DNA of 64,000 bases. It comes from an uncultured Spirochaetales bacterium. GTDB taxonomy: Bacteria > Myxococcota_A > UBA9160 > SMWR01. This document shows, one piece after another, positions 1-64,000 of the stretch (within the stretch, counting starts at the first letter, position 1; the number at the start of each line of letters is the position of its first letter). The position numbers and the translations under genes are program-made. Below the pieces are notes generated by a model that did no database searches, was not told where the DNA came from, and saw only the letters and a program-made list of their open reading frames with translations. The stretch lies in the NCBI GenBank assembly GCA_964624475.1, contig CAZUYC010000015.1, positions 9,124 to 73,123 on the forward strand, read 5' to 3'.

Positions 1-836
1 ACCGTCCAGCCGAAGCGACCCGTATAGGTCCTCGGATCCAGGCTCGGAGCGAGCGCACGCCACTCGATGAGGGTATGGAAGGGCGTGTCGCGGTCGAGGG
101 GCTGCAACGGAACCCCGTAGATCGCGAAGCCCCAGGGGTTGAGCCCCGCAGCCAGCGCGGCGCAGAGCAGGCCGGCCCATGCGGCACGGGGAAATGGAAG
201 TCCACGCAGAAATGCCTCCACGCTCCGGAGTCCCACGTGGAGACCCAGGAGCCCGAGACCGAACACGAAGCCTCCGTGCAGATTCACCCAGAGCGCGACG
301 AGCGGCGGCCACAGCCAGGGCGCACGCCGCCACCCGAGAGTGGCGAGCAGCAGCGCCGTGAAGAGAAGCGTCACGACGTGGGGCCGGACGTCCAGGAACC
401 AATGGCTCGCGGCGGCGGCGAGCCAGGTCGCCGCCCCCGCCGCGAGCCACGATCGGCTGCTCTGCCACGCGTTCCAGGCGACGAGCGCAAAGAGCGCCAC
501 CAGCAGGGCGAGGTTCAGCCAGGCCGCCAGATCGGGGTGCGTGGCGTAGGCGGCCCAGAAGAGCCCCCCCCAGAGCCACGCATGATTGGTCCAGGGTTGG
601 CCTCGTGCGGTGTGCGAGAACGGATCGGAGAGCGGGATCTCGTGCTGCTCCCAGAGGGTGCGGCCCGACGCCAGGTGCCACCAGAGGTCCCCTCCCTCGA
701 CGCTCGGGTGGAACCACGAGGCGGCTCCGACCAGGATCGCGAGCGCTCCGACCCCCGTCGCCGCGACGTCGAGCCAGCGCGGGGTCTCGCGGTGGCGGTC
801 GCGGGGCGGGCTCGTGGGCGAGATCCCGATCGTCAG
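1..836 (-). CDS. Polytopic integral membrane protein, C-terminus beyond window edge; function unknown (only weak GT-C/ArnT-like first-loop resemblance)
   Basis: Not in the ORF track because there is no in-window stop. Manual minus-strand translation gives ..RETPRWLDVAATGVGALAILVGAASWFHPSVEGGDLWWHLASGRTLWEQHEIPLSDPFSHTARGQPWTNHAWLWGGLFWAAYATHPDLAAWLNLALLVALFALVAW.. with several hydrophobic helices. No ATG/GTG/TTG occurs in frame for more than 200 nt upstream. A CTG at 836-834 overlaps the TGA of the upstream gene (CTGA). Confidence 0.6.
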   Translation of the reverse strand, partial: MTIGISPTSPPRDRHRETPRWLDVAATGVGALAILVGAASWFHPSVEGGDLWWHLASGRTLWEQHEIPLSDPFSHTARGQPWTNHAWLWGGLFWAAYATHPDLAAWLNLALLVALFALVAWNAWQSSRSWLAAGAATWLAAAASHWFLDVRPHVVTLLFTALLLATLGWRRAPWLWPPLVALWVNLHGGFVFGLGLLGLHVGLRSVEAFLRGLPFPRAAWAGLLCAALAAGLNPWGFAIYGVPLQPLDRDTPFHTLIEWRALAPSLDPRTYTGRFGWT

Positions 837-2854
837 GGGGAATCGCGTCCGCCTCGCGGGGCGCCCGGCGATCCGGAGGCGACGGGGGCTGCGGGCGGAA
901 GGTGCTGCGCGAAGAAGGCGGCCAGCTTCTCGTGGAAGTCGATCTCGTTCCTCTCGTCGTGGAAGCCGTGCACCTCGCCGGGGTAGAGGTGGGTCTCGAC
1001 CGGCTTGTCCCGGTCCTCGAGGGCCTCCGCCATCATCTCGGCCTGCTTGACGTGCACCCTCCAGTCCTCGGTCCCGTGGGCGATCAGCACGGGAGCCCGG
1101 ATCCGATCCGCGTTCCTCGCGGGTGACGTCTCCTGCAGCCGCTTCCGATCGCTCCAGGTGCCGCCGACGGTCGGTTTGTTCCAGTCGTCCCAGCCATACC
1201 ACTTGTCGTCGTTCAGCATCGTGATCAGGTCGGTCACCCCGGCAAGGCTCGCGCCCGCCGCGAAGAGCTCGGGGGTCTTGACCAGCGCCATGAGCGCCGC
1301 GTAGCCGCCGTAGCTCGCGCCGTAGATGCCGATCCGATCGGGATCGGCGATGCCCTGCTCGATCAGCCAGCGGGCTCCGTCCGTTACGTCGTCCTGCATC
1401 GCCAGGCCCCACTGCTGGTAGCCGAGCTCGGTATGTCGGCGGCCGTACCCGGTCGAGCCGCGGAAGTTCGGCTGGAAGACCGCGAAGCCGCGGCTCGCCA
1501 GGAACTGCACCGTCGGATCGTAGCCCCAGACGTCGCGACTCGACGGACCGCCGTGGACGTAGAGGATCGTCGGCAGACGGGTTGGCGGCCCGGCCTTCGG
1601 AAGCGTCAGGTAGCCCGGGATCTCGAGGCCGTCGTGGGCCCGGAAGGAGACGGACTTCATCGGCGCCAGCATCCGCGAGTCCAGCACGGGATACGCCTCG
1701 ACCAGCAGCTCGAAGCGCTGGCTGCCGCGCTCGTAGAAGTAGTATCTGGGGGGTTCCGTGTCTCCCGACACCATCGCGATCGCGATCCTCTCGTCGCGGT
1801 CGCGGCTGATGATCCGGTTGGTGGTCCCCGGAAATTCGCGGTCGAGAAGCGCCTGCTCGCGCCGCGCCTCCTCGTCCAGGAAGTGGAGCCGGGGGCGATC
1901 GGTGACGTACTCGATGGCCAGCAGCCGGCCGTCCCTGGTCGAGAAATGCAGTGAGTCCACGTCGACTTCCGCATGGCCGAAGACCATCGGCCCGCGCTGC
2001 TTCGACGCGAGATCGTAGCTGTAGACCGCGTCGCGCCCGGTCTCGTCGTCCGAGATCACGTAGATCTTCGCGGTCTCTTCGCTGAAGCCGGCGAAGAAGA
2101 AGCCCGGATCTTCGAAAGGGTCGAAGTCGATCACCTTCTCGAAACCGTCTTCCGGACTGGCGCGGGCGTACAGGAAGTAGCCGGTACGGGAGGGCGGAGA
2201 CCCCCAGCCCGCGCGCACCTGCCCGCGATGATCGGTGTACCACCTCTCGACGAAGGGAATCGAGGAGGTGACGGTCGTGAGATGGCCGTTCTTCACGTTC
2301 ACGCGACGAACGCTCGCCCCGTTCTGGTTGGGCTGCCACCAGTTGATCAGCACGTGCTCCGGGTCGTTCGGCAGCCAGTCGATGATCTGGTCCTGGGACC
2401 CCGAGTACTCCTGGTAGGGCCAGTCGCGGCCGAGGTAGATCGGTGTCGATCCGTCCAGCTTGACGACGAGCAGGCGGGTCTGCCGCGCGCGCATCCCCAC
2501 GGCCGTCGGGCTCGGCATCTCGACGCTCACGAGGATGCGCTCGTCGCTGGCCCAGCCGACGGTGCGGATGCTCTGCCCGGCCTCGTCGAGCTTCGCGAGA
2601 AATCGCACCTCGCCGCCGCGCGTCGGGCGGACGACCAGCACCTGGACGCCGTCCTGTGTCGTGATCGCCGCGATGTGGCTTCCATCGGGGGAGAGGCACA
2701 GATGGGAGAGCACGGGAGCGCGGAAGAAGGCGGCGGCGGGAAGGCTGCCCTCTGCGTCGGGGGATGCCGGGGGCCGGGTGCGGCGCGCCGTGGTCGTCGC
2801 CTGACACGACGCAAGGAAGGGGAGCATCGCGAGCAGCAGGAAGGGAGCCCGCAC
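833..2854 (-). CDS. S9-family serine peptidase (prolyl oligopeptidase / dipeptidyl-peptidase type), lipoprotein
   Basis: 673-aa ORF. Signal plus lipobox MRAPFLLLAMLPFLASC. The C-terminal alpha/beta-hydrolase domain carries the GASYGGY nucleophile elbow, and ..IAHGTEDWRV.. and ..GEVHGFH.. fit the Asp/His of the triad. Confidence 0.9.
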   Translation of the reverse strand: MRAPFLLLAMLPFLASCQATTTARRTRPPASPDAEGSLPAAAFFRAPVLSHLCLSPDGSHIAAITTQDGVQVLVVRPTRGGEVRFLAKLDEAGQSIRTVGWASDERILVSVEMPSPTAVGMRARQTRLLVVKLDGSTPIYLGRDWPYQEYSGSQDQIIDWLPNDPEHVLINWWQPNQNGASVRRVNVKNGHLTTVTSSIPFVERWYTDHRGQVRAGWGSPPSRTGYFLYARASPEDGFEKVIDFDPFEDPGFFFAGFSEETAKIYVISDDETGRDAVYSYDLASKQRGPMVFGHAEVDVDSLHFSTRDGRLLAIEYVTDRPRLHFLDEEARREQALLDREFPGTTNRIISRDRDERIAIAMVSGDTEPPRYYFYERGSQRFELLVEAYPVLDSRMLAPMKSVSFRAHDGLEIPGYLTLPKAGPPTRLPTILYVHGGPSSRDVWGYDPTVQFLASRGFAVFQPNFRGSTGYGRRHTELGYQQWGLAMQDDVTDGARWLIEQGIADPDRIGIYGASYGGYAALMALVKTPELFAAGASLAGVTDLITMLNDDKWYGWDDWNKPTVGGTWSDRKRLQETSPARNADRIRAPVLIAHGTEDWRVHVKQAEMMAEALEDRDKPVETHLYPGEVHGFHDERNEIDFHEKLAAFFAQHLPPAAPVASGSPGAPRGGRDSP

Positions 2855-2907
2855 GACCGCCTCCTGGCATCGACGCGAGGTTGCGGCCCGATTCTACCCC
2901 TGGCCGG

Positions 2908-4104
2908 CTACTCGGCCAGCCGGCCGTAGTGGCGCAGGATCTCGCGCAGGCGCTCGTGGGGCAGCGCCGGCACCTTCACGCCGTCGGCTCCCGTCATCGT
3001 CCGCGCGGCGACCAGGGCGTTGATCACCGCCTCCTCGGTCGCCTGCACGGTGGCGTCGAAGAGCGGATCGAAGTGGGCGTCCGGCACGATCGCCCACTCC
3101 GTCACGGCGGATTCGGTGGCGCGAGCCCGGTTGCGCGTCGAGAAGGCGAGGATGATGTCGCCCGACCCGTTGTGGGCGATCGAGCCCGTGCGAGCGAGGC
3201 CGAGCGAGGCGCGGCGAGCGATGCGCTTCAGGTGGGTCGGCGCCAGCGGTGCATCCGTCGCGACGATGATGATGATCGAGCCGTCGCCCTGGCGGGCACC
3301 TCGGGCCGGCGGCGCCGGGCGCCGGTCGGCCCGGCGGCTTCGCTCCTCGGCGAGATGGCGCCCCACCGGCACTCCGGCCACCGTGAGCTGCTCGAGCGTC
3401 CCGTGGTTGGCCTGCACGAGCACGCCGACGCGCCAACCTCCTGCTGCCTCGGCCACCACCCTCGACGCCGTTCCGATGCCGCCCTTGAGGCCGTAGGAGG
3501 TCATTCCCGTGCCGCCGCCCACGTTCCCCTCGGCGACGAGCCCGGCGGAGGCGGCGTCGAGCGCCGCGAAGACGTGCTCGGGCTTCACGTGGAAGCCGTA
3601 GATGTCGTTGAGCGGCGCGCCGTCCCAGGTCTCGGCGACCGTCGGCTGGGTGCGGGCGTAGAGGTCCACCGGATCGGAGACGTGCTCCATCGACCACGCC
3701 ACCACCGCCTGCATCACGGTGCCGACGGAGAGCGTATTGGTGATCGAGACCGGTCCATAGAGCAGGCCGTGCTCGTCGATCAGGATGGCGCCCGTCATCT
3801 CGCCGGTGCCGTTGAGCGCGTAGTAGCCGGCCGTGACGGCCTCGCTGGACGTCTTTCCGAGCGGGAAGATCACGGTCACCCCCGTGCGAACGGGCCCACG
3901 GCCGACCTTCAGGGGACCGTCGCCGCGAATGATCGTGCTGTGCGCGACCTCCACCCCGGTTACGTCCGTGATCGCGTTCTGGGGGCCCGGAGCGCCGTCG
4001 AAGGGCACCCCGAGGTCGCGGGCTCGGGGGGCTGCGAAGACCGCCAGGGGAGCGAGCGATGACGATGCGGCGAGCGACAGGATGAGGCCGAGGGCGCGAT
4101 GCAT
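2908..4104 (-). CDS. DmpA/S58 (P1) family L-aminopeptidase/D-esterase-like, secreted
   Basis: Frame of ORF 2908..4164, with the start moved to ATG 4104 (MHRALGLILSLAASSSLAPLAVFA signal; AGGAG 6 nt upstream). The ..GNVGGGTGMTSYGLKGGIGTASR.. block is typical of the DmpA family. Confidence 0.85.
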   Translation of the reverse strand: MHRALGLILSLAASSSLAPLAVFAAPRARDLGVPFDGAPGPQNAITDVTGVEVAHSTIIRGDGPLKVGRGPVRTGVTVIFPLGKTSSEAVTAGYYALNGTGEMTGAILIDEHGLLYGPVSITNTLSVGTVMQAVVAWSMEHVSDPVDLYARTQPTVAETWDGAPLNDIYGFHVKPEHVFAALDAASAGLVAEGNVGGGTGMTSYGLKGGIGTASRVVAEAAGGWRVGVLVQANHGTLEQLTVAGVPVGRHLAEERSRRADRRPAPPARGARQGDGSIIIIVATDAPLAPTHLKRIARRASLGLARTGSIAHNGSGDIILAFSTRNRARATESAVTEWAIVPDAHFDPLFDATVQATEEAVINALVAARTMTGADGVKVPALPHERLREILRHYGRLAE

Positions 4105-4162
4105 GGGGTCTCCTCTGCGGAAGGATCGAGTCCGATTGTCCGGATTCCCGTGGACCCTTACC

Positions 4163-6730
4163 ATGTCGAGGGCCGGGGAGCTGCATACGGCAGATCGAGC
4201 TCAGCACTGGGCAATGCTTTCTCTCGCGCTCCTGGCCGCCGGGCCGGGCCCCGTCGCAGCGGCGGGTCGCGAGCCGGTCCTCCCGCAGATCCGCGTTCCC
4301 CACAGCTACTACTACCGCGAGATGTACCTGCCGCAGGTGACGAGTGGACCGAGCGCCGTCGCCTGGTCTCCGGACGGCACGGCGCTCGTCTACTCGATGC
4401 AGGGGCGGCTCTGGCGGCAGCGCCTGGGCACGGACGAGGCGGAGGAACTCACGGCCGGCGCGAGCTACGACCATCAACCCGACTGGTCGCCGGACGGGCG
4501 CTCCATCGCCTACGTCGCGTACCAGGACGACGCCATGGAGCTGCGGCTCCTCGACCTGGCTTCGCTCGCCTCGCGCCCGCTGACGCGAAACGGCGCCGTG
4601 AACGTGGAGCCGCGCTTCTCCCCCGACGGACGCCGCCTGGCGTTCGTCTCCACGCTCTTCGAGCAGCGCTGGCACGTCTTCGTGATGGACCTGAAGGAAG
4701 GCGAGCCCGGCGCCCCGCGGCGCCTCACCGAGGATCACGAGAGCGATCTACCGCGCTACTACTACAGCCGCTTCGACCATTATCTCTCGCCCAGCTGGTC
4801 TCCCGATGGGACCGAGATCCTCTTCGTCTCGAACCGCGGGCGCAGCTGGGGAACGGGTGGATTCTGGAGGATGCGCGCAGAGGCCGGGAGCGAGCCGCGC
4901 GAGATCCGCTACGAGGAGACCACCTGGAAGGCGCGACCCGACTGGTCGCCCGACGGACGGCGCGTCGTCTACTCGTCCTACCTCGGCCGCCAGTGGAACC
5001 AGCTCTGGATCATGACCGACGAGGGAGGGGATCCGTTTCCGCTGACCTACGGCGAGCACGACGCGACGGCGCCCCGCTGGTCGCCGGACGGGAAGCGCGT
5101 CGCCTACGTCTCGAACCAGAAGGGCAACACCTCGCTCTGGGTCCAGGAGATCCCCGGCGGCCGCCGCCAGGAGATCCAGGCCCTGCGGCGGAAGTACCGG
5201 ACGCCGACCGGACGCCTGCGCTTGCGCATCCGCGACGGACCGGCCGGCGCGCCCGCCGCCGCGCGCGTCTCGGTCACCGACCCGGAAGGTCGAGGCTACG
5301 CGCCCGACGACGCGCTCTGGCGCGCCGACGACGGCTTCGACCGCTCCCTGCGCCGCTTCGAGTACCCGTACTTCCACGCGCGCGGCCGCGCCGAGCTCAC
5401 CCTGCCGGCGGGCCCTGCCGAGATCGAGGTCCTTCGCGGCATCGAGTACCGGCCCTTCCGCCGCAGGGTGAAGATCGAGAAGGGCGCCACGGTCGATGTC
5501 GAAGTTCCCCTCGCGCGCATCGCCGATCTCGCGGCGGAGGGCTGGTGGAGCGGCGACCTGCACGTGCACATGAACTACGGGGGCGCGTATCGGAACGATC
5601 CCGAGGGGCTCGCCTTCCAGGCGGACGCCGAGGATCTCCGCCTCGTGGAGAACCTGATCGTCAACAAGGAGCAGCGCATCCCCGACATCGGCCATTTCGA
5701 TGGAAGCCCGGACCGCTTCCCGGACCGGAACGTCGTCATCGACCACGCCCAGGAGTTCCACACCAGCTTCTGGGGGCACCTGGGGCTCCTCGGGCTCCGG
5801 GACCACGTCCTGCTGCCCGGCTACGCCGCGTACGCCAACACCGCCGCCGCGAGCCTCTACCCGCCGAACGCCGTGATCCTGGACCTCGCCCGCGCGCAGG
5901 GAGGCGTCACCGGCTACGTGCATCCCTTCGACTCCGCGCCCGATCCCTTCGATGCCGAGACCCCCCTCACCAACGAGCTTCCCGTGGACGTGGCGCTGGG
6001 ACTCGTCGACTACTACGAGGCGGTCGGCTTCGCCGACCCGCTCGCCACCCAGGGGGTCTGGTATCGGCTGCTCGACTGCGGCTTCCGCCTGCCGGCGGGC
6101 GCCGGCACCGACGCCATGGCCAACTTCGCGTCGCTGCGCGGCCCGGTGGGTCTGAACCGCGTCTACGTGAAGACGGAGGCACCGCTCGATCACCGCCGCT
6201 TCCTGGAGGCGCTGGTGGCCGGCAGGACCTTCGCCACCAACGGGCCGCTCCTCACCTTCACGCTCGGGGGCAAGGCGATCGGCGAGGAGATCGATCTCCC
6301 CGCGGGCTCGCATCGGCTCGAGCTGCGCGCCTCGCTCCGATCGATCGTTCCCGTCGATCATTTCGAGCTCGTCCGCAATGGCGAGGTGATCGCCCCGCTG
6401 CCGCTCGATGCAGCCGGGACCGCGGGCCGCGCGAGCCAGGAGATCCCGGTCGAGCGCTCGGGCTGGTACCTGGTGCGCGGCTGGAACTCGAAGGCGACGC
6501 ACCCCGTCCTCGACGTCCTCCCCTTCGCCACCACGAGTCCGATCTACGTCACGGTGGCCGGGGAGCCCGTGCGTTCCCCCGACGATGCCAGCTACTTCAT
6601 CGCCTGGATCGACCGCCTGATCCAGGCGGCGAACGCGCACGCCGGCTACAACACCGCGGAGGAGAAGGCCGCGGTCCTGAAGCTGCTGGCCGACGCCCGC
6701 GCCGTCTTCGTCGAGCGGGCCGCGCGCTAG
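4163..6730 (+). CDS. TolB-like beta-propeller fused to PHP/CehA-McbA-type metallohydrolase domain, secreted
   Basis: Frame of ORF 3833..6730, start at ATG 4163 (alternative ATG 4214). The N-terminal half has repeated blades: WSPDGTALVYS, WSPDGRSIAYV, FSPDGRRLAFV, WSPDGTEILFV, WSPDGRRVVYS, WSPDGKRVAYV. The C-terminal half has WWSGDLHVHMNYGG and GYVHPFD motifs. Confidence 0.8.
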   Translation: MSRAGELHTADRAQHWAMLSLALLAAGPGPVAAAGREPVLPQIRVPHSYYYREMYLPQVTSGPSAVAWSPDGTALVYSMQGRLWRQRLGTDEAEELTAGASYDHQPDWSPDGRSIAYVAYQDDAMELRLLDLASLASRPLTRNGAVNVEPRFSPDGRRLAFVSTLFEQRWHVFVMDLKEGEPGAPRRLTEDHESDLPRYYYSRFDHYLSPSWSPDGTEILFVSNRGRSWGTGGFWRMRAEAGSEPREIRYEETTWKARPDWSPDGRRVVYSSYLGRQWNQLWIMTDEGGDPFPLTYGEHDATAPRWSPDGKRVAYVSNQKGNTSLWVQEIPGGRRQEIQALRRKYRTPTGRLRLRIRDGPAGAPAAARVSVTDPEGRGYAPDDALWRADDGFDRSLRRFEYPYFHARGRAELTLPAGPAEIEVLRGIEYRPFRRRVKIEKGATVDVEVPLARIADLAAEGWWSGDLHVHMNYGGAYRNDPEGLAFQADAEDLRLVENLIVNKEQRIPDIGHFDGSPDRFPDRNVVIDHAQEFHTSFWGHLGLLGLRDHVLLPGYAAYANTAAASLYPPNAVILDLARAQGGVTGYVHPFDSAPDPFDAETPLTNELPVDVALGLVDYYEAVGFADPLATQGVWYRLLDCGFRLPAGAGTDAMANFASLRGPVGLNRVYVKTEAPLDHRRFLEALVAGRTFATNGPLLTFTLGGKAIGEEIDLPAGSHRLELRASLRSIVPVDHFELVRNGEVIAPLPLDAAGTAGRASQEIPVERSGWYLVRGWNSKATHPVLDVLPFATTSPIYVTVAGEPVRSPDDASYFIAWIDRLIQAANAHAGYNTAEEKAAVLKLLADARAVFVERAAR

Positions 6731-6752
6731 ATCGCATCCGGACCGGGCGCCC

Positions 6753-7871
6753 TCAATGATGCCCGATCTCGTGTGTCGCAGGGGTCTCGTGCGTCGCCTC
6801 GTATTCCGCCCATAGCTCCGGTCGCACCTGGTCCAGATCGAAGGCCATCGCGGGGAAGTGAGCGAGCCTCATCCTTGCGCCCCTCCTCTGAGCAGCGCGA
6901 AGGAGGCCCATGCGACCTCGCGTATCGGGATCGCTGCCAGCGCCGGCGTCGAGCTGCAGGACGCCCGTCTCCGAGAGGCCCTTGCCGAAGGCGAACGCCA
7001 GGTAGGAGACCGATTGGGACACGAGACGGCGATCCTCCTCGTCGAGCCGGGCGATTGCCGCGTCGAGCTGCGCCGTGAAGAGCTCGAGGTCGTCGCCTTC
7101 TGGCGCGACGAAGAGCGCATTCATGCCCTCCATGTCCAGGATCTCGTTCAGGTGCATGGCGGAGGAGAAGGGCCCACCCGGTCGATCGATCAGCCAGACG
7201 TGCAGCATCTCTGCGCTGCGGTGGGAGGGGACGCCTTCTTCGCACCCACCCTCGAGCGCCCAGCCCACGTCGAGGAGGTCGTTCACGATGCACTGTGCGA
7301 TGCTCCACTTGTGAAAGTGCCAGATGGTTAACGGCCCCCCGATCTGCGGGCCACGCTCCGTGGGCGTACGGGCGAAGAACATGAAGCCCACGAACTTCTT
7401 CGTGCCGTCCGAGCTCGGGTGGTACATGAGATACTCGGGCCGATCGCAGTCGAGGATCCGGTCGTCGAGCATGTAGGCGTCGTTTCTGTAGTGATGGTCG
7501 TGGGGGTTCGGCTCTCCGTCGGGTCCGCGAGGGGGATGGAAGCCATCCGCGAGACCCTTCTCGGAGTCGTGCCAACCGTGAGCCACTACGGCCGCGCGAC
7601 AGCGTTCGACCAGATCGTCCGCCGCGCGCTGCTGCTCCGGCGTGGGTGTCGCTCCGGGCGGGTAGTTGCTGACCTCCCACAGGACCATGCTCGGGTACCG
7701 CTGCGGAGCCGCGGGGATCTCCGACTCGCGCCTCCACTCGGGGTCGAACGGGAAGAAGCGACGCGCGTATCGATCTCGAAGGTCCGGCTCCGCCTCCCGC
7801 GAACATCCCAGGCTTGCGGCGGCCAGGAGGAGCGCGGACGACAGGATCCTCCTGATCTTCGGTCCCTGCAT
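6753..7871 (-). CDS. Hypothetical lipoprotein, His-rich, no family recognised
   Basis: 372-aa ORF with protein-like composition. Signal and lipobox ILSSALLLAAASLGCS. His-containing blocks HDHHYRND, WHFHKW, HVWLID. Confidence 0.7.
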   Translation of the reverse strand: MQGPKIRRILSSALLLAAASLGCSREAEPDLRDRYARRFFPFDPEWRRESEIPAAPQRYPSMVLWEVSNYPPGATPTPEQQRAADDLVERCRAAVVAHGWHDSEKGLADGFHPPRGPDGEPNPHDHHYRNDAYMLDDRILDCDRPEYLMYHPSSDGTKKFVGFMFFARTPTERGPQIGGPLTIWHFHKWSIAQCIVNDLLDVGWALEGGCEEGVPSHRSAEMLHVWLIDRPGGPFSSAMHLNEILDMEGMNALFVAPEGDDLELFTAQLDAAIARLDEEDRRLVSQSVSYLAFAFGKGLSETGVLQLDAGAGSDPDTRGRMGLLRAAQRRGARMRLAHFPAMAFDLDQVRPELWAEYEATHETPATHEIGHH

Positions 7872-8032
7872 CGCGTGGGTACCTGTACCGGTCTTCTACC
7901 GGCAGTCTACCAGGAAGGAAGGCGGTCTGTCGGAAGACGCACGGTGATCGGAGGGGCCGGCGCTGCCCTAGCGCGCCTCTCCGGCGAACGCGACGGGGGC
8001 CGAGTGTCTCGGCGCGCGTGCGGGCGCCGGCA

Positions 8033-8431
8033 TCAGGGGTCGTAGAGCGCGACCAGAATCTGGGACACGTGAGCAAAGTCGCGGTCCAGGGTGACGAGCT
8101 CCACTCCATGCTCCATGGCGCTCGCGGCGATCCAGAGATCGTTCGTCGGTAGGGGGCGCCCCACTGCGCGAAGGAAGGCGTAGATCAGCGCATAGCGCTC
8201 GGCCGTCGCCTCGCCGACGGGCACGAGCCGGACCCGCGGGCTCTCGACGAATAGACGCAGCTCTTCGCGGTTTCGGCGCGACCGGGTACCCGCCTCGAAG
8301 CCGCCCAACAGCTCTCCCAGGACGATGCTCGGGAGGAGGATCTCCCCTGCGCGTCGCAGATGCCCGACGACGCCGTGATGGCCGCGCTTGAAGGCCGAGT
8401 AGGCGGAGGTGTCGAGCGCGACGCGACTCAC
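8033..8431 (-). CDS. vapC: PIN-domain ribonuclease toxin VapC
   Basis: Frame of ORF 8033..8506. GTG at 8431 overlaps the antitoxin stop (GTGA at 8428-8431). N-terminal ALDTSAY (first acidic residue), ..LGELLGG.., ..TNDLWIAA.., ..LVTLDRDF.. are the PIN acidic quartet layout. Confidence 0.85.
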   Translation of the reverse strand: MSRVALDTSAYSAFKRGHHGVVGHLRRAGEILLPSIVLGELLGGFEAGTRSRRNREELRLFVESPRVRLVPVGEATAERYALIYAFLRAVGRPLPTNDLWIAASAMEHGVELVTLDRDFAHVSQILVALYDP

Positions 8432-8706
8432 CGCCAGAGCTTGGCGTCGACCTGGCGCTGGGCTTCCACTGCCTTGTCGAAGCGAGCGGCCTCTGACTTC
8501 GACCACGTCGCGGCCAGCTCGTCCAGATCGTCGTACGCCTCGATGGCGGCGGAATCCGCGAGGCCCAGGCGCTCGGCGAGCAGGGCCAGGACGGTCTTGT
8601 TGAGGCTCTGCCGGCGACGCGCGGCCTCCCGCTCCAGCGCACTTCGCAGGCGCGAGTCGATCGAGCGGATGGTGAGCTGGTCGGGTGCAGGCATGAGCTG
8701 AATCAT
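8428..8706 (-). CDS. vapB: RHH-type antitoxin (VapB/FitA-like)
   Basis: Internal ATG 8706 of ORF 8428..8937. The sequence MIQLMPAPDQLTIRSIDSRLRSALEREAARRRQSLNKTVLALLAERLG is a ribbon-helix-helix pattern. It lies directly upstream of, and overlaps, vapC. Confidence 0.8.
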   Translation of the reverse strand: MIQLMPAPDQLTIRSIDSRLRSALEREAARRRQSLNKTVLALLAERLGLADSAAIEAYDDLDELAATWSKSEAARFDKAVEAQRQVDAKLWR

Positions 8707-8713
8707 AGTGCCT

Positions 8714-10537
8714 TCATCGAGTGCCAGCAAGAGGGGGCTGCGGACGCGGCGTGAAGGTCGGGGCCGACGCTGCTTCCGAGAACGCGATCCTTCCACCGAG
8801 GATCGTGTAGACCACCCGCGCCGTGGGAATCTCGTCCGCGGGAATCGCGGTGATGTCCTTGGAGAGGACGGTGATGTCGGCGAGCTTGCCCGGGGTGATC
8901 GACCCCTTCTGGTGCTCCTCGAAGGCGGCATGGGCATTGTCGATCGTGTAGGAGCGCAGGGCCTCCAGCGGCGTCATCGACTGCTCCGGGTGGAAGGACG
9001 CGCCATTCGACATCTTCCGCGTCACCGAGGCGTGGAAGCTCGCGATAGGATCCACGTCCTCGACGGGGGCGTCGCTCCCGTTGGTGACGAGCGCGCCGGC
9101 GTCGATCAGGCTGCGCCACACGTAGGAGAGTTGGCCGGCGCGCGCCTCGCCCAGGCGCTGCGGCAGCCAGGGTCCGTCCGAGGCGGCGTGGACCCCCTGC
9201 ATCGAGGCGATCACGCCGAGCGCGGCGAAGCGCGGTACGTCCGCGGGGTCGAGGTGCTGGGCGTGCTCGATGCGCCAGCGCAGATCGGTGAGATCCGGGT
9301 GCTGCCGGAAGATCCGCTCGTAGACGTCCAGGACCTCCCGGTTGGCCCGGTCGCCGATGGCGTGGGTGTTCAGCTGGAAGCCGTGCCGGATGGCGATCCG
9401 GGCGGTCTCTTCGATCCTGGCCGGCGGGTCCAGCACCAGGCCGGTGCTGCCGGGCATGTCGCTGTAGGGCTCGAGCAGCCAGGCGCCGTGGGACCCGAGG
9501 GCGCCGTCGATCATGCGCTTGATCGATCGCACCGCCAGGAAGGCGTTGGCCTCGGGAAGGATCCGGTAGTCGGGGAGCCGCTCGGCCAGCTTCTCGTTGG
9601 TCTCCTCCAGGCCCACCATCACGTACAGGCGCACCGGCAGGGCGCCCTCCTCGGCCCAGGCCCGGAAGCGGTCGATCTCTTCGAAGCTCGCGCCGGCGTC
9701 CTGGAAGGAGGTGATGCCCTTCGACAGGGCTTCCCGCCCGGCCAGCTCCATCATGCGCCGGGCCTCGGCCGCCCGCTCCTCCGGGGGACGTCTCTGGTTC
9801 CACGCGGCGATCGGGGCCTCGACCAGGCCCTCCGCCGCCTCTCGCAGCAGGCCCGTGGGGCTCCCTTGGGCGTCGCGGACGATCGTGCCGCCGGGCGGGT
9901 CGGGTGTGTCTGCATCGATGCCGGCGAGCTCGAGCGCAGCGGCGTTGGCGAAGATCGCGTGGCCGCTGGCGTGGGCGAGACTCACGGGGTTCTCGGGGGA
10001 CGCCTCGGAGAGGGCGTGGTGCAGCGGAACGCCGTCGACGCTCGGCCGGGGCGCCTCCGTCCACTTCTCCTGGTGCCAGCCGCTGCCGAAGATCCAGTCG
10101 CCGGGCCGGGCCGCCCGGGCCGCCTTGCCCACCCGCTCGACGATCTCGCCCCAGGTCGTGGCATGCCCCAGGTCGAGGACCGTCTTCGCCCACCCGAGGC
10201 TCATGTAGTGGCCGTGGCCCTCGATGAAGCCGGGAATGGCCAGACGGCCCTCGAGCTCGATCACCTCGGTACCCGGGCCGACGCGAGCGTCGATCTCGCG
10301 GTTGCTGCCGACCGCCACGATCCTGTAGCCCTCTATGGCGATGGCCTCCGCCTCGGGCACGGCGTCGTCGACGGTGACGACCCGGCCCCCCCGCAGCACG
10401 AGGTCGGCAGGCAGGGTCCGCTCCGAGGGGGCACAACCCGGGATGGCGACCGCTAGCGCGAGGCACAGAGCCACGACGGCGAAGCCGGATCCATGATCCC
10501 TTCCCTCAGCGCGAGGAGACGCTCTTGATTCCCTCAT
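8714..10537 (-). CDS. Amidohydrolase-3 / YtcJ-like metal-dependent hydrolase, lipoprotein
   Basis: Frame of ORF 8714..10603, start at ATG 10537 (..VVALCLALAVAIPGCAP lipobox). Motifs ..AIPGFIEGHGHY.., ..HAIGDRA.., ..GSDAPVE... Confidence 0.85.
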   Translation of the reverse strand: MRESRASPRAEGRDHGSGFAVVALCLALAVAIPGCAPSERTLPADLVLRGGRVVTVDDAVPEAEAIAIEGYRIVAVGSNREIDARVGPGTEVIELEGRLAIPGFIEGHGHYMSLGWAKTVLDLGHATTWGEIVERVGKAARAARPGDWIFGSGWHQEKWTEAPRPSVDGVPLHHALSEASPENPVSLAHASGHAIFANAAALELAGIDADTPDPPGGTIVRDAQGSPTGLLREAAEGLVEAPIAAWNQRRPPEERAAEARRMMELAGREALSKGITSFQDAGASFEEIDRFRAWAEEGALPVRLYVMVGLEETNEKLAERLPDYRILPEANAFLAVRSIKRMIDGALGSHGAWLLEPYSDMPGSTGLVLDPPARIEETARIAIRHGFQLNTHAIGDRANREVLDVYERIFRQHPDLTDLRWRIEHAQHLDPADVPRFAALGVIASMQGVHAASDGPWLPQRLGEARAGQLSYVWRSLIDAGALVTNGSDAPVEDVDPIASFHASVTRKMSNGASFHPEQSMTPLEALRSYTIDNAHAAFEEHQKGSITPGKLADITVLSKDITAIPADEIPTARVVYTILGGRIAFSEAASAPTFTPRPQPPLAGTR

Positions 10538-12303
10538 CTCGCCCCCGGACGGTCGTCTTCCTGATCGCAGCCGCCGCGCTCGCGGCGGCGGTGCTCGGAT
10601 CATGCGGCCTGCCGCTCCGGTCCGGCAATGGCCCGCGCCCCATCGGGGCCATCGAGGAGCTCTACCAGGAGGCGCGCGCGCTCCGGGACGAGATCGACGT
10701 GACGCGCAGCCGCGGCTCGACCACGACGACGGCGGGCGTGGCGCTCACGGACGTCGTCGTGCGGTACGAGGGCGCCCGGGCCGAGCTGGAGCGGGTCCTC
10801 CTGGCCGGTGCCGCTCCGCCGCTCTCGCAGCAGGACGATCGCGCCCTGGAGGTCATGCGACGAACGCTCGCCAGCGAGCTCGTCCCGGAGGAGGTCGCGC
10901 GGGCGTCGGCCGGCAGCGGGGCCGGCGCGGAGGAGGAGGTCGACTGCCGCTACGACCCGCAGCTCGTGGCGAACGCAGAGGACGGGTATGCGGCGCTCTC
11001 GAAGCGGATCTACGCCTGCTTCTCGACAGCGGCCCACTCGCTCTCGTTCGAGGGTGAGGCGATGGATCGGTTGACGGTCTTCGGGCTGCTGGCGCTCCTC
11101 GACGACCCGTCCCGGCGCGAGGAGCTGTGGATGGCCTTTGCGCCGATCTGGCAGGCGGTGAACGGCGACAACGGGCCACGCAGCCCCTACCGGACGCTCG
11201 TCCGCAAGAACAGCGCGCGCCTCCGGGACCAGGGCGAGCGACTCGGCGAGGCGGTGCAGGACATCGGCGTCGAGCCGGCGGTGATGGAGGAGTGGCTCGC
11301 CCGGGTGCTGCAGCAGTGGCACGACGTCACGCCCGACACGCCGATCGAGCCGTGGGATTTCGCGTACGAGGCCGGCCGGGGCACCCGGGCGCTCGGCGCG
11401 AGGATCCCGCGCGAGTCCCTGCGGCCGATCAACGACCGTTTCTACCGCGATCTCGGGGCCGACCCGGCGGCGCTCGAGGTGCACTACGACCTCGAGCCCC
11501 GGGCGAGCAAGGATCCGGTGGCGTTCACGACCTTCGGTCGCCGGCCGCAGACGCGCGGCGACGCGGTGATCCCCGGAGAGCCGTGGGTCTTCGCCTCCTA
11601 CCAGATGGGGGGACTCGACAATCTGCTCGAGCTGCTGCACGAGACGGGGCACGCCGTCCACATCGCCGCCATCCGTACGCGCCCCGCCTTCAGCGACTGG
11701 CCGGACAGCGACGTCTTCACGGAGGGGATCGCCGACATCGCCGCCCTGGAGCTCTACGAACCGGCGTGGCAGCAGCGCTACCTGGGGGCCTCCGTGCCGA
11801 TCGAGGCGGGGATCGCGGCCAAATACGCCGGCATCGTCATGGACATCGCCTGGGCGCTCTTCGAGGTCCAGATGCACCGCGAGCCGGAGCGCGATCCGAA
11901 CGAGGTGTGGACCGAGATCACCCGGAGCTACTTCCGGATCGAGCCCCACCCCGATCTGGCCTGGTGGGCCGTCCGCGGCCAGCTCGTGGGCGCGCCCGGC
12001 TACATGATGAACTACGCAGCCGGCGCGATCCTCGCCGCCGATTTCCGAGCGCGCATCCGCGAGCTGCACGGCTCCCCTACCGAAGGGGACGCTGGCTGGT
12101 ACGAGCGGGTGGCGCGAAGCCTGTACCGCTTCGGCCTCGAGAAGCCCTCGAAGGACGTGATCGAGGACTTCCTCGGCCGGCCGGTCTCGCCCCAGGCGCT
12201 CCTCGACGACATGGCGCGGGCGGTCGCCGGCGATGGGGATCGGATCCCGCTGCGAGTGCCCGCGGAAGAGCGCGGCGGATCGTCCGCTCGCCCGCTAGGG
12301 TGA
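10525..12303 (+). CDS. Zinc metallopeptidase (gluzincin, M2/M3-like), lipoprotein
   Basis: TTG start. Signal and lipobox FLIAAAALAAAVLGSCG. HETGHAVH (HExxH) is followed about 25 aa later by FTEGIADIAAL, reminiscent of the HEMGH...EAIGD arrangement. Confidence 0.8.
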   Translation: MIPSSRPRTVVFLIAAAALAAAVLGSCGLPLRSGNGPRPIGAIEELYQEARALRDEIDVTRSRGSTTTTAGVALTDVVVRYEGARAELERVLLAGAAPPLSQQDDRALEVMRRTLASELVPEEVARASAGSGAGAEEEVDCRYDPQLVANAEDGYAALSKRIYACFSTAAHSLSFEGEAMDRLTVFGLLALLDDPSRREELWMAFAPIWQAVNGDNGPRSPYRTLVRKNSARLRDQGERLGEAVQDIGVEPAVMEEWLARVLQQWHDVTPDTPIEPWDFAYEAGRGTRALGARIPRESLRPINDRFYRDLGADPAALEVHYDLEPRASKDPVAFTTFGRRPQTRGDAVIPGEPWVFASYQMGGLDNLLELLHETGHAVHIAAIRTRPAFSDWPDSDVFTEGIADIAALELYEPAWQQRYLGASVPIEAGIAAKYAGIVMDIAWALFEVQMHREPERDPNEVWTEITRSYFRIEPHPDLAWWAVRGQLVGAPGYMMNYAAGAILAADFRARIRELHGSPTEGDAGWYERVARSLYRFGLEKPSKDVIEDFLGRPVSPQALLDDMARAVAGDGDRIPLRVPAEERGGSSARPLG

Positions 12304-12308
12304 GGCGC

Positions 12309-13754
12309 ATGAACGACCCCGTCGACCCCCTCGGCCTGCGCAAGGACGCCCCGCTCCTCGATGCATGGCTCGCCTTTCGCAGCGCCGGCAACGCGCCGTT
12401 CAGCACTCCGGGGCACAAGCAGCGGACGAACCTCGTCGGTCCGGTGGTGCTCGACGACATTCCCCTCTACGGAGGGGTCGACACGGTTCGCCAACAGGCG
12501 GGCGTGCTCGCCGACGCCGAGCGCAGGCTGGCGCGGCTCTTTGGCGCGGAGTGGGGACGCATCTCGGTGGGCGGCTCCACGCACGGCAACCAGACGCTCG
12601 TGCTCGCGCTGTGTCGGCCCGGCGACCAGGTGATCGTCACGCGAAACCTGCACCGCTCGCTCCTGCTCGGCATGGTCCTGGCCGGGGTGACCCCCGTGTG
12701 GGTGCGCCCCGACGTCGACCCGACCACCGCCCTGCCCACCCGTGTACCCGTCGACCGCGTCGAGCGGGCGTTCGCCGAGCACCCGGCGAGCCGAGCGGTC
12801 TTCCTGGTGGAGCCGACCTGGGTCGGCACGCTGTCGGACGTAGCCGGTCACGCCGAGGTCGCCCACGCGCACGGCGTCCCGCTCGTGGTGGACCAGGCCT
12901 GGGGCGCCTACTTCGGATTCCACCCCGGCGTGCCCCGCCACGCGCTGCAGGCGGGCGCGGACGCGCTGGTGACGAGCGCGCACAAGACGCTGCCCGCGTA
13001 CACGCAGTCCGCGCTGGTGCTGGCGCAAACCTCGCGGATCGACGCCGACCGCCTCGACCGCGCCTTCGAGGCGACGGCCACCACGAGCCCGTCCGGCACC
13101 ATCGCGGCGAGCGCCGATGCGGCGCGAGCGCTGCTGGCGCGGGACGGAGAGCGGCTGCTCGGGCACCTGCTGCGGATCGTCGATCACGCCCGCGAGCGGC
13201 TCCGGAAGGTGCGCGGGCTCGTGCTCCTCGACGACGTCGTCGACCGGAGGGTCCACCTCGATCGCGCGAAGCTCGCCATCAACATCTCTGGTACCGGTGC
13301 GACCGGCCTCGCGCTCGAGGACGACCTGGTGGCTGCCGGGACGCCGGTCGAGCTCGCCGACCGCGACACCGTCGTCCCGATCATCTCGATGAACGACGAC
13401 CAGGGGACGGTCGACCGCTTCGTGAACGCCCTCGTGGCGTCGATCGAGCGGCACCGCTCGGCACCGCGGAAGGTGCTGCCGTCGATCTCGTGGACGGTGG
13501 AGCCGCAGGTCGTGATGTTGCCGCGCGACGCCTACTTCGCTAAACACTGTACGGTGTCGGCCGAGGAGGCGATCGGCCGCGTGTCGGCCGAGCTCGTGGC
13601 GCCGTACCCGCCCGGGATCCCCGTGCTCGCGCCGGGGGAACGCATCACGCGCGAGGCGATCGAGGGGCTCCTGCGCGCGCTGGCCGACGGCACGCAGGTG
13701 CGCTACGCCGCGGACCGCACCCTGCGCACGTTCCAGGTCGTCGCGGACACCTGA
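12309..13754 (+). CDS. Orn/Lys/Arg decarboxylase family PLP enzyme (fold type I)
   Basis: ATG 12309 lies in frame within ORF 11127..13754, 5 nt after the upstream stop. Motifs ..FSTPGHKQ.., ..GGSTHGNQ.., ..DQAWGAY.., ..SAHKTLPA.. (PLP lysine). Confidence 0.85.
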   Translation: MNDPVDPLGLRKDAPLLDAWLAFRSAGNAPFSTPGHKQRTNLVGPVVLDDIPLYGGVDTVRQQAGVLADAERRLARLFGAEWGRISVGGSTHGNQTLVLALCRPGDQVIVTRNLHRSLLLGMVLAGVTPVWVRPDVDPTTALPTRVPVDRVERAFAEHPASRAVFLVEPTWVGTLSDVAGHAEVAHAHGVPLVVDQAWGAYFGFHPGVPRHALQAGADALVTSAHKTLPAYTQSALVLAQTSRIDADRLDRAFEATATTSPSGTIAASADAARALLARDGERLLGHLLRIVDHARERLRKVRGLVLLDDVVDRRVHLDRAKLAINISGTGATGLALEDDLVAAGTPVELADRDTVVPIISMNDDQGTVDRFVNALVASIERHRSAPRKVLPSISWTVEPQVVMLPRDAYFAKHCTVSAEEAIGRVSAELVAPYPPGIPVLAPGERITREAIEGLLRALADGTQVRYAADRTLRTFQVVADT

Positions 13755-13785
13755 GCCGGGCCCGACCGGGCCAGAGCGGGGAAGA

Positions 13786-13873
13786 GCGGGGACGGTCTTC
13801 AGATGTTTCGAATATTCAGATTCTCCCCAGAGGGCGAATCTGAATAAGCCAAACATCTGAAGACCGTCCCCGC
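13786..13873. repeat. 88-nt extended AT-richer hairpin between convergent genes (possible bidirectional terminator or MITE/REP-type element)
   Basis: A perfect 23-bp outer stem (13786-13808 with 13851-13873) and a perfect 11-bp inner stem (13813-23 with 13836-46), around a 12-nt apical region. It is preceded by the tandem 10-mer agagcgggga x2 (13773-13792). Confidence 0.7.
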
Positions 13874-13885
13874 CCTGCCTATGAC

Positions 13886-13929
13886 CTCCGCGCGCCTTCG
13901 GCTCGCTGCGCGCGCCTTTCGGCGCTTGC
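13886..13929 (+). repeat. REP-like intergenic element, copy A
   Basis: ctccgcgcgccttcggCTCGCTGCGCGcgcc, then hairpin gcgcc-tttc-ggcgc, then ttgc. It shares the 11-mer CTCGCTGCGCG and overall architecture with copies at 34043, 40848 and 56079/56141. Confidence 0.6.
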
Positions 13930-13952
13930 TCGGTCCGGCCTTCCGGCGGCGG

Positions 13953-15893
13953 CTACTGGTAGTCGCGCGGGATCTTCTCCTCCCAGGTCTTCTCGCGCAC
14001 GAGCGCGCCGTCCCGGAGCAGGCGCCGGGTGTAGCTCAGGGTGAAGTTCTCGAGGTCGCTGCGGAACCACGCGCGCGCCTCCCAGACGAGCGTGCGGTCC
14101 GGGAGCTCGACCGTCGTGCGGTACTCGCCGCGGACGGAGGTCGCTTCCGGATGATCGTCGCTGGCCTCGTGGGTGATCGTCTCCTCGAAGCGCTCCGTGC
14201 CCCAGGGGTAGCGGCTGCCGCCGCTGTTGCGGGCCGTCACCCTCGTCGTCCGGCTCTGCGGGTTGCGGTCGATCGAGGAGATCTCGCCGTATCCCGAGAC
14301 GGTCCCGGCGTCGAGGGTCTCGAAGCCCGGCAGCTGCGGGTCCTCCTCCGGGGGGGCGAAATCCGGCCGGGGCCGCCTTCCCTCGGGCACGACCGGGAGC
14401 ACGAGCCTCGTGGGTTCGTCGCCACCCAGGCGGAGCGAGGTGGTCATCGGGTAGGGGGTCGGCCAGAGCATCGGCCACTGGGAGTTGTTGATCGCGAGCC
14501 GCATCCGGTGCCCCTTCGGGAAGACCCATGACGTGAAGTGCATCTCGATGTCCAGGGAGACCTGCCGCCCGGGCACGAGTGGCTCGGGCTGCCTGGCCGA
14601 TTCGCGGTGCGCCCCGTTCATTCCGGCGCCCGCGACCTGCGTGACCGTGCCGTCGGGCGCGACATCGGAGAGGCGCGCGAACCAGTGGGCCAGCGGCGCG
14701 TCGGCCGACACCTGGAGGAGCGCCCGGGGGAGCCCCAGGATCTCCAGCTCCTCCTCCAGGGGCTCCGTGTCATAGACGAGGCTCATGGCGTCCGTCGGCC
14801 TCTGATCGTGGGCCGCGTCTCCCCACCACATCACGGGGCCGCCGGCTTCCACACCGGCCGTCGGGACGTAGCGAAGCCGGTGCGTGGCGGCGTCGGGGGC
14901 CTTCGCGCCGAGGCCATGGTCCGGCTGCGGGTAGAGCGTCCGCGCGCGGATGCGCTCGATCGGCCAGCCCTCCTCGAAGCGCCACTCCCCATCGACCTCT
15001 TCCAGGACGGGGCCCGGAGGGTGCCAGCGGCGCACGTACAGCGCGAAGCGCGGCTCGTCCAGGATCCCGGTGTCGCGCCCCTTGAGCCAGTGGTCGTACC
15101 AGCGCACCGCCTCGCGCCGCCACTCGATGCGCGGCTTCGGCTCGGCATCGTGCGGGAAGAAGTGGGACCACGGCCCGACGATCGCCTTCACGGGCGCCTT
15201 CACGTGCTCGAGCATGCGCGGCACGCTGTCGCGGTAGCCGTCGTACCAGCCGCCGATCACGAAGGTGGGGACGCGGATCGCGTCGTAGCGCGACCTCAGC
15301 GCCGTCCGGTCCCAGAACGGCCCGTCGCGCTGCTGGCGCTTGTAGGTCAGCATCCAGGGCCTCGTCTCGAAGCGGTTCCGGAAGTACGCCTCGTCGATCG
15401 CGTAGTCCGGCGCGCCGGGCCGCGCGTTGTCCAGGTCCTGGCTCATCTCCCACGAATCGACGTGCAGGATGCCGTCCATGAAGTGCACGTCGTCCTGGTA
15501 CAGGTCGTCGGTGGCGTCCACCGCGACGATCGCGCCGAGGGCGGGCGGGTTGCGCATCGCCATGTGGATCGAGTTGAAGCCTCCCCAGGAGATGCCGAAC
15601 ATGCCGACCTTGCCGCTCGAGAAGGGCTGCTTCGAGAGCCAGTCGATCACGAACTCGCCGTCTTCCTGCTCCTGATCGGTGTACTCGTACTCGATCAGCC
15701 GGCCCTCGCTGTTGCCGGTGCCCCGGATGTCGACGCGGGCCACGACGTAGCCGCGCCGCACGAAGTAGGAGTAGAGCGCGTGGTTCCGGGCCCGGGACTC
15801 GGCCTTGCGGTACGGAAGGTATTCGAGCAGCACCGGGTAGCGTTCGCCGGCCGCCCCTCCCGTCGGGACGAAGAGGTCCGCCGCCAGCCGCAC
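13953..15893 (-). CDS. CocE/NonD family hydrolase (S15 X-Pro dipeptidyl-peptidase type); true start probably upstream
   Basis: 646-aa ORF from GTG 15893, with ..GTGNSEG.. and GISWGGF (Ser nucleophile). The frame stays open upstream and encodes ..HRCVVVTAALLALADASPAAADEPSPPAYGIDLEEAWIPLPDG.. (signal-like), with no ATG/GTG/TTG. The nearest candidate is CTG at 16082. Confidence 0.85.
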   Translation of the reverse strand: MRLAADLFVPTGGAAGERYPVLLEYLPYRKAESRARNHALYSYFVRRGYVVARVDIRGTGNSEGRLIEYEYTDQEQEDGEFVIDWLSKQPFSSGKVGMFGISWGGFNSIHMAMRNPPALGAIVAVDATDDLYQDDVHFMDGILHVDSWEMSQDLDNARPGAPDYAIDEAYFRNRFETRPWMLTYKRQQRDGPFWDRTALRSRYDAIRVPTFVIGGWYDGYRDSVPRMLEHVKAPVKAIVGPWSHFFPHDAEPKPRIEWRREAVRWYDHWLKGRDTGILDEPRFALYVRRWHPPGPVLEEVDGEWRFEEGWPIERIRARTLYPQPDHGLGAKAPDAATHRLRYVPTAGVEAGGPVMWWGDAAHDQRPTDAMSLVYDTEPLEEELEILGLPRALLQVSADAPLAHWFARLSDVAPDGTVTQVAGAGMNGAHRESARQPEPLVPGRQVSLDIEMHFTSWVFPKGHRMRLAINNSQWPMLWPTPYPMTTSLRLGGDEPTRLVLPVVPEGRRPRPDFAPPEEDPQLPGFETLDAGTVSGYGEISSIDRNPQSRTTRVTARNSGGSRYPWGTERFEETITHEASDDHPEATSVRGEYRTTVELPDRTLVWEARAWFRSDLENFTLSYTRRLLRDGALVREKTWEEKIPRDYQ

Positions 15894-16177
15894 GCCGTCC
15901 GGTAGCGGAATCCACGCCTCCTCCAGATCGATCCCGTAGGCCGGAGGCGAGGGCTCATCCGCCGCGGCCGGGGAAGCGTCCGCTAGGGCGAGCAGGGCAG
16001 CCGTGACGACGACGCAGCGATGGATGGCGAGCGGGCCACCTTCACGGAGAGATCGGGGTGCGATGCCGGTGGGGCCCGTCAGAGTCGCTCCGACAGGGAC
16101 AGGGGCTTCCGCAGCCGTCGAGCGAGGCGTCCAAGCGCGGCCCGGTTCGATCCTTCGCGGGGGAGGAACCGGCGGAC

Positions 16178-16310
16178 ATGCCCGATCTCCCTCGCTCGCG
16201 TCGCCTCTTCTGGCCGCAGCTCATGCGCCGCGTCTTCGCGATCGACGTGCTCGGGTGTCCGCGCTGCGGCGGCGAGATGAGGATCCTCGCGGCGATCCAT
16301 CCGCCGGGCG
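16178..16310 (+). pseudogene. Relic of an IS91-family (Y2 HUH) transposase C-terminus
   Basis: The frame of ORF 16058..16777 reads ..MPDLPRSRRLFWPQLMRRVFAIDVLGCPRCGGEMRILAAIHPPG... This matches my memory of the conserved C-terminal zinc-ribbon block of IS91-type transposases. No upstream catalytic domain is present, and the fragment ends exactly at the stop of the minus-strand Sel1 gene. Confidence 0.5.
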
Positions 16311-16311
16311 C

Positions 16312-18339
16312 TCAAGGCCCGGTCCCCGGCTCCCGGGGATGCGGCCCGCCGTCCAGCCGGGAGAGGGCCGCGGCGTGCCCCTGCTCCGCCGCCCTGCGGT
16401 ACCAGCGCGCGGCCTCGGCGTCGTCCTGCGGCACGCCCCGGCCGGTGGCGTGCATAAAGCCGAGGTTGTACTGGGCGTCGGCGTTGCCCTGCTCGGCCGC
16501 CTTGCGGTACCAGCGCGCGGCCTCGGCGTCGTCCTGCGGCACGCCCCGGCCCATGGCGTGCAGCAACCCCAGGTTGAACTGGGCTTCGGCGTGCCCCTGC
16601 TCGGCCGCCTTGCGGCACCAGCGCGCGGCCTCGGCGTCGTCCTGCGGCACGCCCCGGCCCGTGGCGTGCAGCACCCCCAGGTCGGACTGCGCCGCGGCGT
16701 GCCCCTGCTCGGCCGCCTTGCGGTACCAGCGCGCAGCCTCGGCGTCGTCCTGCAGGACGCCCTGCCCGGCGGTGTAGAGCGCGCCCAGCGCGAACTGCGC
16801 ATGCGCATTGCCCTGCTCGGCCGCCCGGCGGTACCAGCGCGCGGCCTCGGCGACGTCCTGCACCACGCCCTCGCCCCGCGCGTACATCCCCGCCAGGTTC
16901 AGCTGCGCGGCGTCGTAATTCTGATCCGCCCCCCGGCGGTACCAGCGGACGGCCTCGGCGTCGTCCTTGGCCACACCCTCGCCGGTCGCGTAGAGCACGC
17001 CCAGGTTGGACTGGCCCACGGCGTCCCCGCGTTCCGCGGCCTCCCGAAAGTGCGAGAGGGCCTCCCCGACCCGTCCCTCGAAGAGCGACGCAAAGCCCAG
17101 CCGGTTGTGGCGCGCCAGGTCCTGATCGGCCCGGGTCTGCCCCTGGACCACCGCGAAGACCAGCGCCCACACCGACACGTAGGCGAGGTACCGGCGCCGC
17201 GGCGCCCATGCGGCGAGCAGCCTCGTGGGATCGAAGCGCCTCAGGGCCGGCGAGCCGACCGCGCGGTCGATCGCCTGGATCGTCGTGTTCAGGATCGGCA
17301 CCACCAGCAGCTTGTCGTAGAAGCTGTGGGCACCGACGTGCTCGAGGAAGGCGTAGGTCGCCACCACGCTCGCTCCGTACAGGACTCCGAAGGCGATGCG
17401 CCCCAGGTCGCTGCGGGGCGAGGTGGAAGGGTCGGTGAAGAGCAGGTGCATGCCGAGGAAGGTCGCGATCGGGATGTAGGTCCCGAAGACGAAGCCGGTG
17501 CCCGCCGCCGCGTGGAGGAGGATCAAGGCGTAGGTCGTCGCCACCGCGGACATCGTCATCAGCGTGACGCCGAAGAGGAGCTGCCCGGGCAGCCCGGCCA
17601 AGAAGATCCACATGTAGATGTAGGGGGGATAGAGCTGCGTGTCGGCGATCTCCTGGCCCCAGGTGACGTGCGTCGAGCCGGTCAGGAGCAGGACCACCGA
17701 GAAGAGCGACAGGGGCAGCGCCGAGGGGTTGAAGACGTGCACCCGCCGCCCGTCCTTGCTCCAGCGGATCAGCTCCTTGGCGGCGAAGCCCAGCGCCACC
17801 AGCAGGAACTGGAGGAAGAACCACTCCGGCTTGAACCAGAGGAAGAGGTTGATGCTGAGGACGATCGGGAACGGGCCGAATCCGAGCGTGTGGGAGTCGC
17901 GGCGGGACCAGACCAGCAGCGACTCGAAGGCGTAGGCGAAGACCAGCTGCGCCGCAATCAGGTCCGCGGAGTCGTAGACCTGGCGCCAGTACCAGCCCCA
18001 GTAGGCGAAGACCGAGAGCTGCGCGCAGGCCTGCACGTAGTGCTGGCTGCGCGGCACCACCTCGAGGGTGAGGCTGCGGCCGCGGCGGAGCGCCGCGGCG
18101 AGGAGCGCGGCGGTCCAGACGAGCAGCGCCGCGCCCGCGCTCCAGAACGACCAGACCAGGGCCGGGTCCCGCCGAGCCGACGGCAGCCAGGCGAAGGCGA
18201 AGAGCAGCGAGGCGAGGCACAGGGGCAGGCCGAGGGCCCGCGCCGGGTGCACGCCTTCGAAGCGCGCGACCGGCGGCACCCGCGCCGCCTCCTGCTTCGC
18301 CACGGACATGGTCCCACTCACTTCAGCGAGCGCCGCCAT
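16312..18339 (-). CDS. Fusion protein: RnfD/NqrB-like polytopic membrane domain plus about seven C-terminal Sel1-like repeats
   Basis: 675-aa ORF. The N-terminal ~430 aa have about 10 TM helices and contain VFNPSALPLSL and LLFTDPSTSPRS (compare FNPAM and FILTDPVTAS of RnfD/NqrB). The C-terminus has 36-aa repeats of the form (D)AEAARWYRKAAEQG.A.AQ.NLG.....G.GV.QD. Confidence 0.85.
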   Translation of the reverse strand: MAALAEVSGTMSVAKQEAARVPPVARFEGVHPARALGLPLCLASLLFAFAWLPSARRDPALVWSFWSAGAALLVWTAALLAAALRRGRSLTLEVVPRSQHYVQACAQLSVFAYWGWYWRQVYDSADLIAAQLVFAYAFESLLVWSRRDSHTLGFGPFPIVLSINLFLWFKPEWFFLQFLLVALGFAAKELIRWSKDGRRVHVFNPSALPLSLFSVVLLLTGSTHVTWGQEIADTQLYPPYIYMWIFLAGLPGQLLFGVTLMTMSAVATTYALILLHAAAGTGFVFGTYIPIATFLGMHLLFTDPSTSPRSDLGRIAFGVLYGASVVATYAFLEHVGAHSFYDKLLVVPILNTTIQAIDRAVGSPALRRFDPTRLLAAWAPRRRYLAYVSVWALVFAVVQGQTRADQDLARHNRLGFASLFEGRVGEALSHFREAAERGDAVGQSNLGVLYATGEGVAKDDAEAVRWYRRGADQNYDAAQLNLAGMYARGEGVVQDVAEAARWYRRAAEQGNAHAQFALGALYTAGQGVLQDDAEAARWYRKAAEQGHAAAQSDLGVLHATGRGVPQDDAEAARWCRKAAEQGHAEAQFNLGLLHAMGRGVPQDDAEAARWYRKAAEQGNADAQYNLGFMHATGRGVPQDDAEAARWYRRAAEQGHAAALSRLDGGPHPREPGTGP
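16381..17140. repeat. Tandem 108-bp DNA repeats encoding the Sel1 repeats
   Basis: The unit ..ccgccttgcggtaccagcgcgcggcctcggcgtcgtcctgcggcacgccccggcc.. recurs at 108-nt spacing. The first ~55 nt of the three or four promoter-distal units are almost identical, and units toward 17140 become progressively degenerate. Confidence 0.85.
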
Positions 18340-18549
18340 GATACCGGCCGGCGGGCCCGGCGTGAACCGGATGGGCGCGGCACTGCGGGGTCCTGCCGCG
18401 GCGGGCTCCGCTCAGAGGAAGCCGCGGCTCACGTGCACGAGGCGCTCGTAGGCGGCCGAGGTGGTCGCGCACAGGGCCTCGGGGGTTCCGAACTCGCCCG
18501 CAACTTCGTCGGGCCGGGGGAGGGACTGGGAGGACGCGGAGCCGATGGC

Positions 18550-20250
18550 TCAGATCTGTTGCAGCTCGAGCCGCCACTCGACCAGACGCTCTTCGACCTC
18601 CTTGCGACTCATCTTGCGATTCTCGACGTGGCTGTAGGGAGGACCGAGCTCCAATGCGCGTTCCATCGAGCCGATGGCCTCGGCCAACGATCGGCGTTTC
18701 TCCTCGCGCAGCCGCTCGTCGGTCGTGCCGAGCTGTCCGGCGAGCCACACCCTGGCCGTCCCGATGATGTAGAGCAGGTCGGCCCGGTAGGTGTAGTGCT
18801 TGGCGCGAGGCCGGATCCGGATCATCGCGGTCTCGACCTCCAGCTGGGCCTCCATAGCCGAGATGGCCGCCTGGGCGGCGCCCGGAGTGGAGGCCTCGAG
18901 GGCGTGGCCGAGCGGCGCGCGGCGGACGGAGTCTCCTGCGAGGACCCAGAACGTGACGCTCGAGAGCAGGATCGCCGGCACGAAGTAGAGACATTGCCGA
19001 AGGAACGCTTCCCGCGCCGTCGAGCGGGACACCCCTTCCCACCACGAATGCGCCGGGGCCCTGCTCTCCGTCCGCAGGATCCCCAGGTTCTCTTGGTTCT
19101 CCTTGTGGCGCACCTTCCAGATGAATCCGTCGAAATAGTAATGCGTGAGCGTCGACGTGAAGCCCACGGCGAAGATAACGCCCATGAACCAACGCGCGCC
19201 CATGTGAAGGCCATCGCCGCCGGACTCGATGTTGAACCGATTCGATTGCAGGAACGTGAGGATGAAACCGTAGAGGAGACAGGCGAGGACGAATGCGCTG
19301 GCCACGTTCCAGCCGCCACGGCTGAAAAGCTCCTGGAAGATGCCGGACCGCGCGGCGCCTTCGCGGCGAGACAGACCTCGATTGTACTTCCATACGATCG
19401 CCAGATACTGCGTCACGTGCACCATGCCCAGCACGGCGAATCCCAGGGCGAAGTTCCAATCGGGAACCAGTGCGGTGATCAGGGAATTCGGCACGTACGT
19501 CAGATACATCACTCCAAAGGTGATGATGACCAGCATCACCTTCGCGCGGCTGACGAAGTGACTCTGGGCGCGACAGAAGGCGAGATAGCCCAGGTAGGCG
19601 ACGGTCGCGGCCAGGGCGGCGACCAAGCAGAGCGCCTGCACGACCTGATAGACTCCGCCGTCGAGCAGGAACAGGATCGGGAAGCCGTGGAAGCGGTAGC
19701 TCTCGTACAACAGGTTCGGCAACCAGTCGAGCGTCGCCACCATGATGAAGATGAACCAGGTGCTGCAGATCATGAGGTCCATTCGCGAAGCCACCGCGCG
19801 GCGCACCTGGTTGTTGCGGTCGTAGATCCGCATGAACCCGTAATGTTGCATCAGGAAATGCCAAGGGTCCCAGAGCTGCAGAATGATCATCAGATACAGA
19901 ACGTTGGTCATGTCGTAGCCGCCGAGCACGACATACGCCGCCACGCACATCGCCAACGAGAAGGGCAGCACCGGACCGAGCAGGAGGCTCCAGCGAAACC
20001 GCCGCATCAGGTCTCGATCGCCATAGATGCGAATGAAGGTCGGGAGATGATGTGCGACGTTGAAGACCGCGAAGATCGTCAGCACGACTGCGGGGCCGAA
20101 CCACAGCACGAAGGCGAGGGCCCAGACCAACGAGATCAGGGGCGCGGCGATGATGAACAGGCCGTCCGACCGCCGGTCGATCACCCAATTCTGTTGGGTG
20201 CGCCGTTGGATGCGCGCTGAAGGGGACGCCTCAACGGTGGTCGACGTCAT
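18550..20250 (-). CDS. His-rich polytopic membrane protein with soluble helical C-terminal tail; no family recognised
   Basis: Frame of ORF 18550..20388, start at ATG 20250 (MTSTTVEASPSARIQRR..). Roughly 10-12 TM helices. His clusters NVAHHLPTF, WDPWHFLMQHYGF, MVHVTQY, LTHYYFDGFIWK. Visibly lower GC than the flanking genes. Confidence 0.8.
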   Translation of the reverse strand: MTSTTVEASPSARIQRRTQQNWVIDRRSDGLFIIAAPLISLVWALAFVLWFGPAVVLTIFAVFNVAHHLPTFIRIYGDRDLMRRFRWSLLLGPVLPFSLAMCVAAYVVLGGYDMTNVLYLMIILQLWDPWHFLMQHYGFMRIYDRNNQVRRAVASRMDLMICSTWFIFIMVATLDWLPNLLYESYRFHGFPILFLLDGGVYQVVQALCLVAALAATVAYLGYLAFCRAQSHFVSRAKVMLVIITFGVMYLTYVPNSLITALVPDWNFALGFAVLGMVHVTQYLAIVWKYNRGLSRREGAARSGIFQELFSRGGWNVASAFVLACLLYGFILTFLQSNRFNIESGGDGLHMGARWFMGVIFAVGFTSTLTHYYFDGFIWKVRHKENQENLGILRTESRAPAHSWWEGVSRSTAREAFLRQCLYFVPAILLSSVTFWVLAGDSVRRAPLGHALEASTPGAAQAAISAMEAQLEVETAMIRIRPRAKHYTYRADLLYIIGTARVWLAGQLGTTDERLREEKRRSLAEAIGSMERALELGPPYSHVENRKMSRKEVEERLVEWRLELQQI

Positions 20251-20412
20251 GCTCGACGACTCGCCTGCCCGTATCCCGAGCGTGTGGAAGTATCGCGCGC
20301 CTGCGTCGGGTGGGGCAAGCCGCAGGCGATGGCACCCCACGAGCACCGGGCGCGCCCGTCGACACGTCGGCGCGTGGAGCATGGGCATCGGGATGGGCGG
20401 CCTCGGGGCGGG

Positions 20413-21172
20413 CTAGGGCCAGGGAAGCTTACGGGCGAGCAGGTCGTCATAGGTTTCGCGCCGCACCACCGCGCCGCAACGCCGGCGCGGCAGAAGACGA
20501 CGGCCGGCCGCAGGGCGCCATTGTAGTGGTTGACGAGCGTGTGCGTGTAGGCGCCCGTCATCGGCATCGCGACCAGGTCACCCGGCCTGGGATCGTGGAG
20601 GGGTACCTGGGTAGCGAGCCGGTCGCCCGATTCGCAGTGCCGCCCCACCAGCTCGACGGGGTCGCCGCCTCCGACGCGTCCGACGAGGGTCGCGTCGAAG
20701 CGGTGCCCCATGTAGACCGAGGCCTCGAAGTTGTCGGCGATGCCGCCGTCGACGGCGACGAAGGTGGGCTCGCCTCTTTTCACGGTGACGATCCGGTAGA
20801 CCGTCGTGGTCGACCTCGCCACGAGCGAGCGGCCGGGCTCGAGCACGATGCGGGCCGCGTCGGGTAGGAAGCGGCTCGCGGCCCCGGTGACGGCGTCGAG
20901 ATAGCGGTCCAGGTCGGGCGCCGGTTCGCCGCGCCGGTACTGGACGCCGAGCCCGCCGCCGAGGTCGTAGACGTCGAACGCGCCGAGCCGGGCGATCACC
21001 TCGATGGCCTCGGCGTACGGCTCCAGGTGGAGGATCTGCGACCCGAGGTGCGGGTTCCGAACGCGCCCGCGACGTCGTCGAGCCGGCAGCCGCCGACCAG
21101 GAGCGAGCCATCCTCGGCGAGGCGCGTGGTGTCCGGGAAGAGCGCCAGCAGGTCCTCGACGTCGGATCCCAT
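20413..21172 (-). pseudogene. lysA: Diaminopimelate decarboxylase pseudogene (internal deletion plus frameshift)
   Basis: ATG 21172 opens MGSDVEDLLALFPDTTRLAEDGSLLVGGCRLDDVAGAFGT (LysA N-terminus with the FGTP motif). At about 21050 the sequence jumps, in another frame, to PHLGSQILHLEPY..DLGGGLG..EPGRSLV..CESGD..GAYTHTLVNHYNGALRPAVVF (the LysA C-terminal half). A second frameshift near 20480 is needed to read the expected end ..VVRRETYDDLLARKLPWP* (stop 20413-15). About 150 aa, including the PLP-lysine region, are missing. Confidence 0.75.
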
Positions 21173-21307
21173 GTCGCGACCGGTTTCCGTGACGGCCCTG
21201 ACTCGGGGAAAAAGTCGACACGCGGGCCGTCGGCCAGTTTATACTCTTGCGACCCGGGTCGGGCCGAGGAGTGCCCCAAGGGGATTCGAACGCGCGAGGA
21301 GCCGGGA

Positions 21308-22354
21308 TTGACTCAGTTTTCCCTCGAATTCCGGTCGGTCGAGACCGCGCTGGCGCGGGCGGCCGGGCGACCCGCGCCCATCCTGGCCCGCCGGGGGGCA
21401 GCGCTGCTCCTGGCCCTGTGCCTCCTGGGGCAGAGCGCCGGGGCGCGCGAGGAGTGGGTCGACAGGGAGCCCCGCTGGATCCCGTCTCTCCACTTCGGAT
21501 TCGACGCCTTCGAATACGACACGCAAGCGAGCGTCCTGAACCAGATCAATCCGCCCAGACAAGCGGGGACCCAGAACGACGGATCCCGCCTGATCATGCT
21601 CCAGTTCGGTGGTGAGGTGATGGGGCCGCTGTTCAAGGGGCTGCCGGGTCGCCCGCGCCTCTTCGCCCAGGCGGGAGCGCAGTGGAGCCCCTTCGCGAGC
21701 GACAACGTCTTCGAGCTCGGCGTTGGGGGAAACACGGCGGCCCACATCAGCGGATATCAGCAAGTCCTGGCACGCGACGAGGCCCGGGGATGCCAGGGCG
21801 CGGGCTGCCCTCCTCGTCCCGAGATCTTCAGCGGAGAAGGGAGCGAGATCGACGCGAATTTCCTGAATCCATCCTGGAACGCCGCGTTGGGCGTCGCCTT
21901 CACCTTTCCCGTGGCCGAGTCCCTGTTGCTGCGGGTGAAGCCCTCGATCGCCTACAACCTCGATCGGATCGAGCTCTCCGGAACGATCACGACGGTGGTC
22001 GACACCGGCGAAACCATGTTCCTACCAGTTGCGAACCCGCCTCCGCCCCATCCAGCACCCTGCATCGGGAACAGCTGCCCCGTGCCGGTGTTCGAGATCC
22101 ATCGGGGCTCCGCGAGCGACAGCATCACCCAGCACAGCCTCGGGCCGGGGCTCGAGCTGGAGCTGGTCCTGTTCCGCGGGGTCCGGCCGATCCGGGCCTC
22201 GCTCTACGCGGATACCCGCTTCCTGTGGCTGCTCGGCGACCGCACCACGGAGTTCTCGGGCTCCGTCGCATCCTACGAGGTTCGCAGGGACCCGTTCGCG
22301 ATCCGGGGTGGCGCCGGATTCCGATTCAGCTGGATGGGATCCGGCGGACGCTGA
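21308..22354 (+). CDS. Putative outer-membrane beta-barrel protein
   Basis: TTG start. Signal-like RRGAALLLALCLLGQSAGA. Alternating-hydrophobic strand segments (AALGVAFTFPV, LLLRVKPSIAYNL, LELELVLF, IRASLYADTRFLWLL). Near-terminal ..GGAGFRFSW. Confidence 0.6.
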   Translation: MTQFSLEFRSVETALARAAGRPAPILARRGAALLLALCLLGQSAGAREEWVDREPRWIPSLHFGFDAFEYDTQASVLNQINPPRQAGTQNDGSRLIMLQFGGEVMGPLFKGLPGRPRLFAQAGAQWSPFASDNVFELGVGGNTAAHISGYQQVLARDEARGCQGAGCPPRPEIFSGEGSEIDANFLNPSWNAALGVAFTFPVAESLLLRVKPSIAYNLDRIELSGTITTVVDTGETMFLPVANPPPPHPAPCIGNSCPVPVFEIHRGSASDSITQHSLGPGLELELVLFRGVRPIRASLYADTRFLWLLGDRTTEFSGSVASYEVRRDPFAIRGGAGFRFSWMGSGGR

Positions 22355-22370
22355 GCGAGGCGCCCCTCGC
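22355..22370. terminator. Short GC hairpin between convergent stops
   Basis: gcgagg-cgcc-cctcgc (6-bp stem, 4-nt loop) fills the 23-nt gap between the stops at 22354 and 22378. There is no U-run. Confidence 0.3.
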
Positions 22371-22377
22371 CGGGACC

Positions 22378-23811
22378 TCAGCGCACCCCGTAGCCCAGGG
22401 CGCGCAGCTGGTTCAGCTGCATCTCGTCGATCTCGACGCTGGGCGCGTCCCCTCCCCAGGGCGGAGGCCGACTCCGGAGATAGGTGCTGGCCTTCTCGCT
22501 CAGAGCCCCGATCAGCTCGGGCCGCTCCCCCGCGAGATCCCGCTGCTCGCGGGGATCCTCCCACTTGTCGTAGAGCTCCGAGCGCTTCGGCGCCGCCGCG
22601 CGATAGATGAGGCGCCAGCGTCCCTCGTTCATGGCCACCATGGGGCGAGGCCGCTGCTCCGTCCTCCCCCAGCTCTGGTCGATCTGCGCGAACGCTACGC
22701 CATCGCCGGCGGGCTCCGCCTCGCCCCCCGCCGCGGCGACGATCTGCGGCACGAGCGATCGCCCGTCCGCGTCGGGGAGCGGGGGCAGGCCCACGAGCTC
22801 CAGCACGGTGGGCCAGAGATCCACGTTCTCCGAGCGCGCCTCGACGACGATCCCGGGCTCGAGCCGGAAGGGGAAGCTCAGGATGAACGGAGTCTGGGTC
22901 ACCTCGCCGTACACGTCCCGGGCATGCCCTTCGCCATCGTGCTCGCCGAACGCCTCGCCGTGGTCGGCAGCGAACACGATGAGCGTGCGCTCGCGCAGGC
23001 CGCGCTGCGCCAGCTCGGCGAACAGGTGCCCGAGGAGGCTGTCGACCCAGCGGATCGAGTTGTCGTAGGAGTCCGAGTAGCTCGTGCCGAAGAGCGCGGC
23101 GTCCTCGGAGTAGGAGTACTGATGGACGTCCATCAGGTGCAGGTAGAGGAACCAGCGCTCGTGGCCATGGGCGCGCAGGAACTCGAGGGCGGAGACGAGG
23201 ATATCGGCGTCGTCGCCCTCGAGCCCGATGTTCGGGGTCTCGAGGCGCCGGATCCGGGCGTGGTCGCGCCGCTGGGAGCGCGGGCTCAGGTAGATCTCGA
23301 AGCCCTGGGAGAAGCCGAAGTTCGCGGCGATCCAGCCGTTCCTCCAGATTCCCGCGGTGCGGAACCCCGCCTCCTGGAAGATCTCCGCGGGCATGCGCGC
23401 GTCCGGAGAGATCGCGTCGTAGGCGCGCAACACGCGCGTTCGAACCGGATAGAGCCCCGTCCAGAGCGACGCCATCGAGCACTTCGTCCAGGACGACTGG
23501 GAGACCTGCTGTGCGAAGCGGATGCCGGTCGCCGCGAGCGCGTCGAGGTTCGGGCTGGTCTCGCGCTCGTATCCGTAGGCGTGGAGCCGGTCCGCCCGCA
23601 GCGTGTCGACGAGGATGAAGAGCACGTTCAGGTCGCTGCGGGCCCGCAGGGCGAGCAGGTCGTCGAGCGCGCCGCGCGGGCGCGGGTCCGCATCGACGCC
23701 GCCGACGCCCAGGCGATGCAGGCCGGCGGCGATCAGGGCGGCCGCGGCGACGGCCGCGAGCACCCCCCACATCCGCCGGTGCGCTCTCGCTCTGCGCTCG
23801 GGCTCGCTCAT
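22378..23811 (-). CDS. Sulfatase-like hydrolase/transferase (alkaline phosphatase superfamily), membrane-anchored
   Basis: 477-aa ORF with an N-terminal TM segment (WGVLAAVAAAALIAAGL). Motifs ..NVLFILVDTLRADRL.., ..SSWTKCSMASLWTG.., ..AADHGEAFGEH... It lacks the canonical C/S-x-P-x-R formylglycine motif. Confidence 0.8.
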   Translation of the reverse strand: MSEPERRARAHRRMWGVLAAVAAAALIAAGLHRLGVGGVDADPRPRGALDDLLALRARSDLNVLFILVDTLRADRLHAYGYERETSPNLDALAATGIRFAQQVSQSSWTKCSMASLWTGLYPVRTRVLRAYDAISPDARMPAEIFQEAGFRTAGIWRNGWIAANFGFSQGFEIYLSPRSQRRDHARIRRLETPNIGLEGDDADILVSALEFLRAHGHERWFLYLHLMDVHQYSYSEDAALFGTSYSDSYDNSIRWVDSLLGHLFAELAQRGLRERTLIVFAADHGEAFGEHDGEGHARDVYGEVTQTPFILSFPFRLEPGIVVEARSENVDLWPTVLELVGLPPLPDADGRSLVPQIVAAAGGEAEPAGDGVAFAQIDQSWGRTEQRPRPMVAMNEGRWRLIYRAAAPKRSELYDKWEDPREQRDLAGERPELIGALSEKASTYLRSRPPPWGGDAPSVEIDEMQLNQLRALGYGVR

Positions 23812-23911
23812 CTCGTTTGGAAGCTAGGATGAACCCCCGCGCCTCCGCCAGGCGGAGGGGGTCGCCCACCTCGCCGCCGCGGCCGGATGCGGCGCGCGTA
23901 GCGCGCGCGGA

Positions 23912-25210
23912 TCAGCGCCTCCGCAGGCGAGCCAGGCCCACCAGGCCCGCGATCCCGGCCGCCAGCAGCACCACCCCCCCCGGCTCCGGCAGGAACATCA
24001 CCTTCATCGATTGAATCCTGAACGCCTGGAAGTTGGTGATGATGTTGTTGGGATCCTGGCTGTCTCTCAGGTAGTTATGGCGGAGTCTCGGGCGAACCAG
24101 TGACAGGATTCGGGTCGGGTACACGCTGCCCATGTAGCCGATCTTGTTGGAGGGGGTCATGGCCGGCGCCTTGTCGTCGCCACCGGTCTGCGTCAGTCGG
24201 GTGAGGTAGGTGCCGAGCCCCTGATACCCCTCGACCCTTCCGCTCGTCCACGGGACGAGCAGAGCCAGATAGTGGGCCTGCGCCGAGACGTAGTTCATGG
24301 TGTAAGGGGCCGTGGCGTCGCACTTGCAACCCGCTGTCCGGGGGTAGGGGCCCGTCTGGCAAGAGGGGGTGGCAAGGCACTGCTTGTGTATTTGGAAATC
24401 CGTCAACAGGAAGCGCGTCACCGGGCCGCTCGAAGTGACCTCACCGAGGTTCGTGGTGTCGCTCGAGGGCGGCCCGATGGTGCCCCCATACGCCCTGAAG
24501 TAGTCCGGCTTGAACTTGGTGATGAACTGATAGAAGTTGCCGTTGGGGCCGAAGAGGATCCGCATCGTGCCGCTGAATTTGTTCGGTCCCGGCGTGACCT
24601 GGATGGATCCAGCCCGCTTGAAGTCGTACCTTCCGCTGAAGGCGGTGGTCGGGGTGACCGGGGCGCCCGTCCCGAGGTTCGGCAGGCCGGTATCCATCCC
24701 CATCTTCGTGTTGTCGCCGAACGGCAGCTTGTTTCCATTCGTCGTCGGGAAGACCACGGTGGTGACGGCCGTGGGCCCGGGGAAACCCATCGAGGCCCCG
24801 CCCGCCCCGAAGCGCCCCTGCCCGTTGTAGTTGGAGGAGATCCCGCCAGATATGGGATAGCCCATGAAGCACATCCCTTGGTCGTAGTCGCCGCAATAGG
24901 CGATGTCGTAGTATTGGATGAAGCTCTTCGGAAGCACGACCTGGTTCGCGGTCTTGAACACATAGGCCGTCGCGGGCGCGTACATCACCGTTGCGTACGG
25001 TTTTGATTTCATCCCCATTACCGTCATCGCATACTTGGTCTGGGGGGGCTGGCTGGATGGATCGGGGATGGCGAAGACGCTCAAGAAACTCCGCTGCACC
25101 CGGAACAACGCCTTCGACGCTTGCGCGGGGTGCGGGACTAAGAGCAGCGCAGCCACTACGCCGAGAGCGACGAGAGCGACGATCCTCTGACTCGACTTGA
25201 GCGGCCTCAT
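23912..25210 (-). CDS. PEP-CTERM-sorted secreted protein, Gly/Thr/Pro-rich with Cys clusters; function unknown
   Basis: ATG 25210 lies inside ORF 23912..27448 (GGAGG 10 nt upstream). Signal MRPLKSSQRIVALVALGVVAALLLVPHPAQA. The C-terminus FLPEPGGVVLLAAGIAGLVGLARLRRR has the PEP motif, a TM helix and a basic tail. Lower GC than the surroundings. Confidence 0.8.
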   Translation of the reverse strand: MRPLKSSQRIVALVALGVVAALLLVPHPAQASKALFRVQRSFLSVFAIPDPSSQPPQTKYAMTVMGMKSKPYATVMYAPATAYVFKTANQVVLPKSFIQYYDIAYCGDYDQGMCFMGYPISGGISSNYNGQGRFGAGGASMGFPGPTAVTTVVFPTTNGNKLPFGDNTKMGMDTGLPNLGTGAPVTPTTAFSGRYDFKRAGSIQVTPGPNKFSGTMRILFGPNGNFYQFITKFKPDYFRAYGGTIGPPSSDTTNLGEVTSSGPVTRFLLTDFQIHKQCLATPSCQTGPYPRTAGCKCDATAPYTMNYVSAQAHYLALLVPWTSGRVEGYQGLGTYLTRLTQTGGDDKAPAMTPSNKIGYMGSVYPTRILSLVRPRLRHNYLRDSQDPNNIITNFQAFRIQSMKVMFLPEPGGVVLLAAGIAGLVGLARLRRR

Positions 25211-25246
25211 GTAGACTACCCCTCCGGGTGGTTCGCGACGCATCCC

Positions 25247-27724
25247 ATGCGCCTCATTCTCGCTCGGAATGACCTCATCAGTCAACGCTCCCCACGGGGG
25301 AGTCGCCCACGGGGGAGCCGGGTAGGGAGGGGATCGCCCTCCGCGGCCCCCGGCAGGCTCTTCCGTGGCTGGCTCGCGCTCTGGGTCGCGCTGTCCGTCC
25401 CGGCCTGCGGTCTCGACCCGGCCGCTCGACTCGAGGAGATCAAGAGCCTCCAGGAGACTGGCGGGTTCGCAGAGACCGTCGGGCCCCTGCGCGAGATGCT
25501 CGAGGAGACCCCCGACGATCCCGAGCTCAATCATCTGTACGGCGTCGCCCTGCTGCGAACGCGCCAGCCGGAGCTCGCGGTCTGGCCGCTGCGCAAGGCC
25601 GCGCAGCACCCCGACCGGGCGATCGAGGACGGGCTCCTGCTCGCGCGGGCGCTCCTCGCGGGGGGTAGCGCCGAGGACGCGATCCAGCAGGCGAGCCGGG
25701 TGCTCGAGCTCGCGCCGGATCGGGTCGATGCCTTGCGTCTGCTCGTCGACGCGAGAGTGGCGGCGAGGGAGAACGAAGCGGCCCTGGTCGACGTCGAGCG
25801 GCTGCTGGCCCTGGAGCCCGACGACCTGGACGCCCTGATCGCACGTCTCGTGGCCCTGCTCGGCCTCGCCCGCGCCGACGAGGCCGAGCAGGCGCTGGCC
25901 GCCGTCAGGGCAGCGATAGAGATCGCGGAGGACGCGGTCGAGTGGCAGCCGCGGCTGTGCGCGCTGACGGCGACCTTCACGAGGGAGAAAGGCGACGCCG
26001 ATGCGGCCGAGGCGCTGTGGAACGATTGCCTGGAGAGGTTCCCGGGGGAGGATCTCGTCGTATCCGGCGCGCTCGAGTTCTTCGGCAGCAGATCGCAGGA
26101 TCAGCGCGTCACCGAGATCCTGCGCCGCGCACACGACGCCGAGCCGACCCACCTGTCGTTCATCGAGGCGCTGGCGAGGCAGCTGGGGGCCGCCGGAGAG
26201 AGCGCCGAGGCCGAGCGCCTCCTGCTCGCCGCCACGCGGGACGGCCTGAACGACCAACAGGCCTGGCTCAGCCTGGCCGACTACCACGAGCAGCGCGACG
26301 AGCCGGCAAAGGCCCGCGACGCCCTGGCGCAGGGTCTGCGCCTCATGGACGAGGCGCCGCCCCCCCTGGTGGCCGCGTACGCCGATCTCCTGATCCGCGC
26401 CGGCGACTACGACCAGGCCGACGAGCTCATCACCCAACTGGAACGCGAGCCGGTGATGGCGAACCTGCTGCGGGGCCGCCTCCTCCTGGCGCGTGCCCAG
26501 CCCGCCCAGGCGCTCGAGGCGCTCCAGGAGGGCCTGCGCTTGTGGCCGGACCACAGCGCCGCGCGCTGGCTCGCGGCACAGGCGGCGGAGCAGCTCGGCG
26601 ACTACGACCGGGCGCTGGCGGAATACTTCGAGGCGGTGCGCAACGACCCCGGAAACCGGGACGCGGTAGCGAGCCTGCTGCGGCTGCTCGAAGCCACGGG
26701 CCAGCACCGGGAGGCCATCCCGATCCTGGCTCGCTACCAGCGCGAGACGCCCCGCGACCCGGAGATGCTGGTGCAGGCGATCCGCTTCGCGAGCCGCACC
26801 GGTCAGCGGGGACTCGTCGACCAGGCCGTCCGGCAGCTCGGCGGGATCCCCGGCCAGCGGGGGGTCGTGGCGGCCGAGGTCGCCGCCATCCAGGCGGCCA
26901 GGGCCGGTCCCACGGCGGCCATCGAGTCGATCCGCGCGGCGGGGCTCGACCTCACCCGGCCGGGCAACGAGCCGGCGCTCCGCGCGCTCGTCGAGTATCT
27001 CGTCGCCGCGGGGAAGCCGAGCGAGGCCCTGGGGGCGGCGCAGGCGGCGCTCGCGGCCCACCCGGACGAGGCGCCGTTCCACGAGCTGCGGGGGCGTGCG
27101 CTGCGCGCGAGCGGCGACCCCGGAGGGGCGCGGGAGGCGCTGGAGCGCGCGCTCGCGCTCGAGCCGGAGCGCGCGGGGGCCCTGGCTGAGCTGGCCGCGC
27201 TCGCAGCAGGGCAGCAAGACCGCGAGACGGCGATCGCGCTCTACGACCGGGCGGCTCGGGCCGACCCGGAGCAGGCTGCCCCTGCCTGGGGCGCGATCCT
27301 GCTGCTGGCCGCCTCCGGCGACGGCGCGGAGGTCGAGCGGCGGCTCGAAGCGCTGCTGGTTCGCCACGGGACCCACGCGGGGGCTGCGAGTCTGCTGGCG
27401 CAGCAGCTCTTCGCGCGCGACCCGGAGCGCGCCCTCGCCCTGGCACACCGCGCCGTCCGCTTTCGCGGCGGCCCGGACGCCCTCGATACCCTGGGCCGGA
27501 TCCAGCTCGAGGGCGGGGATGCCGAGCGCGCCGCACAGACCCTCGGCCTCGCGGTCGAGCTGCGGCCGGACTCACCCTCGGCGCAGTACTGGCTGGGCCG
27601 GGCGCTAGCCGCCGCGGGTGACGCCGATGGGGCGCGCCGTGCTCTGGGCGCGGCGCTGGCAGCAAACGCCTTCCCCGAGAAGGAAGCCGCGCAGGCGGAG
27701 CTCGCGCGCCTCGGCGCGCGCTAG
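25247..27724 (+). CDS. Large TPR-repeat lipoprotein (PrsT-like?)
   Basis: 825-aa ORF. Lipobox WLALWVALSVPACG. Ala/Leu/Arg/Glu-rich TPR-type helical repeats run throughout. The start (ATG 25247) is uncertain: it has no SD and sits only 36 nt from the divergent PEP-CTERM gene start. Confidence 0.8.
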   Translation: MRLILARNDLISQRSPRGSRPRGSRVGRGSPSAAPGRLFRGWLALWVALSVPACGLDPAARLEEIKSLQETGGFAETVGPLREMLEETPDDPELNHLYGVALLRTRQPELAVWPLRKAAQHPDRAIEDGLLLARALLAGGSAEDAIQQASRVLELAPDRVDALRLLVDARVAARENEAALVDVERLLALEPDDLDALIARLVALLGLARADEAEQALAAVRAAIEIAEDAVEWQPRLCALTATFTREKGDADAAEALWNDCLERFPGEDLVVSGALEFFGSRSQDQRVTEILRRAHDAEPTHLSFIEALARQLGAAGESAEAERLLLAATRDGLNDQQAWLSLADYHEQRDEPAKARDALAQGLRLMDEAPPPLVAAYADLLIRAGDYDQADELITQLEREPVMANLLRGRLLLARAQPAQALEALQEGLRLWPDHSAARWLAAQAAEQLGDYDRALAEYFEAVRNDPGNRDAVASLLRLLEATGQHREAIPILARYQRETPRDPEMLVQAIRFASRTGQRGLVDQAVRQLGGIPGQRGVVAAEVAAIQAARAGPTAAIESIRAAGLDLTRPGNEPALRALVEYLVAAGKPSEALGAAQAALAAHPDEAPFHELRGRALRASGDPGGAREALERALALEPERAGALAELAALAAGQQDRETAIALYDRAARADPEQAAPAWGAILLLAASGDGAEVERRLEALLVRHGTHAGAASLLAQQLFARDPERALALAHRAVRFRGGPDALDTLGRIQLEGGDAERAAQTLGLAVELRPDSPSAQYWLGRALAAAGDADGARRALGAALAANAFPEKEAAQAELARLGAR

Positions 27725-28941
27725 CCCGGATCGCCGCCGGCGCGCGGGCGCCGCGCGCCTCGTCCCCGCTGCCGTCCTTCAGGCGGCCTCCGCACCCGGC
27801 CTCGAACCTCTTCGTCGAGCGAGCTCTGCTGGAGCCACGCCTCGGCCGCCACCGCGTCCCGCCGGTACCACTCGGTCGCAGCGGCTCCGAGGCAACCGCG
27901 TCGACGCTCGGGGTCCAGGATGCGCTCGCACCAGGCGACCGCCTCCTCGGGCGCCCGATCGTCCAGGCTCCGCGCGTAGACGTCGAGCGCGGGGTCGTGG
28001 AACTCCGTCAGCGACTCGGAGGCCAGCCACGCCTTCGCACCCGCCGGATCCGAGCGGAGCCACTGGACGAAGGCCTCGCGGGCGGCCTCCACGCGCGCCT
28101 TCGCGGCCGCATGGTCGCGCACCCATTGCAGGGCGGCCCGGCCGTCCCGGCCACCCCACTGCTCGGCCACGATGCGCGGCCCGTCTGCCGCGTACTCGCT
28201 CCCCGCATGCTCGAGCACCCACGCGGCAGCTCGCTCGGGGTCGAGGCGCGCGACCGAGCGCGTCGCGCGGCGGAAGAGCGACCGCTTGAGGCGCTTGTCG
28301 TAGGCCTCGTCGCGGAGGACCCCGTCCGCCCAGCCCAGCGTGGCCTCCGCGCCGCCCTTGCGCACGAGCGCTCCCACCGCGATGCCGGTGGCCATGTCCC
28401 AGGAGCTGGGCGGGAGCTCGGCGATGTAGCGGTCGAGCCCGTCCTGGCCCGAGTGCACCCAGCCGGCCAGGAGACCCAGGAAGAGCTGCTCCCGAAGAGC
28501 GGGCTGGTCCGCGGCGGCGCGCTCGAAAGCCCGGCGCGCCGCGGCGGGATCGCGCTGCGCCCAGCCTTCGATGGCCGCCTCGACCCCGAAATCCTGTTTG
28601 AACGGCCAGGCGAGCGCGTGCTCGAGCGCGCCAGCGGGGTCGAAGCGGGCCCAGGCGGCGACGAACGGGCGGATCTCCCACTGGCCGATAACCGGGAGCA
28701 TCCGGTCGTAGACGGCGCGCACCTCCGGCAGCGTCTCGGGATCGAGGTGCTGGAGCAGGCTCGCGGTCCGCCCGAAGCGGTCGAGCACGTCCCCCTCGCC
28801 GAGGGCAGCGCGGATCGAGGCCGCGAGGTCGGCGGGCGCCGGAACCGCCCCGGGCGGCGTCGTGACCCGGCCGACCGCGAAGGCCGCGACGGCCGTCGCG
28901 GCCCATACACCCACGGCCAGGCCTGCGTTCATGCGAGGCAT
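27721..28941 (-). CDS. N-terminally anchored alpha-helical repeat protein (W-x3-DP-x2-A-x2-W repeats), function unknown
   Basis: 406-aa ORF with a TM anchor (AGLAVGVWAATAVAAFAV). Recurrent blocks: AAWARFDPAGALEHALAW, EGWAQRDPAAARRAF, VARLDPERAAAWVLE, VQWLRSDPAGAKAWLA, TEWYRRDAVAAEAWLQ. Confidence 0.7.
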   Translation of the reverse strand: MPRMNAGLAVGVWAATAVAAFAVGRVTTPPGAVPAPADLAASIRAALGEGDVLDRFGRTASLLQHLDPETLPEVRAVYDRMLPVIGQWEIRPFVAAWARFDPAGALEHALAWPFKQDFGVEAAIEGWAQRDPAAARRAFERAAADQPALREQLFLGLLAGWVHSGQDGLDRYIAELPPSSWDMATGIAVGALVRKGGAEATLGWADGVLRDEAYDKRLKRSLFRRATRSVARLDPERAAAWVLEHAGSEYAADGPRIVAEQWGGRDGRAALQWVRDHAAAKARVEAAREAFVQWLRSDPAGAKAWLASESLTEFHDPALDVYARSLDDRAPEEAVAWCERILDPERRRGCLGAAATEWYRRDAVAAEAWLQQSSLDEEVRGRVRRPPEGRQRGRGARRPRAGGDPG

Positions 28942-29022
28942 GCGATCCTCTCCCGGTAGGTTCGGGGCGCGACGGGTCGCCCCCGGGCGATCCCGTTGGG
29001 CGTGCGCCAGCGCGCCGGATCA

Positions 29023-31629
29023 TCAGAAGGAGATGGTAGCCGTGATCCCGTAGGTCCGCGGCTCCGCATACACATCGAGCAGGAAGTTGAACTCCCTGGA
29101 CAGGTCGAAGGACTCGACCTTGTAGCGCTCGTCGAGGAAGTTGTGGACCCAGCCCAGCAGCTCGAAGCGCCCGTCTTCCGAGCGCCAGCGGAGGCTTCCA
29201 TTGAAGACCCAGTAGGCTTCCTGCCCGAAGGTGCCCACCGGGAAGTTGATCAGGGTGCCGCGGCCCGAGGACGCGTCGAAGGACAGGTCGTCCTTCCAGC
29301 TGAAGGAGAAGCGGGGGGTGAGCGTGCCGAAGCTGAAGCCGCGGAGCTGCCCGGGGAGCGGAATCTCGTAGCCCACGGAGCCGGCCATGGCGTAGCGCGG
29401 CGACGCGATCATCGGGTTCCCCGAGTAGTCGAAGTTGAATCGCACCTGGACGGGGTCGCGGGGTCCGCCCGGCAACCTCTCCTGCCCGAACTCGAAGGGC
29501 AAGGAGATCACGAAGTCCCTGTACTCGCTGTCGACCCAGGCGAAGTTGTAGGTGAAGGTCAGGCCGGGAAGCGGCTCGGCGCCCAGGTCCACCTCGACGC
29601 CGTAGATCAGCGTGTCGGCGGCGTTCACCAGCTTGGTGATCGGAAAGCCGGCGGGAGTCTGCTCGAGGATGAAGACCTGCAGGTCCTCGTAGCCGTAGTA
29701 GAAGCCCGTCACGTTCAGCATGAGGCGGCGGTCGAACCAGTACGAGCGGAGCCCGGCCTCGTAGGAGTCGAGCTTTTCGGGATCGACCCCCGTGACGATG
29801 TCGAATGCCGAGAAGGCGCCGCCGTTGAAATGCCCTCCCTTCCAACCCCGGCTGTACTTGAGGTAGAAGTCGGCGTCCTCGAGGAAGTTCCAGGCCAGGC
29901 TGGCCTCTCCCCCCGGGCCGCCCCACAGCTCGTCGACGTCGCCCGCGAGCGAGGTCCTGCACCGGGGGGCGGTGAAGTTACACGCCAAGGTGTCGAAGCT
30001 CTTGTACTCCCAGTTGTAGCGGAGACCGGTGGTGAGCGTGAAGTCGCAGGAGACGGTCTCGCATCCAGGCTGCAACTTGTACTCCGACCAGGCGTAGGCG
30101 GCGAAGTTGCGCGTCTTCTGGGTGTACTGCTGGATGAGGTCGGGACCGAAATCGGTGGGTACCTCGAAGAAGTTGTCGACGTCCAGATCCTCCTGGAGGT
30201 AGAAGGCGCCGAGCACCCAGTTTCCGTCGCCGATCTCGGACTCGCTCCAGTTGCCCCGCAGCTCGAGCTGCTGGCTCACCTGCCAGGCGGTGTCGCCGTA
30301 GTCGCTGTTGAGCAGGAAGTTGGGGCTCGCATCGCTGTTCTCGAGGGTGTGACGCTCGTGCCACTCGTAGGCCGTCAGGCTCGCGAGCTCGTAGCCGTCG
30401 CCGAAGAGCCCGCTCCCCCGGAGGTTCACGCCCCAGAGGCTCAGGTCCTCCGAGCCATCGAGGTCGTAGTCCCCCGCGTAGGGGTCGTCGTCCGTGTCCT
30501 TGTACCCCCTGACGTCCAGCTGGGGAAGCGGAAACGGGATGAACCAGGAGGTGGGATCGTTCAGGTCCTCGGGCGCCTGGAACCTGACGCCGCGGTGCTG
30601 GTACTGCAACGCCCTGCTCCGGTTCTGGCCGCCATGCGCGTTCAGCAGCCACTGCGTCTCGGCCTCCCCCACCGGCAGCTCGAACAGGAGCTGGCCGCGT
30701 GCGGCGTAGGCGTCGACGTTGTTGGTGAAGTCAGCCGCTCCCGGGTCGATCGCCCTTATAGTGCCGTCTGCCTGCAAGCAGTCGACGGAGGCAAGGCTGG
30801 CGCAGCGGTTCTCCGTGACGCCGTCGCGGACGCCCCAGGTCCCCGACAGGCGCCCCGAGAGCCACCCCGGAACGATCGGGCCGCCGACGGCGCCCTCGAC
30901 GTCGATCTCGTTGAAGCGGCCATAGGTGGTCGACACGTAGGTAGCGAGCTCGTCCGTCGGCTCGGCCGACCGCACGAGGATCGCGCCGGCGGAGGCGTTG
31001 CGGTAGAGCGTGGGCTGGGGTCCGCGCAGCACCGCGACGTCGGCCGCGTCGAAGAACTGGAAGAGCTGGCCCGCCGGCGACTGCATGTAGACGCCGTCCT
31101 GGTAGATGGCGACGGCGCTGGCGGCGTTGGCGTTGTAGTCGTCGAGGCCCACGCCGCGGATGAAGATCGTGGGATTGGAGGCGGCGAAGGCGCTCTTGAT
31201 GTCGAGGCTCGGCGTGAAGTTCGAGAGGTCGCGGATGTCCTTGATGCCCTCCGCCTTGAGCTGCTCCGGGTCGAATCCGATCGCCGACACGGTGGTGTCC
31301 GGCACCAGGATCTCGATCTTGCGCGAGGTGACGAGGAACTCCTCGACGGCCTCGGCGGAGGAAGGGTCTTCCTCGCCGTCGACTTCCTCGAGCTCGTCGC
31401 CGCTCTCCGGCTCCGGGGCGGCCTCGCCGTCGGGCGCGGAAGGATCTGCGTCGGTCGAACGGGCCTCGGGCTCGGCGCCGCTCTCGGACTCCGGGGCGGC
31501 GTCGTCGACCGATGCTCCAGCGGAGGGAGCCTCCCCTCGGGGGGTCTCTTCCTGGGCGAAGGCAGGGAAGGCGAGCAGCAGGACCGCAAGGACCTGTATC
31601 GCGACCGCTGCCCGACGACGGATCGGCAC
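29023..31629 (-). CDS. TonB-dependent outer-membrane receptor
   Basis: 868-aa ORF. Signal ..VLAVLLLAFPAFA. Plug blocks ..FTPSLDIKSAF..NPTIFIRGVG.. and ..VAVLRGPQPTLYRNASAGAI... The C-terminus ..RTYGITATISF ends in the typical terminal Phe. Confidence 0.9.
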   Translation of the reverse strand: MPIRRRAAVAIQVLAVLLLAFPAFAQEETPRGEAPSAGASVDDAAPESESGAEPEARSTDADPSAPDGEAAPEPESGDELEEVDGEEDPSSAEAVEEFLVTSRKIEILVPDTTVSAIGFDPEQLKAEGIKDIRDLSNFTPSLDIKSAFAASNPTIFIRGVGLDDYNANAASAVAIYQDGVYMQSPAGQLFQFFDAADVAVLRGPQPTLYRNASAGAILVRSAEPTDELATYVSTTYGRFNEIDVEGAVGGPIVPGWLSGRLSGTWGVRDGVTENRCASLASVDCLQADGTIRAIDPGAADFTNNVDAYAARGQLLFELPVGEAETQWLLNAHGGQNRSRALQYQHRGVRFQAPEDLNDPTSWFIPFPLPQLDVRGYKDTDDDPYAGDYDLDGSEDLSLWGVNLRGSGLFGDGYELASLTAYEWHERHTLENSDASPNFLLNSDYGDTAWQVSQQLELRGNWSESEIGDGNWVLGAFYLQEDLDVDNFFEVPTDFGPDLIQQYTQKTRNFAAYAWSEYKLQPGCETVSCDFTLTTGLRYNWEYKSFDTLACNFTAPRCRTSLAGDVDELWGGPGGEASLAWNFLEDADFYLKYSRGWKGGHFNGGAFSAFDIVTGVDPEKLDSYEAGLRSYWFDRRLMLNVTGFYYGYEDLQVFILEQTPAGFPITKLVNAADTLIYGVEVDLGAEPLPGLTFTYNFAWVDSEYRDFVISLPFEFGQERLPGGPRDPVQVRFNFDYSGNPMIASPRYAMAGSVGYEIPLPGQLRGFSFGTLTPRFSFSWKDDLSFDASSGRGTLINFPVGTFGQEAYWVFNGSLRWRSEDGRFELLGWVHNFLDERYKVESFDLSREFNFLLDVYAEPRTYGITATISF

Positions 31630-31638
31630 TGGCGCATT

Positions 31639-32982
31639 CTACTCCGCCGGCCGGGGGAGAGCGCGCGCGATTTCCATCGGCCGGTCCCCCCGGATCCAGG
31701 CCCACAGCACCGCTCCGACGAGCGCCACCAGGGCGCCGCTCGAGATCGCCCACGACCAGCCCAGGGCCTCCGCGAGGAGCGGCACCAGCAGGGCGCCGAC
31801 GAAGCCCACCAGGTTGCCGCCGGTGTTCAGGACACCCGTGGCGGAGGACGCGTGCCTGCCGGCTACGCCGATCGTCGTGGCCCAGAAGCTCGCCTCGGTG
31901 ATCTGGTTGAAGCCGAAGCAACCCGCCAGCAGGACGACGGCGAGAGTCGGGTGCGTGGCCCAGGCGCCCGCCGCGAGCAGGAGTGCCGAGACCACGAGCC
32001 CGACCACCGGCAGGACGCGCGCGCCTCGCCGGAGCCCGAAGCGCCGCATCGTCCGATCGCATAGCACACCGCCGAGCGTCGCCCCCAGGGCACCGATGAT
32101 CCACTGCGCTGCGCTGAGCGCGGCCGCCTGCCCGGCTTCGAAGCCGCGAACCTCGACGAGATAGTAGAAGAACCAGTTGAAGAAGAGATAGAAGACATAG
32201 TTCATGCAGAAGTAGCTCGCCGTGAGCAGGCGGATCTCCCGGTTCCTGAGCGCCGCCTTCCAGACGCCCTTCTCCCTCGCTGCGGTCTCCAGGGACGATC
32301 GGCCGGCGTCGATCAGATCGAGCTCGCCCTGGGCCACGCGCGGGTGTTGCCGGGGATGATCCCTCGTGCACCCCCACCAGACGCCGGCGAGCAGGAACGC
32401 CGCGGGGGCGGTGGCGAGGAAGGACCCCCGCCAGCCGACGCTCGCCATGAGCCACACGATCACGGGGCCGGTGGCGGCGGCTCCGAGCGTGAGCCCCGCG
32501 CTCGAGAGCCCGTTGGGCAATCCCCAGGCCGAGACCGGGAACCAGTTCGACACCATTCCACCGGTCAGCACCGGGAAGATCGGCGCCTGCGTGACGCCGA
32601 CCAGGAAGCGGATCACGAGGAGCGTCGCGACGACGGCCGATCCCGAGGCCACCGTCCCGCCGGGAACCAGCGCGCAGAGCACGGTGAGGAGCCCCCAGGC
32701 GACGGCCATGAGGGTCCCCGCCCGCCGCGGGCCCACGACGTCTCCGAAGATCCCCCCCGGAAACTGGAAGATCGTGTAGCCCAGCGCGAAGGCGGACAGC
32801 ACCATGCCGAGCTGGATCTCGGAGATGCCGAGCTCCGCGATCATCGCCGGGCCCACGATGGAGAGATTCGTGCGCAGCAGGTACGACACGAAGCTCGCCA
32901 CCACGATCAGCAGCAGGATCCGCCAGCGGACGTGCGACGACCTGCCGATCGGGTGGAGGACCGTCCGTGAGCGCAGGCTCAG
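31639..32982 (-). CDS. MFS transporter (anion:cation symporter-like)
   Basis: Frame of ORF 31639..33420. The credible part begins ..SSHVRWRILLLIVVASFVSYLLRTNLSIVGPAMIAELG.. and includes FQFPGGIFGDVVGPRR (motif A). There is no ATG/GTG/TTG between the upstream stop and TM1. CTG at 32982 overlaps the upstream TGA (CTGA). Confidence 0.8.
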   Translation of the reverse strand: MSLRSRTVLHPIGRSSHVRWRILLLIVVASFVSYLLRTNLSIVGPAMIAELGISEIQLGMVLSAFALGYTIFQFPGGIFGDVVGPRRAGTLMAVAWGLLTVLCALVPGGTVASGSAVVATLLVIRFLVGVTQAPIFPVLTGGMVSNWFPVSAWGLPNGLSSAGLTLGAAATGPVIVWLMASVGWRGSFLATAPAAFLLAGVWWGCTRDHPRQHPRVAQGELDLIDAGRSSLETAAREKGVWKAALRNREIRLLTASYFCMNYVFYLFFNWFFYYLVEVRGFEAGQAAALSAAQWIIGALGATLGGVLCDRTMRRFGLRRGARVLPVVGLVVSALLLAAGAWATHPTLAVVLLAGCFGFNQITEASFWATTIGVAGRHASSATGVLNTGGNLVGFVGALLVPLLAEALGWSWAISSGALVALVGAVLWAWIRGDRPMEIARALPRPAE

Positions 32983-33998
32983 CGACCGCGGTCGGCCTTG
33001 CGGGGGTCCCGAGCGTCGTGGTCGTAGTACTCGTAGGCCGACATCGCCCGGCCGCGCGTCGAGCGCCAGGCCCGCTCGTCCTCGGGGAGCTTGCCCAGGG
33101 CGCGCGCCATCGCTCGCACGTGGGAGGCGACCGAGCCGCAGCAGGAGCCGATGAACTCGACGCCCAGCTCGCGCGCCCGAAGCGCGTAGTCGGCCATCTC
33201 GGCCCGGGAGAGCTGGAGCGGCTCGAGCCCATGCGGGAACTCGGGCAGGGCGGTGAAGTCGTGGACGTGCTCCGGGGTCCTGTAGGCGACGGGCTGGCAG
33301 GCCACGTACCCGTCGACCGCGGCCCTCACCTCCTCCATGAGCGGGAGCGTCGCGGCCGGGTTGCGCAGGCAGTTGATCCCCACGATCTCGGCGCCGGCGC
33401 CGGCGAGCCGACGCGCGCACTCCGCGGGGCCGTAGCCCTCGTACGACTTCGGCTCCTGCTCGAAGCTCATGGTCACCATCGCCACCTTGCCCGCCGCCTT
33501 GATCCTCTCGACCGCGAGCAGCGCTTCGCCGAGCGCGCCGAAGGTCTCGCCGATCACCAGGTCGATCCCCTCGTCGACCTGCCAGCCGAGCTGGCGGTCG
33601 AAGAGCTCTCGGACGCGGTCGGCCGAGCGCGCATCGGCCGGGTCGTACATCCAGGTGAGCGAGATGTTCCCGGCCACCAGGGCGTCGCTGCCGGCGGCCA
33701 CCTCGTTGGCGATGCGCACCGCCGCCCGGTTGATCTCCTCGACCTTGCCCGCCATCCCGACGGTCGCCAGCTTGTCGTCGCTGGCATAGAACGTGAGCGT
33801 CGTCAGCACCTCGGCGCCGGCACGCAGGAATTCCCGGTGCAGCTCCGCCACCGCCTCCGGATGGCGAATGCAGACCTCCGGAGTGAAGGGGCCCGCCTGC
33901 ACCCAGCCCCTCTTCTCCAGCTCGAGCAGATAGCCGCCGTCTCCGAGCACCGGACCCTCCGACAGCCTCTGGAGGATGTCCTTCTTCATCTCACTCAT
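32979..33998 (-). CDS. bhmt: Betaine-homocysteine S-methyltransferase-like (homocysteine S-methyltransferase family)
   Basis: ATG 33998 with GGAGG upstream. MSEMKKDILQRLSEGPVLGDGGYLLELEKRGWVQAGPFTPEVCIRHPEAVAELHREFLRAGAEVLTTLTFYAS closely follows the BHMT N-terminal pattern. The zinc-site Cys pair is present in ..FIGSCCG... Confidence 0.8.
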   Translation of the reverse strand: MSEMKKDILQRLSEGPVLGDGGYLLELEKRGWVQAGPFTPEVCIRHPEAVAELHREFLRAGAEVLTTLTFYASDDKLATVGMAGKVEEINRAAVRIANEVAAGSDALVAGNISLTWMYDPADARSADRVRELFDRQLGWQVDEGIDLVIGETFGALGEALLAVERIKAAGKVAMVTMSFEQEPKSYEGYGPAECARRLAGAGAEIVGINCLRNPAATLPLMEEVRAAVDGYVACQPVAYRTPEHVHDFTALPEFPHGLEPLQLSRAEMADYALRARELGVEFIGSCCGSVASHVRAMARALGKLPEDERAWRSTRGRAMSAYEYYDHDARDPRKADRGR

Positions 33999-34042
33999 CT
34001 CATTCCTCCCCGGCCTCCCTCGTGCGGCGAGTAGCGAGGTCA

Positions 34043-34094
34043 GGCCCGCTGACTCCGCTCGCCTGCGGCTCGCTGCGCGCTCCGCTTGCGGCGG
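34043..34094 (+). repeat. REP-like intergenic element, copy B
   Basis: GGCCCGctgaCTCCGCTCGcctgcggCTCGCTGCGCGctccgcTTGCggcgg, lying between the D-aminoacylase stop and the bhmt start. Confidence 0.55.
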
Positions 34095-34123
34095 CGTCCC
34101 GCGATCGCGCAACGCGCCTTATA

Positions 34124-35677
34124 TCACGGCCCCCTTCCTGCTTCCATCCCCGCGTCGACCGTCGGCTGTCTGCGGATCACCCGACCGGGCAGGCGGCCGG
34201 TCGTCCGGCCGTTCTCGTAGACGATCTCGCCGTTCACCCAGACCGTGTGGATCCCGACGGAGAGGGCGTGCGGTGCCTCGGGTGTGGCCCGGTCCAGCAC
34301 GCGGCTCGGATCGAAGAGGACCAGGTCGGCCGCCATCCCGGGAGCGATCGCACCGCGATCCCGGATTCCCACGTGGGCCGCCGCGAGCTGGCTCGCCTTG
34401 TGGACGGCGGTGGCGAGATCCAGGATCCGGCGCTCTCGCACGTAGCGCCCGAGAACGCGCGGATAGGAGCCGAATCCGCGCGGGTGGGACCCGGCGAGCG
34501 AGCCGTCCGTGCACAGGTTGGTGTGCGGCCAGCGCATGAGACGTTCGATGTCCGCCTCCTGCATGCTCGTGGCGATGACCGTCTCGACCTCCTCCTCCCC
34601 CGTCTCCTTCCGGAAGGCCTCGGCCTCGCGGATCAGCTCGACGAGCGTCGTCGCCGGATCGACGCCCCGCATCTCCGCCACTTCGCGCAGCGTCCTTCCC
34701 ACGTAGGCGGGATTGGGCTCGTACTCGCCCAGATAGGCCTGGTCCGGAGTGGTGATCTCGGAGAGGGCGAACGCCGCGGCCTCCAGATCCTCGAAGTTCC
34801 GGTCGGGAAAGAGCACGCTGAGGGTCGATTCCCAATAGGTGTAGGGATAGATGTCGGCCGTGACGTCTACCCCCGCCTCCCGCGCCTCGTCGAGGATCCG
34901 GATCAGATTCTCCGCCTTGCCGAGATTCCGGCGCAGGGCGAGCTTGATGTGCGAGATCTGCACCGGGATCGCGGCCTCGCGTCCGATGCGGAGGATCTCC
35001 TCGATCGCGTCCCAGAAACGGCGATCCTCGCTCCGGATGTGGCTGATGTAGCGCCCCCCGGCCCCGGCGGCCTCGCGCGCCAGCGCGAGCACCTCCTCGG
35101 TAGTGGAGTAGATCCCCGGGTCGTACTCCAGGCCCGTGGCCAGACCGAGCGCGCCCGCCGCCATCTCGCTCCGCAGCAGCGCGCGCATCCGATCGATCTC
35201 GTCCGACGCAGCCGGGCGCCGGAACTCCTCGCCCAGGACCCGCTGCCGGATCGTCCCGAAGCCGGCGTAGGAGGCGACGTTGATCGCGGCGCCCTCCCGC
35301 TCCAGTCGGAGGAAGAAGTCCTCCAGCGGGTAGGGCGACTCGCCGTCCTGCCCGACGATCACGCTGGTGATCCCCTGGCTGACCGCGGCCAGGGCCTCGG
35401 GATGCTCCGGGAGATCGGCGTCCGCATGGCTGTGGGTGTCGATCCAGCCGGGTGCCAGGGTCCGTCCGCCCGCGTCGACGAGCGAGTCCCGAGGCGACGT
35501 CTCGATGGATCCCACCGCGGCGATGCGGTCGCCGACGATGCGCACCGACGCGGGGCGGGGCGGTGCCCCGGTTCCGTCGAGGACGCTCGCGTTCACGATC
35601 AGCGTCGAGCGCGTGCCGTCCGCGGCCCCGGCACAGGCGGTCAGCACCAGGATCGAGAGGAGCGCGCTGGGTCTCAC
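34124..35677 (-). CDS. N-acyl-D-amino-acid deacylase (D-aminoacylase) family amidohydrolase, lipoprotein
   Basis: GTG 35677 overlaps the upstream stop (GTGA at 35674-77). Lipobox LLSILVLTAC. Motifs ..GWIDTHSHAD.., ..GRYISHIRSE.., ..VQISHIK.., ..CTDGS... Confidence 0.85.
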   Translation of the reverse strand: MRPSALLSILVLTACAGAADGTRSTLIVNASVLDGTGAPPRPASVRIVGDRIAAVGSIETSPRDSLVDAGGRTLAPGWIDTHSHADADLPEHPEALAAVSQGITSVIVGQDGESPYPLEDFFLRLEREGAAINVASYAGFGTIRQRVLGEEFRRPAASDEIDRMRALLRSEMAAGALGLATGLEYDPGIYSTTEEVLALAREAAGAGGRYISHIRSEDRRFWDAIEEILRIGREAAIPVQISHIKLALRRNLGKAENLIRILDEAREAGVDVTADIYPYTYWESTLSVLFPDRNFEDLEAAAFALSEITTPDQAYLGEYEPNPAYVGRTLREVAEMRGVDPATTLVELIREAEAFRKETGEEEVETVIATSMQEADIERLMRWPHTNLCTDGSLAGSHPRGFGSYPRVLGRYVRERRILDLATAVHKASQLAAAHVGIRDRGAIAPGMAADLVLFDPSRVLDRATPEAPHALSVGIHTVWVNGEIVYENGRTTGRLPGRVIRRQPTVDAGMEAGRGP

Positions 35678-37827
35678 TTGGCCCCGGCCGTGCGCTCTCC
35701 CTTCAGATACCTGCCGAACCAGGCCAGGTAGCGCCCGCTCAGGTCCCTGGCGTGCGACGGGGTGTCGATGCCGTGAGACTCGTCCGGGTAGACCACCAGC
35801 TCGCTGGGCACGCCCCGCAGCTTGAGCGCCAGGAAGAGCTGCTCCGAGTTGATGATGGGGACGTTCCAGTCCTCCTTGCCACCCAGAATCAAGGTAGGCG
35901 TCACGACCCGCTCGACCCGGTTGAAGGGCGAGAGCTTCTCGTAGAGCTGCCGGCCCTCGGGCGTCCAGGGCAGGCCGAGCTCGTCGACCCACCAGCGCTG
36001 GTAGTGGTCGTGGCCGAAGTTCGTCACGTAGAGCGTGGCGCTCGCGCCGGTGGCCGCCGCCTTGAAGCGCTCGGTCCGCGTGATGACGTGATTGGTGAGC
36101 ATGCCCCCGTAGGACCAGCCGGTGACGCCGAGGCGCTCGGAGTCGGCCCAGCCTTGGTTGACGACGTAATCCACCGCGGCCAGCACGTCCTCGTAGTCCC
36201 GCTCGCCCCAGGCCTGCCAGATCGCCAGGCAGAAGTCCTGGCCGTATCCGGTGGAGCCCCTGGGATTGGGCATGACGACGACGTATCCGTTCGCGGCGTA
36301 GAGCTGGCCCTCGAAATTGAAGCTCCAGTCGTGCTGTGCCTGGGGTCCGCCGTGGATCAACAGGATGCCCGGGTAGCGGCGGCCGGAGGAGAAGCCCGGC
36401 GGCTTGATGACGAAGGCCTCGATCTCGGTGCCGTCCCGGCTGGGGAAGCGGATCTCCGCCACCTCGCCGAGGCGGAGGGAAGCCAGCACTTCGTCGTTCA
36501 CGTGGGATCGCCGCTCGAGCTTGCCATCGGCGAGCAGGAAGACCTCGCCCGGCAGATGGGGCTCGGAGACCAGGGCGGCGATCGCGCCGGACGGACCCTG
36601 ATCGAAGGCGCTCACCATGCGAGAACCGTCGACCAGTCGGACGAGCTCGCCTCCGGACGGGGAGACGCGAGCCAGGTTCTGCTCGCCGCTGTCCTCGAGG
36701 AGGAAGGTGATCGAATCCCCGCGCCTGGAGAATCGGGGCTGGGAGATCATGCGGTCGAGATCCTGGGTCAGCAGCTTCGAATCGCCGCCCGCCGGCGAGG
36801 AGATCGCCAGATGGTAGGTGGCGTAGAGGGCGGTGCTGTCCGTCTCCGTGTTCGACGTATGCGCGATGAGCTTGCCGTCGGGGCTCCAGCTCGGTGCGGC
36901 GTCGGATCCGGGATTGCTCGTGACCCGGAGCAGGCGGGCTCCCCGATCGCCCTTGTCGGCATCCACCACCCAGATGTCGGTGTTGTAGTTGGCATCGGGG
37001 TCGTCCGTGCGATTGCTGACGAAGGCGATCCGGGTGCCGTCCGGCGACCAGGCGGGCTGCGAGCTCTCGCAGCCGGGAAGGGTGGACTCGCAGTAGTCGT
37101 CGAAGTCGCCCGATGTGATCTGCTGGATCTTCTTCGTGGCCAACTCGAGGACGTAGAGGTGGTTGCGGCGGCTGTCGAGGTAGCCGACGTAGTCCTGCTT
37201 GAACTGCCGGCGGGTCACGACCCAGGGCGGCGGCGTCTTCTTCTCGTACTCCTCGCCCTTCTCCTCGGCCTGCTGGGCTTCGAGCTCCTCGGGCCTGGGA
37301 TCCTTCAGGACCAGGAGCATTCGCTTGCCGTCCGGCGACCACTCGAAGAACTCGACCTTCTGCGCCGTGTCGGTGAGCTGGACGGCCTCGCCGCCCTCCC
37401 GAAAGAGGGTCCAGACCTGTCTCTTTTCCTCCGCGTCCTCGTCCTCGCCTGCGCCCCGGGAGCTCAGAAAGGCCAGGTACCGGCCATCGGGGCTCCAGCG
37501 GGGAGAGGAGGAGTCCTCGTCCTTCGCGGACAGGGGGAGCGCCTCGCCGCCGCCGGCCGGCACCATCCAGATCCGGGTCTTCGATTCGTCCTCCTTCAGG
37601 TCCTGGGTCGCGACGGTGTAGGCGACCCAGCGACCGTCCGGTGAGATCCGCGGGTCTCCCACCTGCCGGAGGGCGAACTGGTCGTCCACCGCGAGCAGGC
37701 GGCGTTCGCTGCCGGCAGCGGCGGCACGAGATGCCGTCGCCGAGAGCGCCGACCAGACGCCGTAAAACAGGCCGCAGAGCAGGGCAGGCGCCGCGAGTCC
37801 CAGCAATGCCCTGCGTTCGGTTCTCAC
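35674..37827 (-). CDS. S9-family serine peptidase with TolB-like propeller (acylaminoacyl-/prolyl-oligopeptidase type)
   Basis: 717-aa ORF with an N-terminal signal or anchor. Blades ISPDGRWVAYT, WSPDGRYLAFL, WSPDGKRMLLV, WSPDGTRIAFV, WSPDGKLIAHT. GWSYGGM nucleophile and ..YPDESHGI.. His. Confidence 0.9.
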   Translation of the reverse strand: MRTERRALLGLAAPALLCGLFYGVWSALSATASRAAAAGSERRLLAVDDQFALRQVGDPRISPDGRWVAYTVATQDLKEDESKTRIWMVPAGGGEALPLSAKDEDSSSPRWSPDGRYLAFLSSRGAGEDEDAEEKRQVWTLFREGGEAVQLTDTAQKVEFFEWSPDGKRMLLVLKDPRPEELEAQQAEEKGEEYEKKTPPPWVVTRRQFKQDYVGYLDSRRNHLYVLELATKKIQQITSGDFDDYCESTLPGCESSQPAWSPDGTRIAFVSNRTDDPDANYNTDIWVVDADKGDRGARLLRVTSNPGSDAAPSWSPDGKLIAHTSNTETDSTALYATYHLAISSPAGGDSKLLTQDLDRMISQPRFSRRGDSITFLLEDSGEQNLARVSPSGGELVRLVDGSRMVSAFDQGPSGAIAALVSEPHLPGEVFLLADGKLERRSHVNDEVLASLRLGEVAEIRFPSRDGTEIEAFVIKPPGFSSGRRYPGILLIHGGPQAQHDWSFNFEGQLYAANGYVVVMPNPRGSTGYGQDFCLAIWQAWGERDYEDVLAAVDYVVNQGWADSERLGVTGWSYGGMLTNHVITRTERFKAAATGASATLYVTNFGHDHYQRWWVDELGLPWTPEGRQLYEKLSPFNRVERVVTPTLILGGKEDWNVPIINSEQLFLALKLRGVPSELVVYPDESHGIDTPSHARDLSGRYLAWFGRYLKGERTAGAK

Positions 37828-37974
37828 GAGGGGTCCCTCCTGGATGGTCGCCGTGGGCCGGCGCTAGCATACTGCGAGCCAGCCCCCCGTGGACCCACGG
37901 TCCGGGGATCTCAGGCAGCCGACCGCACCGGCCGAAGGGATGCGCGGGGGCGCTATCCTGCTGCGGGGGCCGAC

Positions 37975-39411
37975 ATGAGCGATAGCGTGGCGAGAGTACA
38001 CGTCGGGGGCACACCGACGAACGTGCGTCCCAAGCGCGAGCTGGGCAGGGTCCAGGCCGCGGAGCAGCCCTTCGAGTACCCGCTCCGGCGCGAGTACGTC
38101 GAGCCGGACTGGACGCGCCTGCCCGGCTTCGCGGAGGTGACGAAGCCGGACTGGGAGTCGGCCCAGTGGCAGCGGAAGCACACGGTGAAGAACCTCGCCG
38201 AGCTCAAGCGGGCGCTCGGGCACCACCTGGGCGACGATCTCTACGCCGACATCGAACGCGACCAGCGGGAGCGCGCCACGATGTCGATGCTGATCCCCCC
38301 CCACATGATCAACACGATGGACGAGCGCGACCTGCGCGGCGACCCCGTCCGTCTCTACATGGCGCCGGCCTTCAGCGACCGGGACCCCGAGTGGCCGAGC
38401 CACCCGATGGCGAGCCGCGACTCGCTGCACGAGGCCGACATGTGGGCCGTGGAAGGGCTCACCCACCGCTACCCCACCAAGGTCCTCGCCGAGATGATCC
38501 CGACCTGCCCGCAGTACTGCGGGCACTGCACGCGGATGGATCTCGTCGGCAACGACACCTCGCAGGTCCTCAAGTACAAGTTCGAGCGCAAGCAGCAGGA
38601 CCGCTGGGACGCGATGCTCGACTACCTGGCCCGGACCCCGTCCGTTCGCGACGTGGTGGTGTCGGGCGGCGACGTCGCGAACGTGCCGATCAAGCGCCTG
38701 CAGGAGTGGCTGTTCAAGCTGATGGACCTGCCGAACATCCGCGACGTGCGCCTGGCGACCAAGGGGGTGATGGGCATCCCCCAGCACTTCCTCCAGGACG
38801 AGGTGCTCGCGGGCTACGAGGCCATCGCGAAGCGCGCTCGCGAGCGCGAGATCGAGATCGCGATCCACGCGCACGTGAACTCGGCGCAGCAGGTGACGCC
38901 GCTCTTCGGAAGGGCCGTGCGGGCCCTCCTCGACATGGGCTACCGCGCCGTCCGCAACCAGGGCGTGCTGCTGCGCGGAGTCAACACGACGCCGAACCAG
39001 CTCCTCGAGCTGTGCTTCATGCTGATGGACCACGCGAAGGTGGTCCCCTACTACTTCTACCTCTGCGACATGATCCCGAACGCCGAGCACTGGCGGCTCG
39101 CGCTCTGGGAGGCGCAGGAGCTGCAGATGGCGATCATGGGCTATCTGCCGGGCTTCACGACGCCGAGGTTCATCTGCGACGTCGCGTTCGTCGGCAAGCG
39201 CTGGGTCCACATGGTGAACTCGTACGACCGGGTGAACGGCATCTCGTACTGGCGGAAGAACTACCGCACGGGCATCGAGCACGACGATCCGGAGGCCCTC
39301 TCCCGCGAGTACCCGGCGTACGACCCGATCTCCACCCTGCCCGACGCGGGCAAGGAGTACTGGCGGCGCTACCTCGGCGAGCAGGGCGGCAAACGAGCCG
39401 AGTCGGCTTGA
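37975..39411 (+). CDS. kamA: Lysine 2,3-aminomutase (KamA-family radical SAM/PLP enzyme, long form)
   Basis: 478-aa ORF. CPQYCGHCTR is the CxxxCxxC cluster motif in the KamA context (..GLTHRYPTKVL..), together with ..VVVSGGD... The Asp residues in LCD and ICD align with the epsilon-amino-binding Asp residues of clostridial KamA (QCD, VVD). Confidence 0.85.
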   Translation: MSDSVARVHVGGTPTNVRPKRELGRVQAAEQPFEYPLRREYVEPDWTRLPGFAEVTKPDWESAQWQRKHTVKNLAELKRALGHHLGDDLYADIERDQRERATMSMLIPPHMINTMDERDLRGDPVRLYMAPAFSDRDPEWPSHPMASRDSLHEADMWAVEGLTHRYPTKVLAEMIPTCPQYCGHCTRMDLVGNDTSQVLKYKFERKQQDRWDAMLDYLARTPSVRDVVVSGGDVANVPIKRLQEWLFKLMDLPNIRDVRLATKGVMGIPQHFLQDEVLAGYEAIAKRAREREIEIAIHAHVNSAQQVTPLFGRAVRALLDMGYRAVRNQGVLLRGVNTTPNQLLELCFMLMDHAKVVPYYFYLCDMIPNAEHWRLALWEAQELQMAIMGYLPGFTTPRFICDVAFVGKRWVHMVNSYDRVNGISYWRKNYRTGIEHDDPEALSREYPAYDPISTLPDAGKEYWRRYLGEQGGKRAESA

Positions 39412-39431
39412 GGAGCAGGGAGACCCGCCTC

Positions 39432-40823
39432 ATGCCCACGCAGGAATCCCTGGAGTCCTCCGCGGCGTCCGTCATGCCGCCCCCGTATCCGGGCGAGTAC
39501 CCCAAGATCGTGGTCTCGCCGCCGGGCCCGAAGGCCAGGGCGTGGAACGCCCGGGACCGGAAGGTCGTCTCACAGAACCTGACGCCGGACTACGAGCTGG
39601 TCGTCGACCGCGCCTCGGGGATGGTGGTCGAGGACCTGGACGGAAACCGCTACCTCGACTTCGCGGCCGGCATCTCCACCGCGTCCACCGGGCACTGCCA
39701 TCCCGAGGTGGTGAAGGCGATCCAGCAGCAGGCCGAGCGCCTGCTCCACATCTGCTACACCGACTTCCACTACCCGGCCTACATCGAGCTCTGCGAGACG
39801 CTCGCGCAGCTGGCGCCGATGTCCGGGCGCAAGCGCGTATTCCTGTCGAACTCCGGGGCGGAGGCGGTGGAGACGGCGATCAAGCTGGCGCGCGTCCGCA
39901 CCGGCCGGCAGAAGATCGTCGCGTTCTACGGCGCCTTCCATGGCCGCACGCTGGGCACGCTGACGCTCACCGCCAGCAAGCCGGTGCAGCGGATCGGGTA
40001 CGGGCCGCTGCTGCCGGAGGTCTACCACACCCACTTCTCGTACTGTTATCGCTGCCCGGTCAACCGGAAGCCGGACTCCTGTGACGTCCAGTGCCTCGAC
40101 CTGCTGACCGACTCGATGTTCCAGCACACGGTCCCCCCGCAGGAGGTCGCGGCCGTGCTGGTGGAGCCCGTGCAGGGAGAGGGAGGCTTCATCCCTCCGC
40201 ACCCTGAATTCCTACCCCGCCTGCAGACCCTCTGCCGCGAGCACGGCATCCTGCTGATCGCGGACGAGGTGCAGTGCGGCATGGGCCGCACCGGCAAGCT
40301 CTTCGCCTCCGAGCACTTCGGGCTCGACCCGGACATCTTCATCCTGGCCAAGGGGATCGCGTCGGGACTGCCGATCTCGGCCGTGATCGCGCGGGACGAG
40401 GTGATGAAGTGGAACGACGGGGGTCACGGCAGCACCTTCGGCGGCAACCCGCTGTCCTGTCAGGCGGCGCTGGCCACGCTGCGGCTCTTGCGCGGCGGTC
40501 TGATCGACAATGCAGGCCGGGTCGGAGCGGGGCTGCTCGCGAAGCTGCGCGGACTCATGGACCGGCATACGCTGATCGGCGACGTGCGCGGCATCGGCCT
40601 CATGATCGGGATCGAGATCGTGCGCGATCGCGATACGAGGGTGGCGGCACCGGACGAGCGCCAACGCATCGTCCGCCGGGCGTTCGAGCGGGGCCTGCTC
40701 ACGCTCCCGTGCGGGAAGTCGACGATCCGCCTCTCCCCGCCGCTGATCTGCACCGACTCCGATGCGGACAAGGCGGTATCGATTCTCGACGAGGTGCTGA
40801 CCGAGATCAGCGCCGAGCGCTGA
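39432..40823 (+). CDS. Class-III (GabT/ornithine/omega-type) PLP aminotransferase
   Basis: ATG 39432 in frame within ORF 38166..40823, 20 nt after the kamA stop. Motifs ..SNSGAEAVE.., ..FHGRT.., ..[15 protein letters not shown].., ..ILAKGIASG.. (PLP Lys), ..STFGGNP... Confidence 0.9.
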
Positions 40824-40830
40824 GCGCGGC

Positions 40831-40846
40831 GCCGAGCCGGCTCGGC
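40831..40846. terminator. Perfect 16-nt GC palindrome after the aminotransferase stop
   Basis: gccgagccggctcggc lies 8 nt after TGA 40821-23, between convergent operons. There is no U-run. Confidence 0.3.
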
Positions 40847-40847
40847 C

Positions 40848-40903
40848 GGCCCGAGAACTCCGCTCGGCTTCGCCTCGCTGCGCGCGCGCTCCGCGCGCTT
40901 GCC
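40848..40903 (+). repeat. REP-like intergenic element, copy C (best-preserved)
   Basis: GGCCCGagaaCTCCGCTCGgcttcgcCTCGCTGCGCG, then hairpin gcgcgcg-ctc-cgcgcgc, then TTGCC. Confidence 0.6.
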
Positions 40904-40904
40904 G

Positions 40905-42254
40905 TCACTTCGGGAGATTCTCCACGAACCTCGCCGAGGTCGAGGCGCGGACCTGCTCCAGGCCGACGCCGGGCATCAGCTCGATCAGGCAGAGCTCGCC
41001 CCGATCGAAGGAGAACACCGCGAGTTCCGTGATGACCATGTCGACCGCGTTGCGGGCCGTGAGCGGCAGATCGCATTCGGAGACCAGCTTCGGGCTCCCG
41101 TCGGGGTTGGTGTGGGTCATGGTGATGATGAGCCGCTTGGCTCCCGAGGCCAGGTCCATCGCGCCGCCGACGCCGAGCAGCGGCTTCCCCGGCACCGCCC
41201 AGTTCGCCAGGTTCGCGCCTGCATCCACCTGTAGTCCGCCCATGATGGCCACGTCCACGTGGCCGCCGCGGATCATGGCGAAGGAATCCGCGCTGTCGAA
41301 GTAGCTGGCTCCCGGCAGCGCGGTGACCGGGATCTTGCCGGCGTTCACCGGGTACTCCATCGCCCCGCCCTCCGCGGGCGCGGGGCCCACGCCCAGCATT
41401 CCGTTCTCGCTGTGCAGGATGATCCCGTGCTCTGGCGTGATCAGATCGGCCACCAGGGTGGGAATGCCGACTCCGAGGTTCACCACGTCACCGCTGCGGA
41501 GCTCGGCCAGCGCGCGGCGGGCCATGTTCATGCGCGCCGGATCCACCTTCCTGCCGCTCGACGCCACCGAGGCGGAGGAGCCCAGCTCCTCGAGGGTCAT
41601 GCGGGCCTGGACCAGATAATCCACGTAGCAGCCCGGGGTGTGGACGTGGTTGGGATCGATCTCGCCCAGCGGCACGATCGTCTCCACTTCGGCGATGACC
41701 AGGTCGGCCGCCGTCGCCATCGCCTTGTTGAAGTTCTGCTCGGTCATCCGGTAGACCAGGTTGCCGGCGGTATCGGCCTTCCAGGCGCGCAGGAAGGCCA
41801 CGTGGCCGCGCAGCCCCGGCACGAACACGTGCGGCTTGCCGCAGAGGATCCTCGTCTCCGCCTTCTCGGCGATGACCGTCCCGACCGAGGTCGGGGTGAA
41901 GAATCCACCGATCCCCGCGCCGCCCGCGCGCAGCGCCTCGGCCAGCGAGCCCTGGGGCAGGAGCTCCACCTCCAGGGTCCCCCGCTGTGCCGCCGCCACG
42001 GCCTCGGGATTGCTGGTGAAGAACGAGCCGATCGCCTTCTTGATCTGTCCGCTGCGCAGGAGCCGTCCACCGCCCAGCCCGACCTCGCCCACGTTGTTGG
42101 CGATGTAGACGAGCTCCCGCACGCCGGTCTCGGCCAGCGCGTGCAGGAGGTGGACCGGGTTCCCGGTCATGCCGAAGCCGCCGACCAGGATCGTGTCGCC
42201 GGTCTTGACCATGGCCACGGCCTGCTCGAGGGAGATCTGGGGAACTCGTTTCAC
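40905..42254 (-). CDS. 3-oxoacid CoA-transferase, fused A+B subunits
   Basis: GTG 42254, 7 nt after the thiolase stop. The N-terminal half has ..[15 protein letters not shown].. (subunit A). The C-terminal half has ..[10 protein letters not shown].. (SENG catalytic Glu, subunit B). Confidence 0.85.
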
Positions 42255-42261
42255 GCTGGGT

Positions 42262-43542
42262 CTACAGCCTCTCGATGACGGCGGCTTCCCCCTGACCCAC
42301 ACCCACGCACAGGGTGGCCAGGCCATGCCGCACGGGTTCGCCGAGACCAGCGCGGCGGTGCATCTCGTGGATCAGGGTGGTGAGGAGCCGGGCACCCGAG
42401 CATCCGAGCGGATGCCCCAGGGCGATGGCGCCGCCGTTCACGTTGGTGATGTCCTGGCCGAGCCCGAGCTCCCGCAGCACCGCGATGGACTGGACCGCGA
42501 ACGCCTCGTTGAGCTCGGCGAGCTGGATGTCGGCCAGCGAGAGCCCCGCACGGGCGAGCGCCTTCTGGGTGGCGGGCACCGGCCCGAGCCCCATCACGCG
42601 CGGGTCCACCCCCGCCGCGGCAGAGCCCATCCAGCGCGCCAGCGGCCGGAGCCCGAGCTCGCGGGCCCGGCGCTCGGACACGAGCACCAGGGCAGCGGCG
42701 CCGTCGTTCGTTCCGCTCGAGTTTCCCGCCGTCACGGTTCCACCGGGTCGGAACACGGGCTTCAGCCTCGAGAGCTGGTCCAGGTCGGTCGAGAGCCGGA
42801 ACTCGTCTCCCGTGCGCGTGTACCGGGGAAACTCGTCCGTATCGAAGAGGATGGGATCGCCGCGGCGCTGCGGCACGGCGACCGGGACGATCTCCCGCCG
42901 GAAGCGACCGTCCTGGATCGCCTGCACCGCCCGCGACTGGCTCTGCAGGGCGAACGCATCCTGCTCCTGCCGGGTGATCTCGCCGTCCTTGATCTTCCCT
43001 TCCCGGCTCATCTGCTGGATGTTCTCTGCGGTCTCCCCCATCGACTCGAGGGGAAAGAGCGCTTCCAGCGCGGGGTTCGGGAATCTCCAGCCGAGCGTGG
43101 TGTCGTAGGCGGTGACGTTGCCCGAGGGTCCGAACGCCTGCGGATTCTTCGGCAGCGCGTACGGCGCGCGCGTCATGCTCTCGACGCCGCCCGCCACGTA
43201 CAGCTCGCCTTCCCCGGCCCGGATGGCTCGCGCCGCCTGGTTGACCGCCGAAAGCCCGCTGGCGCACAGGCGGTTGACCGTCACGCCGGGAACGGAGTGC
43301 GGCAGCCCCGCCAGCAGGAGCCCCATCCGCGCGACGTTCCGGTTGTCCTCCCCGGCCTGGTTCGCGCAGCCCATGAACACTTCTTCGACCTGGGCGCCGT
43401 CCACCTCCGCGCGGCGGACGGCCTCGCGTATCACCAGGGCCGCCAGGTCGTCGGGACGCACCTGGGCGAGCGCCCCGCGGATCTGGCCGATGGGCGTGCG
43501 CACCGCGCTCACGATCACCACCTCGTTCATGACTCCGTTCAT
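42262..43542 (-). CDS. Acetyl-CoA C-acyltransferase (thiolase)
   Basis: ATG 43542 (or 43530). ..[12 protein letters not shown].., ..VNRLCASGL.. (Cys nucleophile), ..[19 protein letters not shown]... Confidence 0.9.
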
Positions 43543-43872
43543 GACTCGACTCCGCTTCGCCTCCGCCGGGCTCGTTGAAGGCGCGCCCAACGGGGCAGAG
43601 CTTAGACCTCCGCCGTCCTCGGGTCACGCGAGGCGGGTGAGACGCGCCCCCCTGCCGTCCGGGGGGTCGTCGCGGCGGCCCGCTGTCTCTGCGAGGCGCG
43701 GCGAGCGTGCGCCCAGGAGGGATGGACTGCTGCCGTCCAGCAGATCTCCGCGGCGGCACGTAGCTCGCCTCGTGCGCGGGCCCCGTGAACGACCCGCGAA
43801 TCGCGCGTTCCTGAACCACGATTCTTCGGAGCCGGACCCGGGCACCGCGGAGCTTCCCAAGAGTCGTTTGAC

Positions 43873-43901
43873 TTGACGAAAACACTACATAGCACTAATC
43901 T
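43873..43901 (+). promoter_or_regulatory. Candidate sigma70-type promoter giving a leaderless RAYT transcript
   Basis: TTGACG (43873-78), then 17 nt, then TAATCT (43896-901). The ATG at 43909 lies 7 nt downstream and no SD is present. This is the only strongly AT-rich patch in this intergenic region. Confidence 0.3.
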
Positions 43902-43908
43902 ATCGGTG

Positions 43909-44607
43909 ATGCGACGGGCGCCGAGGCAGCTCACCTTCCACGAGCACCGGATGCGCTCGGGTCGAGGTGGCCCGAGGCCCGGCGCGGGGCGCCCGCGCCT
44001 GTCGGCGAACCCGCCCGTCCACCACGTCCGGCGTCCGCCGGTCCCCCGCGACTGCCCTTCCCACGTCACGCTGCGGCTGCTCCGGGGCCTCCCCGCGCTC
44101 CGAAGCCGCCGCTTCTTGCGCGAGCTGCGCGCGAGCCTGCGGGAGGCCTGCGCGCGCCGCGGCTTCCGCGTGGTGCACTACACCGTGCAGCGCAACCACC
44201 TCCACCTGTTCGTCGAGGCCGCGGGCAAAGAGGCCCTGGGTCGCGGCATGAAGGCGATCTCGGCCCGGGTCGCCCGCGCCGTGCAACGCGCCTTCGGCCT
44301 CAGAGGCCCGGTCCTTCACGGTCGCTACCACCTGCGCGTGCTGCGCACCCCGCGAGAGGTCCGGAACGCGCTGGCCTACGTCCTGCTCAATGCGCGCAAA
44401 CACTGGCGCGAGCGCCACGGCTCGCCGCCCCCGGAGCGTCTCGACGAGGCGTCCTCGGGCCGCTGGTTCCAGGGCTGGCGTCGAGCGTTCGGCTCGCGCG
44501 AGTCTCCGCCCGAGCGCCCCGAGGTCGCACCGCCCCGGACATGGCTCCTCGCGGCCGGCTGGCGCCGCCACGGCCTCATCGATCCCGCGGAGGTTCCCGG
44601 CGGCTGA
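43909..44607 (+). CDS. IS200/IS605-like Y1 HUH transposase, RAYT-like (REP-associated tyrosine transposase type)
   Basis: Frame of ORF 43873..44607. ..VHVTLRLLRGLPALRS.., ..FRVVHYTVQRNHLHLFVEA.. (HUH motif), ..REVRNALAYVLLNARKH.. (catalytic Tyr helix). Confidence 0.8.
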   Translation: MRRAPRQLTFHEHRMRSGRGGPRPGAGRPRLSANPPVHHVRRPPVPRDCPSHVTLRLLRGLPALRSRRFLRELRASLREACARRGFRVVHYTVQRNHLHLFVEAAGKEALGRGMKAISARVARAVQRAFGLRGPVLHGRYHLRVLRTPREVRNALAYVLLNARKHWRERHGSPPPERLDEASSGRWFQGWRRAFGSRESPPERPEVAPPRTWLLAAGWRRHGLIDPAEVPGG

Positions 44608-44639
44608 CGGGAGCGGGTCGAGCGGAGCGGGAGTCGCGG

Positions 44640-44801
44640 GATTGGAAGCCCTCCGCCTACAGTGGCGAGCGCCTTCCTCGTCCCCGGCAACCCCGCCGCT
44701 ACAAGGACAAGGTCCGCCGCAAGATCGCCGCCTATCACCGCTTCGTGCAGCTCGGCTGCCGGAATTTCTCGCGGATCCCGCCGCGCCGGGTGACGTGGTG
44801 A
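44640..44801 (+). other. Orphan high-GC3 ORF fragment without start codon (possible mobile-element gene relic)
   Basis: DWKPSAYSGERLPRPRQPRRYKDKVRRKIAAYHRFVQLGCRNFSRIPPRRVTW*. By my count most third codon positions are G/C, unlike the alternative frames. No family recognised. Confidence 0.3.
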
Positions 44802-45078
44802 AATTCGTCGGCCGAATCCGAAGCCCAGACATCCTGCGCGCTTACGAGCGCGCTGCATGACGCTCAGCGCCGCTCAACTCGCTACTCTCCATAATCGAAC
44901 AGGACTAGCATTTTGCCACATATCATAGTGAAATCATCTCATGCGAGAGCCCGCTCTCAAATGCCCTCTTGCGCGCCGGACGGCGACAGCTATTTCAACC
45001 TGTTCGTTGTTCGAAGCCGCCGACCGCAGAGGCGGCTTCATCGAGCGCTGGCGAATGCCGAGCGAATAGAGGTCAATC

Positions 45079-45594
45079 ATGGCGCAGGTCGGAACCTTGG
45101 CGTGGGCGCGCAAAACCGGCGGGCGGCTGCGCTTCCAGGATTGCGTGCGGTTGACCGGGCTTGCGGGCGCTGTGGTTTGGCTGCCGCGCCAACGCATCCT
45201 CATCGCCGGCGACACGGTTGTTTGGCCGATTCCGTATGAGTTCGACGTCTATCCCGCGGACAATATCGCTACGCTTGAGCGCCTGCGCGCTTACAATTAC
45301 CGTGCGCTCGTTCCAGGCCATGGCGAAGTGCAACGCGACAAGGCTTATTTGGATCTGCTGATCGCGTTCATGCGCGAAGTGCGTACGCAAATGGTGCCGC
45401 TGATCCAGCAGGGACTGACGGTCGAGGAAGCGACAGCACGCCTTACGCTTGATTCCAATGCACAGGCTTTCGCCGGCGAAGATCCCTGGCTGCGCTATTG
45501 GTTCCGCGAATATGCAATTGGCCCCTTCGCCGAGAGCGCCTACCGCGAAGCCAAGGGCGAACCGCTCGGGCCCGCGCCACCCGCCGCCTCATAA
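45079..45594 (+). pseudogene. C-terminal fragment of a metallo-beta-lactamase-fold protein
   Basis: ..AVVWLPRQRILIAGDTVV.., ..LVPGHGEV.. match the distal MBL motifs. The HxHxDH region is absent (in-frame TAG immediately upstream), and the position of the third His motif reads TGLAGA. Markedly lower GC. Confidence 0.5.
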
Positions 45595-45689
45595 GGGGCA
45601 ACGTATCTGTTTAGCGGGTCTCCTGCCGTGACGCCGTAGCGGCTGTCGGACGCCGACCGCTTCCACTCGATTCCAACCCCGCCATCTCG

Positions 45690-45959
45690 GTGGTCCGGCG
45701 CTTTCTGCGCTGCGGGCAGCCGGGCTGCGCCTGCCAGAAGCCCGGCGCCCAGGGCCACCGCCCCTACCACTACCTGGTCGTCACCCAGGCCCCGGGGAAG
45801 ACCGCGTCGGTCCTGCTCGCCCCGGGCCAGGTCGCGCGCGTGCGCCGCTGGACGCGAGACTTCAAACGACTCAAGCAGCTGCTCGAGCGCATCTCCCGGC
45901 TCAACACCCGGCTGATCCGGCTCGAGCGCGAGGCGCAGCGGCGCCAGGGCCGGCGGTGA
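45690..45959 (+). CDS. Small zinc-ribbon protein of the CG.P.C.C...HGPY type (DUF6788-like, transposon-associated from memory)
   Basis: ..VVRRFLRCGQPGCACQKPGAQGHRPYHYLVVTQAPGKTASVLL.. followed by a coiled-coil tail. GTG start. The frame is open upstream to 45615. Confidence 0.45.
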   Translation: MVRRFLRCGQPGCACQKPGAQGHRPYHYLVVTQAPGKTASVLLAPGQVARVRRWTRDFKRLKQLLERISRLNTRLIRLEREAQRRQGRR

Positions 45960-46168
45960 CGGCGGAGCGCCCGCGCTGCGCGGAATGCTCCCGGCTGCGG
46001 CGCGAAAACCGTCGGCTCCAGCAGCAGGCCGAGCGGCTCGCTCAAGTGTTGCCGATCGCGTCGAAGCGCCGAAAAATGAACACCGGGCCGGCGAGCTCGG
46101 ATAGCCTCCGCTCCGGACTCGTCAAGGCGCTGCGCGCCTCCTCCGCTTCGCTCTGGCCCTTCGGGTGA
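45956..46168 (+). pseudogene. Truncated N-terminus of a transposase (IS66-like leucine-zipper / PPSSD region)
   Basis: GTGA-coupled to the previous ORF. ..RCAECSRLRRENRRLQQQAERLAQVL....NTGPASSDSL.. resembles the C..C, zipper and (K)PPSSD layout. No catalytic domain follows. Confidence 0.4.
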
Positions 46169-46199
46169 CGAGTCCTCCGCTCCGGCTGGAGGTGAGTAT

Positions 46200-46225
46200 C
46201 GCCGGAAGGGAGGCCCCTTCCGGCG
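46200..46225. repeat. Strong GC hairpin inside the relic island
   Basis: cgccggaaggg-aggc-cccttccggcg (11-bp perfect stem, 4-nt loop). Confidence 0.6.
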
Positions 46226-46491
46226 CCGCAGCACAGAGCCGAAGGCGGCCATGAAGCAGCGATACGTTTGCGGTCGAACTCGCGCGAGGCCGTTCCGTTC
46301 CCACATCTCCCGTAGAGCGGGAACGGGAATCTGGAAGCTGGAGCGCAACTCACCAGTCCAACACGGCGAGCTCGGAGTTGTCAACTATGATCCGTACACC
46401 CCATCCCCGGGCGATCGGGCTCGCCCGCTCGGTCGACCCCCGCGGCCCCTGACCCGCGAGTCCCACCGCTGAGCTTCCTCCCCAGCGCTAG

Positions 46492-46716
46492 ACTCGCGTC
46501 GCCGGCACGCTTCGAGCGGCGGAGGGAGAGCGCGTCTTCAACGATGACGAGAAGGCCCTGCGTGTGAGCGCAGCGATCGAGCAGTCGATCGTACGCCTGC
46601 GGCTCGAGAGCCAGGGCGAGTTCGTCGCCCTGATCAACGCGATCGAGATGCAGCTCGAATCCTGCCAGCCCGTCGAGAAGGTCATGCGGCTCCTGGCCGA
46701 CGCCTTGCTCGCCTAG
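46492..46716 (+). other. Orphan C-terminal ORF fragment, unknown family
   Basis: ..ERVFNDDEKALRVSAAIEQSIVRLRLESQGEFVALINAIEMQLESCQPVEKVMRLLADALLA*. It has very high GC3 in this frame, and the listed minus ORF 46381..46782 is its codon-aligned shadow. It is bounded upstream by TAG 46489, and the only in-frame start is a late GTG at 46564. Confidence 0.3.
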
Positions 46717-46931
46717 GCCGAGGCCCGGGGCCTCGATGCGAAGCGACTCCGTCTCGCCCAGCGCCTCGACACCCTCGTCCACCGAATCCGCACACGCTCT
46801 TCTCTTTCACACGCTTCGGCAGTCGATCCACCACAAGGTGGCTTGCGAGCAACATTGAGAGGCTCATGTCTTTGCCAAACCCCTCCGCACAACAGATAGG
46901 AAAGTCGATGGCTGAGCGCCGTTAGGTTGTA

Positions 46932-47172
46932 GCGATCATCCTTCGAAAGGGTCACGTCGGCGCAGGTCAGGCGGCCGGGGCTCTTGTTGCACACCACCAG
47001 GGTGTGCCCCTGCTCGTCGCGCTCGTCCATGTGGGCGGCCCGGTACGGGGCCACCTCGACCGCCAGGGCCTTCACCAGCATCCGACGAGCCCCTCGCGAG
47101 CGAGCTCGTCCAGCGTGAACCCCTCGTAGCCCTCTTCCCTCGATTCCTTCCTCTCGATTGCCTTCAGCACTG
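46932..47172 (-). pseudogene. IS256-family (Mutator-type) transposase N-terminal remnant with frameshift
   Basis: Two frames join to read ..EGYEGFTLDELAREG|ARRMLVKALAVEVAPYRAAHMDERDEQGHTLVV.N.., the conserved IS256-family N-terminus. A 1-nt slip lies in the G-run of gcgagggg|ctcg near 47085. The DDE domain is absent. Confidence 0.6.
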
Positions 47173-47480
47173 GGTGGCGTCTCCTTCTCCTCGGCCTCCG
47201 CCGGAGTCTCGTTTGGTCACGCGGAAGGCTGCGCCGCCACACCGATTCGAGCACGACACTTCTGGGTATCTCTCCAGCTCTCCCTGACCTGGCGATGCTG
47301 GCCTACCGTGCGATGATCCTGGCCGCTGTGCTCGTCATCGCGTCGGTGGGAAGACTCCGCTCTTCGGGCCTCGAGGACGCCTGCCAGGTGTTCCTCGGGG
47401 TTGGGCAAGCGGCGTTTCCGGGCGAGATGGCCGAGCAGCCCGCGGCGCTCCACGCCGACGTGCCCACCGGCGAGTTCTGA

Positions 47481-48938
<1,458 letters not shown>

Positions 48939-48957
48939 CCTCGTTCGCGGGTGCGAA

Positions 48958-50565
48958 GTGAGTCAGGCGCAGGGCAGGAGCTACGACGCGATCGTGATCG
49001 GCGGCGGCCACAACGGCCTCACCGCGGCCGCCTACCTCGCCCGCGCGGGACAGAGGACGCTCGTCCTCGAGCGTCGCGAGATCGTCGGCGGCTGCTGCGT
49101 CACCGAGGAGATCGCCCCCGGCTGCCGCGCCTCGACGACTTCCTACATCGCCAGCATGCTCCGGCCCGAGGTGATCCGCGACCTCGACCTCGGCTCGCAC
49201 GGCCTTCGCATGCTCCCCTGCGAGCCGGGGCTCCAGGTGGTGCTGCCCGGCGGCATCGCGATTCCGTGGTGGACCGACAATGCGCGGACCGTGACCGAGA
49301 TCGAGCGCTTCTCGAAGCGGGACGCCGCCACCTTCCTGCGGGTCGACGCGCAGCTGAAGAAGCTCGCGCGCTACCTCCAGCCGTTCTTCCTGGAGCCGCC
49401 CCCCGACGTCGGCGCGCGCGGCCTCGGGGGGCTCCTGGAGCTGCTGCGGGTCGGCAAGCGCTTCCGTCGCATCAGCGGGGACGAGATCGCCCAGATGGTC
49501 TCGTTCATGACCGGAAGCCTCGGGGACTTCCTCGACCGCCACTACGAGTCGGAGCAGGTCAAGACGCTGATCCTGGCCAACAACGTCTACGGGAAGCACG
49601 GCGGCCCCTACCAGAACGGCAGCGCGCTCGGCCTCCTCTTCCACCTCCTCTCGGGCGGCGAGCACGGCCTGCAGGGATTCTTCGGGCACGTGATCGGGGG
49701 CATGGGCTCGATCACCCGGGCGATGGCCGCCGCCGGCCAGAAGCTCGGCGTCGAGATCGCCACGTCGTCGCCGGTCGAGCGGATCCTGGTGCGCGACGGC
49801 CAGACCCGGGGCGTCGCGCTGGAGGACGGCACGGAGATCGCCGCGGACCGGGTCCTGTCGAACGCCGACCCGAAGCGGACCTTCCTCGGCCTGCTCGACG
49901 CGTCCGAGCTTCCGGAGGATTTCAGGAGCGCGATCGACGGGATCAAGATGGCGGGGCCGTGCGCCAAGGTGAACCTGGTCCTCGGCCAGGAGCCCCGGGT
50001 CCTGGGCATGCCGGACGACGCCGACCCGGGGCGCCGGTCGCTCTTCACGCTGGTGCCGTCGCTGGAGTTCGCGGAGCGCTGCTACGACACCGCCAAGCTC
50101 GGAGAGATCCCGGAGGAGCTGTGGGTCGACTGCGTGGTAGCCTCGAACGTCGACGACAGCCTGGCGCCCCGGGGCAAGCACGTCATGACCTGCTTCGTGC
50201 AGTACGTCCCGTACCGCCTCGCGCGGGGCGGCTGGGACGAGAGCCGCGAGTCGCTCGGCGACCGCGTCGTGGAGACGATCGCCCGGTATGCCCCGAACGT
50301 CGCGAGCTCGATCGAAGCCCGGCAGGTGCTGACGCCCCTCGATCTGGAGCGCACCTACGGCCTGACCGAGGGCAACATCTTCCACGGCGACCTGGTGCTG
50401 GAGCAGCTCTTCTTCATGCGTCCTGTTCCCGGCTGGGCCCGCTACCGCACGCCCGTGCGCGGGCTCTATCTATGCGGCGCGGGCGCGCATCCGGGGGGTG
50501 GCGTGACCGGGGCGCCGGGCTACAACGCCGCCCACCAGGTCCTCAGGGATCTCGGGCGCGGATGA
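48958..50565 (+). CDS. CrtI/COG1233-like NAD(P)/FAD-dependent oxidoreductase, paralog 1
   Basis: GTG start 19 nt after the POT stop. ..YDAIVIGGGHNGLTAAAYLARAG.. dinucleotide fold. C-terminus ..YGLTEGNIFHG..GWARYRTP..LYLCGAGAHPGGGVTG... Confidence 0.85.
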   Translation: MSQAQGRSYDAIVIGGGHNGLTAAAYLARAGQRTLVLERREIVGGCCVTEEIAPGCRASTTSYIASMLRPEVIRDLDLGSHGLRMLPCEPGLQVVLPGGIAIPWWTDNARTVTEIERFSKRDAATFLRVDAQLKKLARYLQPFFLEPPPDVGARGLGGLLELLRVGKRFRRISGDEIAQMVSFMTGSLGDFLDRHYESEQVKTLILANNVYGKHGGPYQNGSALGLLFHLLSGGEHGLQGFFGHVIGGMGSITRAMAAAGQKLGVEIATSSPVERILVRDGQTRGVALEDGTEIAADRVLSNADPKRTFLGLLDASELPEDFRSAIDGIKMAGPCAKVNLVLGQEPRVLGMPDDADPGRRSLFTLVPSLEFAERCYDTAKLGEIPEELWVDCVVASNVDDSLAPRGKHVMTCFVQYVPYRLARGGWDESRESLGDRVVETIARYAPNVASSIEARQVLTPLDLERTYGLTEGNIFHGDLVLEQLFFMRPVPGWARYRTPVRGLYLCGAGAHPGGGVTGAPGYNAAHQVLRDLGRG

Positions 50566-50581
50566 GATCCAGGGCGTTCCC

Positions 50582-51757
50582 ATGCGGGCCGGGGCCAGGA
50601 CGGCGGATTTCATCGTCATCGGCGCGGGCGTCGTCGGCGCCTCCATCGCCTTCCATCTCGTGAAGCGCAAGGCGGGTCGCGTGCTCGTGCTCGACAAGGG
50701 CCTGGCGGCGCAGGGGAGCAGCAGCCGCTCGTCGGCGCTCGTGCGCATGCACTACACCCTGCCGCAGGAGGTGCAGCTGGCGCGGAAGAGCCTGGAGATC
50801 TTCACGAGCTGGGAGGACTACGTCGGCCGCCCCGGCTCCTTCAAGAAGCTCGGCTTCATCCGCCTCGTCCCCGAGAGCGAGACCCTGAGCCTGAAGAAGA
50901 ACGTGGAGATGCAGCGCGAGCTCGGCGTCAACACGCGCCTGATCTCGGCGCAGGAGGTGAAGGAGATCGAGCCGGATTGGAGGGTCGACGACATCGAGGC
51001 CGCCGCCTACGAGCCGGACTCGGGCTACGGAGACGGCGCGGTCACCGCCAACGATTTCCTCGAGCGCGCCCGGGAGATGGGAGCGGAGTTCCGCCCGCGC
51101 ACACGGGTCACCGCGTTCGCGGTCGAGGGGGACCGGGTTCGCGGCGTCGTCACGGACCAGGGGAAGCTCGAGGCGCCGGTCGTGATCTCGGCCGCCGGCC
51201 CCTGGTCGATCCCGCTCTTCCGCGGCGTCGACTTCGAGCTGCCGATCGAGCCCGAGTACCACCGCGTGGCGATCCTCGAGAACCCGCCCGGGATGCGGGG
51301 GGGCGGCTGCGCCCTGATCGACTCGATCGCCTCGATGTACCTGCGCTCCGAGGGGCCCGGCATGACCCTGGTCGGCGAGTTCGTCGGCCCGCGCGACGTC
51401 GATCCGGACGACTTCCCGCAGTCGGTCTCCACCGAGGAGATGGCCGAGATCGCCCTGCTGGGCGCGTGGCGCATCCCGGCGCTGGACCACTGCGGGCTCG
51501 TCCGAGGGGTGACGGGCCTCTACGACATGACGCCCGACCAGCGACCGCTCCTCGGACCGACGCCCGGCGTGGAGGGGTTGCACCTGGCTGCTGGCTTCTC
51601 GGGGATGGGCTACAAGATCTCGCCCGCGGTGGGGCTCACGATCGCGGAGCTGCTGCTCGACGGGAGGAGCCGGACGGTGGACCTGTCGATCTTCGACCCC
51701 GGGCGCTTCGCCGCGGGGCGGCCGATCCGCGCCCCGCACGAATACTCGGACGAGTAG
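50582..51757 (+). CDS. DAO-family FAD oxidoreductase (sarcosine oxidase beta / dimethylglycine oxidase N-domain-like)
   Basis: ..DFIVIGAGVVGASIAFHL.., ..RSSALVRMHY.., ..LAAGFSGMGYK... 391 aa. Confidence 0.9.
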   Translation: MRAGARTADFIVIGAGVVGASIAFHLVKRKAGRVLVLDKGLAAQGSSSRSSALVRMHYTLPQEVQLARKSLEIFTSWEDYVGRPGSFKKLGFIRLVPESETLSLKKNVEMQRELGVNTRLISAQEVKEIEPDWRVDDIEAAAYEPDSGYGDGAVTANDFLERAREMGAEFRPRTRVTAFAVEGDRVRGVVTDQGKLEAPVVISAAGPWSIPLFRGVDFELPIEPEYHRVAILENPPGMRGGGCALIDSIASMYLRSEGPGMTLVGEFVGPRDVDPDDFPQSVSTEEMAEIALLGAWRIPALDHCGLVRGVTGLYDMTPDQRPLLGPTPGVEGLHLAAGFSGMGYKISPAVGLTIAELLLDGRSRTVDLSIFDPGRFAAGRPIRAPHEYSDE

Positions 51758-51763
51758 CTCGCC

Positions 51764-52954
51764 ATGCCGCTCGAATCCCCGTTCCACGCGCGCATCGCTC
51801 CTCTGTGCACCAGCTACGCCTGGAAGCAGTGGGGCGGCTATTACGCCGTCAACCACTTCGGCGAGACGCATCTGCCCGAGTACTGGGCCTTCCGCGAGGC
51901 CTGCGCCGTCACCGACGTCACGCCGCTCCTCAAGTACGAGATCGAGGGCAAGGACGCCGCGCGGCTGCTCTCGCGCATGCTGGTGCGCAGCGTAGAGGGC
52001 ATCCAGGTGGGGCGCGTGGCCTACGCCTGCTGGTGCGACGAGAGCGGCAAGGTCATCGACGACGGCACGCTGAGCCGCCTCGGCGAGGAGCGCTTCTTCC
52101 TCACCGCCGCGGAGCCGACCCTCTCGTGGCTGGGCCGCCTTGCCCGCGGCCTGGAGGTCGAGATCGCGGACCGGAGCGAGGAGATCGCTGCACTCTCGCT
52201 CCAGGGCCCCACCTCGCGCGACGTCCTCCGGCGCTGCAGCGACGCCGACCTGGACGCGCTCAAGTTCTTTCGGACGGCGGAAGCCAGGCTCGACGGCATC
52301 GACCTGCGGATCAGCCGCACCGGCTACACCGGGGACCTCGGCTACGAGCTGTGGTGCGATGCGCCGGACGCGCCGAAGCTCTGGGACGCCCTGATCCGCG
52401 CCGGGCGCGCCCACGGCCTCGAGCCCGCGGGCATCGAGGCCCTCGACATGGTGCGCATCGAGGCGGGCTTCATCATGCTCGGCGTCGACTACTACTCCTC
52501 GCCGCGCGTCACCATCGACACGCGTCGCTCGACGCCCTACGAGATCGGGCTCGATTGGTGCGTCGAGCTCGACCGCGATGCGTTCCTCGGGCAGGAGGCG
52601 CTGCGGGTAGAGGCCGCGCGCGGCGCGGCCTGGAAGATGGTCGGAGTCGAGGCCGACTGGCTCGAGATCGAGGAGCTCTACGCGGGCTACGACCTCCCCC
52701 CCGCGCTCGCGCCCGCCGCGTCCCGCGTGGCGCTGCCCTTGTACGCGGACGGCCGCTTCGTCGGTCAGGTGACGAGCAGCGTGTGGTCGCCGCTGCTCAA
52801 GCGCTACCTCGGCCTGGCGAGCGTCAAGGCCTCTCACGCGGGCCTCGGAACGAAGGTCGAGCTCGAGCACACCGCGCTCTACGAGCGGCGCACGGTCACG
52901 GCGAGGATCGTCGAGCGTCCCTTCTTCGATCCCGAGCGCAAGAGGACGCCCTGA
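51764..52954 (+). CDS. GcvT-family folate-binding aminomethyltransferase (dimethylglycine oxidase C-domain-like)
   Basis: ..EYWAFREACAVTDVTPLLKYEIEGKDA.., ..ISRTGYTGDLGYELW.., ..RIEAGF... Starts 6 nt after the DAO stop. Confidence 0.9.
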   Translation: MPLESPFHARIAPLCTSYAWKQWGGYYAVNHFGETHLPEYWAFREACAVTDVTPLLKYEIEGKDAARLLSRMLVRSVEGIQVGRVAYACWCDESGKVIDDGTLSRLGEERFFLTAAEPTLSWLGRLARGLEVEIADRSEEIAALSLQGPTSRDVLRRCSDADLDALKFFRTAEARLDGIDLRISRTGYTGDLGYELWCDAPDAPKLWDALIRAGRAHGLEPAGIEALDMVRIEAGFIMLGVDYYSSPRVTIDTRRSTPYEIGLDWCVELDRDAFLGQEALRVEAARGAAWKMVGVEADWLEIEELYAGYDLPPALAPAASRVALPLYADGRFVGQVTSSVWSPLLKRYLGLASVKASHAGLGTKVELEHTALYERRTVTARIVERPFFDPERKRTP

Positions 52955-54543
52955 TGGCCACGGTCCATGACGCGATCGTCGTCGGGGGCGGACACAACGG
53001 GCTGACCTGCGCCGCCTACCTGGCCCGGGCCGGACGCAAGGTGCTGGTCCTCGAACGGCGCCACATCCTGGGTGGCGCGACGGTCAGCGAGGAGACCTAT
53101 CCGGGGTTCACCTTCTCGTCGTGCTCCTACGTGGTGAGCCTGCTGCGCCCGCAGATCATCCGCGAGCTGGAGCTCTCCAGGCACGGCCTCGAGATCCTGC
53201 CGCTCGACTGGACCTACTCGCCCTACGAGGACGGCGCCGCGCTGCTGCGCGGCCCCGACCCCGAGATGAACCGCCGCAACATCGCGCGCTTCTCGCCGCG
53301 CGACGCGGATCGCTACGCGCTCTTCGGCCAGGCCATGGGAGAGCTCGGGCGACTGGTCAAGCCGCTGATCGAGGCGCCGACACCCGACCCCTCCCGCCTC
53401 GACCTCAGGACGATCCTCGAGCTGCTGCGGCTGGGCCGGCGATTCCGGGCGCTCGGCGAGGACGCGATCGCCACGAACCTCAAGATGATGACGATGAGCG
53501 CCGTCGACTTCCTGAGCGAATGGTTCGAGTCCGAGCGCCTGATCGGGCCGATGAGCGTGAGCGGCATCATCGGCACCTTCCTCGGCGTCCGATCGCCGGG
53601 AACCGCCTACGTGTTGCTCCACCACTACATGGGCGAGATCGACGGCGCCTTCCGGGCCTGGGGGCTGCAGAAGGGCGGGACCGGCGGGGTGGCCATGGCC
53701 ATCGCGCGCTCCGCGCAGGCCTTCGGCGCCGAGATCCGGACCTCGTCGCCGGTCGCGCGGATCCTGATCCGCGGGGGCGAGGCGCAGGGCGTCGTGCTGG
53801 AGAACGGCGACGAGCACTTCGCCAGGACGGTGATCAGCGGCGCCGACCCGCACCGCACCTTCCTCGGCATGGTCGGCGAGGAATGGCTCGACGCCGACTT
53901 CGCCCGGCAGATCCGGCGCTTCAAGATGCGCGGGTCGTCGGGAAAGGTGAATCTGGCGCTCGACTCCCTGCCCGAGCTCCCGGGCCTCGGGAGCGACTCC
54001 CCGGCGCTCAAGGGCGACATCACCATCTCGCCGAGCGTGGACTACCTCGAGCGCGCGTACGACGACGCGAAGTACGGCCGCTTCTCGCGGCGGCCCTGCC
54101 TGGACTGCGTGATCCCGTCGCTCTCGGATCCGTCGGTGGCGCCGCCGGGCAAGCACGTGATGAGCATCTTCGTCCAGTACGCGCCCTACAAGCTGAAGGA
54201 GGGGCCGGCGGACTGGGAGAACCAGCGCGAGGCCTTCGGCGATACGGTGCTCGACACGCTGGAGCGCTTCCTCCCGGGCATCCAGAAGCGCATCCTCCAC
54301 CGCCAGGTGCTGACGCCGTGGGATCTCGAGCAGACCTACGGCCTGACCGAGGGCAACATCTTCCACGGCGAGCTGAGCCTGGAGCAGCTCGCCTTCCTGC
54401 GGCCGGTCGCGGGCTGGGCCCGCTACAAGACGCCGATCCGGAAGCTCTGGCTCTGCGGCTCGGGTGCGCACCCGGGTGGCGGAATCATGGCTGCGCCCGG
54501 GCAGCTGTGCGCGAGGACCATGCTGAGATCGAGGGCGCTATGA
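52954..54543 (+). CDS. CrtI/COG1233-like NAD(P)/FAD-dependent oxidoreductase, paralog 2
   Basis: ATG 52954 overlaps the upstream TGA by 1 nt. ..HDAIVVGGGHNGLTCAAYLARAG.., ..YGLTEGNIFHG..GWARYKTP..LWLCGSGAHPGGGI... Collinear with paralog 1. Confidence 0.85.
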   Translation: MATVHDAIVVGGGHNGLTCAAYLARAGRKVLVLERRHILGGATVSEETYPGFTFSSCSYVVSLLRPQIIRELELSRHGLEILPLDWTYSPYEDGAALLRGPDPEMNRRNIARFSPRDADRYALFGQAMGELGRLVKPLIEAPTPDPSRLDLRTILELLRLGRRFRALGEDAIATNLKMMTMSAVDFLSEWFESERLIGPMSVSGIIGTFLGVRSPGTAYVLLHHYMGEIDGAFRAWGLQKGGTGGVAMAIARSAQAFGAEIRTSSPVARILIRGGEAQGVVLENGDEHFARTVISGADPHRTFLGMVGEEWLDADFARQIRRFKMRGSSGKVNLALDSLPELPGLGSDSPALKGDITISPSVDYLERAYDDAKYGRFSRRPCLDCVIPSLSDPSVAPPGKHVMSIFVQYAPYKLKEGPADWENQREAFGDTVLDTLERFLPGIQKRILHRQVLTPWDLEQTYGLTEGNIFHGELSLEQLAFLRPVAGWARYKTPIRKLWLCGSGAHPGGGIMAAPGQLCARTMLRSRAL

Positions 54544-56093
54544 GCCACGCGATCGTCATCGGCGCGGGGCACAACGGGCTGGTCGCCGCCCTCCAGCTGG
54601 CGCGGGCCGGCCGCGAGGTCACCCTCGTCGAGCGGCGCAGCGACGTGGGCGGGCTCTGCGCCGCGACCGGGCTCCACCCCGGTTTCACCGTCCCCGGCCT
54701 GCTCCACGACACCACGGGCGTGCGTCGCGACGTGGCCGCGGCGCTCGGCCTCTCGCGCTTCGGCCTCGAGTTCGAGGCGCAAGCGCCCGCCGTGCTCGCG
54801 GCGCACTCGGCGCACCGGGGAGTGGTCCTGCACGCCGACGGCCGGCGCTCTCGCGACGAGCTCGAGGCGCTGCACAAGGGCGACGGCGACGCCTACCTCC
54901 GCTGGCGCGCCTTCCTATCGCGTGTCCGCCGCTTCGTGGCGGGCGTGCTGGATCGGCCGCCGCCGTTGCTTCGACCGCGCTCGCTGCCGGAGCTGTGGAG
55001 CATTGGCAGGACGGGGCTCGGTCTCAAGCGCCTCGGCAACGCCGACATGCTCGAGCTGCTGCGCGTAGCACCCATGGGCTCGAGCGATTGGCTGCAGGAG
55101 TACTTCAGCGACCCGCTGCTTCCGGCGGCCCTCGCCGGGCCGGGGGTCACGGGCGCCTTCCTCGGGCCGCGGGCGGCCGGGAGTGCCGCCCGCGTGTTGC
55201 TCTACGAGTGCGTGCGCGGGCCGGAAGTGCGGGGCGGCCCTGCCGCGCTCACCGAATCGCTGCGGAAGGCCTTCGAGGCCGCGGGCGGGAAGATCCGATT
55301 GGAGGCGGAGGTCGCCCGGATCCTCGTCGAGAAGGGCGCGGTCGCCGGCGTGGGCTTCGTGGACGGGGGGAGCCTCGGGGCGTCGGTGGTGGTCGCGACC
55401 TGCGACCCGAAGCAGGCGCTGCTCGAGCTGGTCGAGCCGGGCGTGCTGCCGCTCCGGGTGGAGGAGCAGATCGGCGTCGTGCGCATGCGCGGGACGACGG
55501 CCAAGGTGAACCTCGCTCTCGACGGCCGGCTCTGCTTCCGCGGCCGCCCGGGGGAGCGGCACGGGCGAGCGTTCGTGGCGGACGACCTCGACGCGATCGA
55601 GCTCGCCTTCGACGCGGCCAAGTATCGCGCCTGCTCCGAGAGGCCCCACCTGGACGTCTGCGTGCCGAGCGCCGCAGACGCGTCGCTCGCGCCGGAGGGC
55701 AAGGACGTCGTGTCGATCCTCGCCCACTGCGCGCCGCACGACCTCGAGGGCGGCTGGAGCGACGGAGCCCGCGCGAGCTTCGGGGACGCGGTCGTCGAGG
55801 CGCTCGAGCGCGTGGCACCCGGCACGAAGGACCGGATCGTGGCGCGCGAGGTCCTCTGCCCCGCGGACCTCGAGGCCCGCTACGGGCTCACGGGCGGACA
55901 CGTCCACCACGGCGAGCACGCGCTCGATCAGCTGCTCTTCATGCGTCCGGCGCCCGCGCTGGCGCGCTACGCGACCCCGATCGCGGGGCTCTACCTCGGC
56001 GGCAGCGGCTCCCATCCGGGCGGCGGCGTCACGGGTCGACCGGGCGCGCTCGCGGCGCAGGCGATCCTCGCGGGCCCCGGCAAGGCGGCGTAG
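54540..56093 (+). CDS. CrtI/COG1233-like NAD(P)/FAD-dependent oxidoreductase, paralog 3 (more divergent)
   Basis: ATGA overlap with paralog 2. ..HAIVIGAGHNGLVAALQLARAG.., ..YGLTGGHVHHG..LARYATP..LYLGGSGSHPGGGVTG... Confidence 0.85.
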   Translation: MSHAIVIGAGHNGLVAALQLARAGREVTLVERRSDVGGLCAATGLHPGFTVPGLLHDTTGVRRDVAAALGLSRFGLEFEAQAPAVLAAHSAHRGVVLHADGRRSRDELEALHKGDGDAYLRWRAFLSRVRRFVAGVLDRPPPLLRPRSLPELWSIGRTGLGLKRLGNADMLELLRVAPMGSSDWLQEYFSDPLLPAALAGPGVTGAFLGPRAAGSAARVLLYECVRGPEVRGGPAALTESLRKAFEAAGGKIRLEAEVARILVEKGAVAGVGFVDGGSLGASVVVATCDPKQALLELVEPGVLPLRVEEQIGVVRMRGTTAKVNLALDGRLCFRGRPGERHGRAFVADDLDAIELAFDAAKYRACSERPHLDVCVPSAADASLAPEGKDVVSILAHCAPHDLEGGWSDGARASFGDAVVEALERVAPGTKDRIVAREVLCPADLEARYGLTGGHVHHGEHALDQLLFMRPAPALARYATPIAGLYLGGSGSHPGGGVTGRPGALAAQAILAGPGKAA

Positions 56094-56182
56094 CCGCCGC
56101 GCAGCGAGGCGGAGCCGAGCGAAGAGCGGGCCTCCGCTCTGGCAAGGCGGCGTAGCCGCCGCGCAGCGAGGCGGAGCCGAGC
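56079..56182 (-). repeat. REP-like element in reverse orientation, tandemly duplicated (copies D1/D2, 62-nt period)
   Basis: The 42-mer ggcaaggcggcgtagccgccgcgcagcgaggcggagccgagc occurs at 56079-56120 and 56141-56182, separated by gaagagcgggcctccgctct. Its reverse complement is gctcggctccgcCTCGCTGCGCG, then hairpin ggcggc-tac-gccgcc, then TTGCC. Copy 1 includes the last 4 codons and the stop of the upstream gene. Confidence 0.7.
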
Positions 56183-56197
56183 TGATAGAATCGACAG

Positions 56198-57568
56198 ATG
56201 CCCTCCGGCACGGAAACCCGCTACCCCTCGGGCCACGTTCTCTACCGGCGCCTCAACAGGCACTACCCGCGCATCGTGCGCGGTGACGGCTGCTGGCTCA
56301 CCGACGATCGCGGCAGGCGCTACCTGGACGCCTCCAGTGGCGCGCTGGTCACCAACCTCGGACACGGCAATGCGGAGGTGGCGCGAGCCGTGGGCGAGCA
56401 GGCGGCGCGCCTGGCCTACGTGAACGGCACGGCCTTCACCCACGACGCCATCGAAGAGCTCGCCGCCGAAGTGGCCGCCCTCTGTGCCGAAGGTCTCGAC
56501 AAGACGCTGTTCCTGTGCAACGGCGGCGATGCCGTGGAGGCCGCGCTCAAGATCTCGCGGCAGTTCTGGGCGGAATCGGGCCGGCCCGAGAAGCGGAAGA
56601 TCGTGGCCCTGACGCCGAGCTACCACGGGAACACGCTGCTCGCCCTCTCGGCGTCGGCCAGGCCGGGCTACCAGGAGCTCTTCCGGGACTGGCTGGTCGA
56701 GATCCACACGGCGCCGGCGCCCTATGCGTACCGCTGCTCGTGCCGCGGGGAGGCCGAGGAGTGCCCGGCCTGCAGCGGCGCCGCCGTGGAGCAGGCGATC
56801 CTGCGGGATGGGCCCGAGACGGTGGCGGCCTTCATCGCCGAGCCGGTGGGCGGGAGCTCGACCGGCGCGTCGGTGCCGCGTCCGGGCTACTGGAGGAAGG
56901 TCCGCGAGATCTGCGACCGCTACGAGGTGCACTTCGTCGCCGACGAGGTTCTCGCCGGCGCCGGCCGCACGGGCACCTGGTCGGCGCTGGAGCCCTACGG
57001 CGTCGCGCCGGACTTCCAGATCTTCGGCAAGGGGATCGCGGGAGGCTACGCCCCGTTGTCGGCGCTGGTGACGTCGCGTCGCATCCTCGACGTCCTGGCC
57101 GCGGGCTCCGGCGCCCCCCTGCACAACCAGACCTTCTCCCAGTTTCCGGTCTCCTGCGCGGCCGGCCTGGCGACCCTCCGCCAGATCAAGGCCCAGGGGC
57201 TCCTCGCGCGCTGCGCGAGCATGGGGACCGTCCTCTTCCAGCGCCTGGCCGAGCTGCTGGACCATCCCCACGTAGGAGACCTCCGCGGACGGGGGCTCCT
57301 CGCCGGCATCGAGTTCGTCGAGGACAAGGCGTCGCGCAAGCCCTTCGACCGGAGCCTGCGGATGGCGGAGACCCTCGGCGAGACGGCGCAGGAGGCCGGC
57401 CTCGTGCTGTGGACGCATGCCGGGCAGGCGGATGGCGGGGGCGGAGACCTGATCCTGATCGGCCCCCCGTTCATCATCACGGAGGACGAGATCTCCGAGC
57501 TGGTGGGTCGGCTGCGGACGGCCCTCGACACGGCGATCGAGCGGATCCGGGATCGGAAGCGCCGCTAG
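56198..57568 (+). CDS. Class-III PLP aminotransferase (omega-transaminase-like)
   Basis: ..GALVTNLGHGN.., ..CNGGDAVEAALK.., ..YHGNT.., ..FVADEVLAGAGRTG.., ..IFGKGIAGGY.. (PLP Lys). Confidence 0.9.
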   Translation: MPSGTETRYPSGHVLYRRLNRHYPRIVRGDGCWLTDDRGRRYLDASSGALVTNLGHGNAEVARAVGEQAARLAYVNGTAFTHDAIEELAAEVAALCAEGLDKTLFLCNGGDAVEAALKISRQFWAESGRPEKRKIVALTPSYHGNTLLALSASARPGYQELFRDWLVEIHTAPAPYAYRCSCRGEAEECPACSGAAVEQAILRDGPETVAAFIAEPVGGSSTGASVPRPGYWRKVREICDRYEVHFVADEVLAGAGRTGTWSALEPYGVAPDFQIFGKGIAGGYAPLSALVTSRRILDVLAAGSGAPLHNQTFSQFPVSCAAGLATLRQIKAQGLLARCASMGTVLFQRLAELLDHPHVGDLRGRGLLAGIEFVEDKASRKPFDRSLRMAETLGETAQEAGLVLWTHAGQADGGGGDLILIGPPFIITEDEISELVGRLRTALDTAIERIRDRKRR

Positions 57569-57582
57569 CTCGAGGAGGCACG

Positions 57583-59166
57583 ATGACGACGCCCGCATCC
57601 GACCCGATGAAGATCACCTACACGACCTCCGCAGCGGACATGGACCAGATCCACGAGGCCTTCGACGAGGCCCTCGCGAGGGTCCGCTCGGAGTGCGGGA
57701 GGGAGTACCCGCTCTACATCGACGGCAAGCCGGTGCGCTCGCAGACGCCGCCGATCGTCGACACCTCGCCCATCGACACGAGCCTCGTCCTCGGCGAGTT
57801 CGCTTCCGCCAGCGTCGAGCACGTCGACCAGGCCATCGAGTCCGCCTGCCGGGCCCGCCGGAAGTGGGAGAGTCTGGGCTGGCAGAAGCGCGTGACGATC
57901 ATGCGCAAGGCGGCGGAGCTGGTGCGCGCGAACAAATTCGAGCTCGCGGCCTGCATGAGCCTCGAGGTGGGCAAGAGCCGCCTGGAGTCCCTGGGGGACG
58001 CCGAGGAGTCCGCCGATCTCATCGACTATTACGCCGCGCAGATGGAGGAGGCCAGCGGCTTCCGCAGGAAGATGAACCAGCTCACGCCGATCGAGGACAA
58101 CACGGACCTGCTCCGGCCCTTCGGCGTGTTCGTCTGCATCGCACCCTTCAACTTCCCCCTGGCCCTGGCCGCTGGCATGTCCTCCGCCGCCCTGGTGGCC
58201 GGGAACACGGTCGTCTTCAAGCCGGCCCAGGACACGCCGTGGACCGGGCTGCGGCTCTACCACCTCTACCGGGAGGCGGGCGTCCCCGAGGACGTCCTCC
58301 ACTTCATCTCCGGGCGGGGCTCCGTCATCGGCGATGCGCTGTGGCAGCATCCCAAGGTCGACGGCGTCGTCTTCACCGGCTCCAAGGACGTGGGCATCCG
58401 GATGTTCAAGGGCTTCAGCACCCGGTGGGTCAAGCCCTGCCTGACGGAGCTCGGCGGGAAGAACGCCTGCATCGTGACGGAATCGGCGGATCTCGACGCC
58501 GCCGCCGAGGGTGTGATGAGGTCCGCCTGGGGGCTCCAGAACCAGAAGTGCAGCGCGTGCTCGCGGGTCTACGTGCACCGGAAGGTAGCCGAGGAGTTCA
58601 CCGCGAAGCTCATCGAGAAGACCCGGGCCATGACCATCGGCGACCCGACGAAGCGCAACGTGTTCTTCGGCCCGGTGATCAACCAGAACGCGGTCAGGAC
58701 GTTCGAACGCGCGGTGGAGATGGCTCGGAAGGACGGCTCGGTCCTGGTGGGCGGCAGGCGCATGACGGAGGGCGCCTTCGCCCGGGGCCACTACGTGGAG
58801 CCCACCATCGTCAAGGCACCCCTCTCGAGCCGGCTCTTCATGGAGGAGTTCTTCGTCCCGGTGCTCGCCATCGGGGAGATCGACTCCCTGGAGCAGGCGA
58901 TCGAGGAGACCAACAGGGCCGAGTACGGCCTCACGGCCGGGCTCTTCTCGCACGATCCAGCGGAGGCGGAGAAGTTCTTCGACGAGATCGAGGCGGGTGT
59001 CACCTACGTGAATAAACGCAGCGGCGCGACCACCGGCGCCTGGCCGGGCGCCCAGGCCTTCTGCGGCTGGAAGGGCTCCGGATCCAGCGGAAAGGGCGGC
59101 TGCGGCCCCTACTACGTGATGCAGTTCATGCGCGAGCAGAGCCGCACCGTGATCGAGACGCGCTAG
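57583..59166 (+). CDS. Aldehyde dehydrogenase, L-glutamate gamma-semialdehyde (P5C) dehydrogenase-like (RocA/PruA type)
   Basis: ATG 57583 with GAGGAGG upstream. ..PFNFPLA.., ..TELGGKNA.., ..NQKCSACSR.. (Cys nucleophile). The C-terminus ..TGAWPGAQAFCGWKGSGSSGKGGCGPYY.. resembles the RocA-type tail. Confidence 0.85.
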   Translation: MTTPASDPMKITYTTSAADMDQIHEAFDEALARVRSECGREYPLYIDGKPVRSQTPPIVDTSPIDTSLVLGEFASASVEHVDQAIESACRARRKWESLGWQKRVTIMRKAAELVRANKFELAACMSLEVGKSRLESLGDAEESADLIDYYAAQMEEASGFRRKMNQLTPIEDNTDLLRPFGVFVCIAPFNFPLALAAGMSSAALVAGNTVVFKPAQDTPWTGLRLYHLYREAGVPEDVLHFISGRGSVIGDALWQHPKVDGVVFTGSKDVGIRMFKGFSTRWVKPCLTELGGKNACIVTESADLDAAAEGVMRSAWGLQNQKCSACSRVYVHRKVAEEFTAKLIEKTRAMTIGDPTKRNVFFGPVINQNAVRTFERAVEMARKDGSVLVGGRRMTEGAFARGHYVEPTIVKAPLSSRLFMEEFFVPVLAIGEIDSLEQAIEETNRAEYGLTAGLFSHDPAEAEKFFDEIEAGVTYVNKRSGATTGAWPGAQAFCGWKGSGSSGKGGCGPYYVMQFMREQSRTVIETR

Positions 59167-59218
59167 GTCGGGCCGCGCCCCGGAACCCGCGCACCCGTGC
59201 GGCGGCGAGGTGGAAGCG

Positions 59219-60382
59219 ATGAAGATCGACCTCTTCAAGATGGAGAGGACCCAGTGCCTCTTCGAGAACGAGGTGGAGTTCAACCTGTCGGAGAGCGGCG
59301 TCCTGCCACTCAGCCTGGGCGAACTCGTATCCGGCAGCCGGGAGCGCGCCGAGCTCGACGGGCTCCTGCTCAAGTACCCGCATTCGACGGGCCGACCCCG
59401 GCTGCGCGAGAACATCGCGCGCTTCTACGGCTGCGCGGACCCGAGGTGCGTCACGGTCACGAACGGCGGTTCCGAGGCCAACTACGCGGCGCTATGGAGC
59501 CTCGTCGACAAGTCCGACCGGGTGGCGTTCATGCTGCCGAACTACATGCAGGGCTGGGGCCTGGCGAGGGCGTACGGGCGGCAGGTCGACGCGTATCGCC
59601 TGGTCATGAAGCGGGACTCGGGCGGCGACTGGCGATGGGAGCTCGATCTCGACAGCCTTCGCAGGGCCGTCCACAAGAGTACGCGCGTCATCGTCGTGAC
59701 GAATCCGAACAATCCCACCGGCGCAGTACTCGGTGAAGACGAGATGGAAGCGATCCTCGGCGAGGCCCGTCGCGTCGGCGCATGGGTCCTCGCGGATGAG
59801 ATCTACCGGGGAGCGGAGGTCTCCGGTCCCTTGTCACCGACCTTCTGGGGCCGCTACGAGAAGGTCGTGATCACCAGCGGCTTGTCCAAGGCCTTCGCGC
59901 TTCCCGGCTTGCGCTGCGGCTGGGTCGTGGCGCCGCCCTCCCTCATCGCGCGGATCTGCCGGCATCACGACTATCTGACGCTGACCCCATCCTTCCTGGC
60001 CGATCATCTCGCGGACATCGTCATGGAACCCAGCCGCCGGGACCGCGTGCTGAAACGCACTCGAGAGATCATCGCGCGCAACCTTCCCGTCCTGGAGAAG
60101 TGGATCGCGTCGCACGGCGACGTCTTCGAATTCGCGAGACCGATCGCCGGCGCCATCGCGACGGTCAAATACGCCCTGCCGATCGCCTCCGAGACCCTGA
60201 TGCATCGCTTGCTCCGGGAGCAGTCCGTGCTGATCACTCCGGGGGGGCACTTCGGCATCGGTCGCTACATGCGGATCGGCTTCGGCTACGACCTCGAGCG
60301 CACGAGGAAGGGACTGCAGAGGATCGACCCGTTGATCGAGGAGCTGAAGCAGAAGGCTGGCAGAGCTAGCAATTCCCGCTAG
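59219..60382 (+). CDS. Class-I/II PLP aminotransferase
   Basis: ATG 59219 (AGGTGGA upstream; alternative GTG 59210). ..VTNGGSEANY.., ..VTNPNNPTG.., ..DEIY.., ..SGLSKAFALPGLRCGW.. (PLP Lys). Confidence 0.85.
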   Translation: MKIDLFKMERTQCLFENEVEFNLSESGVLPLSLGELVSGSRERAELDGLLLKYPHSTGRPRLRENIARFYGCADPRCVTVTNGGSEANYAALWSLVDKSDRVAFMLPNYMQGWGLARAYGRQVDAYRLVMKRDSGGDWRWELDLDSLRRAVHKSTRVIVVTNPNNPTGAVLGEDEMEAILGEARRVGAWVLADEIYRGAEVSGPLSPTFWGRYEKVVITSGLSKAFALPGLRCGWVVAPPSLIARICRHHDYLTLTPSFLADHLADIVMEPSRRDRVLKRTREIIARNLPVLEKWIASHGDVFEFARPIAGAIATVKYALPIASETLMHRLLREQSVLITPGGHFGIGRYMRIGFGYDLERTRKGLQRIDPLIEELKQKAGRASNSR

Positions 60383-61362
60383 ACGAGGATGCCCAGATCC
60401 TTCTCGAGGGCGGCGGCATAGGCGAGGTTGGCGATCGCGGTGTCCTGAACGCCGGTACCGGTGAGATCGCAGACGGTGATCTGGTCCTCCCGCTGCCGGC
60501 CCTGCGCGGTCCCGTTTGCGAGCTCGCCGAGCTCGATGATCTCGCATCCCTCGGGCAGCTCGCCGCCCTCGAGCAGGTGTTGGATCTCTCCGATCACGCG
60601 GCACTGGGAGAGGCGATCGCAGACCAGCCGATCCGCCCGGAGCAGGACCTCGGCGGCGAGTTCCTGCTTGCCCGGAAGGTCGGATCCGACGGCCGTGATG
60701 TGGAGCCCCGCGTGCAGGCTCTCGGCTCGGACGAGCGGACGGTCGCTCGCCGTGGCCGTGACGAGGATCTGGCTGTTGCGGACGGCGTTTTCGGGCGCTG
60801 CCGCCACCTCGACCCGCAGACCGAGACGGTCGCGCATCTCCTGGGCATAGCGATCCGCTCGTTCGGCCGAGCGACCCCAGACGACCACTCGCTGGAAGCT
60901 CCGGACGAGGGCCAGGCACTCGACCTGGTAGCGCGCCTGCACGCCGGTGCCCAGCACGCCCACCGTCTCGACGCTGCGAGGGGCGAGGTGCTTCGCGGCG
61001 ACGGCGCCGGCGAGGCCGGTGCGCAGGTCGGTGAGGAAGCTGTTGTCGAGCAGGATCGCCTCGCAGAATCCCGTCGCGGCGTTCAGCACCACCATCATCG
61101 CGCTCCCGACCGGGAGACCCAGGGCGGCATTGTCGCCGAATCCCGTGGCGATCTTGATCGCGACATAGGGGAGGCCCTTCACGTAGGCGCTCTTCACGTC
61201 GATGTCGCCATTCCGGTCCCGGGCGGGAACGTGCATGATGGGCGGCATGCTGACCCGGTCCTGCTGCAGCCAGCCGAACGCGGACTCGACGGCCTGCAGT
61301 GCCTCCGCATCGATGCCGACGACCTGTCGCAGCTCGGCCTCGGTCAGGATTCGAGTCTGCAT
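60379..61362 (-). CDS. Ornithine cyclodeaminase / mu-crystallin family NAD enzyme
   Basis: 327-aa ORF. ..LTDLRTGLAGAVAAKHLA.., ..VGVLGTGVQAR.. Rossmann motif, ..ITAVGSD... Its stop shares CTAG with the convergent upstream gene. Confidence 0.85.
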   Translation of the reverse strand: MQTRILTEAELRQVVGIDAEALQAVESAFGWLQQDRVSMPPIMHVPARDRNGDIDVKSAYVKGLPYVAIKIATGFGDNAALGLPVGSAMMVVLNAATGFCEAILLDNSFLTDLRTGLAGAVAAKHLAPRSVETVGVLGTGVQARYQVECLALVRSFQRVVVWGRSAERADRYAQEMRDRLGLRVEVAAAPENAVRNSQILVTATASDRPLVRAESLHAGLHITAVGSDLPGKQELAAEVLLRADRLVCDRLSQCRVIGEIQHLLEGGELPEGCEIIELGELANGTAQGRQREDQITVCDLTGTGVQDTAIANLAYAAALEKDLGILV

Positions 61363-61532
61363 ACCCGCCCTTCATTGTATGCGACGCGGGGAGTCGGAGT
61401 CGGCGCTGGGCCCAGCCGTCCCCCCAGGGGATTCGACGTCGGCGCCGCGAGGAACTCTCCCCGCAGACCCGGCGGGTGCGGTAAGGTGTCGTGTCGCAAA
61501 CCCCATCGCTACGTCAGCAGGAGAAGATCTCG

Positions 61533-62702
61533 ATGAGCGCACCGTTCGACATGACCCTGATCCAACGCGGCGCCCGCCTGCGCCGATCGCCCTATTTCGA
61601 GGCGACGCAGCGCCATGGAGCCCGCCGGTACACGGTGTACAACCACATGTTCCTGCCCACCTGCTACGACGATCTCGAAGCGGAGTACTGGAAGCTCCTG
61701 CGCGGCGTCAGCGTGTGGGACGTGAGCGTGGAGCGACAGGTGGAGATCACGGGGCCGGACGCCTTTGCGTTCACGAACCGGCTCACGCCGCGTGATCTCG
61801 CGAAGTGCGCCGTCGGTCAGGGCAAGTACGTCGTGCTCACGGCGGAAGACGGCGGGATCATCAACGATCCCGTGCTCCTGCGCCTGGGGGAGAACCACTT
61901 CTGGCTCGCCCTGGCCGACAGCGACGTGCTCTTGTGGGCGAAGGGAGTCGCCCTCCACTCGGGTCTCGACGTCGAGATCCGCGAGCCCGACGTGTCGCCC
62001 CTGCAGATCCAGGGCCCCAAGGCGAAGGACGTCGTCGCGGCGCTCTTCGGCAACGCCGTGTTGGATCTGCGTTACTACTGGTTCCTCGAGACGCAGCTCG
62101 ACGGCATCCCCCTGATCGTCACGCGCACGGGCTGGACCGGCGAGATCGGCTACGAGGTCTACCTGCGCGACGGAAGCCGCGGCGTGGAGCTGTGGGAGCG
62201 AGTGATGGAGGCGGGCCGGCCCTTCGGCATCGCCGCCACTGGACCGTCCGACATCCGGCGCATCGAGGCGGGAATCCTGAACTACGGGATCGACATGACC
62301 CTCGACACCAACCCGTTCGAGGTCGGCCTCGGCTGGCAGGTCGAGCTCGGCCGGGGAGCGGATTTCATCGGACGCGTCGCCCTCGAGCGGGTGCAGAAGG
62401 AGGGCGCGCGGCGCCAGCTGGTGGGGATCCACATCGAAGGTGCGCGGCTCGATCTCAACATGATCCGCTGGCCGGTGCTCGCGAACGGCGCCGAATGCGG
62501 CTTCGTCACGTCCGTGGTGTACTCGCCGCGGCTCGAGCGCAACATCGCCTACGCCCTGCTGCCCTCGCAGCACGCGTCGCTCGGGACGAAGCTCACGGTC
62601 GTCGTGCCGGAGAGCGAGGCGCCCGGGGCAGCCGGCCGACGCGCCGCAACGGTGGTGCCGAAGCCGTTCGTGGACCCGGATAAGGAGATTCCGAAGTCCT
62701 AG
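61533..62702 (+). CDS. GcvT-family aminomethyltransferase, DmdA-like THF-dependent demethylase
   Basis: ATG 61533 with AGGAG 9 nt upstream (the track ORF starts at GTG 61491). ..RRSPYFEATQRHGARRYTVYNHMFLPTCY.., ..VWDVSVERQVEITGPDA.., ..VSPLQIQGP.., ..TRTGWTGEIGYEVY.. follow my recollection of the DmdA-type layout. Confidence 0.8.
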   Translation: MSAPFDMTLIQRGARLRRSPYFEATQRHGARRYTVYNHMFLPTCYDDLEAEYWKLLRGVSVWDVSVERQVEITGPDAFAFTNRLTPRDLAKCAVGQGKYVVLTAEDGGIINDPVLLRLGENHFWLALADSDVLLWAKGVALHSGLDVEIREPDVSPLQIQGPKAKDVVAALFGNAVLDLRYYWFLETQLDGIPLIVTRTGWTGEIGYEVYLRDGSRGVELWERVMEAGRPFGIAATGPSDIRRIEAGILNYGIDMTLDTNPFEVGLGWQVELGRGADFIGRVALERVQKEGARRQLVGIHIEGARLDLNMIRWPVLANGAECGFVTSVVYSPRLERNIAYALLPSQHASLGTKLTVVVPESEAPGAAGRRAATVVPKPFVDPDKEIPKS

Positions 62703-64000
62703 GGAAGCGGAGCTCGGCCTGCAGCCGGCGTCGCCTGCCCTCGTTCGCGGAAGAGGATCCGTTCGACCAGCGGAATGGGCAGCGCTCCCTGCGCCACGAA
62801 CGCGTCGTGAAAGTTCCGTAGCGTCGCTCCCCTGGCCGAGCGGTACTTGTCGCGCAGCTCCTGGATCTGGAGCTTTCCGAGCGTGTAGTAGAGGTAGGTC
62901 GGGTTGTACGTGCCGCGGCGCGACTCCTCGAAGGCATTGGCCGGCTCCTGGAACGCCTTCTCCTCGAAGAACCTGGCCCCCTGCTCGACGGTCCAGCCGG
63001 CCGTATGCAGCTTGATGCCGACCACATAGCGAGCGTCGCGCAGCAGCGCCTCCTGGAGCTGCGCCAGGCGGTACCTGGGATCGTCGCCGCCGAAACCCTC
63101 ATCCACCATCATCTGCTCGCAGTAGTGGGCCCAGCCTTCGCCATTGGTGCCCGAGAAGACCAGCTTGCGCGTCTTGGTCGGAAAGCGCGGCGCGTAGAGG
63201 AACTGCAGGTAGTGGCCGGGATAGGCCTCGTGCACGTTCATGAGGCCGGTGACCCAGGGGTTGAAGGCGCGCAGGTGTTCCTCCCCGTGCTTCGCCGTCC
63301 ACTCCTCTTCCACCGGCGTCACGTAGTAGAAAGCTTCGGTCGCCCTGGTCTCGAAGGGACCCGGCGTGTCCATCGAAGCGAATGAGCCGACGCGATCGTA
63401 GACGGGAGTCTCTTCGATGATCGGGCGAACGTCCGACGGAATGGTGATGATGTCCTTCTCGACCAGGAATCGCCGGGCATCCTCCACGGATTCCCTCACC
63501 GACGCAATCAGCTCGCCGGGCGCGGGATGGGTGTCCGACAAGGAGGTCATGACCTGGGCGGGCGTCTTCTCGGGATCGATCCTGGCGGCGACCTCGACGA
63601 AGGCGGCGTGGTCCGCGGCGAGCCGGGCCTCCCCCTTGGCCAGGAGGTCGGCGAGCGGCATTTCGACCATGTCTTCGTGCTTCAGCTTGGCGAGAAAGCT
63701 GGCCTCGCCAATCGCATAGTTTCCCTTCGACCGCGGCAAGAGGTCCTTCTCGAGCCACGCGGCAAAGTCCCTGGTGGCCGCGACGGCGCCTCGGTTGGCT
63801 GCCTCGAAGCCGGCGCGCAGGGTCGGGTCGGCATCGGCCGCCTGGGTCTCGACCCACGTGGGTACGGAGCTCTCGAAGAATCCGATCGAACCCTTCGCCA
63901 TGCGAATCGCCAGGTCCGTGAACTCCCTGGGCGGGTCGTGCAGATTCGCCCTGGCGGCTGCGTAGACCCCCGGCACGCCTTGGAGGCGCCCCACCACTGA
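62699..64000 (-). CDS. DUF885-family protein (putative metallopeptidase-like), N-terminus beyond window end
   Basis: The ORF is open to the window edge. ..NVHEAYPGHYLQF.., ..GEGWAHYCEQMM.., ..KLQIQELR... Its stop shares CTAG with the convergent gene. Confidence 0.75.
   Translation of the reverse strand, partial: SVVGRLQGVPGVYAAARANLHDPPREFTDLAIRMAKGSIGFFESSVPTWVETQAADADPTLRAGFEAANRGAVAATRDFAAWLEKDLLPRSKGNYAIGEASFLAKLKHEDMVEMPLADLLAKGEARLAADHAAFVEVAARIDPEKTPAQVMTSLSDTHPAPGELIASVRESVEDARRFLVEKDIITIPSDVRPIIEETPVYDRVGSFASMDTPGPFETRATEAFYYVTPVEEEWTAKHGEEHLRAFNPWVTGLMNVHEAYPGHYLQFLYAPRFPTKTRKLVFSGTNGEGWAHYCEQMMVDEGFGGDDPRYRLAQLQEALLRDARYVVGIKLHTAGWTVEQGARFFEEKAFQEPANAFEESRRGTYNPTYLYYTLGKLQIQELRDKYRSARGATLRNFHDAFVAQGALPIPLVERILFRERGQATPAAGRAPLP

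What the first reader, a model, noticed from the sequence alone, without database searches (positions are those of the whole stretch)
16312..20250. Orphan two-gene membrane module: His-rich polytopic protein plus RnfD/NqrB-like domain fused to Sel1 repeats
Two co-oriented genes lie about 210 nt apart.

The first (566 aa) has about a dozen TM helices with four His-containing motifs placed in or near helices (AHH, WHxxxQHYG, HVTQY, THYYFDGFIWK), plus a soluble helical tail. This looks like a membrane-embedded metal or haem site, but it matches no family I can name.

The second fuses about 430 aa of polytopic membrane domain to seven Sel1 repeats. The membrane domain carries the two signature motifs I associate with RnfD/NqrB (FNPSA.. 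and ..FTDPSTSP), but without an obvious S(G)AT FMN-attachment motif. I do not know of an RnfD-like domain occurring alone or joined to Sel1 repeats.

The module is compositionally atypical and is flanked by an IS91 relic and a dead lysA. That context suggests a horizontally acquired cassette, possibly a membrane redox or transport device with a periplasmic protein-interaction arm.
Basis: inference. Interest (0 to 1): 0.6.

Follow-up and report, generated by a model that had tools for sequence, protein, structure and literature searches.

The report
Two unrelated membrane genes, not a module
The two neighbouring genes are real and each belongs to a large, uncharacterised family of membrane proteins with a periplasmic helical-repeat arm, but they sit together only in this genome, so they are not a conserved two-gene device.

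Summary
Both genes exist as described, on the minus strand: gene 1 at 18550-20250 (566 aa) and gene 2 at 16312-18309 (665 aa with the supported start).

Gene 1 is an 11-helix protein. Four histidines stay invariant even among relatives only 22-30% identical. It has no Pfam or NCBIfam match and no fold match in the PDB.

Gene 2 has a membrane domain with the RnfD/NqrB fold, plus six clear Sel1 repeats and one degenerate repeat predicted to face the periplasm.

- 0 of 89 independent gene-1-family loci carry a gene-2 relative within about 10 kb.
- 0 of 84 gene-2-family loci carry a gene-1 relative.

Each family has partners of its own:
- Gene-1 relatives sit in arrays of periplasmic amidases and asparaginases, or are fused to TPR repeats.
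- Gene-2 relatives carry TPR, Sel1 or Cys-rich tails. Subfamilies of them are followed directly by a periplasmic FGE-like gene or by an unknown secreted protein.

The adjacency lies between an ISCR/IS91 transposase fragment and a truncated lysA, so local rearrangement is the likeliest cause. Third-codon-position GC content (GC3) is not anomalous for either gene.

Function is unproven for both. My inference is a His/metal-site membrane enzyme or transporter for gene 1, and a membrane conduit serving periplasmic partners for gene 2.

The parts
18550..20250 (-). Gene 1 CDS (566 aa plus stop): polytopic His-motif membrane protein with a helical tail
   Evidence: ORF. Identical to P0001 and 65-78% identical to its close homologues. 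The AF2 model has pLDDT 91.5 and pTM 0.89.
18937..20250 (-). Gene 1 membrane domain, residues 1-438: about 11 TM helices, N-terminus cytoplasmic
   Evidence: AF2 helices combined with the K/R distribution: about 31 K/R in the loops assigned to the cytoplasm and about 2 in those assigned to the periplasm. No PDB fold match (Foldseek TM <= 0.19). No PDB sequence match.
20017..20055 (-). His motif 1, AHHLPTFIRIYGD (inner half of TM2): H67, P70, R74 and Y76 invariant
19819..19872 (-). His motif 2, WDPWHFLMQHYGFMRIYD (TM4): W127, W130, H131, Q135, G138, R141 and Y143 invariant
19381..19419 (-). His motif 3, HVTQYLAIVWKYN (TM8): H278, Q281, Y282, W287 and N290 invariant
19108..19146 (-). His motif 4, THYYFDGFIWKVR (TM10): H370, D374, G375, F376 and W378 invariant
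18553..18936 (-). Gene 1 C-terminal helical domain (residues 439-566), predicted periplasmic. Distant relatives carry TPR repeats in its place.
   Evidence: AF2 helices 441-565. Topology. TPR-fused relatives. A weak hhalign match of its end to the TPR capping motif (E 0.017).
18338..18366 (-). Promoter-like hexamers (TTCACG, 17-nt spacer, TATCAT) just upstream of gene 2's supported start, within the 240-nt gap between the genes
   Evidence: (1 site found, 0.4 expected) and the sequence. This is a consensus match only.
16312..18309 (-). Gene 2 CDS (665 aa plus stop): RnfD/NqrB-like membrane domain, an extra TM helix, then Sel1 repeats
   Evidence: ORF. The start is supported by P0121 and by homologue N-termini. 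Pfam results.
17134..18309 (-). Gene 2 membrane domain, residues 1-392: about 13 TM helices, N-terminus cytoplasmic. The last helix carries the chain out to the periplasm.
   Evidence: AF2 pLDDT 84.7. Foldseek top hits are NqrB and RnfD (probability 1.0, TM 0.36-0.54), followed by Rh/Amt channels. K/R distribution. Homologues are 58-71% identical.
17245..17469 (-). Segment homologous to the C-terminal core of RnfD (LFTDPST...GRIAFG...LN...ID)
   Evidence: hhalign of A3 against E. coli RsxD: 70 columns, 31% identity, E 9.8e-5. Pfam PF03116 E 0.002. tblastn with RsxD.
17722..17733 (-). FNPS motif (residues 193-196); H191, F193, N194 and P195 are invariant in the family
17671..17682 (-). TGST (residues 210-213) at the periplasmic end of TM7. 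It resembles the [ST]GA[ST] flavinylation motif but is not the canonical form.
   Evidence: Column counts: T 97%, G 75%, a variable position, then T/S 100%. Only 3 of 60 members read TGA[ST], and none has the D-x-x-[ST]-[GS]-A-[ST] form.
16363..17103 (-). Sel1-repeat domain: one degenerate repeat plus six canonical 36-aa repeats, predicted periplasmic
   Evidence: Pfam Sel1 E 9.6e-64 with 6 stretches. Sequence. Topology. Related tails are Cys-rich Sel1-like repeats, which I infer form disulfides and so belong in the periplasm.
16130..16312 (+). Relic of an ISCR/IS91-family transposase (about 60 C-terminal residues only), abutting gene 2's stop codon in convergent orientation
   Evidence: NCBIfam ISCR_clade_Ia E 2e-8, profile positions 421-479 of 509. 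Translation.
20481..21050 (-). Truncated lysA (diaminopimelate decarboxylase) fragment. It lacks about 196 N-terminal residues and its C-terminal end.
   Evidence: TIGR01048 E 8.6e-42, profile positions 197-398 of 417. Pfam matches only the end of the PLP domain plus the C-terminal sheet domain.

Best explanation
**Overall.** These are two independent genes that happen to lie next to each other in this genome. They are not a functional pair. Each belongs to its own widespread, uncharacterised family with the same general architecture: a polytopic inner-membrane domain followed by a periplasmic helical-repeat domain.

**Gene 2**
- Shown: its membrane domain has the RnfD/NqrB fold and shares RnfD's C-terminal signature. 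It lacks the canonical FMN-attachment motif and any Rnf, Nqr or ApbE neighbours.
- Shown: one extra TM helix follows the core, ahead of the six-to-seven Sel1 repeats.
- Inferred: that helix places the repeats in the periplasm, from topology and from the Cys-rich tails of relatives.
- Shown: relatives swap the tail for TPR or Cys-rich Sel1-like repeats. In subfamilies the next gene encodes a membrane-anchored periplasmic FGE/SUMF1-like protein or an unknown secreted protein of about 400 aa.
- Inferred: the membrane domain acts as a conduit, for electrons through a non-covalent cofactor or for a small solute or ion. It serves a periplasmic partner or client protein held by the repeat arm.

**Gene 1**
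- Shown: it is an 11-TM protein. H67, H131, H278, H370, Q135, Q281, D158, D374, R74, R141 and K237 are invariant across the superfamily.
- Inferred from helix positions: the His residues sit on the four out-to-in helices at the depth of the cytoplasmic leaflet. The tail, which is a TPR array in distant relatives, faces the periplasm.
- Shown: gammaproteobacterial members lie inside operon-like arrays of Sec- or Tat-exported amidases and asparaginases. Other members lie next to other C-N hydrolases, Na+/H+ antiporters or type IX secretion system (T9SS) cargo genes.
- Inferred: it is a metal- or His-dependent membrane enzyme or transporter linked to periplasmic amide and peptide processing.

**The adjacency.** It most likely arose by local rearrangement, since an ISCR/IS91 relic lies on one side and a truncated lysA on the other. 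This is inferred.
For: **Non-co-occurrence**
- tblastn and an HMM of gene 2's membrane domain find nothing in 89 independent gene-1-family loci with up to 10 kb of flank.
- The closest gene-1 homologues (69-74% identical) have other neighbours.
- The gene-1 HMM finds nothing in 80 metagenomic gene-2-family loci, 558 kb in total. It also finds nothing in four further gene-2 contexts.

**Separate partners**
- Amidase genes lie in 36 gene-1-family loci and asparaginase pairs in 19. They are co-oriented and carry signal peptides.
- An FGE-like gene lies directly downstream in 22 of 84 gene-2-family loci.
- An unknown secreted protein lies directly downstream in at least 18 gene-2-family loci.

**Gene 2's fold and homology**
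-.
- No Rsx or ApbE homologues lie nearby.

**Gene 1**
- Invariant residues.
- A confident model without a PDB fold match.
- 1,378 50%-identity clusters.
- TPR fusions.

**Local context**
- Rearrangement scars.
- A promoter-like site before gene 2.
- GC3 within the window's range for both genes, on opposite sides of the mean.
Against: - Adjacency was tested only within about 6-10 kb, and on many short metagenomic contigs. Co-occurrence at the whole-genome level was not tested, so a looser functional link cannot be excluded.
- Both families use the same kind of periplasmic TPR module: 35% identity over 214 aa between members of the two families. That hints at a shared type of process.
- The genes are co-oriented, and no terminator-like site was found between them. 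Co-transcription in this organism is therefore possible.
- The functional assignments rest on context and architecture only.
- Clustering of the four His residues in space was inferred from helix positions, not measured on coordinates.
Confidence: 0.8

Rival explanations
1. Genes 1 and 2 form a horizontally acquired two-gene cassette whose products work together as a membrane redox or transport device.
For: - The genes are co-oriented, 240 nt apart, with no terminator-like site between them.
- They are flanked by a transposase relic and a broken lysA.
- Both proteins have a periplasmic helical arm.
- The TPR modules of the two families are related.
Against: - No co-occurrence in 89 gene-1-family loci or 84 gene-2-family loci.
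- Close homologues of each gene have different neighbours.
- Each family has other conserved partners.
- GC3 is 0.85 for gene 1 and 0.95 for gene 2, on opposite sides of the window mean, so there is no shared foreign signature.
- A promoter-like site lies just before gene 2.
Confidence: 0.07
2. Gene 2 is a genuine flavin-carrying electron-transfer protein of the Rnf/Nqr kind. It would be flavinylated at the conserved T-G-x-[T/S] site (TGST, residues 210-213) and would pass electrons to periplasmic partners such as the FGE-like oxidase seen in relatives.
For: - It has the RnfD/NqrB fold and C-terminal signature.
- T210 is conserved in 97% of members and position 213 is T or S in 100%, at the periplasmic end of TM7. 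Three of 60 members read TGA[ST].
- In 22 loci it is translationally coupled to a periplasmic FGE/SUMF1-like protein. From general knowledge, that enzyme family needs reducing equivalents.
- Precedent exists for NqrB/RnfD-like subunits in non-canonical electron-transfer systems (PMC11334425).
Against: - No member has the canonical D-x-x-[ST]-[GS]-A-[ST] motif, and the two middle positions vary.
- No ApbE, FMN_bind, RnfG or NqrC gene lies in the window or in four family contexts.
- The window's own copy has Sel1 repeats and no FGE-like gene.
- The fold is also shared with Amt/Rh channels.
Confidence: 0.25
3. Gene 1 is a transporter or channel, not an enzyme. It would take up the products or substrates of the periplasmic amidohydrolases it is clustered with: ammonium, amides, amino acids or peptides. 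It would be analogous by context to AmiS/UreI in amidase and urease operons.
For: - It is the recurrent integral-membrane gene inside arrays of exported amidases and asparaginases.
- Elsewhere its neighbours are other C-N hydrolases, aminotransferases and Na+/H+ antiporters.
- The weak top Foldseek hits are all secondary transporters.
Against: - All Foldseek TM-scores are <= 0.19, so no transporter fold is actually matched.
- No internal repeat was detected.
- The invariant His, Gln, Asp, Arg and Lys residues concentrate at the cytoplasmic leaflet and face, which looks more like a catalytic or cofactor site.
- Periplasmic TPR fusions are more typical of enzymes or scaffolds that act on periplasmic macromolecules. 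This point rests on general knowledge.
Confidence: 0.3

Closest known systems
RnfD / NqrB subunits of the Rnf and Na+-NQR complexes (Pfam PF03116, TIGR01946)
   Same: - Gene 2's membrane domain has the same overall fold (Foldseek probability 1.0, TM 0.36-0.54).
- Its C-terminal core is homologous: TDPxT, GRxxFG, LxN, ID (hhalign E 9.8e-5).
- It has an FNP-type half-helix motif.
   Different: - It scores below the curated thresholds (17.9 against 27.7 bits; 14 against 207 bits).
- It has no canonical FMN-attachment motif.
- No other Rnf or Nqr subunits and no ApbE lie nearby.
- It has additional N-terminal helices and a 13th TM helix, then periplasmic Sel1 or TPR repeats.
- It occurs as a stand-alone gene.
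NqrB/RnfD-like subunit of the two-gene 'Nqr/Rnf-like' flavinylation-associated systems (mSystems 2024, PMC11334425)
   Same: An RnfD/NqrB-like membrane domain that lacks the conserved flavinylated Thr and works outside the canonical six-subunit complexes.
   Different: [quoted passage not shown] Gene 2 has neither. Its added domain is a periplasmic Sel1 or TPR array.
Amt/Rh ammonium channels
   Same: They are second-tier structural matches to gene 2's membrane domain (TM 0.24-0.45). This fits the known fold relationship between NqrB/RnfD and channel proteins, which I take from general knowledge.
   Different: There is no sequence similarity. The matches are weaker than those to NqrB and RnfD. 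No twin-His pore signature was examined or claimed.
Polytopic membrane enzymes with periplasmic or lumenal TPR arms, such as TMTC/PMT-type GT-C glycosyltransferases (from general knowledge)
   Same: The architecture matches: a multi-pass membrane catalytic domain followed by extracytoplasmic TPR or Sel1 repeats. Both families here have it.
   Different: - Neither membrane domain gives a Pfam GT-C, PMT or Wzy hit.
- Gene 1's conserved residues lie toward the cytoplasmic side, not in a first periplasmic loop.
- Gene 2 has the RnfD fold.
AmiS/UreI-type channels in amidase and urease operons (from general knowledge)
   Same: Resemblance by genomic context only. Like them, gene-1 relatives are the membrane protein encoded among amide-hydrolysing enzymes.
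   Different: There is no sequence or fold relationship. Gene 1 is 11 TM helices and 566 aa with a periplasmic domain. The window's own copy has no amidase or asparaginase nearby.

Membership tests
RnfD/NqrB (PF03116 NQR2_RnfD_RnfE; TIGR01946 rnfD) | Sequence score above the curated family threshold | tested here: not met
   Pfam gives 17.9 bits against a cut-off of 27.7 (E 0.002) and covers only residues 267-331. TIGR01946 gives 14 bits against 207. rnfD_Methano gives 16.8 bits against 400. phmmer against PDB sequences finds no NqrB or RnfD.
RnfD/NqrB (PF03116 NQR2_RnfD_RnfE; TIGR01946 rnfD) | Shared membrane fold | tested here: met
   The AF2 model (pLDDT 84.7) has NqrB and RnfD chains as its top Foldseek PDB hits, with probability 1.0 and TM 0.36-0.54.
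RnfD/NqrB (PF03116 NQR2_RnfD_RnfE; TIGR01946 rnfD) | Homologous C-terminal signature (TDPxT...GRxxFG...N...ID) | tested here: met
   hhalign of the family alignment against E. coli RsxD: 70 columns, 31% identity, E 9.8e-5, probability 58%.
RnfD/NqrB (PF03116 NQR2_RnfD_RnfE; TIGR01946 rnfD) | Covalent FMN on a Thr in a D-x-x-[ST]-[GS]-A-[ST] motif | tested here: inconclusive
   No canonical motif occurs in any of 60 members. A partly conserved T-G-x-[T/S] string (TGST, residues 210-213) sits at the periplasmic end of TM7, and 3 of 60 members read TGA[ST]. Residue-level equivalence to RsxD T187 could not be established. Flavin content cannot be tested here.
RnfD/NqrB (PF03116 NQR2_RnfD_RnfE; TIGR01946 rnfD) | Encoded with the other Rnf/Nqr subunits and ApbE | tested here: not met
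   tblastn with E. coli RsxA, B, C, G, E and Ftp (ApbE) finds nothing in the 64-kb window or in four family contexts. The precomputed Pfam lists for neighbouring genes show none.
Nqr/Rnf-like two-subunit flavinylation system (PMC11334425) | C-terminal cytosolic NAD-binding domain (PF00175) and an adjacent FMN-bind subunit | tested here: not met
   Pfam finds only Sel1 repeats after the membrane domain. No FMN_bind neighbours.
Sel1 repeat proteins (PF08238) | Tandem 36-aa Sel1 repeats above the family threshold | tested here: met
   E 9.6e-64, 210 bits against a cut-off of 30.7, with 6 stretches. A seventh, degenerate repeat is visible in the sequence.
Membrane His-box di-iron enzymes (FA_desaturase / FA_hydroxylase), considered for gene 1 | Pfam membership and the HxxxH / HxxHH box pattern | tested here: not met
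   No Pfam hit for gene 1 or for any of 31 family members at E <= 5. Its motifs are single His residues on four helices, not His boxes.
MBOAT acyltransferases, considered for gene 1 because of the W-x-x-W-H motif | Pfam MBOAT membership or the MBOAT fold | tested here: not met
   No Pfam hit. No MBOAT structure appears among the Foldseek PDB matches, and all TM-scores are <= 0.19. The motif resemblance is recalled from memory only.
   Four invariant His residues plus Gln and Asp lie at similar membrane depth, which is compatible with the idea. No cofactor prediction or coordinates were available.
Conserved two-gene module (gene 1 plus gene 2) | Adjacency or co-occurrence in other genomes | tested here: not met
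   0 of 89 independent gene-1-family loci and 0 of 84 gene-2-family loci.

The most novel reading that the evidence does not exclude
Both genes could represent undescribed kinds of envelope machinery.

- Gene 1 would be the founding example of a large superfamily (at least 1,378 50%-identity clusters) of membrane enzymes with an intramembrane four-His site. Their fold is absent from the PDB. They would act across the membrane on periplasmic clients recognised by a TPR-type arm, or would service batteries of exported amidases and asparaginases.
- Gene 2 would represent an RnfD/NqrB fold freed from the Rnf and Nqr complexes and repurposed as a stand-alone conduit. It would feed periplasmic partners (an FGE-like oxidase, an unknown secreted protein, or Sel1/TPR-bound clients).
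- The related TPR modules in the two families would then point to one shared, still unknown periplasmic process.
Probability: 0.3. Interest if true: 0.65.

Novelty: new variant of a known kind. Interest (0 to 1): 0.4.

Why it matters
As a "module" the finding dissolves, and that saves effort on a false lead. The two proteins are still useful entry points into large uncharacterised families.

- **Gene 2.** The RnfD/NqrB fold occurs widely as a stand-alone protein with periplasmic TPR, Sel1 or Cys-rich arms, and with its own conserved partners. This extends recent work on non-canonical Nqr/Rnf-like systems.
- **Gene 1.** It defines a confident, PDB-orphan membrane fold with a strictly invariant His/Gln/Asp site. 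In cultured gammaproteobacteria (Hydrocarboniphaga, Nevskia, Solimonas) it is embedded in striking arrays of exported amidases, so its function can be tested genetically.

Tried and rejected
**Searches that found nothing**
- Pfam, NCBIfam and PADLOC scans of gene 1.
- PDB sequence searches, with the gene 1 family profile and with the gene 2 membrane-domain sequence alone. The profile search for gene 2's family was swamped by TPR hits.
- Foldseek of the gene 1 model against the PDB: no real match.
- Literature searches for the amidase-cluster context and for RnfD-domain architectures. The one useful result was the Nqr/Rnf-like precedent.
- The cluster-member look-up returned no organism names.

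**Tools unavailable**

**Tests that came back negative**
- Internal duplication in gene 1, tested by hhalign of its two halves: not significant (E 0.37).
- Homology between the two membrane domains: none.
- A partner hidden in the 578-aa gene upstream of gene-2 homologue P0138: it is not a gene-1 relative.

**Ideas rejected**
- Compositional evidence for horizontal transfer, after the GC3 analysis.
- Gene 1 as an MBOAT, desaturase-type or GT-C enzyme (see the membership tests).

**Unreliable result**
- The pairwise global alignment of gene 2 with RsxD was too ambiguous to place the FMN threonine.

Full report

Yes, with small corrections. Two long ORFs lie head-to-tail on the minus strand.

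Gene 1 (18550-20250, 566 aa) is identical to database protein P0001. Its closest homologues are 65-78% identical.

Gene 2's first ATG is at 18339. The N-termini of homologues and the database entry P0121 support the start at 18309 (MSVAKQ...). That gives 665 aa and a 240-nt gap. The only promoter-like site in 15900-21400 is TTCACG-17-TATCAT at 18366-18338. It lies just before this start, and the 18339 ATG falls inside its -10 hexamer. No terminator-like site separates the genes.

The four His motifs of gene 1 are present. Gene 1 matches nothing in Pfam or NCBIfam, nor do 31 of its relatives scanned one by one.

Gene 2 has six significant Sel1 repeats (E 1e-63) and a degenerate first repeat. 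It also gives a sub-threshold NQR2_RnfD_RnfE hit.

The flanks are as described. A 60-residue C-terminal fragment of an ISCR/IS91-family transposase lies at 16130-16312 on the plus strand (E 2e-8). A lysA fragment covers only profile positions 197-398 of 417.

The claim of atypical composition does not hold. GC3 is 0.85 for gene 1 and 0.95 for gene 2. The mean for 30 long ORFs in the window is 0.893 +/- 0.039. Gene 1's low total GC (0.63) comes from codon positions 1 and 2, which reflects its hydrophobic and aromatic amino-acid content.

**2. Are the two genes a module?**

No conserved pairing was found, in either direction.

*From the gene 1 side.* A scan of one genome per GTDB species returned 317 relatives, and I examined the best 79 loci with up to 10 kb of flank. 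I added contigs for close and distant homologues. Neither tblastn nor an HMM of gene 2's membrane domain finds a hit in any of 89 independent loci. The only hits are the window's own sequence and identical contigs. The closest relatives (69-74% identical) are flanked instead by an M20/M28 peptidase and an aminotransferase. One of them is flanked by a fatty-acid hydroxylase and an S9 peptidase.

*From the gene 2 side.* I examined four contexts from long contigs and 80 metagenomic loci totalling 558 kb, of which 47 carry at least 4 kb of extra DNA. None contains a gene-1-family ORF at HMM E <= 1e-3.

**3. What is gene 2?**

*A conserved family with variable tails.* The membrane domain (residues 1-392) has more than 4,252 relatives at 90% clustering. 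The 120 best hits listed are 58-71% identical to it. Their C-terminal tails vary: TPR, Sel1, a short Cys-rich Sel1-like domain, or little at all. The Sel1 fusion is therefore not unique to this window.

*Relationship to RnfD/NqrB.* An AF2 model (pLDDT 84.7) has NqrB and RnfD chains as its best PDB matches (probability 1.0, TM 0.36-0.54), followed by Rh/Amt channels. The family profile aligns with E. coli RsxD over the C-terminal 70 columns (LFTDPST...GRIAFG...LN...ID) at 31% identity and E 9.8e-5. The protein fails the curated family thresholds, however.

*No Rnf or Nqr context.* No Rsx subunits and no ApbE lie in the window or in the family contexts examined.

*The FMN-attachment site.* No canonical D-x-x-[ST]-[GS]-A-[ST] motif exists in 60 members. 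A T-G-x-[T/S] string (TGST, residues 210-213) at the periplasmic end of TM7 is well conserved, and 3 of 60 members read TGA[ST]. I leave flavinylation as inconclusive.

*Topology (inferred).* The AF2 helices and the positive-inside rule give 13 TM helices with the N-terminus inside. About 23 K/R residues fall in loops assigned to the cytoplasm and about 3 in those assigned to the periplasm. RnfD's cytoplasmic C-terminal motif is followed by one extra helix, which places the Sel1 repeats in the periplasm. The Cys-rich tails of relatives support this, on the inference that they form disulfides.

*The family's own partners.*
- In 22 of 84 loci the next gene encodes an FGE/SUMF1-like protein with an N-terminal membrane anchor. 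It is co-oriented and its ORF overlaps gene 2's homologue.
- In at least 18 soil loci the next gene encodes a secreted protein of about 400 aa with no known family.
- The window has neither partner.

*Precedent.* RnfD/NqrB-like domains outside Rnf/Nqr have been described: a subunit lacking the flavinylated Thr, fused to a cytosolic NAD-binding domain and paired with an FMN-bind subunit (PMC11334425). Gene 2's architecture is different from that one.

*Most likely mechanism (inferred).* The membrane domain is a conduit for electrons or for a small solute. It serves periplasmic partners or clients held by the repeat arm.

**4. What is gene 1?**

*Structure.* The AF2 model is confident (pLDDT 91.5, pTM 0.89). 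Foldseek finds nothing real in the PDB (all TM-scores <= 0.19), and profile searches of PDB sequences find nothing either.

*Topology (inferred).* The helices and K/R counts give 11 TM helices with the N-terminus inside. About 31 K/R residues lie in cytoplasmic loops and about 2 in periplasmic loops. The helical tail (residues 439-566) is periplasmic.

*Family size and distant relatives.* An exhaustive profile search finds 1,378 50%-identity clusters at E <= 1e-3. The distant ones come from Gemmatimonadota, Latescibacterota, Bryobacterales and Planctomycetota. They keep the membrane domain and replace the tail with TPR repeats. Sources annotate them only as 'tetratricopeptide repeat protein'.

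*Invariant residues.* In an alignment of 47 sequences, the 42 distant relatives among them 22-30% identical to gene 1, these residues are invariant:
- H67, P70, R74 and Y76
- W127, W130, H131, Q135, G138, R141 and Y143
- D158 and K237
- H278, Q281, Y282, W287 and N290
- H370, D374, G375, F376 and W378

The four His residues lie on the four out-to-in helices (TM2, 4, 8 and 10), roughly 8-15 residues above the cytoplasmic boundary. Each is followed by conserved Arg, Lys, Tyr, Asn or Asp at the cytoplasmic face. I infer a single cytoplasm-proximal metal, cofactor or catalytic site.

*Genomic context.*
- In Nevskiales, Steroidobacteraceae, Cellvibrionaceae and one Opitutales MAG, the gene sits inside co-oriented arrays of up to about 11 amidase-signature paralogs (36 loci).
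- A pair of asparaginase genes lies directly downstream in 19 loci.
- The amidases and asparaginases whose N-termini I inspected carry Sec or Tat signal peptides.
- In Planctomycetota and in the window's own clade the neighbours are other C-N hydrolases (S58, S51, M20/M28, creatininase, arginase, MlrC), aminotransferases and Na+/H+ antiporters.
- A TPR-fused relative directly follows three T9SS cargo genes.
- The window itself has no amidase or asparaginase.

*Reading.* Gene 1 is a His/metal-dependent membrane enzyme or transporter tied to periplasmic amide and peptide processing. I cannot choose between enzyme and transporter.

**5. A link between the two families?**

Their membrane domains are not detectably homologous. 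The TPR-fused members of both families do carry a closely related TPR module. It is 35% identical over 214 aa and includes the distinctive C-terminal capping motif. The end of gene 1's tail aligns weakly to that motif (E 0.017).

This suggests both membrane domains were combined with the same kind of periplasmic recognition arm, and so may act in a similar sort of envelope process. It does not make them partners.

**6. Why are they adjacent here?**

The pair lies between a transposase relic that abuts gene 2's stop codon and a lysA gene truncated at both ends. Neither gene's usual neighbours are present. Local rearrangement is the simplest explanation, though this is inferred. Co-transcription in this organism remains possible.

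**7. Verdict**

The 'orphan two-gene module / acquired cassette' interpretation is not supported, while the RnfD-like assignment and the periplasmic arm are.

Gene 2 is a new variant of a known fold in an uncharacterised but very common architecture. Gene 1 belongs to a large uncharacterised superfamily with no structural precedent in the PDB. Interest is moderate (0.4). The module is not real, but both families, and especially the amidase-array association of gene 1's relatives in cultured bacteria, are tractable leads.

Noticed in passing
L022-L063 and L074; for example L042 6594-19286, L050 2749-17366, L036 1000-19000: In Gammaproteobacteria (Nevskiales, Steroidobacteraceae, Cellvibrionaceae) and one Opitutales MAG, the gene-1 homologue sits inside co-oriented arrays of up to about 11 amidase-signature paralogs. 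A pair of asparaginase genes lies directly downstream. Those whose N-termini I inspected have Sec or Tat signal peptides.
   Followed up: partly
L168 2048-3172, L145 7401-8336, L152 4309-5331 and 19 further loci among L135-L180: In 22 of 84 gene-2-family loci, a membrane-anchored periplasmic FGE/SUMF1-like gene (PF03781) follows the RnfD-like gene on the same strand with overlapping ORFs. This is a real conserved pair for this family.
   Followed up: partly
L104 1923-3230, L108 7562-8854, L113 3236-4462 and at least 15 further soil loci; also L088 10945-12177: A secreted protein of about 400 aa with no Pfam or NCBIfam family lies directly downstream of gene-2 homologues. Paralogs often lie upstream on the other strand.
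   Followed up: partly
P0313 residues 599-812 aligned with P0163 residues 417-628: TPR-fused members of the gene-1 superfamily and of the gene-2 family carry a related TPR module. It is 35% identical over 214 aa and includes the terminal motif RD..EAVRLA...LD.LAAAYA..GRF.EA..TAE.A..LA....LA.QI..R..LYR.
   Followed up: no
L098-L100, 1-8887: A TPR-fused gene-1 relative (P0381, Gemmatimonadota) starts 16 nt after the last of three co-oriented genes. Those genes encode discoidin-domain proteins with T9SS C-terminal sorting domains.
   Followed up: no
window 23912-25400 (-): The long ORF that ends at 23912 finishes with ...LPEPGGVVLLAAGIAGLVGLARLRRR. This looks like a PEP-CTERM sorting signal, which would imply an exosortase system in this organism (translation; motif recognised from general knowledge).
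   Followed up: no
window 18338-18366 (-) and 18309/18339: The only sigma-70-like match in 15900-21400 lies just upstream of gene 2. Its -10 hexamer contains the first in-frame ATG (18339). Together with the homologue N-termini, this moves the start to 18309.
   Followed up: yes
window 16003-20220 (+): A 1,405-codon open frame runs antisense across both genes. This is a typical high-GC artefact and not a gene. Its position-specific GC was not examined separately.
   Followed up: no
window 10525-15893 and 22378-23811: The surrounding genes encode an M3-like peptidase, an Orn/Lys/Arg decarboxylase, an S15 X-Pro dipeptidyl peptidase and a sulfatase-family protein. This peptide and amino-acid catabolic setting resembles the neighbourhoods of gene-1 relatives elsewhere.
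   Followed up: partly

What the first reader, a model, noticed from the sequence alone, without database searches (positions are those of the whole stretch)
37975..43542. Possible undescribed B12-independent beta-lysine degradation route: KamA, aminotransferase, 3-oxoacid CoA-transferase, thiolase
kamA has the radical-SAM CPQYCGHCTR motif, and both Asp residues that bind the lysine epsilon-amino group in clostridial KamA appear conserved as LCD and ICD. That argues for a basic substrate rather than glutamate. A class-III aminotransferase follows it after 20 nt. Converging on this pair is a two-gene operon of a fused A+B 3-oxoacid CoA-transferase (SENG motif) and a thiolase.

None of the classical post-beta-lysine fermentation genes is present in the window: kamDE (the B12 5,6-aminomutase), kdd, kce and kal.

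Chemically, transamination of the 3-amino group of beta-lysine would give 6-amino-3-oxohexanoate. This is a 3-oxoacid, exactly the substrate class of the next two enzymes. CoA transfer and then thiolysis would yield acetyl-CoA and 4-aminobutanoyl-CoA. The four enzymes therefore form a chemically closed pathway that I have not seen described.
Basis: inference. Interest (0 to 1): 0.7.

Follow-up and report, generated by a model that had tools for sequence, protein, structure and literature searches.

The report
Lysine breakdown cluster bypassing vitamin B12

Summary
All four genes are real and lie where stated: kamA, a class-III aminotransferase 20 nt downstream, and a converging thiolase / fused CoA-transferase operon.

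The KamA belongs to a divergent, highly conserved family. In 84 of 165 loci surveyed, its orthologues sit beside kdd-kamD-kamE-kal, so it is a genuine lysine 2,3-aminomutase.

In 14 other loci, from two phyla, those B12-pathway genes are replaced by the same aminotransferase subfamily. No locus has both. In Actinomycetota the aminotransferase comes with a P5C-dehydrogenase-like aldehyde dehydrogenase, a crotonase and an acyl-CoA synthetase. The window has an orthologue of that dehydrogenase (49% identity) 18 kb downstream, next to a second aminotransferase.

A B12-independent beta-lysine route is therefore well supported as a genomic pattern. The enzyme families point to this chemistry:
- transamination of the terminal 6-amino group, as for ornithine
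- oxidation to 3-aminoadipate
- conversion to 3-oxoadipate
- cleavage by PcaIJ/PcaF-like enzymes to succinyl-CoA and acetyl-CoA

Neither route appears in the literature I could search. No enzyme activity was tested.

The parts
37975..39411 (+). kamA: divergent lysine 2,3-aminomutase (radical SAM/PLP), 478 aa
   Evidence: Matches 2A5H at E=3e-40. C178/C182/C185, R187, D365, D402 and K408 are invariant in 78 family members, including those beside kdd-kamDE. Orthologues are adjacent to kdd-kamD-kamE-kal in 84 loci. It scores below the NCBIfam cut-offs.
39432..40823 (+). AT3#1: class-III aminotransferase of the GabT/ornithine omega-aminotransferase type; proposed beta-lysine 6-aminotransferase
   Evidence: NF004426 scores 582.6, above the cut-off of 552. 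The closest solved structure is 7VNO at E=4e-113. It lies 20 nt after kamA with an RBS-like GGAG. It is adjacent to kamA in 8 of 9 informative close relatives. The same subfamily sits in kamA operons of Actinomycetota.
40824..40904 (.). 81-nt GC-rich palindromic spacer between the converging operons (possible bidirectional terminator)
   Evidence: Read directly from the sequence. The consensus terminator scan did not call it.
40905..42254 (-). Fused A+B family-I 3-oxoacid CoA-transferase (SENG glutamate); proposed succinyl-CoA:3-oxoadipate CoA-transferase
   Evidence: TIGR02428 scores 292.8 (cut-off 243.55) and TIGR02429 scores 210 (cut-off 128.5). The closest structures are succinyl-CoA:3-ketoacid CoA-transferases at E=1e-105. 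The GTG start lies 8 nt after the thiolase stop.
42262..43542 (-). Thiolase closest to 3-oxoadipyl-CoA thiolases (PcaF/PaaJ-like)
   Evidence: The best NCBIfam models are the 3-oxoadipyl-CoA thiolases NF006551 (526 bits) and TIGR02430 (512 bits). Both are below cut-off but about 125 bits above the acetoacetyl-CoA thiolase models. In the PDB, 1ULQ matches at 2e-141 and PcaF 6PCA at 1e-123, against about 1e-105 for acetoacetyl-CoA thiolases.
56198..57568 (+). AT3#2: class-III omega-transaminase of the BioA/amine:pyruvate type; proposed 3-aminoadipate (beta-amino) transaminase
   Evidence: NF005685 scores 436, below the cut-off of 485. The closest structures are omega-transaminases. A 75% orthologue lies directly after CoAT-Thl in L007.
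57583..59166 (+). P5C-dehydrogenase-like aldehyde dehydrogenase; proposed 3-amino-6-oxohexanoate dehydrogenase
   Evidence: NF002852 scores 434, below the cut-off of 648. The best PDB match is Bacillus P5CDH 3QAN (E=2e-96). It is 49% identical to the ALDH in the Actinomycetota crotonase-ALDH-AT3-kamA operon. By matching contig lengths, its orthologues share contigs with kamA/AT3#1 orthologues.
48958..56093 (+). Block of CrtI/amine-oxidase-like (48958-50565), DAO/MTOX-like (50582-51757), GcvT-like (51758-52954) and two more CrtI-like genes (52954-54543, 54540-56093). It is syntenic with kamA in relatives; its role is unexplained.
   Evidence: Orthologues follow AT3#1 or kamA directly in L006, L007, L010 and L014.
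35674..37827 (-). S9 (prolyl-oligopeptidase/Dpp5-like) peptidase, divergent from kamA. It is the first gene of an operon that continues with amidohydrolase, Hcy-S-methyltransferase-domain and MFS genes.
   Evidence: It holds the same divergent position in L004, L006, L008, L014 and L085.
43873..44607 (+). IS200/REP-associated Y1 transposase-like gene at the break between CoAT-Thl and the rest of the cluster
   Evidence: PF01797 and NF047646 match weakly. L085 carries IS91 and AbiEii genes at the same junction.

Best explanation
The region is the entry point of a B12-independent pathway for lysine catabolism via beta-lysine. The steps below are marked as shown or inferred.

1. KamA converts L-lysine to beta-lysine (3,6-diaminohexanoate). 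This is shown by homology and by the conserved partners of its orthologues.
2. The co-transcribed aminotransferase AT3#1 treats beta-lysine as a 'beta-homo-ornithine'. It passes the terminal 6-amino group to 2-oxoglutarate and gives 3-amino-6-oxohexanoate, which is in equilibrium with a five-membered cyclic imine, as P5C is. This is inferred.
3. The P5C-dehydrogenase-like ALDH (57583-59166) oxidises this to 3-aminoadipate. This is inferred.
4. A second transaminase, AT3#2 (56198-57568), gives 3-oxoadipate. This is inferred.
5. The converging operon finishes as in the beta-ketoadipate pathway. The fused CoA-transferase makes 3-oxoadipyl-CoA from succinyl-CoA, and the PcaF-like thiolase splits it into succinyl-CoA and acetyl-CoA. 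This is inferred from family membership and synteny.

Actinomycetota appear to use the same first three steps. They then activate 3-aminoadipate with an ADP-forming acyl-CoA synthetase and deaminate the CoA ester with a crotonase-type lyase.
For: KamA is a true lysine 2,3-aminomutase:
- Every catalytic and substrate-binding residue is invariant across 78 family members.
- Orthologues lie divergently next to kdd-kamD-kamE-kal (Pfam PF09043, PF16554 and PF02310; NF052381 Kdd, 249.8 bits against a cut-off of 200). This holds in about 25 of 80 genome loci and in most of 80 metagenome loci.

Replacement pattern:
- Of 165 loci, 84 have B12-route genes within 9 kb, 14 have the AT3#1-type, ALDH or crotonase genes, and none has both.
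- The replacement set recurs in two gene orders. One is ACD | TetR-crotonase-ALDH-AT3-kamA (L078). The other is ACD-AT3-ALDH-crotonase | kamA (L143, L144; partial in L141, L146, L169).
- The KamAs of the L143-type loci are 73-78% identical to the L078 KamA, within the 71-84% range of KamAs found beside kdd-kamDE, so the substrate is the same.

An aldehyde intermediate is implied:
- Both ALDHs are P5CDH-like rather than GabD-like: NF002852 scores 434 and 384 bits, against 303 and 307 for the best succinic-semialdehyde dehydrogenase model.
- They are 49% identical to each other; the window ALDH's best PDB match is a canonical P5CDH (3QAN, E=2e-96).

AT3#1 is of the omega-aminotransferase type:
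- NF004426 is met.
- The closest structure is 7VNO. I take this to be P. horikoshii PH1423, an ornithine delta-aminotransferase that also accepts Lys, 6-aminohexanoate, 5-aminovalerate and GABA with 2-oxoglutarate (Table in PMC9986279; the PDB-to-gene link is from memory).
- The L078 aminotransferase scores 358 bits against a cut-off of 639 for the actinobacterial GabT model, so it is not the housekeeping GabT.

End steps:
- The thiolase is closest to PcaF/PaaJ.
- The CoA-transferase is in the PcaIJ/ScoAB family and is closest to succinyl-CoA-dependent SCOT.

Synteny in the window's clade:
- kamA-AT3#1 are adjacent in 8 of 9 informative loci.
- CoAT-Thl lie within 10 kb in W, L004, L006, L007 and L085.
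- In L007 the order is kamA-gcvT-crtI-crtI-<CoAT-<Thl-AT3#2-ALDH.

Precedent: crotonase-family enzymes act as beta-aminoacyl-CoA ammonia-lyases together with a CoA ligase (PMC4619459).
Against: - No enzyme activity has been measured, so every substrate assignment after KamA is an inference.
- The window's ALDH and AT3#2 lie 17-18 kb from kamA, beyond a transposase-like gene.
- The AT3#2-ALDH pair also occurs without kamA in Vicinamibacteria (L088). In Gemmatimonadaceae (L090) it occurs with an AT3#1-type gene and a different, Gct-sized CoA-transferase. The module is therefore not specific to beta-lysine.
- AT3#1 orthologues at 72-75% identity occur in Acidobacteriota with no kamA within 10 kb.
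- CoAT-Thl are missing within 10 kb in L001 and L005, and in the shorter flanks of L010 and L014.
- The clade's loci are close relatives, so their shared gene order counts as few independent events.
- The thiolase and the ALDH fall below the curated cut-offs of the families they resemble.
- The N-demethylation-type genes (mttB, gcvT, flavoproteins) that travel with kamA are not explained by this model.
- Whole genomes could not be checked for kamDE elsewhere.
Confidence: 0.4

Rival explanations
1. An aminotransferase removes the 3-amino group of beta-lysine and gives 6-amino-3-oxohexanoate. The CoA-transferase and thiolase then give acetyl-CoA and 4-aminobutanoyl-CoA. In the extension, CoA is passed on to release GABA, and the other aminotransferase and the ALDH act as GabT and succinic-semialdehyde dehydrogenase.
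For: - It uses the same six genes present in the cluster.
- AT3#2 belongs to the omega-TA group, which from general knowledge often accepts beta-amino acids.
- AT3#1 scores well against GabT models, at 408 bits.
- Family-I CoA-transferases and thiolases act on 3-oxoacids.
Against: - Chemical reasoning, from my own knowledge: 6-amino-3-oxohexanoate should cyclise to a pyrroline and decarboxylate, and 4-aminobutanoyl-CoA lactamises spontaneously to 2-pyrrolidone. The only described transaminative beta-lysine route (Pseudomonas B4) first acetylates N6.
- No GNAT is present in the window.
- The Actinomycetota operons have KamA, AT3#1-type and ALDH but no second aminotransferase, CoA-transferase or thiolase. 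Under this model they would contain only the first and the last two steps.
- The ALDHs are P5CDH-like, not GabD-like.
- The thiolase is PcaF-like.
- kamA-AT3#1 and AT3#2-ALDH would each pair non-consecutive steps.
Confidence: 0.12
2. kamA and AT3#1 do form a B12-independent beta-lysine route, but the converging CoA-transferase/thiolase operon is not part of it. That operon would be an ordinary 3-oxoacid module (acetoacetate, or 3-oxoadipate from other sources) that is merely syntenic in this lineage.
For: - CoAT-Thl are absent within 10 kb of kamA in L001 and L005, and not seen in L010 and L014.
- They are absent from all Actinomycetota kamA-AT3 operons.
- They are on the opposite strand.
- In L004 a membrane-protein gene separates them from AT3#1.
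- The loci that do have them are close relatives.
Against: - In five loci the pair stays next to the cluster despite rearrangements: after AT3#1 in W, L004 and L085, after crtI-b in L006, and between crtI-b and AT3#2-ALDH in L007.
- No other pca, paa or ketone-body genes were found in the window to give them a different job.
- Their family affinities match the predicted product, 3-oxoadipate.
Confidence: 0.25
3. There is no shared pathway. KamA makes beta-lysine for another purpose (for example N-epsilon-acetyl-beta-lysine as a compatible solute, or a building block). AT3#1 is a general GABA/ornithine/5-aminovalerate transaminase of an amino-acid-catabolic island.
For: - The KamA family also occurs alone, in about 67 loci.
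- It also occurs next to GNAT acetyltransferases: in Myxococcales L039-L048, and in L114, L117, L128, L134 and L142.
- AT3#1 orthologues exist without kamA.
- The window is packed with peptidase and amino-acid-catabolic genes, so neighbourhood is cheap.
Against: - The 20-nt spacing with an RBS argues for co-transcription.
- The KamA/AT3#1-type pairing recurs in two phyla and in three gene orders.
- Strict mutual exclusion with kdd-kamDE at the same position (0 of 98 loci) is what functional replacement predicts.
Confidence: 0.18

Closest known systems
Clostridial/Fusobacterium lysine fermentation pathway (KamA, KamDE, Kdd, Kce, Kal; Kreimeyer et al. 2007; summarised in PMC3149608)
   Same: The first step (lysine 2,3-aminomutase) is the same. 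Orthologues of this very KamA family sit beside kdd-kamD-kamE-kal in many Actinomycetota. A CoA-transferase and a thiolase also belong to the classical cluster.
   Different: The window has no kamDE, kdd, kal or kce. The B12/PLP 5,6-aminomutase step is replaced by a transaminase. The products would be succinyl-CoA and acetyl-CoA rather than acetoacetate and 3-aminobutyryl-CoA.
Pseudomonas B4 L-beta-lysine pathway via N6-acetyl-beta-lysine (Barker laboratory, about 1979-81; EC 2.6.1.65). Recalled from memory; not in the searchable library.
   Same: It is a B12-independent, transaminase-based catabolism of beta-lysine, so the general idea is not unprecedented.
   Different: That route acetylates N6, transaminates the 3-amino group, cleaves with acetyl-CoA to acetoacetate and 4-acetamidobutyryl-CoA, and ends in GABA. 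Its genes have not been identified, as far as I know. The window has no GNAT or BKACE gene, and the enzyme families here point to attack at C6.
Ornithine catabolism: ornithine delta-aminotransferase plus P5C dehydrogenase (RocD/RocA)
   Same: It has the same two enzyme families in the same order, acting on a diamino acid whose amino-aldehyde product cyclises to a pyrroline. Beta-lysine is ornithine with one extra CH2 before the carboxylate.
   Different: AT3#1 is only about 45-50% identical to its nearest characterised relative. The ALDH fails the P5CDH cut-offs. The product would be 3-aminoadipate, not glutamate.
Final steps of the beta-ketoadipate pathway (PcaIJ 3-oxoadipate CoA-transferase, PcaF thiolase)
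   Same: The CoA-transferase meets the pcaI/scoA and pcaJ/scoB subfamily cut-offs. The thiolase's best models and near-best structures are 3-oxoadipyl-CoA thiolases. The two form an adjacent two-gene operon.
   Different: The A and B subunits are fused, as in animal SCOT. The thiolase is below the PcaF equivalog cut-off and is about 25 residues longer than the PcaF models it matches (426 aa against profile lengths of 400-401). No aromatic-ring catabolic genes are nearby.
Beta-valine degradation via CoA ligase plus crotonase-type beta-aminoacyl-CoA ammonia-lyases (BvaA/BvaB, PMC4619459)
   Same: It provides a precedent for the Actinomycetota variant: acyl-CoA synthetase plus enoyl-CoA-hydratase homologue next to kamA-AT3-ALDH.
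   Different: The CoA-activating enzyme is of a different type (ADP-forming ACD rather than an adenylating ligase). The substrate is unknown. These genes are not present in the window.
Kat variant of lysine fermentation (3-aminobutyryl-CoA aminotransferase of 'Ca. Cloacimonas', PMC3149608)
   Same: A class-III aminotransferase is recruited to a kamA-linked lysine pathway, together with a thiolase and a CoA-transferase.
   Different: Kat is HemL-like and acts after KamDE, Kdd and Kce, which are still required. AT3#1 is GabT/OAT-like, and those genes are absent here.

Membership tests
Lysine 2,3-aminomutase (KamA/LAM) | CxxxCxxC motif for the radical-SAM [4Fe-4S] cluster | tested here: met
   C178-P-Q-Y-C182-G-H-C185 is invariant in 78 family members.
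Lysine 2,3-aminomutase (KamA/LAM) | Two Asp residues binding the epsilon-ammonium (D293/D330 of C. subterminale LAM) and an Arg binding the alpha-carboxylate (R134). Residue roles are from my own knowledge of the 2A5H structure. | tested here: met
   D365 and D402 align to the two Asp, and R187 follows the third Cys as in CTR. All three are invariant in the family.
Lysine 2,3-aminomutase (KamA/LAM) | PLP-binding lysine (K337 of LAM) | tested here: inconclusive
   K408 is invariant, but in the pairwise alignment it sits one position before K337. A one-residue shift is plausible but was not verified structurally.
Lysine 2,3-aminomutase (KamA/LAM) | Score above the curated family cut-offs (TIGR03820 AblA 525.4; TIGR00238 KamA family 199.2) | tested here: not met
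   The scores are 167.5 and 164.2 bits, and there is no Pfam hit at 1e-5. This is a divergent clade that the models do not cover.
Lysine 2,3-aminomutase (KamA/LAM) | Orthologues embedded in a beta-lysine-consuming pathway | tested here: met
   kal-kamE-kamD-kdd lie divergent to kamA in 84 of 165 loci.
Lysine 2,3-aminomutase (KamA/LAM) | Enzymatic conversion of L-lysine to beta-lysine | not testable with these tools
   This needs an anaerobic assay with SAM, PLP and a reductant.
Canonical B12-dependent lysine fermentation cluster | Presence of kamD, kamE, kdd, kce and kal | tested here: not met
   tblastn with actinobacterial KamD, KamE, Kdd and Kal found nothing in the 64-kb window or in the clade's loci. 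No BKACE Pfam hit was seen. The rest of the genome was not visible.
Pseudomonas B4 N6-acetyl-beta-lysine pathway | Beta-lysine N6-acetyltransferase and a beta-keto-acid cleavage enzyme | tested here: not met
   No GNAT homologue was found in the window, and no BKACE. GNATs do flank kamA in other lineages.
NF004426 'acetylornithine aminotransferase family' (GabT/OAT-like class III) | Score above the curated cut-off, and conserved PLP-Lys / substrate Arg motifs ([20 protein letters not shown]) | tested here: met
   The score is 582.6 against a cut-off of 552. The motifs are visible in the alignments to 7VNO and the GabT structures.
Beta-transaminase / Kat-type acyl-CoA beta-transaminase | HemL-like (glutamate-1-semialdehyde aminomutase-like) class-III subgroup | tested here: not met
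   Kat is described as HemL-like. AT3#1's top 25 families are of the GabT, AcOAT and OAT types, with no HemL model among them.
P5C (glutamate-gamma-semialdehyde) dehydrogenase | Score above NF002852 / TIGR01237 cut-offs | tested here: not met
   The window ALDH scores 434 and 415 bits against cut-offs of 648 and 660. The L078 ALDH scores 384 and 346. P5CDH is nonetheless the best-matching family for both.
PcaIJ/ScoAB 3-oxoacid CoA-transferase | Both subunit subfamily models above cut-off, and the SENG catalytic glutamate | tested here: met
   TIGR02428 scores 292.8 (cut-off 243.55) and TIGR02429 scores 210 (cut-off 128.5). SENG is present. Which 3-oxoacid it uses was not determined.
PcaF/PaaJ 3-oxoadipyl-CoA thiolase | Score above TIGR02430 / NF006551 cut-offs | tested here: not met
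   The scores are 512 against 597 and 526 against 605. These are still the top-scoring models, and PcaF structures rank second to fifth.

The most novel reading that the evidence does not exclude
A previously unrecognised, oxygen-compatible, B12-independent pathway of lysine catabolism exists in soil and sediment bacteria. It runs lysine -> beta-lysine -> 3-amino-6-oxohexanoate -> 3-aminoadipate. It then continues either via 3-oxoadipate to succinyl-CoA and acetyl-CoA (Myxococcota-like clade, this window) or via 3-aminoadipyl-CoA and a crotonase-type ammonia-lyase (Actinomycetota). At the kamA locus it stands as a direct evolutionary alternative to the kamDE-kdd-kal route. In the window's clade it may be fed by demethylation of N-epsilon-methylated lysines, through the mttB/gcvT/flavoprotein genes in the same operon.
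Probability: 0.35. Interest if true: 0.75.

Novelty: new variant of a known kind. Interest (0 to 1): 0.65.

Why it matters
Lysine catabolism is one of the most branched areas of bacterial amino-acid metabolism. The beta-lysine branch is known only as a strictly anaerobic, B12-dependent fermentation, plus one gene-less biochemical description from Pseudomonas.

A transaminase/dehydrogenase branch leading to 3-aminoadipate and 3-oxoadipate would have several consequences:
- It would add a new route and new metabolites to the lysine map.
- It would explain why thousands of 'lysine 2,3-aminomutase' genes occur in aerobic Actinomycetota and Myxococcota that lack kamDE.
- It would correct many 'GABA aminotransferase' and 'P5C dehydrogenase' annotations.
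- It would provide enzymes of interest for making beta-amino dicarboxylic acids and adipate-family chemicals from lysine.

The either/or pattern at the kamA locus makes the hypothesis directly testable with a handful of recombinant enzymes.

Tried and rejected
- Kat-type explanation (AT3#1 as 3-aminobutyryl-CoA aminotransferase). Rejected because Kat is HemL-like and needs KamDE, Kdd and Kce, while AT3#1 is GabT/OAT-like.
- Lysine riboswitch or any other Rfam element upstream of kamA. None was found in the whole window at gathering threshold, nor in 37600-38200 at E<=1.
- Sigma-70 promoter and intrinsic-terminator scan of 37600-44000. It gave nothing above shuffled expectation and is uninformative for this high-GC organism.
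- Reading of KamA as a glutamate or 2-aminoadipate aminomutase. Rejected because both Asp are invariant and identical in the kamDE-linked orthologues.
- Literature search for 3-aminoadipate, 6-amino-3-oxohexanoate or 3-amino-6-oxohexanoate as lysine catabolites, and for beta-lysine together with 3-oxoadipate. No relevant paper was found. The Pseudomonas B4 papers are not in the library.
- Extending the view beyond the window on its 93-kb source contig.
- Gemmatimonadaceae locus L090 as independent support. It has AT3#2-ALDH-AT3#1type-CoAT but no kamA, and its CoA-transferase is of a different subtype. It may serve cadaverine or 5-aminovalerate instead, so I count it as a caution, not as support.
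- Search for kce next to kal-kamE-kamD-kdd in L109 and L111. It was not found nearby and was not pursued.
- My ORF calling relies on a home-made GC3 filter, so some starts and small genes may be wrong.

Full report
**1.

The window is about 70% GC. The four ORFs have the third-position GC (0.89-0.96) expected of real genes.

- kamA (37975-39411, +) encodes 478 aa with CPQYCGHCTR.
- 20 nt downstream, behind a GGAGCAGGGAG Shine-Dalgarno-like stretch, starts a 463-aa class-III aminotransferase. I call it AT3#1 (39432-40823).
- Converging on it across an 81-nt GC-rich palindromic spacer is a thiolase (42262-43542, -).
- Eight nucleotides downstream of the thiolase stop begins a fused A+B family-I CoA-transferase with the SENG motif (40905-42254, -).

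Family scans agree with these assignments. tblastn with KamD, KamE, Kdd, Kal and a GNAT taken from related loci found nothing in the 64 kb. No BKACE/kce-type domain appeared among the roughly 45 ORFs scanned. No Rfam element is present.

**2. What the KamA is**

It scores below every NCBIfam KamA-family cut-off and has no Pfam hit, so it is not a textbook member. It aligns to Clostridium subterminale lysine 2,3-aminomutase (2A5H, E=3e-40). Asp lies opposite both Asp residues that hold the lysine epsilon-ammonium in that structure, and Arg follows the third cluster cysteine (residue roles are from my own knowledge).

The protein belongs to a very large and very conserved family. More than 8000 database clusters match, and the best 120 are 77-93% identical across Myxococcota- and Actinomycetota-labelled MAGs.

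I fetched 80 genomic loci and clustered their neighbours. In about 25 of them (Actinomadura, Intrasporangium, Knoellia, Nocardioidaceae, Streptosporangiaceae; KamA 61-66% identical), kamA is divergently adjacent to four genes:
- Kdd (NF052381, 249.8 bits against a cut-off of 200)
- KamD (PF09043, E=2e-238)
- KamE (OAM_dimer plus B12-binding)
- a Kal-like hot-dog protein

All cluster, substrate and PLP residues are invariant across 78 family members, whichever neighbours they have. The window's KamA is therefore, with high confidence, a lysine 2,3-aminomutase that makes beta-lysine.

**3. The pairing with the aminotransferase is not a local accident**

Among close relatives of the window (KamA 77-93%; W, L001, L004-L010, L014, L085), an AT3#1 orthologue (83-91%) follows kamA in 8 of 9 informative loci. 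It follows either directly or after an inserted mttB-family gene. These loci are closely related, so they count as few events.

The independent evidence comes from Actinomycetota. In L078 (Streptosporangiaceae MAG) a tight operon reads TetR-crotonase-ALDH-AT3-kamA, with an ADP-forming acyl-CoA synthetase (ACD) divergent from it. Its AT3 is of the same NF004426 subfamily (535.8 bits; 49% identical to AT3#1).

A metagenome scan seeded with the L078 KamA returned 80 further loci. Most carry kal-kamE-kamD-kdd beside kamA. L143 and L144 instead carry ACD-AT3-ALDH-crotonase in the same divergent position, and L141, L146 and L169 carry it partially, cut by contig ends.

Across all 165 KamA-family loci in hand:
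- 84 have B12-route genes within 9 kb
- 14 have the AT3#1-type, ALDH or crotonase set
- none has both

The KamAs of the L143-type loci are 73-78% identical to the L078 KamA, within the 71-84% range of KamAs that sit beside kamDE. This is the signature of one downstream module replacing another for the same intermediate.

**4. The chemistry is probably not the one proposed**

Four observations point away from 3-transamination.

(a) AT3#1 is a GabT/ornithine omega-aminotransferase-type enzyme (NF004426 met). Its closest solved relative is 7VNO (E=4e-113). I take this to be P. horikoshii PH1423. A published table lists PH1423 as an ornithine delta-aminotransferase that also uses lysine, 6-aminohexanoate, 5-aminovalerate and GABA with 2-oxoglutarate (PMC9986279; the PDB-to-gene link is from memory). 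The L078 copy is far below the actinobacterial GabT cut-off (358 against 639). The known beta-transaminase of lysine fermentation, Kat, is HemL-like.

(b) In Actinomycetota the aminotransferase is always accompanied by an aldehyde dehydrogenase, so its product should be an aldehyde. Only the 6-amino group can give one. Both that ALDH and its 49%-identical counterpart in the window (57583-59166) have P5C dehydrogenase as their best family (384 and 434 bits; succinic-semialdehyde dehydrogenase models score 307 and 303). They are below its cut-off. The window ALDH's best PDB match is a canonical P5CDH.

(c) The thiolase's best models and near-best structures are 3-oxoadipyl-CoA thiolases, about 125 bits above the acetoacetyl-CoA thiolase models. 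The CoA-transferase is in the PcaIJ/ScoAB family and is nearest to succinyl-CoA-dependent SCOT.

(d) Chemical reasoning, from my own knowledge. 6-Amino-3-oxohexanoate carries a free amine four atoms from a ketone and is a beta-keto acid. 4-Aminobutanoyl-CoA lactamises readily to 2-pyrrolidone. The Pseudomonas B4 route avoids both problems by acetylating N6 first, and no acetyltransferase is present here.

**5. The model I favour**

Beta-lysine is ornithine with one extra methylene before the carboxylate. The proposed steps are:
1. AT3#1 removes the terminal amine, as ornithine aminotransferase does.
2. The resulting 3-amino-6-oxohexanoate, in equilibrium with its pyrroline, is oxidised by the P5CDH-like ALDH to 3-aminoadipate.
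3. In the window's clade a second transaminase, AT3#2 (56198-57568, omega-TA type), gives 3-oxoadipate.
4. The CoA-transferase and thiolase convert 3-oxoadipate to succinyl-CoA and acetyl-CoA, regenerating the CoA donor as in the beta-ketoadipate pathway.

All six genes are in the window. In L007 they are nearly contiguous: kamA-gcvT-crtI-crtI-<CoAT-<Thl-AT3#2-ALDH.

In Actinomycetota, steps 1 and 2 are the same. The ACD and the crotonase then offer a CoA-dependent deamination of the beta-amino acid. The BvaA/BvaB system for beta-valine is a precedent (PMC4619459). The crotonase's family hits include the paa-pathway hydratases, which is weak support.

Neither 3-aminoadipate nor either oxo-amino intermediate appears in the searchable literature as a lysine catabolite.

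**6. Cautions**

- No activity was measured.
- In the window the ALDH and AT3#2 are 17-18 kb from kamA, beyond a transposase-like gene (43873-44607).
- The AT3#2-ALDH pair occurs alone in Vicinamibacteria (L088).
- In Gemmatimonadaceae (L090) the pair occurs with an AT3#1-type gene and a different, Gct-sized CoA-transferase, with no kamA within 10 kb. Such modules clearly also serve other omega-amino compounds.
- AT3#1 orthologues of 72-75% identity exist in Acidobacteriota without kamA nearby.
- CoAT-Thl accompany kamA in only five loci of one clade.
I rank it lower because of points (a)-(d), and because the Actinomycetota operons would then lack all the middle steps.
- I could not inspect whole genomes for a kamDE cluster elsewhere.

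**7. An unexplained layer**

In 7 of 11 close relatives, a non-pyrrolysine MttB-family methyltransferase gene lies between kamA and AT3#1. A GcvT-like protein and two CrtI/amine-oxidase-like flavoproteins follow. In the window their orthologues, plus an MTOX/sarcosine-oxidase-like DAO, lie at 48958-56093.

These are the enzyme types that strip N-methyl groups. One untested possibility is that N-epsilon-methylated lysines released by the many peptidases encoded here are demethylated to lysine before entering the pathway.

**8. Verdict**

The concept is right; the steps and the extent of the system are probably wrong, and a biochemical precedent exists for a transaminative route.
- The finding is best classed as a new variant of beta-lysine catabolism assembled from known enzyme families.
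- It is supported by a clean either/or genomic pattern and is readily testable in vitro.

Noticed in passing
L001:11441-12973; also L005, L006, L008, L009, L010, L014; window 48958-56093: In most close relatives, a non-Pyl MttB-family methyltransferase gene sits between kamA and the aminotransferase, and GcvT-like plus CrtI/amine-oxidase-like genes follow. In the window the mttB is absent and the other genes lie 8-15 kb downstream with an MTOX-like DAO. Why N-demethylation-type genes travel with kamA is unexplained. Methylated lysines are one idea.
   Followed up: partly
window 29023-37827 (- strand): An S9 peptidase, an amidohydrolase, a homocysteine-S-methyltransferase-domain protein, an MFS transporter and a TonB-dependent receptor form a block divergent from kamA. 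Most of this block is conserved in L004 and L085. An S9 peptidase (43% identical) is also divergent from the AT3#2-ALDH-AT3-CoAT operon in Gemmatimonadaceae L090.
   Followed up: partly
window 43873-46168; L085:14334-17074: An IS200/REP-associated Y1 transposase-like gene and a DUF6788 gene sit right after the thiolase. The related locus L085 has AbiEii and IS91 genes at the same junction. This suggests a recombination hot spot that has split the cluster.
   Followed up: no
L039, L041-L043, L046, L048 (Myxococcales); L114, L117, L128, L134, L142: In other lineages, kamA of this family is followed convergently by a GNAT acetyltransferase. In Myxococcales there is also a second KamA paralogue (25-30% identical) upstream. 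In the soil Actinomycetota contigs there is a Cys/Met-metabolism PLP enzyme. This looks like an AblA/AblB-style N-acetyl-beta-lysine system, or the first steps of the Pseudomonas B4 route.
   Followed up: partly
window 59210-61371: Directly after the ALDH lies a class I/II PLP enzyme. After a generic aminotransferase model, its next-best matches are the cyclising enzymes VioD (capreomycidine synthase) and GntC, at about 220 bits and below cut-off. An overlapping convergent ornithine-cyclodeaminase/mu-crystallin gene follows. Either could act on cyclic imines of basic amino acids.
   Followed up: no
window 833-20412: The left third of the window is dense in peptide-degrading genes: S9 peptidase, S58/DmpA aminopeptidase, a large amidohydrolase, an M3-like peptidase and an S15 X-Pro dipeptidyl-peptidase. 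There is also a 181-aa ORF carrying only the C-terminal domain of an Orn/Lys/Arg decarboxylase (13209-13754), possibly a remnant.
   Followed up: no
window 37975-39411 and the roughly 8000 homologues: This large KamA clade falls below all NCBIfam KamA-family cut-offs and is missed by Pfam Radical_SAM at 1e-5. Sources nevertheless label it 'lysine 2,3-aminomutase'. This is an annotation-model gap.
   Followed up: partly
L090:8647-14677 (Gemmatimonadaceae contig): An operon reads AT3#2-type, P5CDH-like ALDH, AT3#1-type, then a two-subunit Gct-sized CoA-transferase, with no kamA within 10 kb. It may be a cadaverine/5-aminovalerate-to-glutaryl-CoA route. It shows that the aminotransferase/ALDH module is reused for other substrates.
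   Followed up: partly
window 8033-8694 (- strand): A PIN-domain gene (8033-8431) overlaps a small upstream ORF (8428-8694). This is probably a VapBC-type toxin-antitoxin pair.
   Followed up: no

Follow-up and report, generated by a model that had tools for sequence, protein, structure and literature searches.

Classical REPs carry an unpaired conserved tag, GT[AG]G or CGTC, at one end of a palindrome (PMC3733652, PMC6006769), and REP-RAYT systems are defined by a layout in which the RAYT gene has its cognate REPs at its flanks (PMC5581495, PMC6006769). REP super-families (CGTC) without a dedicated transposase have been described (PMC3733652), as have TnpA-Y1 subclasses (2.1 and 2.3) that possess C-terminal extensions and have no REP associated with them (PMC6006769). 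The repeat analysed here was found in a 64-kb window, by which we mean the whole stretch of DNA studied, and it resembles classical REPs in being short, abundant and extragenic, in preferring the 3' ends of genes, in having a hairpin with an unpaired conserved tag at its foot, in occurring in both orientations and in forming lineage-specific subfamilies; like the CGTC super-families, it appears to lack a dedicated transposase. It differs from them in the bases at the foot of the hairpin, which are ...GCGCG and CTTGC (GCAAG on the other strand) and not GT[AG]G or CGTC. Moreover, REPs conserve the stem, whereas here a 25-nt unpaired tail with a 3-bp mini-hairpin is conserved and the main stem is free, and this 25-nt module is near-identical in 46 species-level genomes among the matches listed.

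In the first-pass annotation, five copies of the repeat had been placed at four intergenic sites of the window, and three types of search agreed with this count. The exact 11-mer CTCGCTGCGCG occurred five times (at 13902, 34069 and 40874 on the forward strand and at 56098 and 56160 on the reverse strand), and its one-mismatch variants appeared at the chance rate in this DNA of 70% G+C. A mismatch scan with the 25-nt module TCGCTCGSCTNCGSCTCGCTGCGCG as query yielded five matches with two mismatches or fewer, none with three to five, and numbers equal to the random expectation with six or seven; in 30 Markov-1 random windows, the mean number of module sites at three mismatches or fewer was 0. 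With a gapped profile HMM, the five copies scored around 21–31 bits, compared to 6.7 bits for the next match in the window and maxima of 5–8.5 bits in random windows, so that nothing intermediate was found. All five occurrences of the 11-mer fell in gaps between genes called by a GC3-based model, the flanking genes being checked with Pfam, in agreement with the earlier statement that the exact 11-mer was not found in coding sequence. The spacers that contain copies are 13755–13952 and 40824–40904, both between convergent genes, 33999–34123, between two minus-strand genes, and 56094–56197, between two plus-strand genes.

The conserved module, which is longer than the 11-mer noticed at first, has the form TCGCTCG-S-CT-N-CG-S'-CTCGCTGCGCG and is nearly invariant over its 25 nt. 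Its structure was analysed on sets of 157–172 copies from 46 genomes, made up of the window and the loci among the matches listed, where at least 172 copies were found at four mismatches or fewer. The scan pattern allowed all four S/S' combinations, and the two bases were complementary in 152 of the 157 copies among the matches listed (C..G in 92, G..C in 60, CC in 3 and GG in 2), with both complementary states present together in 20 of the 46 genomes. The base N varied freely and independently of the S state (G in 82, T in 47, C in 15 and A in 13 of the same matches). Therefore, positions S and S' covary as the central pair of a 3-bp mini-hairpin stem, G-S-C/G-S'-C, closed by a three-base loop.

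A second hairpin follows, in which the final G of the module and the C of CTTGC form the closing pair, and both its sequence and its length are free: 73 distinct sequences were counted among 83 second hairpins with at least three perfect outer pairs in the matches listed, stem length varied between 2 bp and over 10 bp, and the segment from the closing G to the C was 4 to 40 nt long. The most widespread version was the minimal hairpin G-CTTCG-C (31 copies in 16 of the 46 genomes among the matches listed), and certain subfamilies have no second hairpin (GCGCG-AAA-CTTGC). Pairing was maintained despite this freedom. Among the matches listed, 85 of 111 simple second hairpins were perfect, and in 15 copies of equal length, 98.5% of the cells were paired, compared to 73% after shuffling (none of 500 shuffles reached the observed value) and 33–53% in slid controls. 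When 3' arms were swapped between copies, Watson-Crick pairing fell from 0.90 to 0.66. The earlier claim of a hairpin that differs in sequence between the window copies while keeping its pairing was thus borne out, both in the window and in the additional copies.

Copy 1 (13883–13929, forward strand, 24.8 bits by HMM) lies between convergent genes and consists of a module at 13888–13912, with two mismatches and in the C..G state, and a second hairpin at 13912–13925 (GCGCC-TTTC-GGCGC) that ends in CTTGC at 13925–13929; the minus-strand gene 13953–15893 has its stop codon 24 nt away. Directly 5' of this copy, at 13780–13879, there is a near-perfect palindrome of 100 nt, with arms of 48 nt that are 88% complementary and a centre that is AT-rich despite the 70% G+C of the genome, and no second copy of this palindrome was found in the window or in the fetched loci L001–L115 (L numbers denote fetched loci throughout). 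Copy 2 (34039–34089, forward strand, 31.5 bits by HMM) is composed of an optional upstream hairpin at 34039–34053 (GTCAG-GCCCG-CTGAC), a module at 34055–34079 in the C..G state and a minimal hairpin at 34079–34085 (G-CTCCG-C), with CTTGC at 34085–34089; as it is flanked by two minus-strand genes, its forward strand is antisense to both.

Copy 3, the element around which the first-pass annotation was written, spans 40836–40902 on the forward strand (31.2 bits by HMM), with an upstream hairpin at 40836–40850, a module at 40860–40884 in the G..C state and a second hairpin at 40884–40898 (GCGCGC-TCC-GCGCGC). A gap of 2 nt separates its CTTGC (40898–40902) from the stop codon of gene 40905–42254, which is on the minus strand. 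Copy 4, detected by both the mismatch scan and the HMM, occupies 56080–56140 on the reverse strand, where the upstream hairpin (56140–56123, AGAGCGG-AGGC-CCGCTCT) is followed by a module without mismatches in the G..C state (56122–56098), the second hairpin (56098–56084, GGCGGC-TAC-GCCGCC) and CTTGC (56084–56080). The TAG stop codon (56091–56093) of the plus-strand FAD-oxidoreductase gene 54507–56093 is located in the loop of this second hairpin, and the last ~4 codons of the gene consist of element sequence; therefore, the native end of the gene was replaced by the insertion. Copy 5 (56142–56184, reverse strand) is a 5'-truncated tandem duplicate of copy 4 with a period of 62 nt and an identical hairpin (module 56184–56160, hairpin 56160–56146, CTTGC 56146–56142), and it lies 14 nt ahead of the ATG with which gene 56198–57568 starts.

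Each of the five copies ends in CTTGC, in agreement with the closing TTGC(C) reported at first. The GGCCCG prefix, in contrast, had been described as common to the copies and was present in only three of the five, the remaining two being without it; elsewhere it is specific to subfamilies, as are the other optional 5' parts, namely upstream hairpins, CCTCCTTATGG... and partial duplications of the module. An upstream third hairpin was detected in 35% of the copies, compared to 28% for the background further upstream, so it is regarded as optional, and a general third hairpin was rejected. Thermodynamic z-scores of single copies ranged from -0.5 to -1.6 on the two strands, values that are uninformative at 70% G+C. 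A long form of ~125 nt (GCCGGGCCTTCGCGCTCGCTAYTCGCTCGCGCTCGGGC...module...TCGGCCGAC-loop-GTCGGCCTCCTTGC) was observed in L009, L025, L026, L034, L049, L076, L163 and L114; it shows 91–93% identity between different MAGs, and its hairpin includes an internal loop, T-C/C-T, that is conserved.

Exceptionally stable DNA mini-hairpins are formed by G-N-A triloops with a closing C:G pair. On the strand opposite to that described at first, 60 of 76 triloops were G-N-A, the loop of the mini-hairpin was also G-N-A with N free, and the minimal second hairpin read GCGAAGC. Since these triloops are found on the reverse strand, the active or structured strand is probably the GCAAG one, 5'-GCAAG-hairpin-CGCGCAGCGA-(GSC-GNA-GSC)-GAGCGRAG; an example of the element as a single-stranded oligonucleotide is 5'-GCAAGCGAAGCGCGCAGCGAGCCGCAGGCGAGCGAAGTC (plus its complement). 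The invariant module contains two TCGCT half-repeats and the copies are intergenic, features that would also be expected if the family were a multiplied binding site on double-stranded DNA, such as an operator, a nucleoid-protein site or a promoter element like the sigma-54 -12 TTGC box. However, the S/S' flip keeps complementarity while it changes the base identity of both half-sites, which fits a hairpin and not a sequence-specific duplex site, and the variable length of the hairpin excludes a fixed -24/-12 spacing. The spacing likewise does not fit a sigma-54 or sigma-70 promoter reading of TTGC/TTGAC, and no promoter-like sites were found in a scan of the region around copy 3 (40600–41100). 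A duplex binding site is accordingly considered very improbable.

The pattern GCTCGSCTNCGSCTCGCTGCGCG was scanned against one genome per species, and at least 110 further stretches were recovered from 45 MAGs, nearly all of them labelled Myxococcota or delta proteobacterium and many with soil names (SMAG, CTSoil); none of these stretches overlaps the window. Among the matches listed, 133 of 157 copies (~85%) were intergenic, compared to a DNA background of which 85.5% was called coding and 14.5% non-coding. Both the existence of further copies and their intergenic bias were thereby established. The 64-kb window contains 4 sites, and in loci that had not been ascertained by the pattern there was about one copy per 17–20 kb. 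Copy ends were commonly 0–30 nt from a stop codon in either orientation. Dispersed copies sort into subfamilies, which coexist within genomes, and some subfamilies end in a Shine-Dalgarno-like AAGGAGG right before a start codon. A search of the literature by sequence string and by topic returned no description of the sequence or of a Myxococcota REP family.

Several MAGs labelled 'uncultured Spirochaetales' also carry the repeat (L007, L010, L014, L031, L035, L036 and other 'binchicken' loci), and this taxonomic label looks doubtful. Close Y1 homologues are encoded in one of these MAGs, CAYPSI (L010, L111). In a MAG labelled Longimicrobiaceae, two paralogous regions that are 87–92% identical (L005 6400–6470 and L075 1040–1110) have the module, with one mismatch, enclosed as a loop by a perfect stem of 18 bp and without CTTGC; this form may represent either distant kinship beyond Myxococcota or an artefact of binning.

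When copies lay within 400 nt of each other, all neighbouring pairs among the matches listed were direct (23 direct, 0 inverted). The copies of an array share the same hairpin, the window pair included, which indicates that arrays are local direct duplications. REPINs or BIMEs and REPtrons are similar in that elements cluster and a TnpA-REP-like Y1 HUH protein is present in the same genomes; however, REPINs and BIMEs are organized as inverted doublets or alternating arrays, whereas the clusters here are exclusively direct tandems.

The orientation of the copies relative to genes was followed at 141 merged sites among the matches listed. The CTTGC strand was antisense at 50 co-directional sites and sense at 18 (p=1.3e-4), and the rest were convergent (23), divergent (13), inside genes (12) or unclassified at the edge of a locus (25). 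An inconsistent orientation had been inferred at first from the window; both orientations do occur across the family, but within the window this statement does not hold, as the two co-directional sites (34043 and 56079–56182) are oriented alike with respect to their genes, in the direction of the majority, and the other two sites are convergent and thus uninformative. GC skew, used as a proxy for replication direction, agreed with the prediction at 53 of 99 loci, and there was no correlation with gene strand either.

GC skew could not separate replication from transcription. The 50:18 bias keeps an RNA-level role as a live rival. Under this explanation, the RNA form would be functional, the GCAAG strand being present in the mRNA as a 3' UTR, an intercistronic spacer or a 5' leader, for example as a protein-binding site or an exonuclease barrier, with dispersal as a secondary matter. 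The GCAAG strand as the sense strand at 50 sites vs 18, the agreement of both informative window sites, the common start of copies 0–30 nt past a stop codon, the module kept across 46 genomes among the matches listed and the AAGGAGG just upstream of the start codon in some subfamilies are all consistent with it. Against it, around one quarter of the co-directional sites have the opposite orientation and copies are also located in convergent and divergent spacers. Mismatches in the stems amounted to only 11 events (4 G.T and 7 A.C); both types are rare, so there is no excess of wobble pairs on either strand of the kind expected of an RNA stem, and wobble asymmetry was rejected as a means to choose the RNA strand. 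No Rfam match was obtained at the gathering threshold in the whole window, nor at E<=10 in the region 55900–56300. The CTTGC tail has no T-run and is not an intrinsic terminator, none being detected in a scan of 40600–41100. Moreover, one copy was found decayed (L004) and another was read through as protein (L044). An RNA-level function as the primary explanation is judged unlikely. No relation to tRNA or tmRNA was found, and the window has no tRNAs.

Comparison of equivalent gene junctions between genomes revealed that the repeats are inserted DNA, in some cases within the last codons of genes. One junction was found in three states: empty in L017, with a 10-nt spacer; occupied in L079, where a complete copy lies 9 nt away from the start codon; and with a decayed copy in L004. 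Similarly, a 16-nt spacer in L047 corresponds to an insert of ~95 nt in L088 that ends exactly at CTTGC. In L113 (9140–9300), two genes overlap (GTGA) without any spacer, and at the same junction L044 (5640–5725) contains an 81-nt composite copy that is read in frame as 27 extra codons. These codons end a gene for a CoA-binding-domain protein, whose stop codon still overlaps the start codon of the following gene (SUI1) as ATGA. At a further junction, L016 and L115 bear copies of different subfamilies. Composite forms of ~100 nt were 91–97% identical between dispersed sites and MAGs, their flanking genes being far more diverged. No target duplication was visible at L047/L088 or at L113/L044, and since the genomes compared are only 70–89% identical, both this absence and the boundaries are approximate. 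Terminal inverted repeats were also absent, as the 5' end (..GACTYCGCTCG) is not complementary to the 3' end (..CTTGC). When 734 predicted proteins encoded beside copies were clustered, only housekeeping families recurred and no mobile-element family did. The intergenic location, the two orientations, the presence, absence and decay of copies, the subfamilies and the lack of Rfam matches support the earlier proposal of a REP-like element acting at the DNA level over a classical cis-regulatory RNA.

The ends of IS200/IS605 elements and of their miniature derivatives are similar in that they have no terminal inverted repeats or visible target duplication, in that a hairpin lies a few bases from a fixed terminal motif, and in that pairing would matter on one strand, as for single-stranded DNA transposition. 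In contrast, the two hairpins of this repeat are unlike each other and one is unconserved in sequence, and no full-length element bearing tnpA or tnpB with these ends was seen. MITEs such as Correia, ERIC and RUP are likewise non-autonomous, intergenic and at times read through in genes or mRNAs, but the present element is much shorter and has neither terminal inverted repeats nor a visible target-site duplication.

Integron attC sites have short conserved flanks around a hairpin that varies freely while remaining paired, which implies that folded single-stranded DNA is recognised by its shape. The repeat resembles attC in its conserved flanks and in a hairpin free in sequence and length with its pairing kept; it differs in that no integrase genes, cassettes or R'/R'' core sites are present and in that copies are single and located among housekeeping genes. 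Although the element behaves much as a REP does, it lacks defining features of classical REPs, REPINs/BIMEs, REPtrons, MITEs and intrinsic terminators.

A Y1 HUH transposase of the RAYT type had been proposed at 43909–44607 (forward strand), and what was upheld of this assignment is a Y1 HUH protein that is TnpA-REP-like. Alignment with homologues set the start codon at ATG 43909. The protein matched Pfam Y1_Tnp weakly (27 bits, cut-off 23), its best NCBIfam match was REP_Tyr_transpos at 38 bits, below the cut-off of 80, and the HUH motif (HLH, residues 98–100) and the Y-x3-N motif (Y158-VLL-N162-A) are conserved, with residue numbers counted from the GTG at 43906. The signature of class-2 TnpA-Y1 proteins is Y---NP. 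Among known structures, the predicted model (pLDDT 72) was closest to 4ER8, a TnpA-REP bound to a REP hairpin (E 2e-5, TM 0.39/0.53), followed by the ISDra2, IS200 and IS608 transposases. These matches, the motifs and the fold, which is closest in the prediction to that of E. coli TnpA-REP, identify the ORF as a TnpA-REP-like Y1 protein.

The layout around this gene did not correspond to that of a REP-RAYT system. Degenerate partial matches to the repeat had been reported at 43763–80 and 44619–40, but these were recovered neither by the mismatch scan (up to seven mismatches) nor by the HMM and are at chance level. No copy above chance was found beside the gene by the mismatch scan, the gapped HMM or a repeat finder, and the inverted repeats around it are only 74–81% complementary in DNA of 70% G+C. 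A look-alike noticed by eye at 43546–43575 gave no match with the HMM. The search was extended to the homologues of the protein, and no flanking copies, inverted or otherwise, were present at the six genes of five loci fetched by protein identity (L111–L115). Among 80 metagenomic loci of homologues (410 kb, with at least 300 nt of upstream flank in 60 and of downstream flank in 70), only 6 copies were found, the nearest 2.2 kb from the Y1 gene. Thus, none of ~85 Y1 loci in total has a copy within 2 kb, and the classic REP-RAYT layout reported for the window was not supported.

Homology between the Y1 loci covers the ORF and ~70 nt upstream of the start codon and stops at the stop codon. In homologues with 50–90% identity, an AT-rich block that resembles a promoter, TTGACa-N17-TAATCT, recurs ~40 nt ahead of the ATG (regions 43840–43908 of the window, L111 9930–10000 and upstream of the L116–L162 genes), and the neighbourhoods of these homologues are unrelated, as if gene and promoter were moved or retained as a unit. 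A REPtron is expected to have a single RAYT for each REP family in a genome, inherited together with it. Two homologues are encoded in one MAG (L010, L111) and two on one contig (L114); in L114 178–4643, on the same contig as L130, two inverted Y1 genes flank a gene for an IS91-type Y2 transposase (Zn_Tnp_IS91 + Y2_Tnp). The region downstream of the window Y1 gene, 44608–47294, has a low coding density, with a DUF6788 ORF (45690–45959) and an ORF without Pfam match (45079–45594), and may represent mobile-element remnants.

Binding and cleavage of the hairpins by the Y1 protein or its paralogues, with mobilisation of the repeat in trans, would be a special case of the explanation preferred here and not an alternative to mobility. 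In its favour are the HUH (HLH) and Y-x3-N motifs, the Pfam match, the identity of the best NCBIfam and structural matches, and the close homologues that share contigs or MAGs with the repeat (L010 and L111 of CAYPSI, L114, L116, L117 and L124). On the other hand, copies never flank the ~85 Y1 loci, in which they differ from REPtrons, copies are no denser around close homologues (~1 per 17 kb) than in the background, conservation at the Y1 loci is restricted to the ORF and the promoter-like block, the NCBIfam score is far under its cut-off, Y1 subclasses without REPs are published (PMC6006769) and shared lineage explains the co-occurrence. A REP-RAYT system is judged unlikely.

The reading that we prefer, at a probability of roughly 0.55, is that of a family of short (~45–125 nt), non-coding and non-autonomous REP-like repeats that have multiplied as DNA in the intergenic regions of one uncultured lineage of soil Myxococcota, with around one site per 15–20 kb. 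Repetition, structure, intergenic bias, insertion polymorphism, clusters that are only direct and the lack of RAYT flanking are direct observations. Copying would involve single-stranded DNA as an intermediate and an enzyme supplied in trans, which would read the invariant unpaired module and the geometry of the two hairpins and not the sequence of the second one; an HUH-type single-strand nuclease would be the most natural candidate. Arrays arise through local duplication, and inserted copies may secondarily act on the mRNA that contains them. Several findings go against this reading. The 25-nt module is near-identical across 46 species-level genomes among the matches listed, a conservation that exceeds that of typical selfish REPs and could reflect a host function. 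The single HUH gene of the window has no copies at its flanks, and no family of mobile-element genes recurs beside copies. The 50:18 orientation bias would be predicted by an RNA-level role as well, GC skew yielded no usable replication signal, and the junctions compared belong to genomes of only 70–89% identity, which leaves the boundaries and the lack of target duplications approximate. A more specific version, to which we attach a low likelihood, is a distinct single-strand DNA element, with an unpaired 25-nt module that includes a G-N-A triloop mini-hairpin and with a hairpin recognised by its shape, mobilised by an enzyme that is neither encoded in its vicinity nor a classical flanked RAYT. 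This enzyme could be the REP-less Y1 family with the conserved promoter or an unrelated nuclease.

The repeat adds a large and previously undescribed family to Myxococcota, for which no REP-like elements were described in the literature searched. Its conserved tail and free stem are the reverse of the situation in classical REPs, and this reversal distinguishes the features read by the copying machinery, an unpaired motif and the shape of a hairpin, from those that it ignores. It also provides a clean negative case against the habit of assuming a REP-RAYT system when the two parts occur together in one window. In practical terms, the repeat is a marker for annotation, as copies give real genes their stop codons and extra codons and can mislead gene callers. 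If it is true that the REP-less Y1 family acts on the repeat, this would assign a function to a widespread orphan group of HUH proteins and would be the first substrate of 'domesticated' Y1 proteins.
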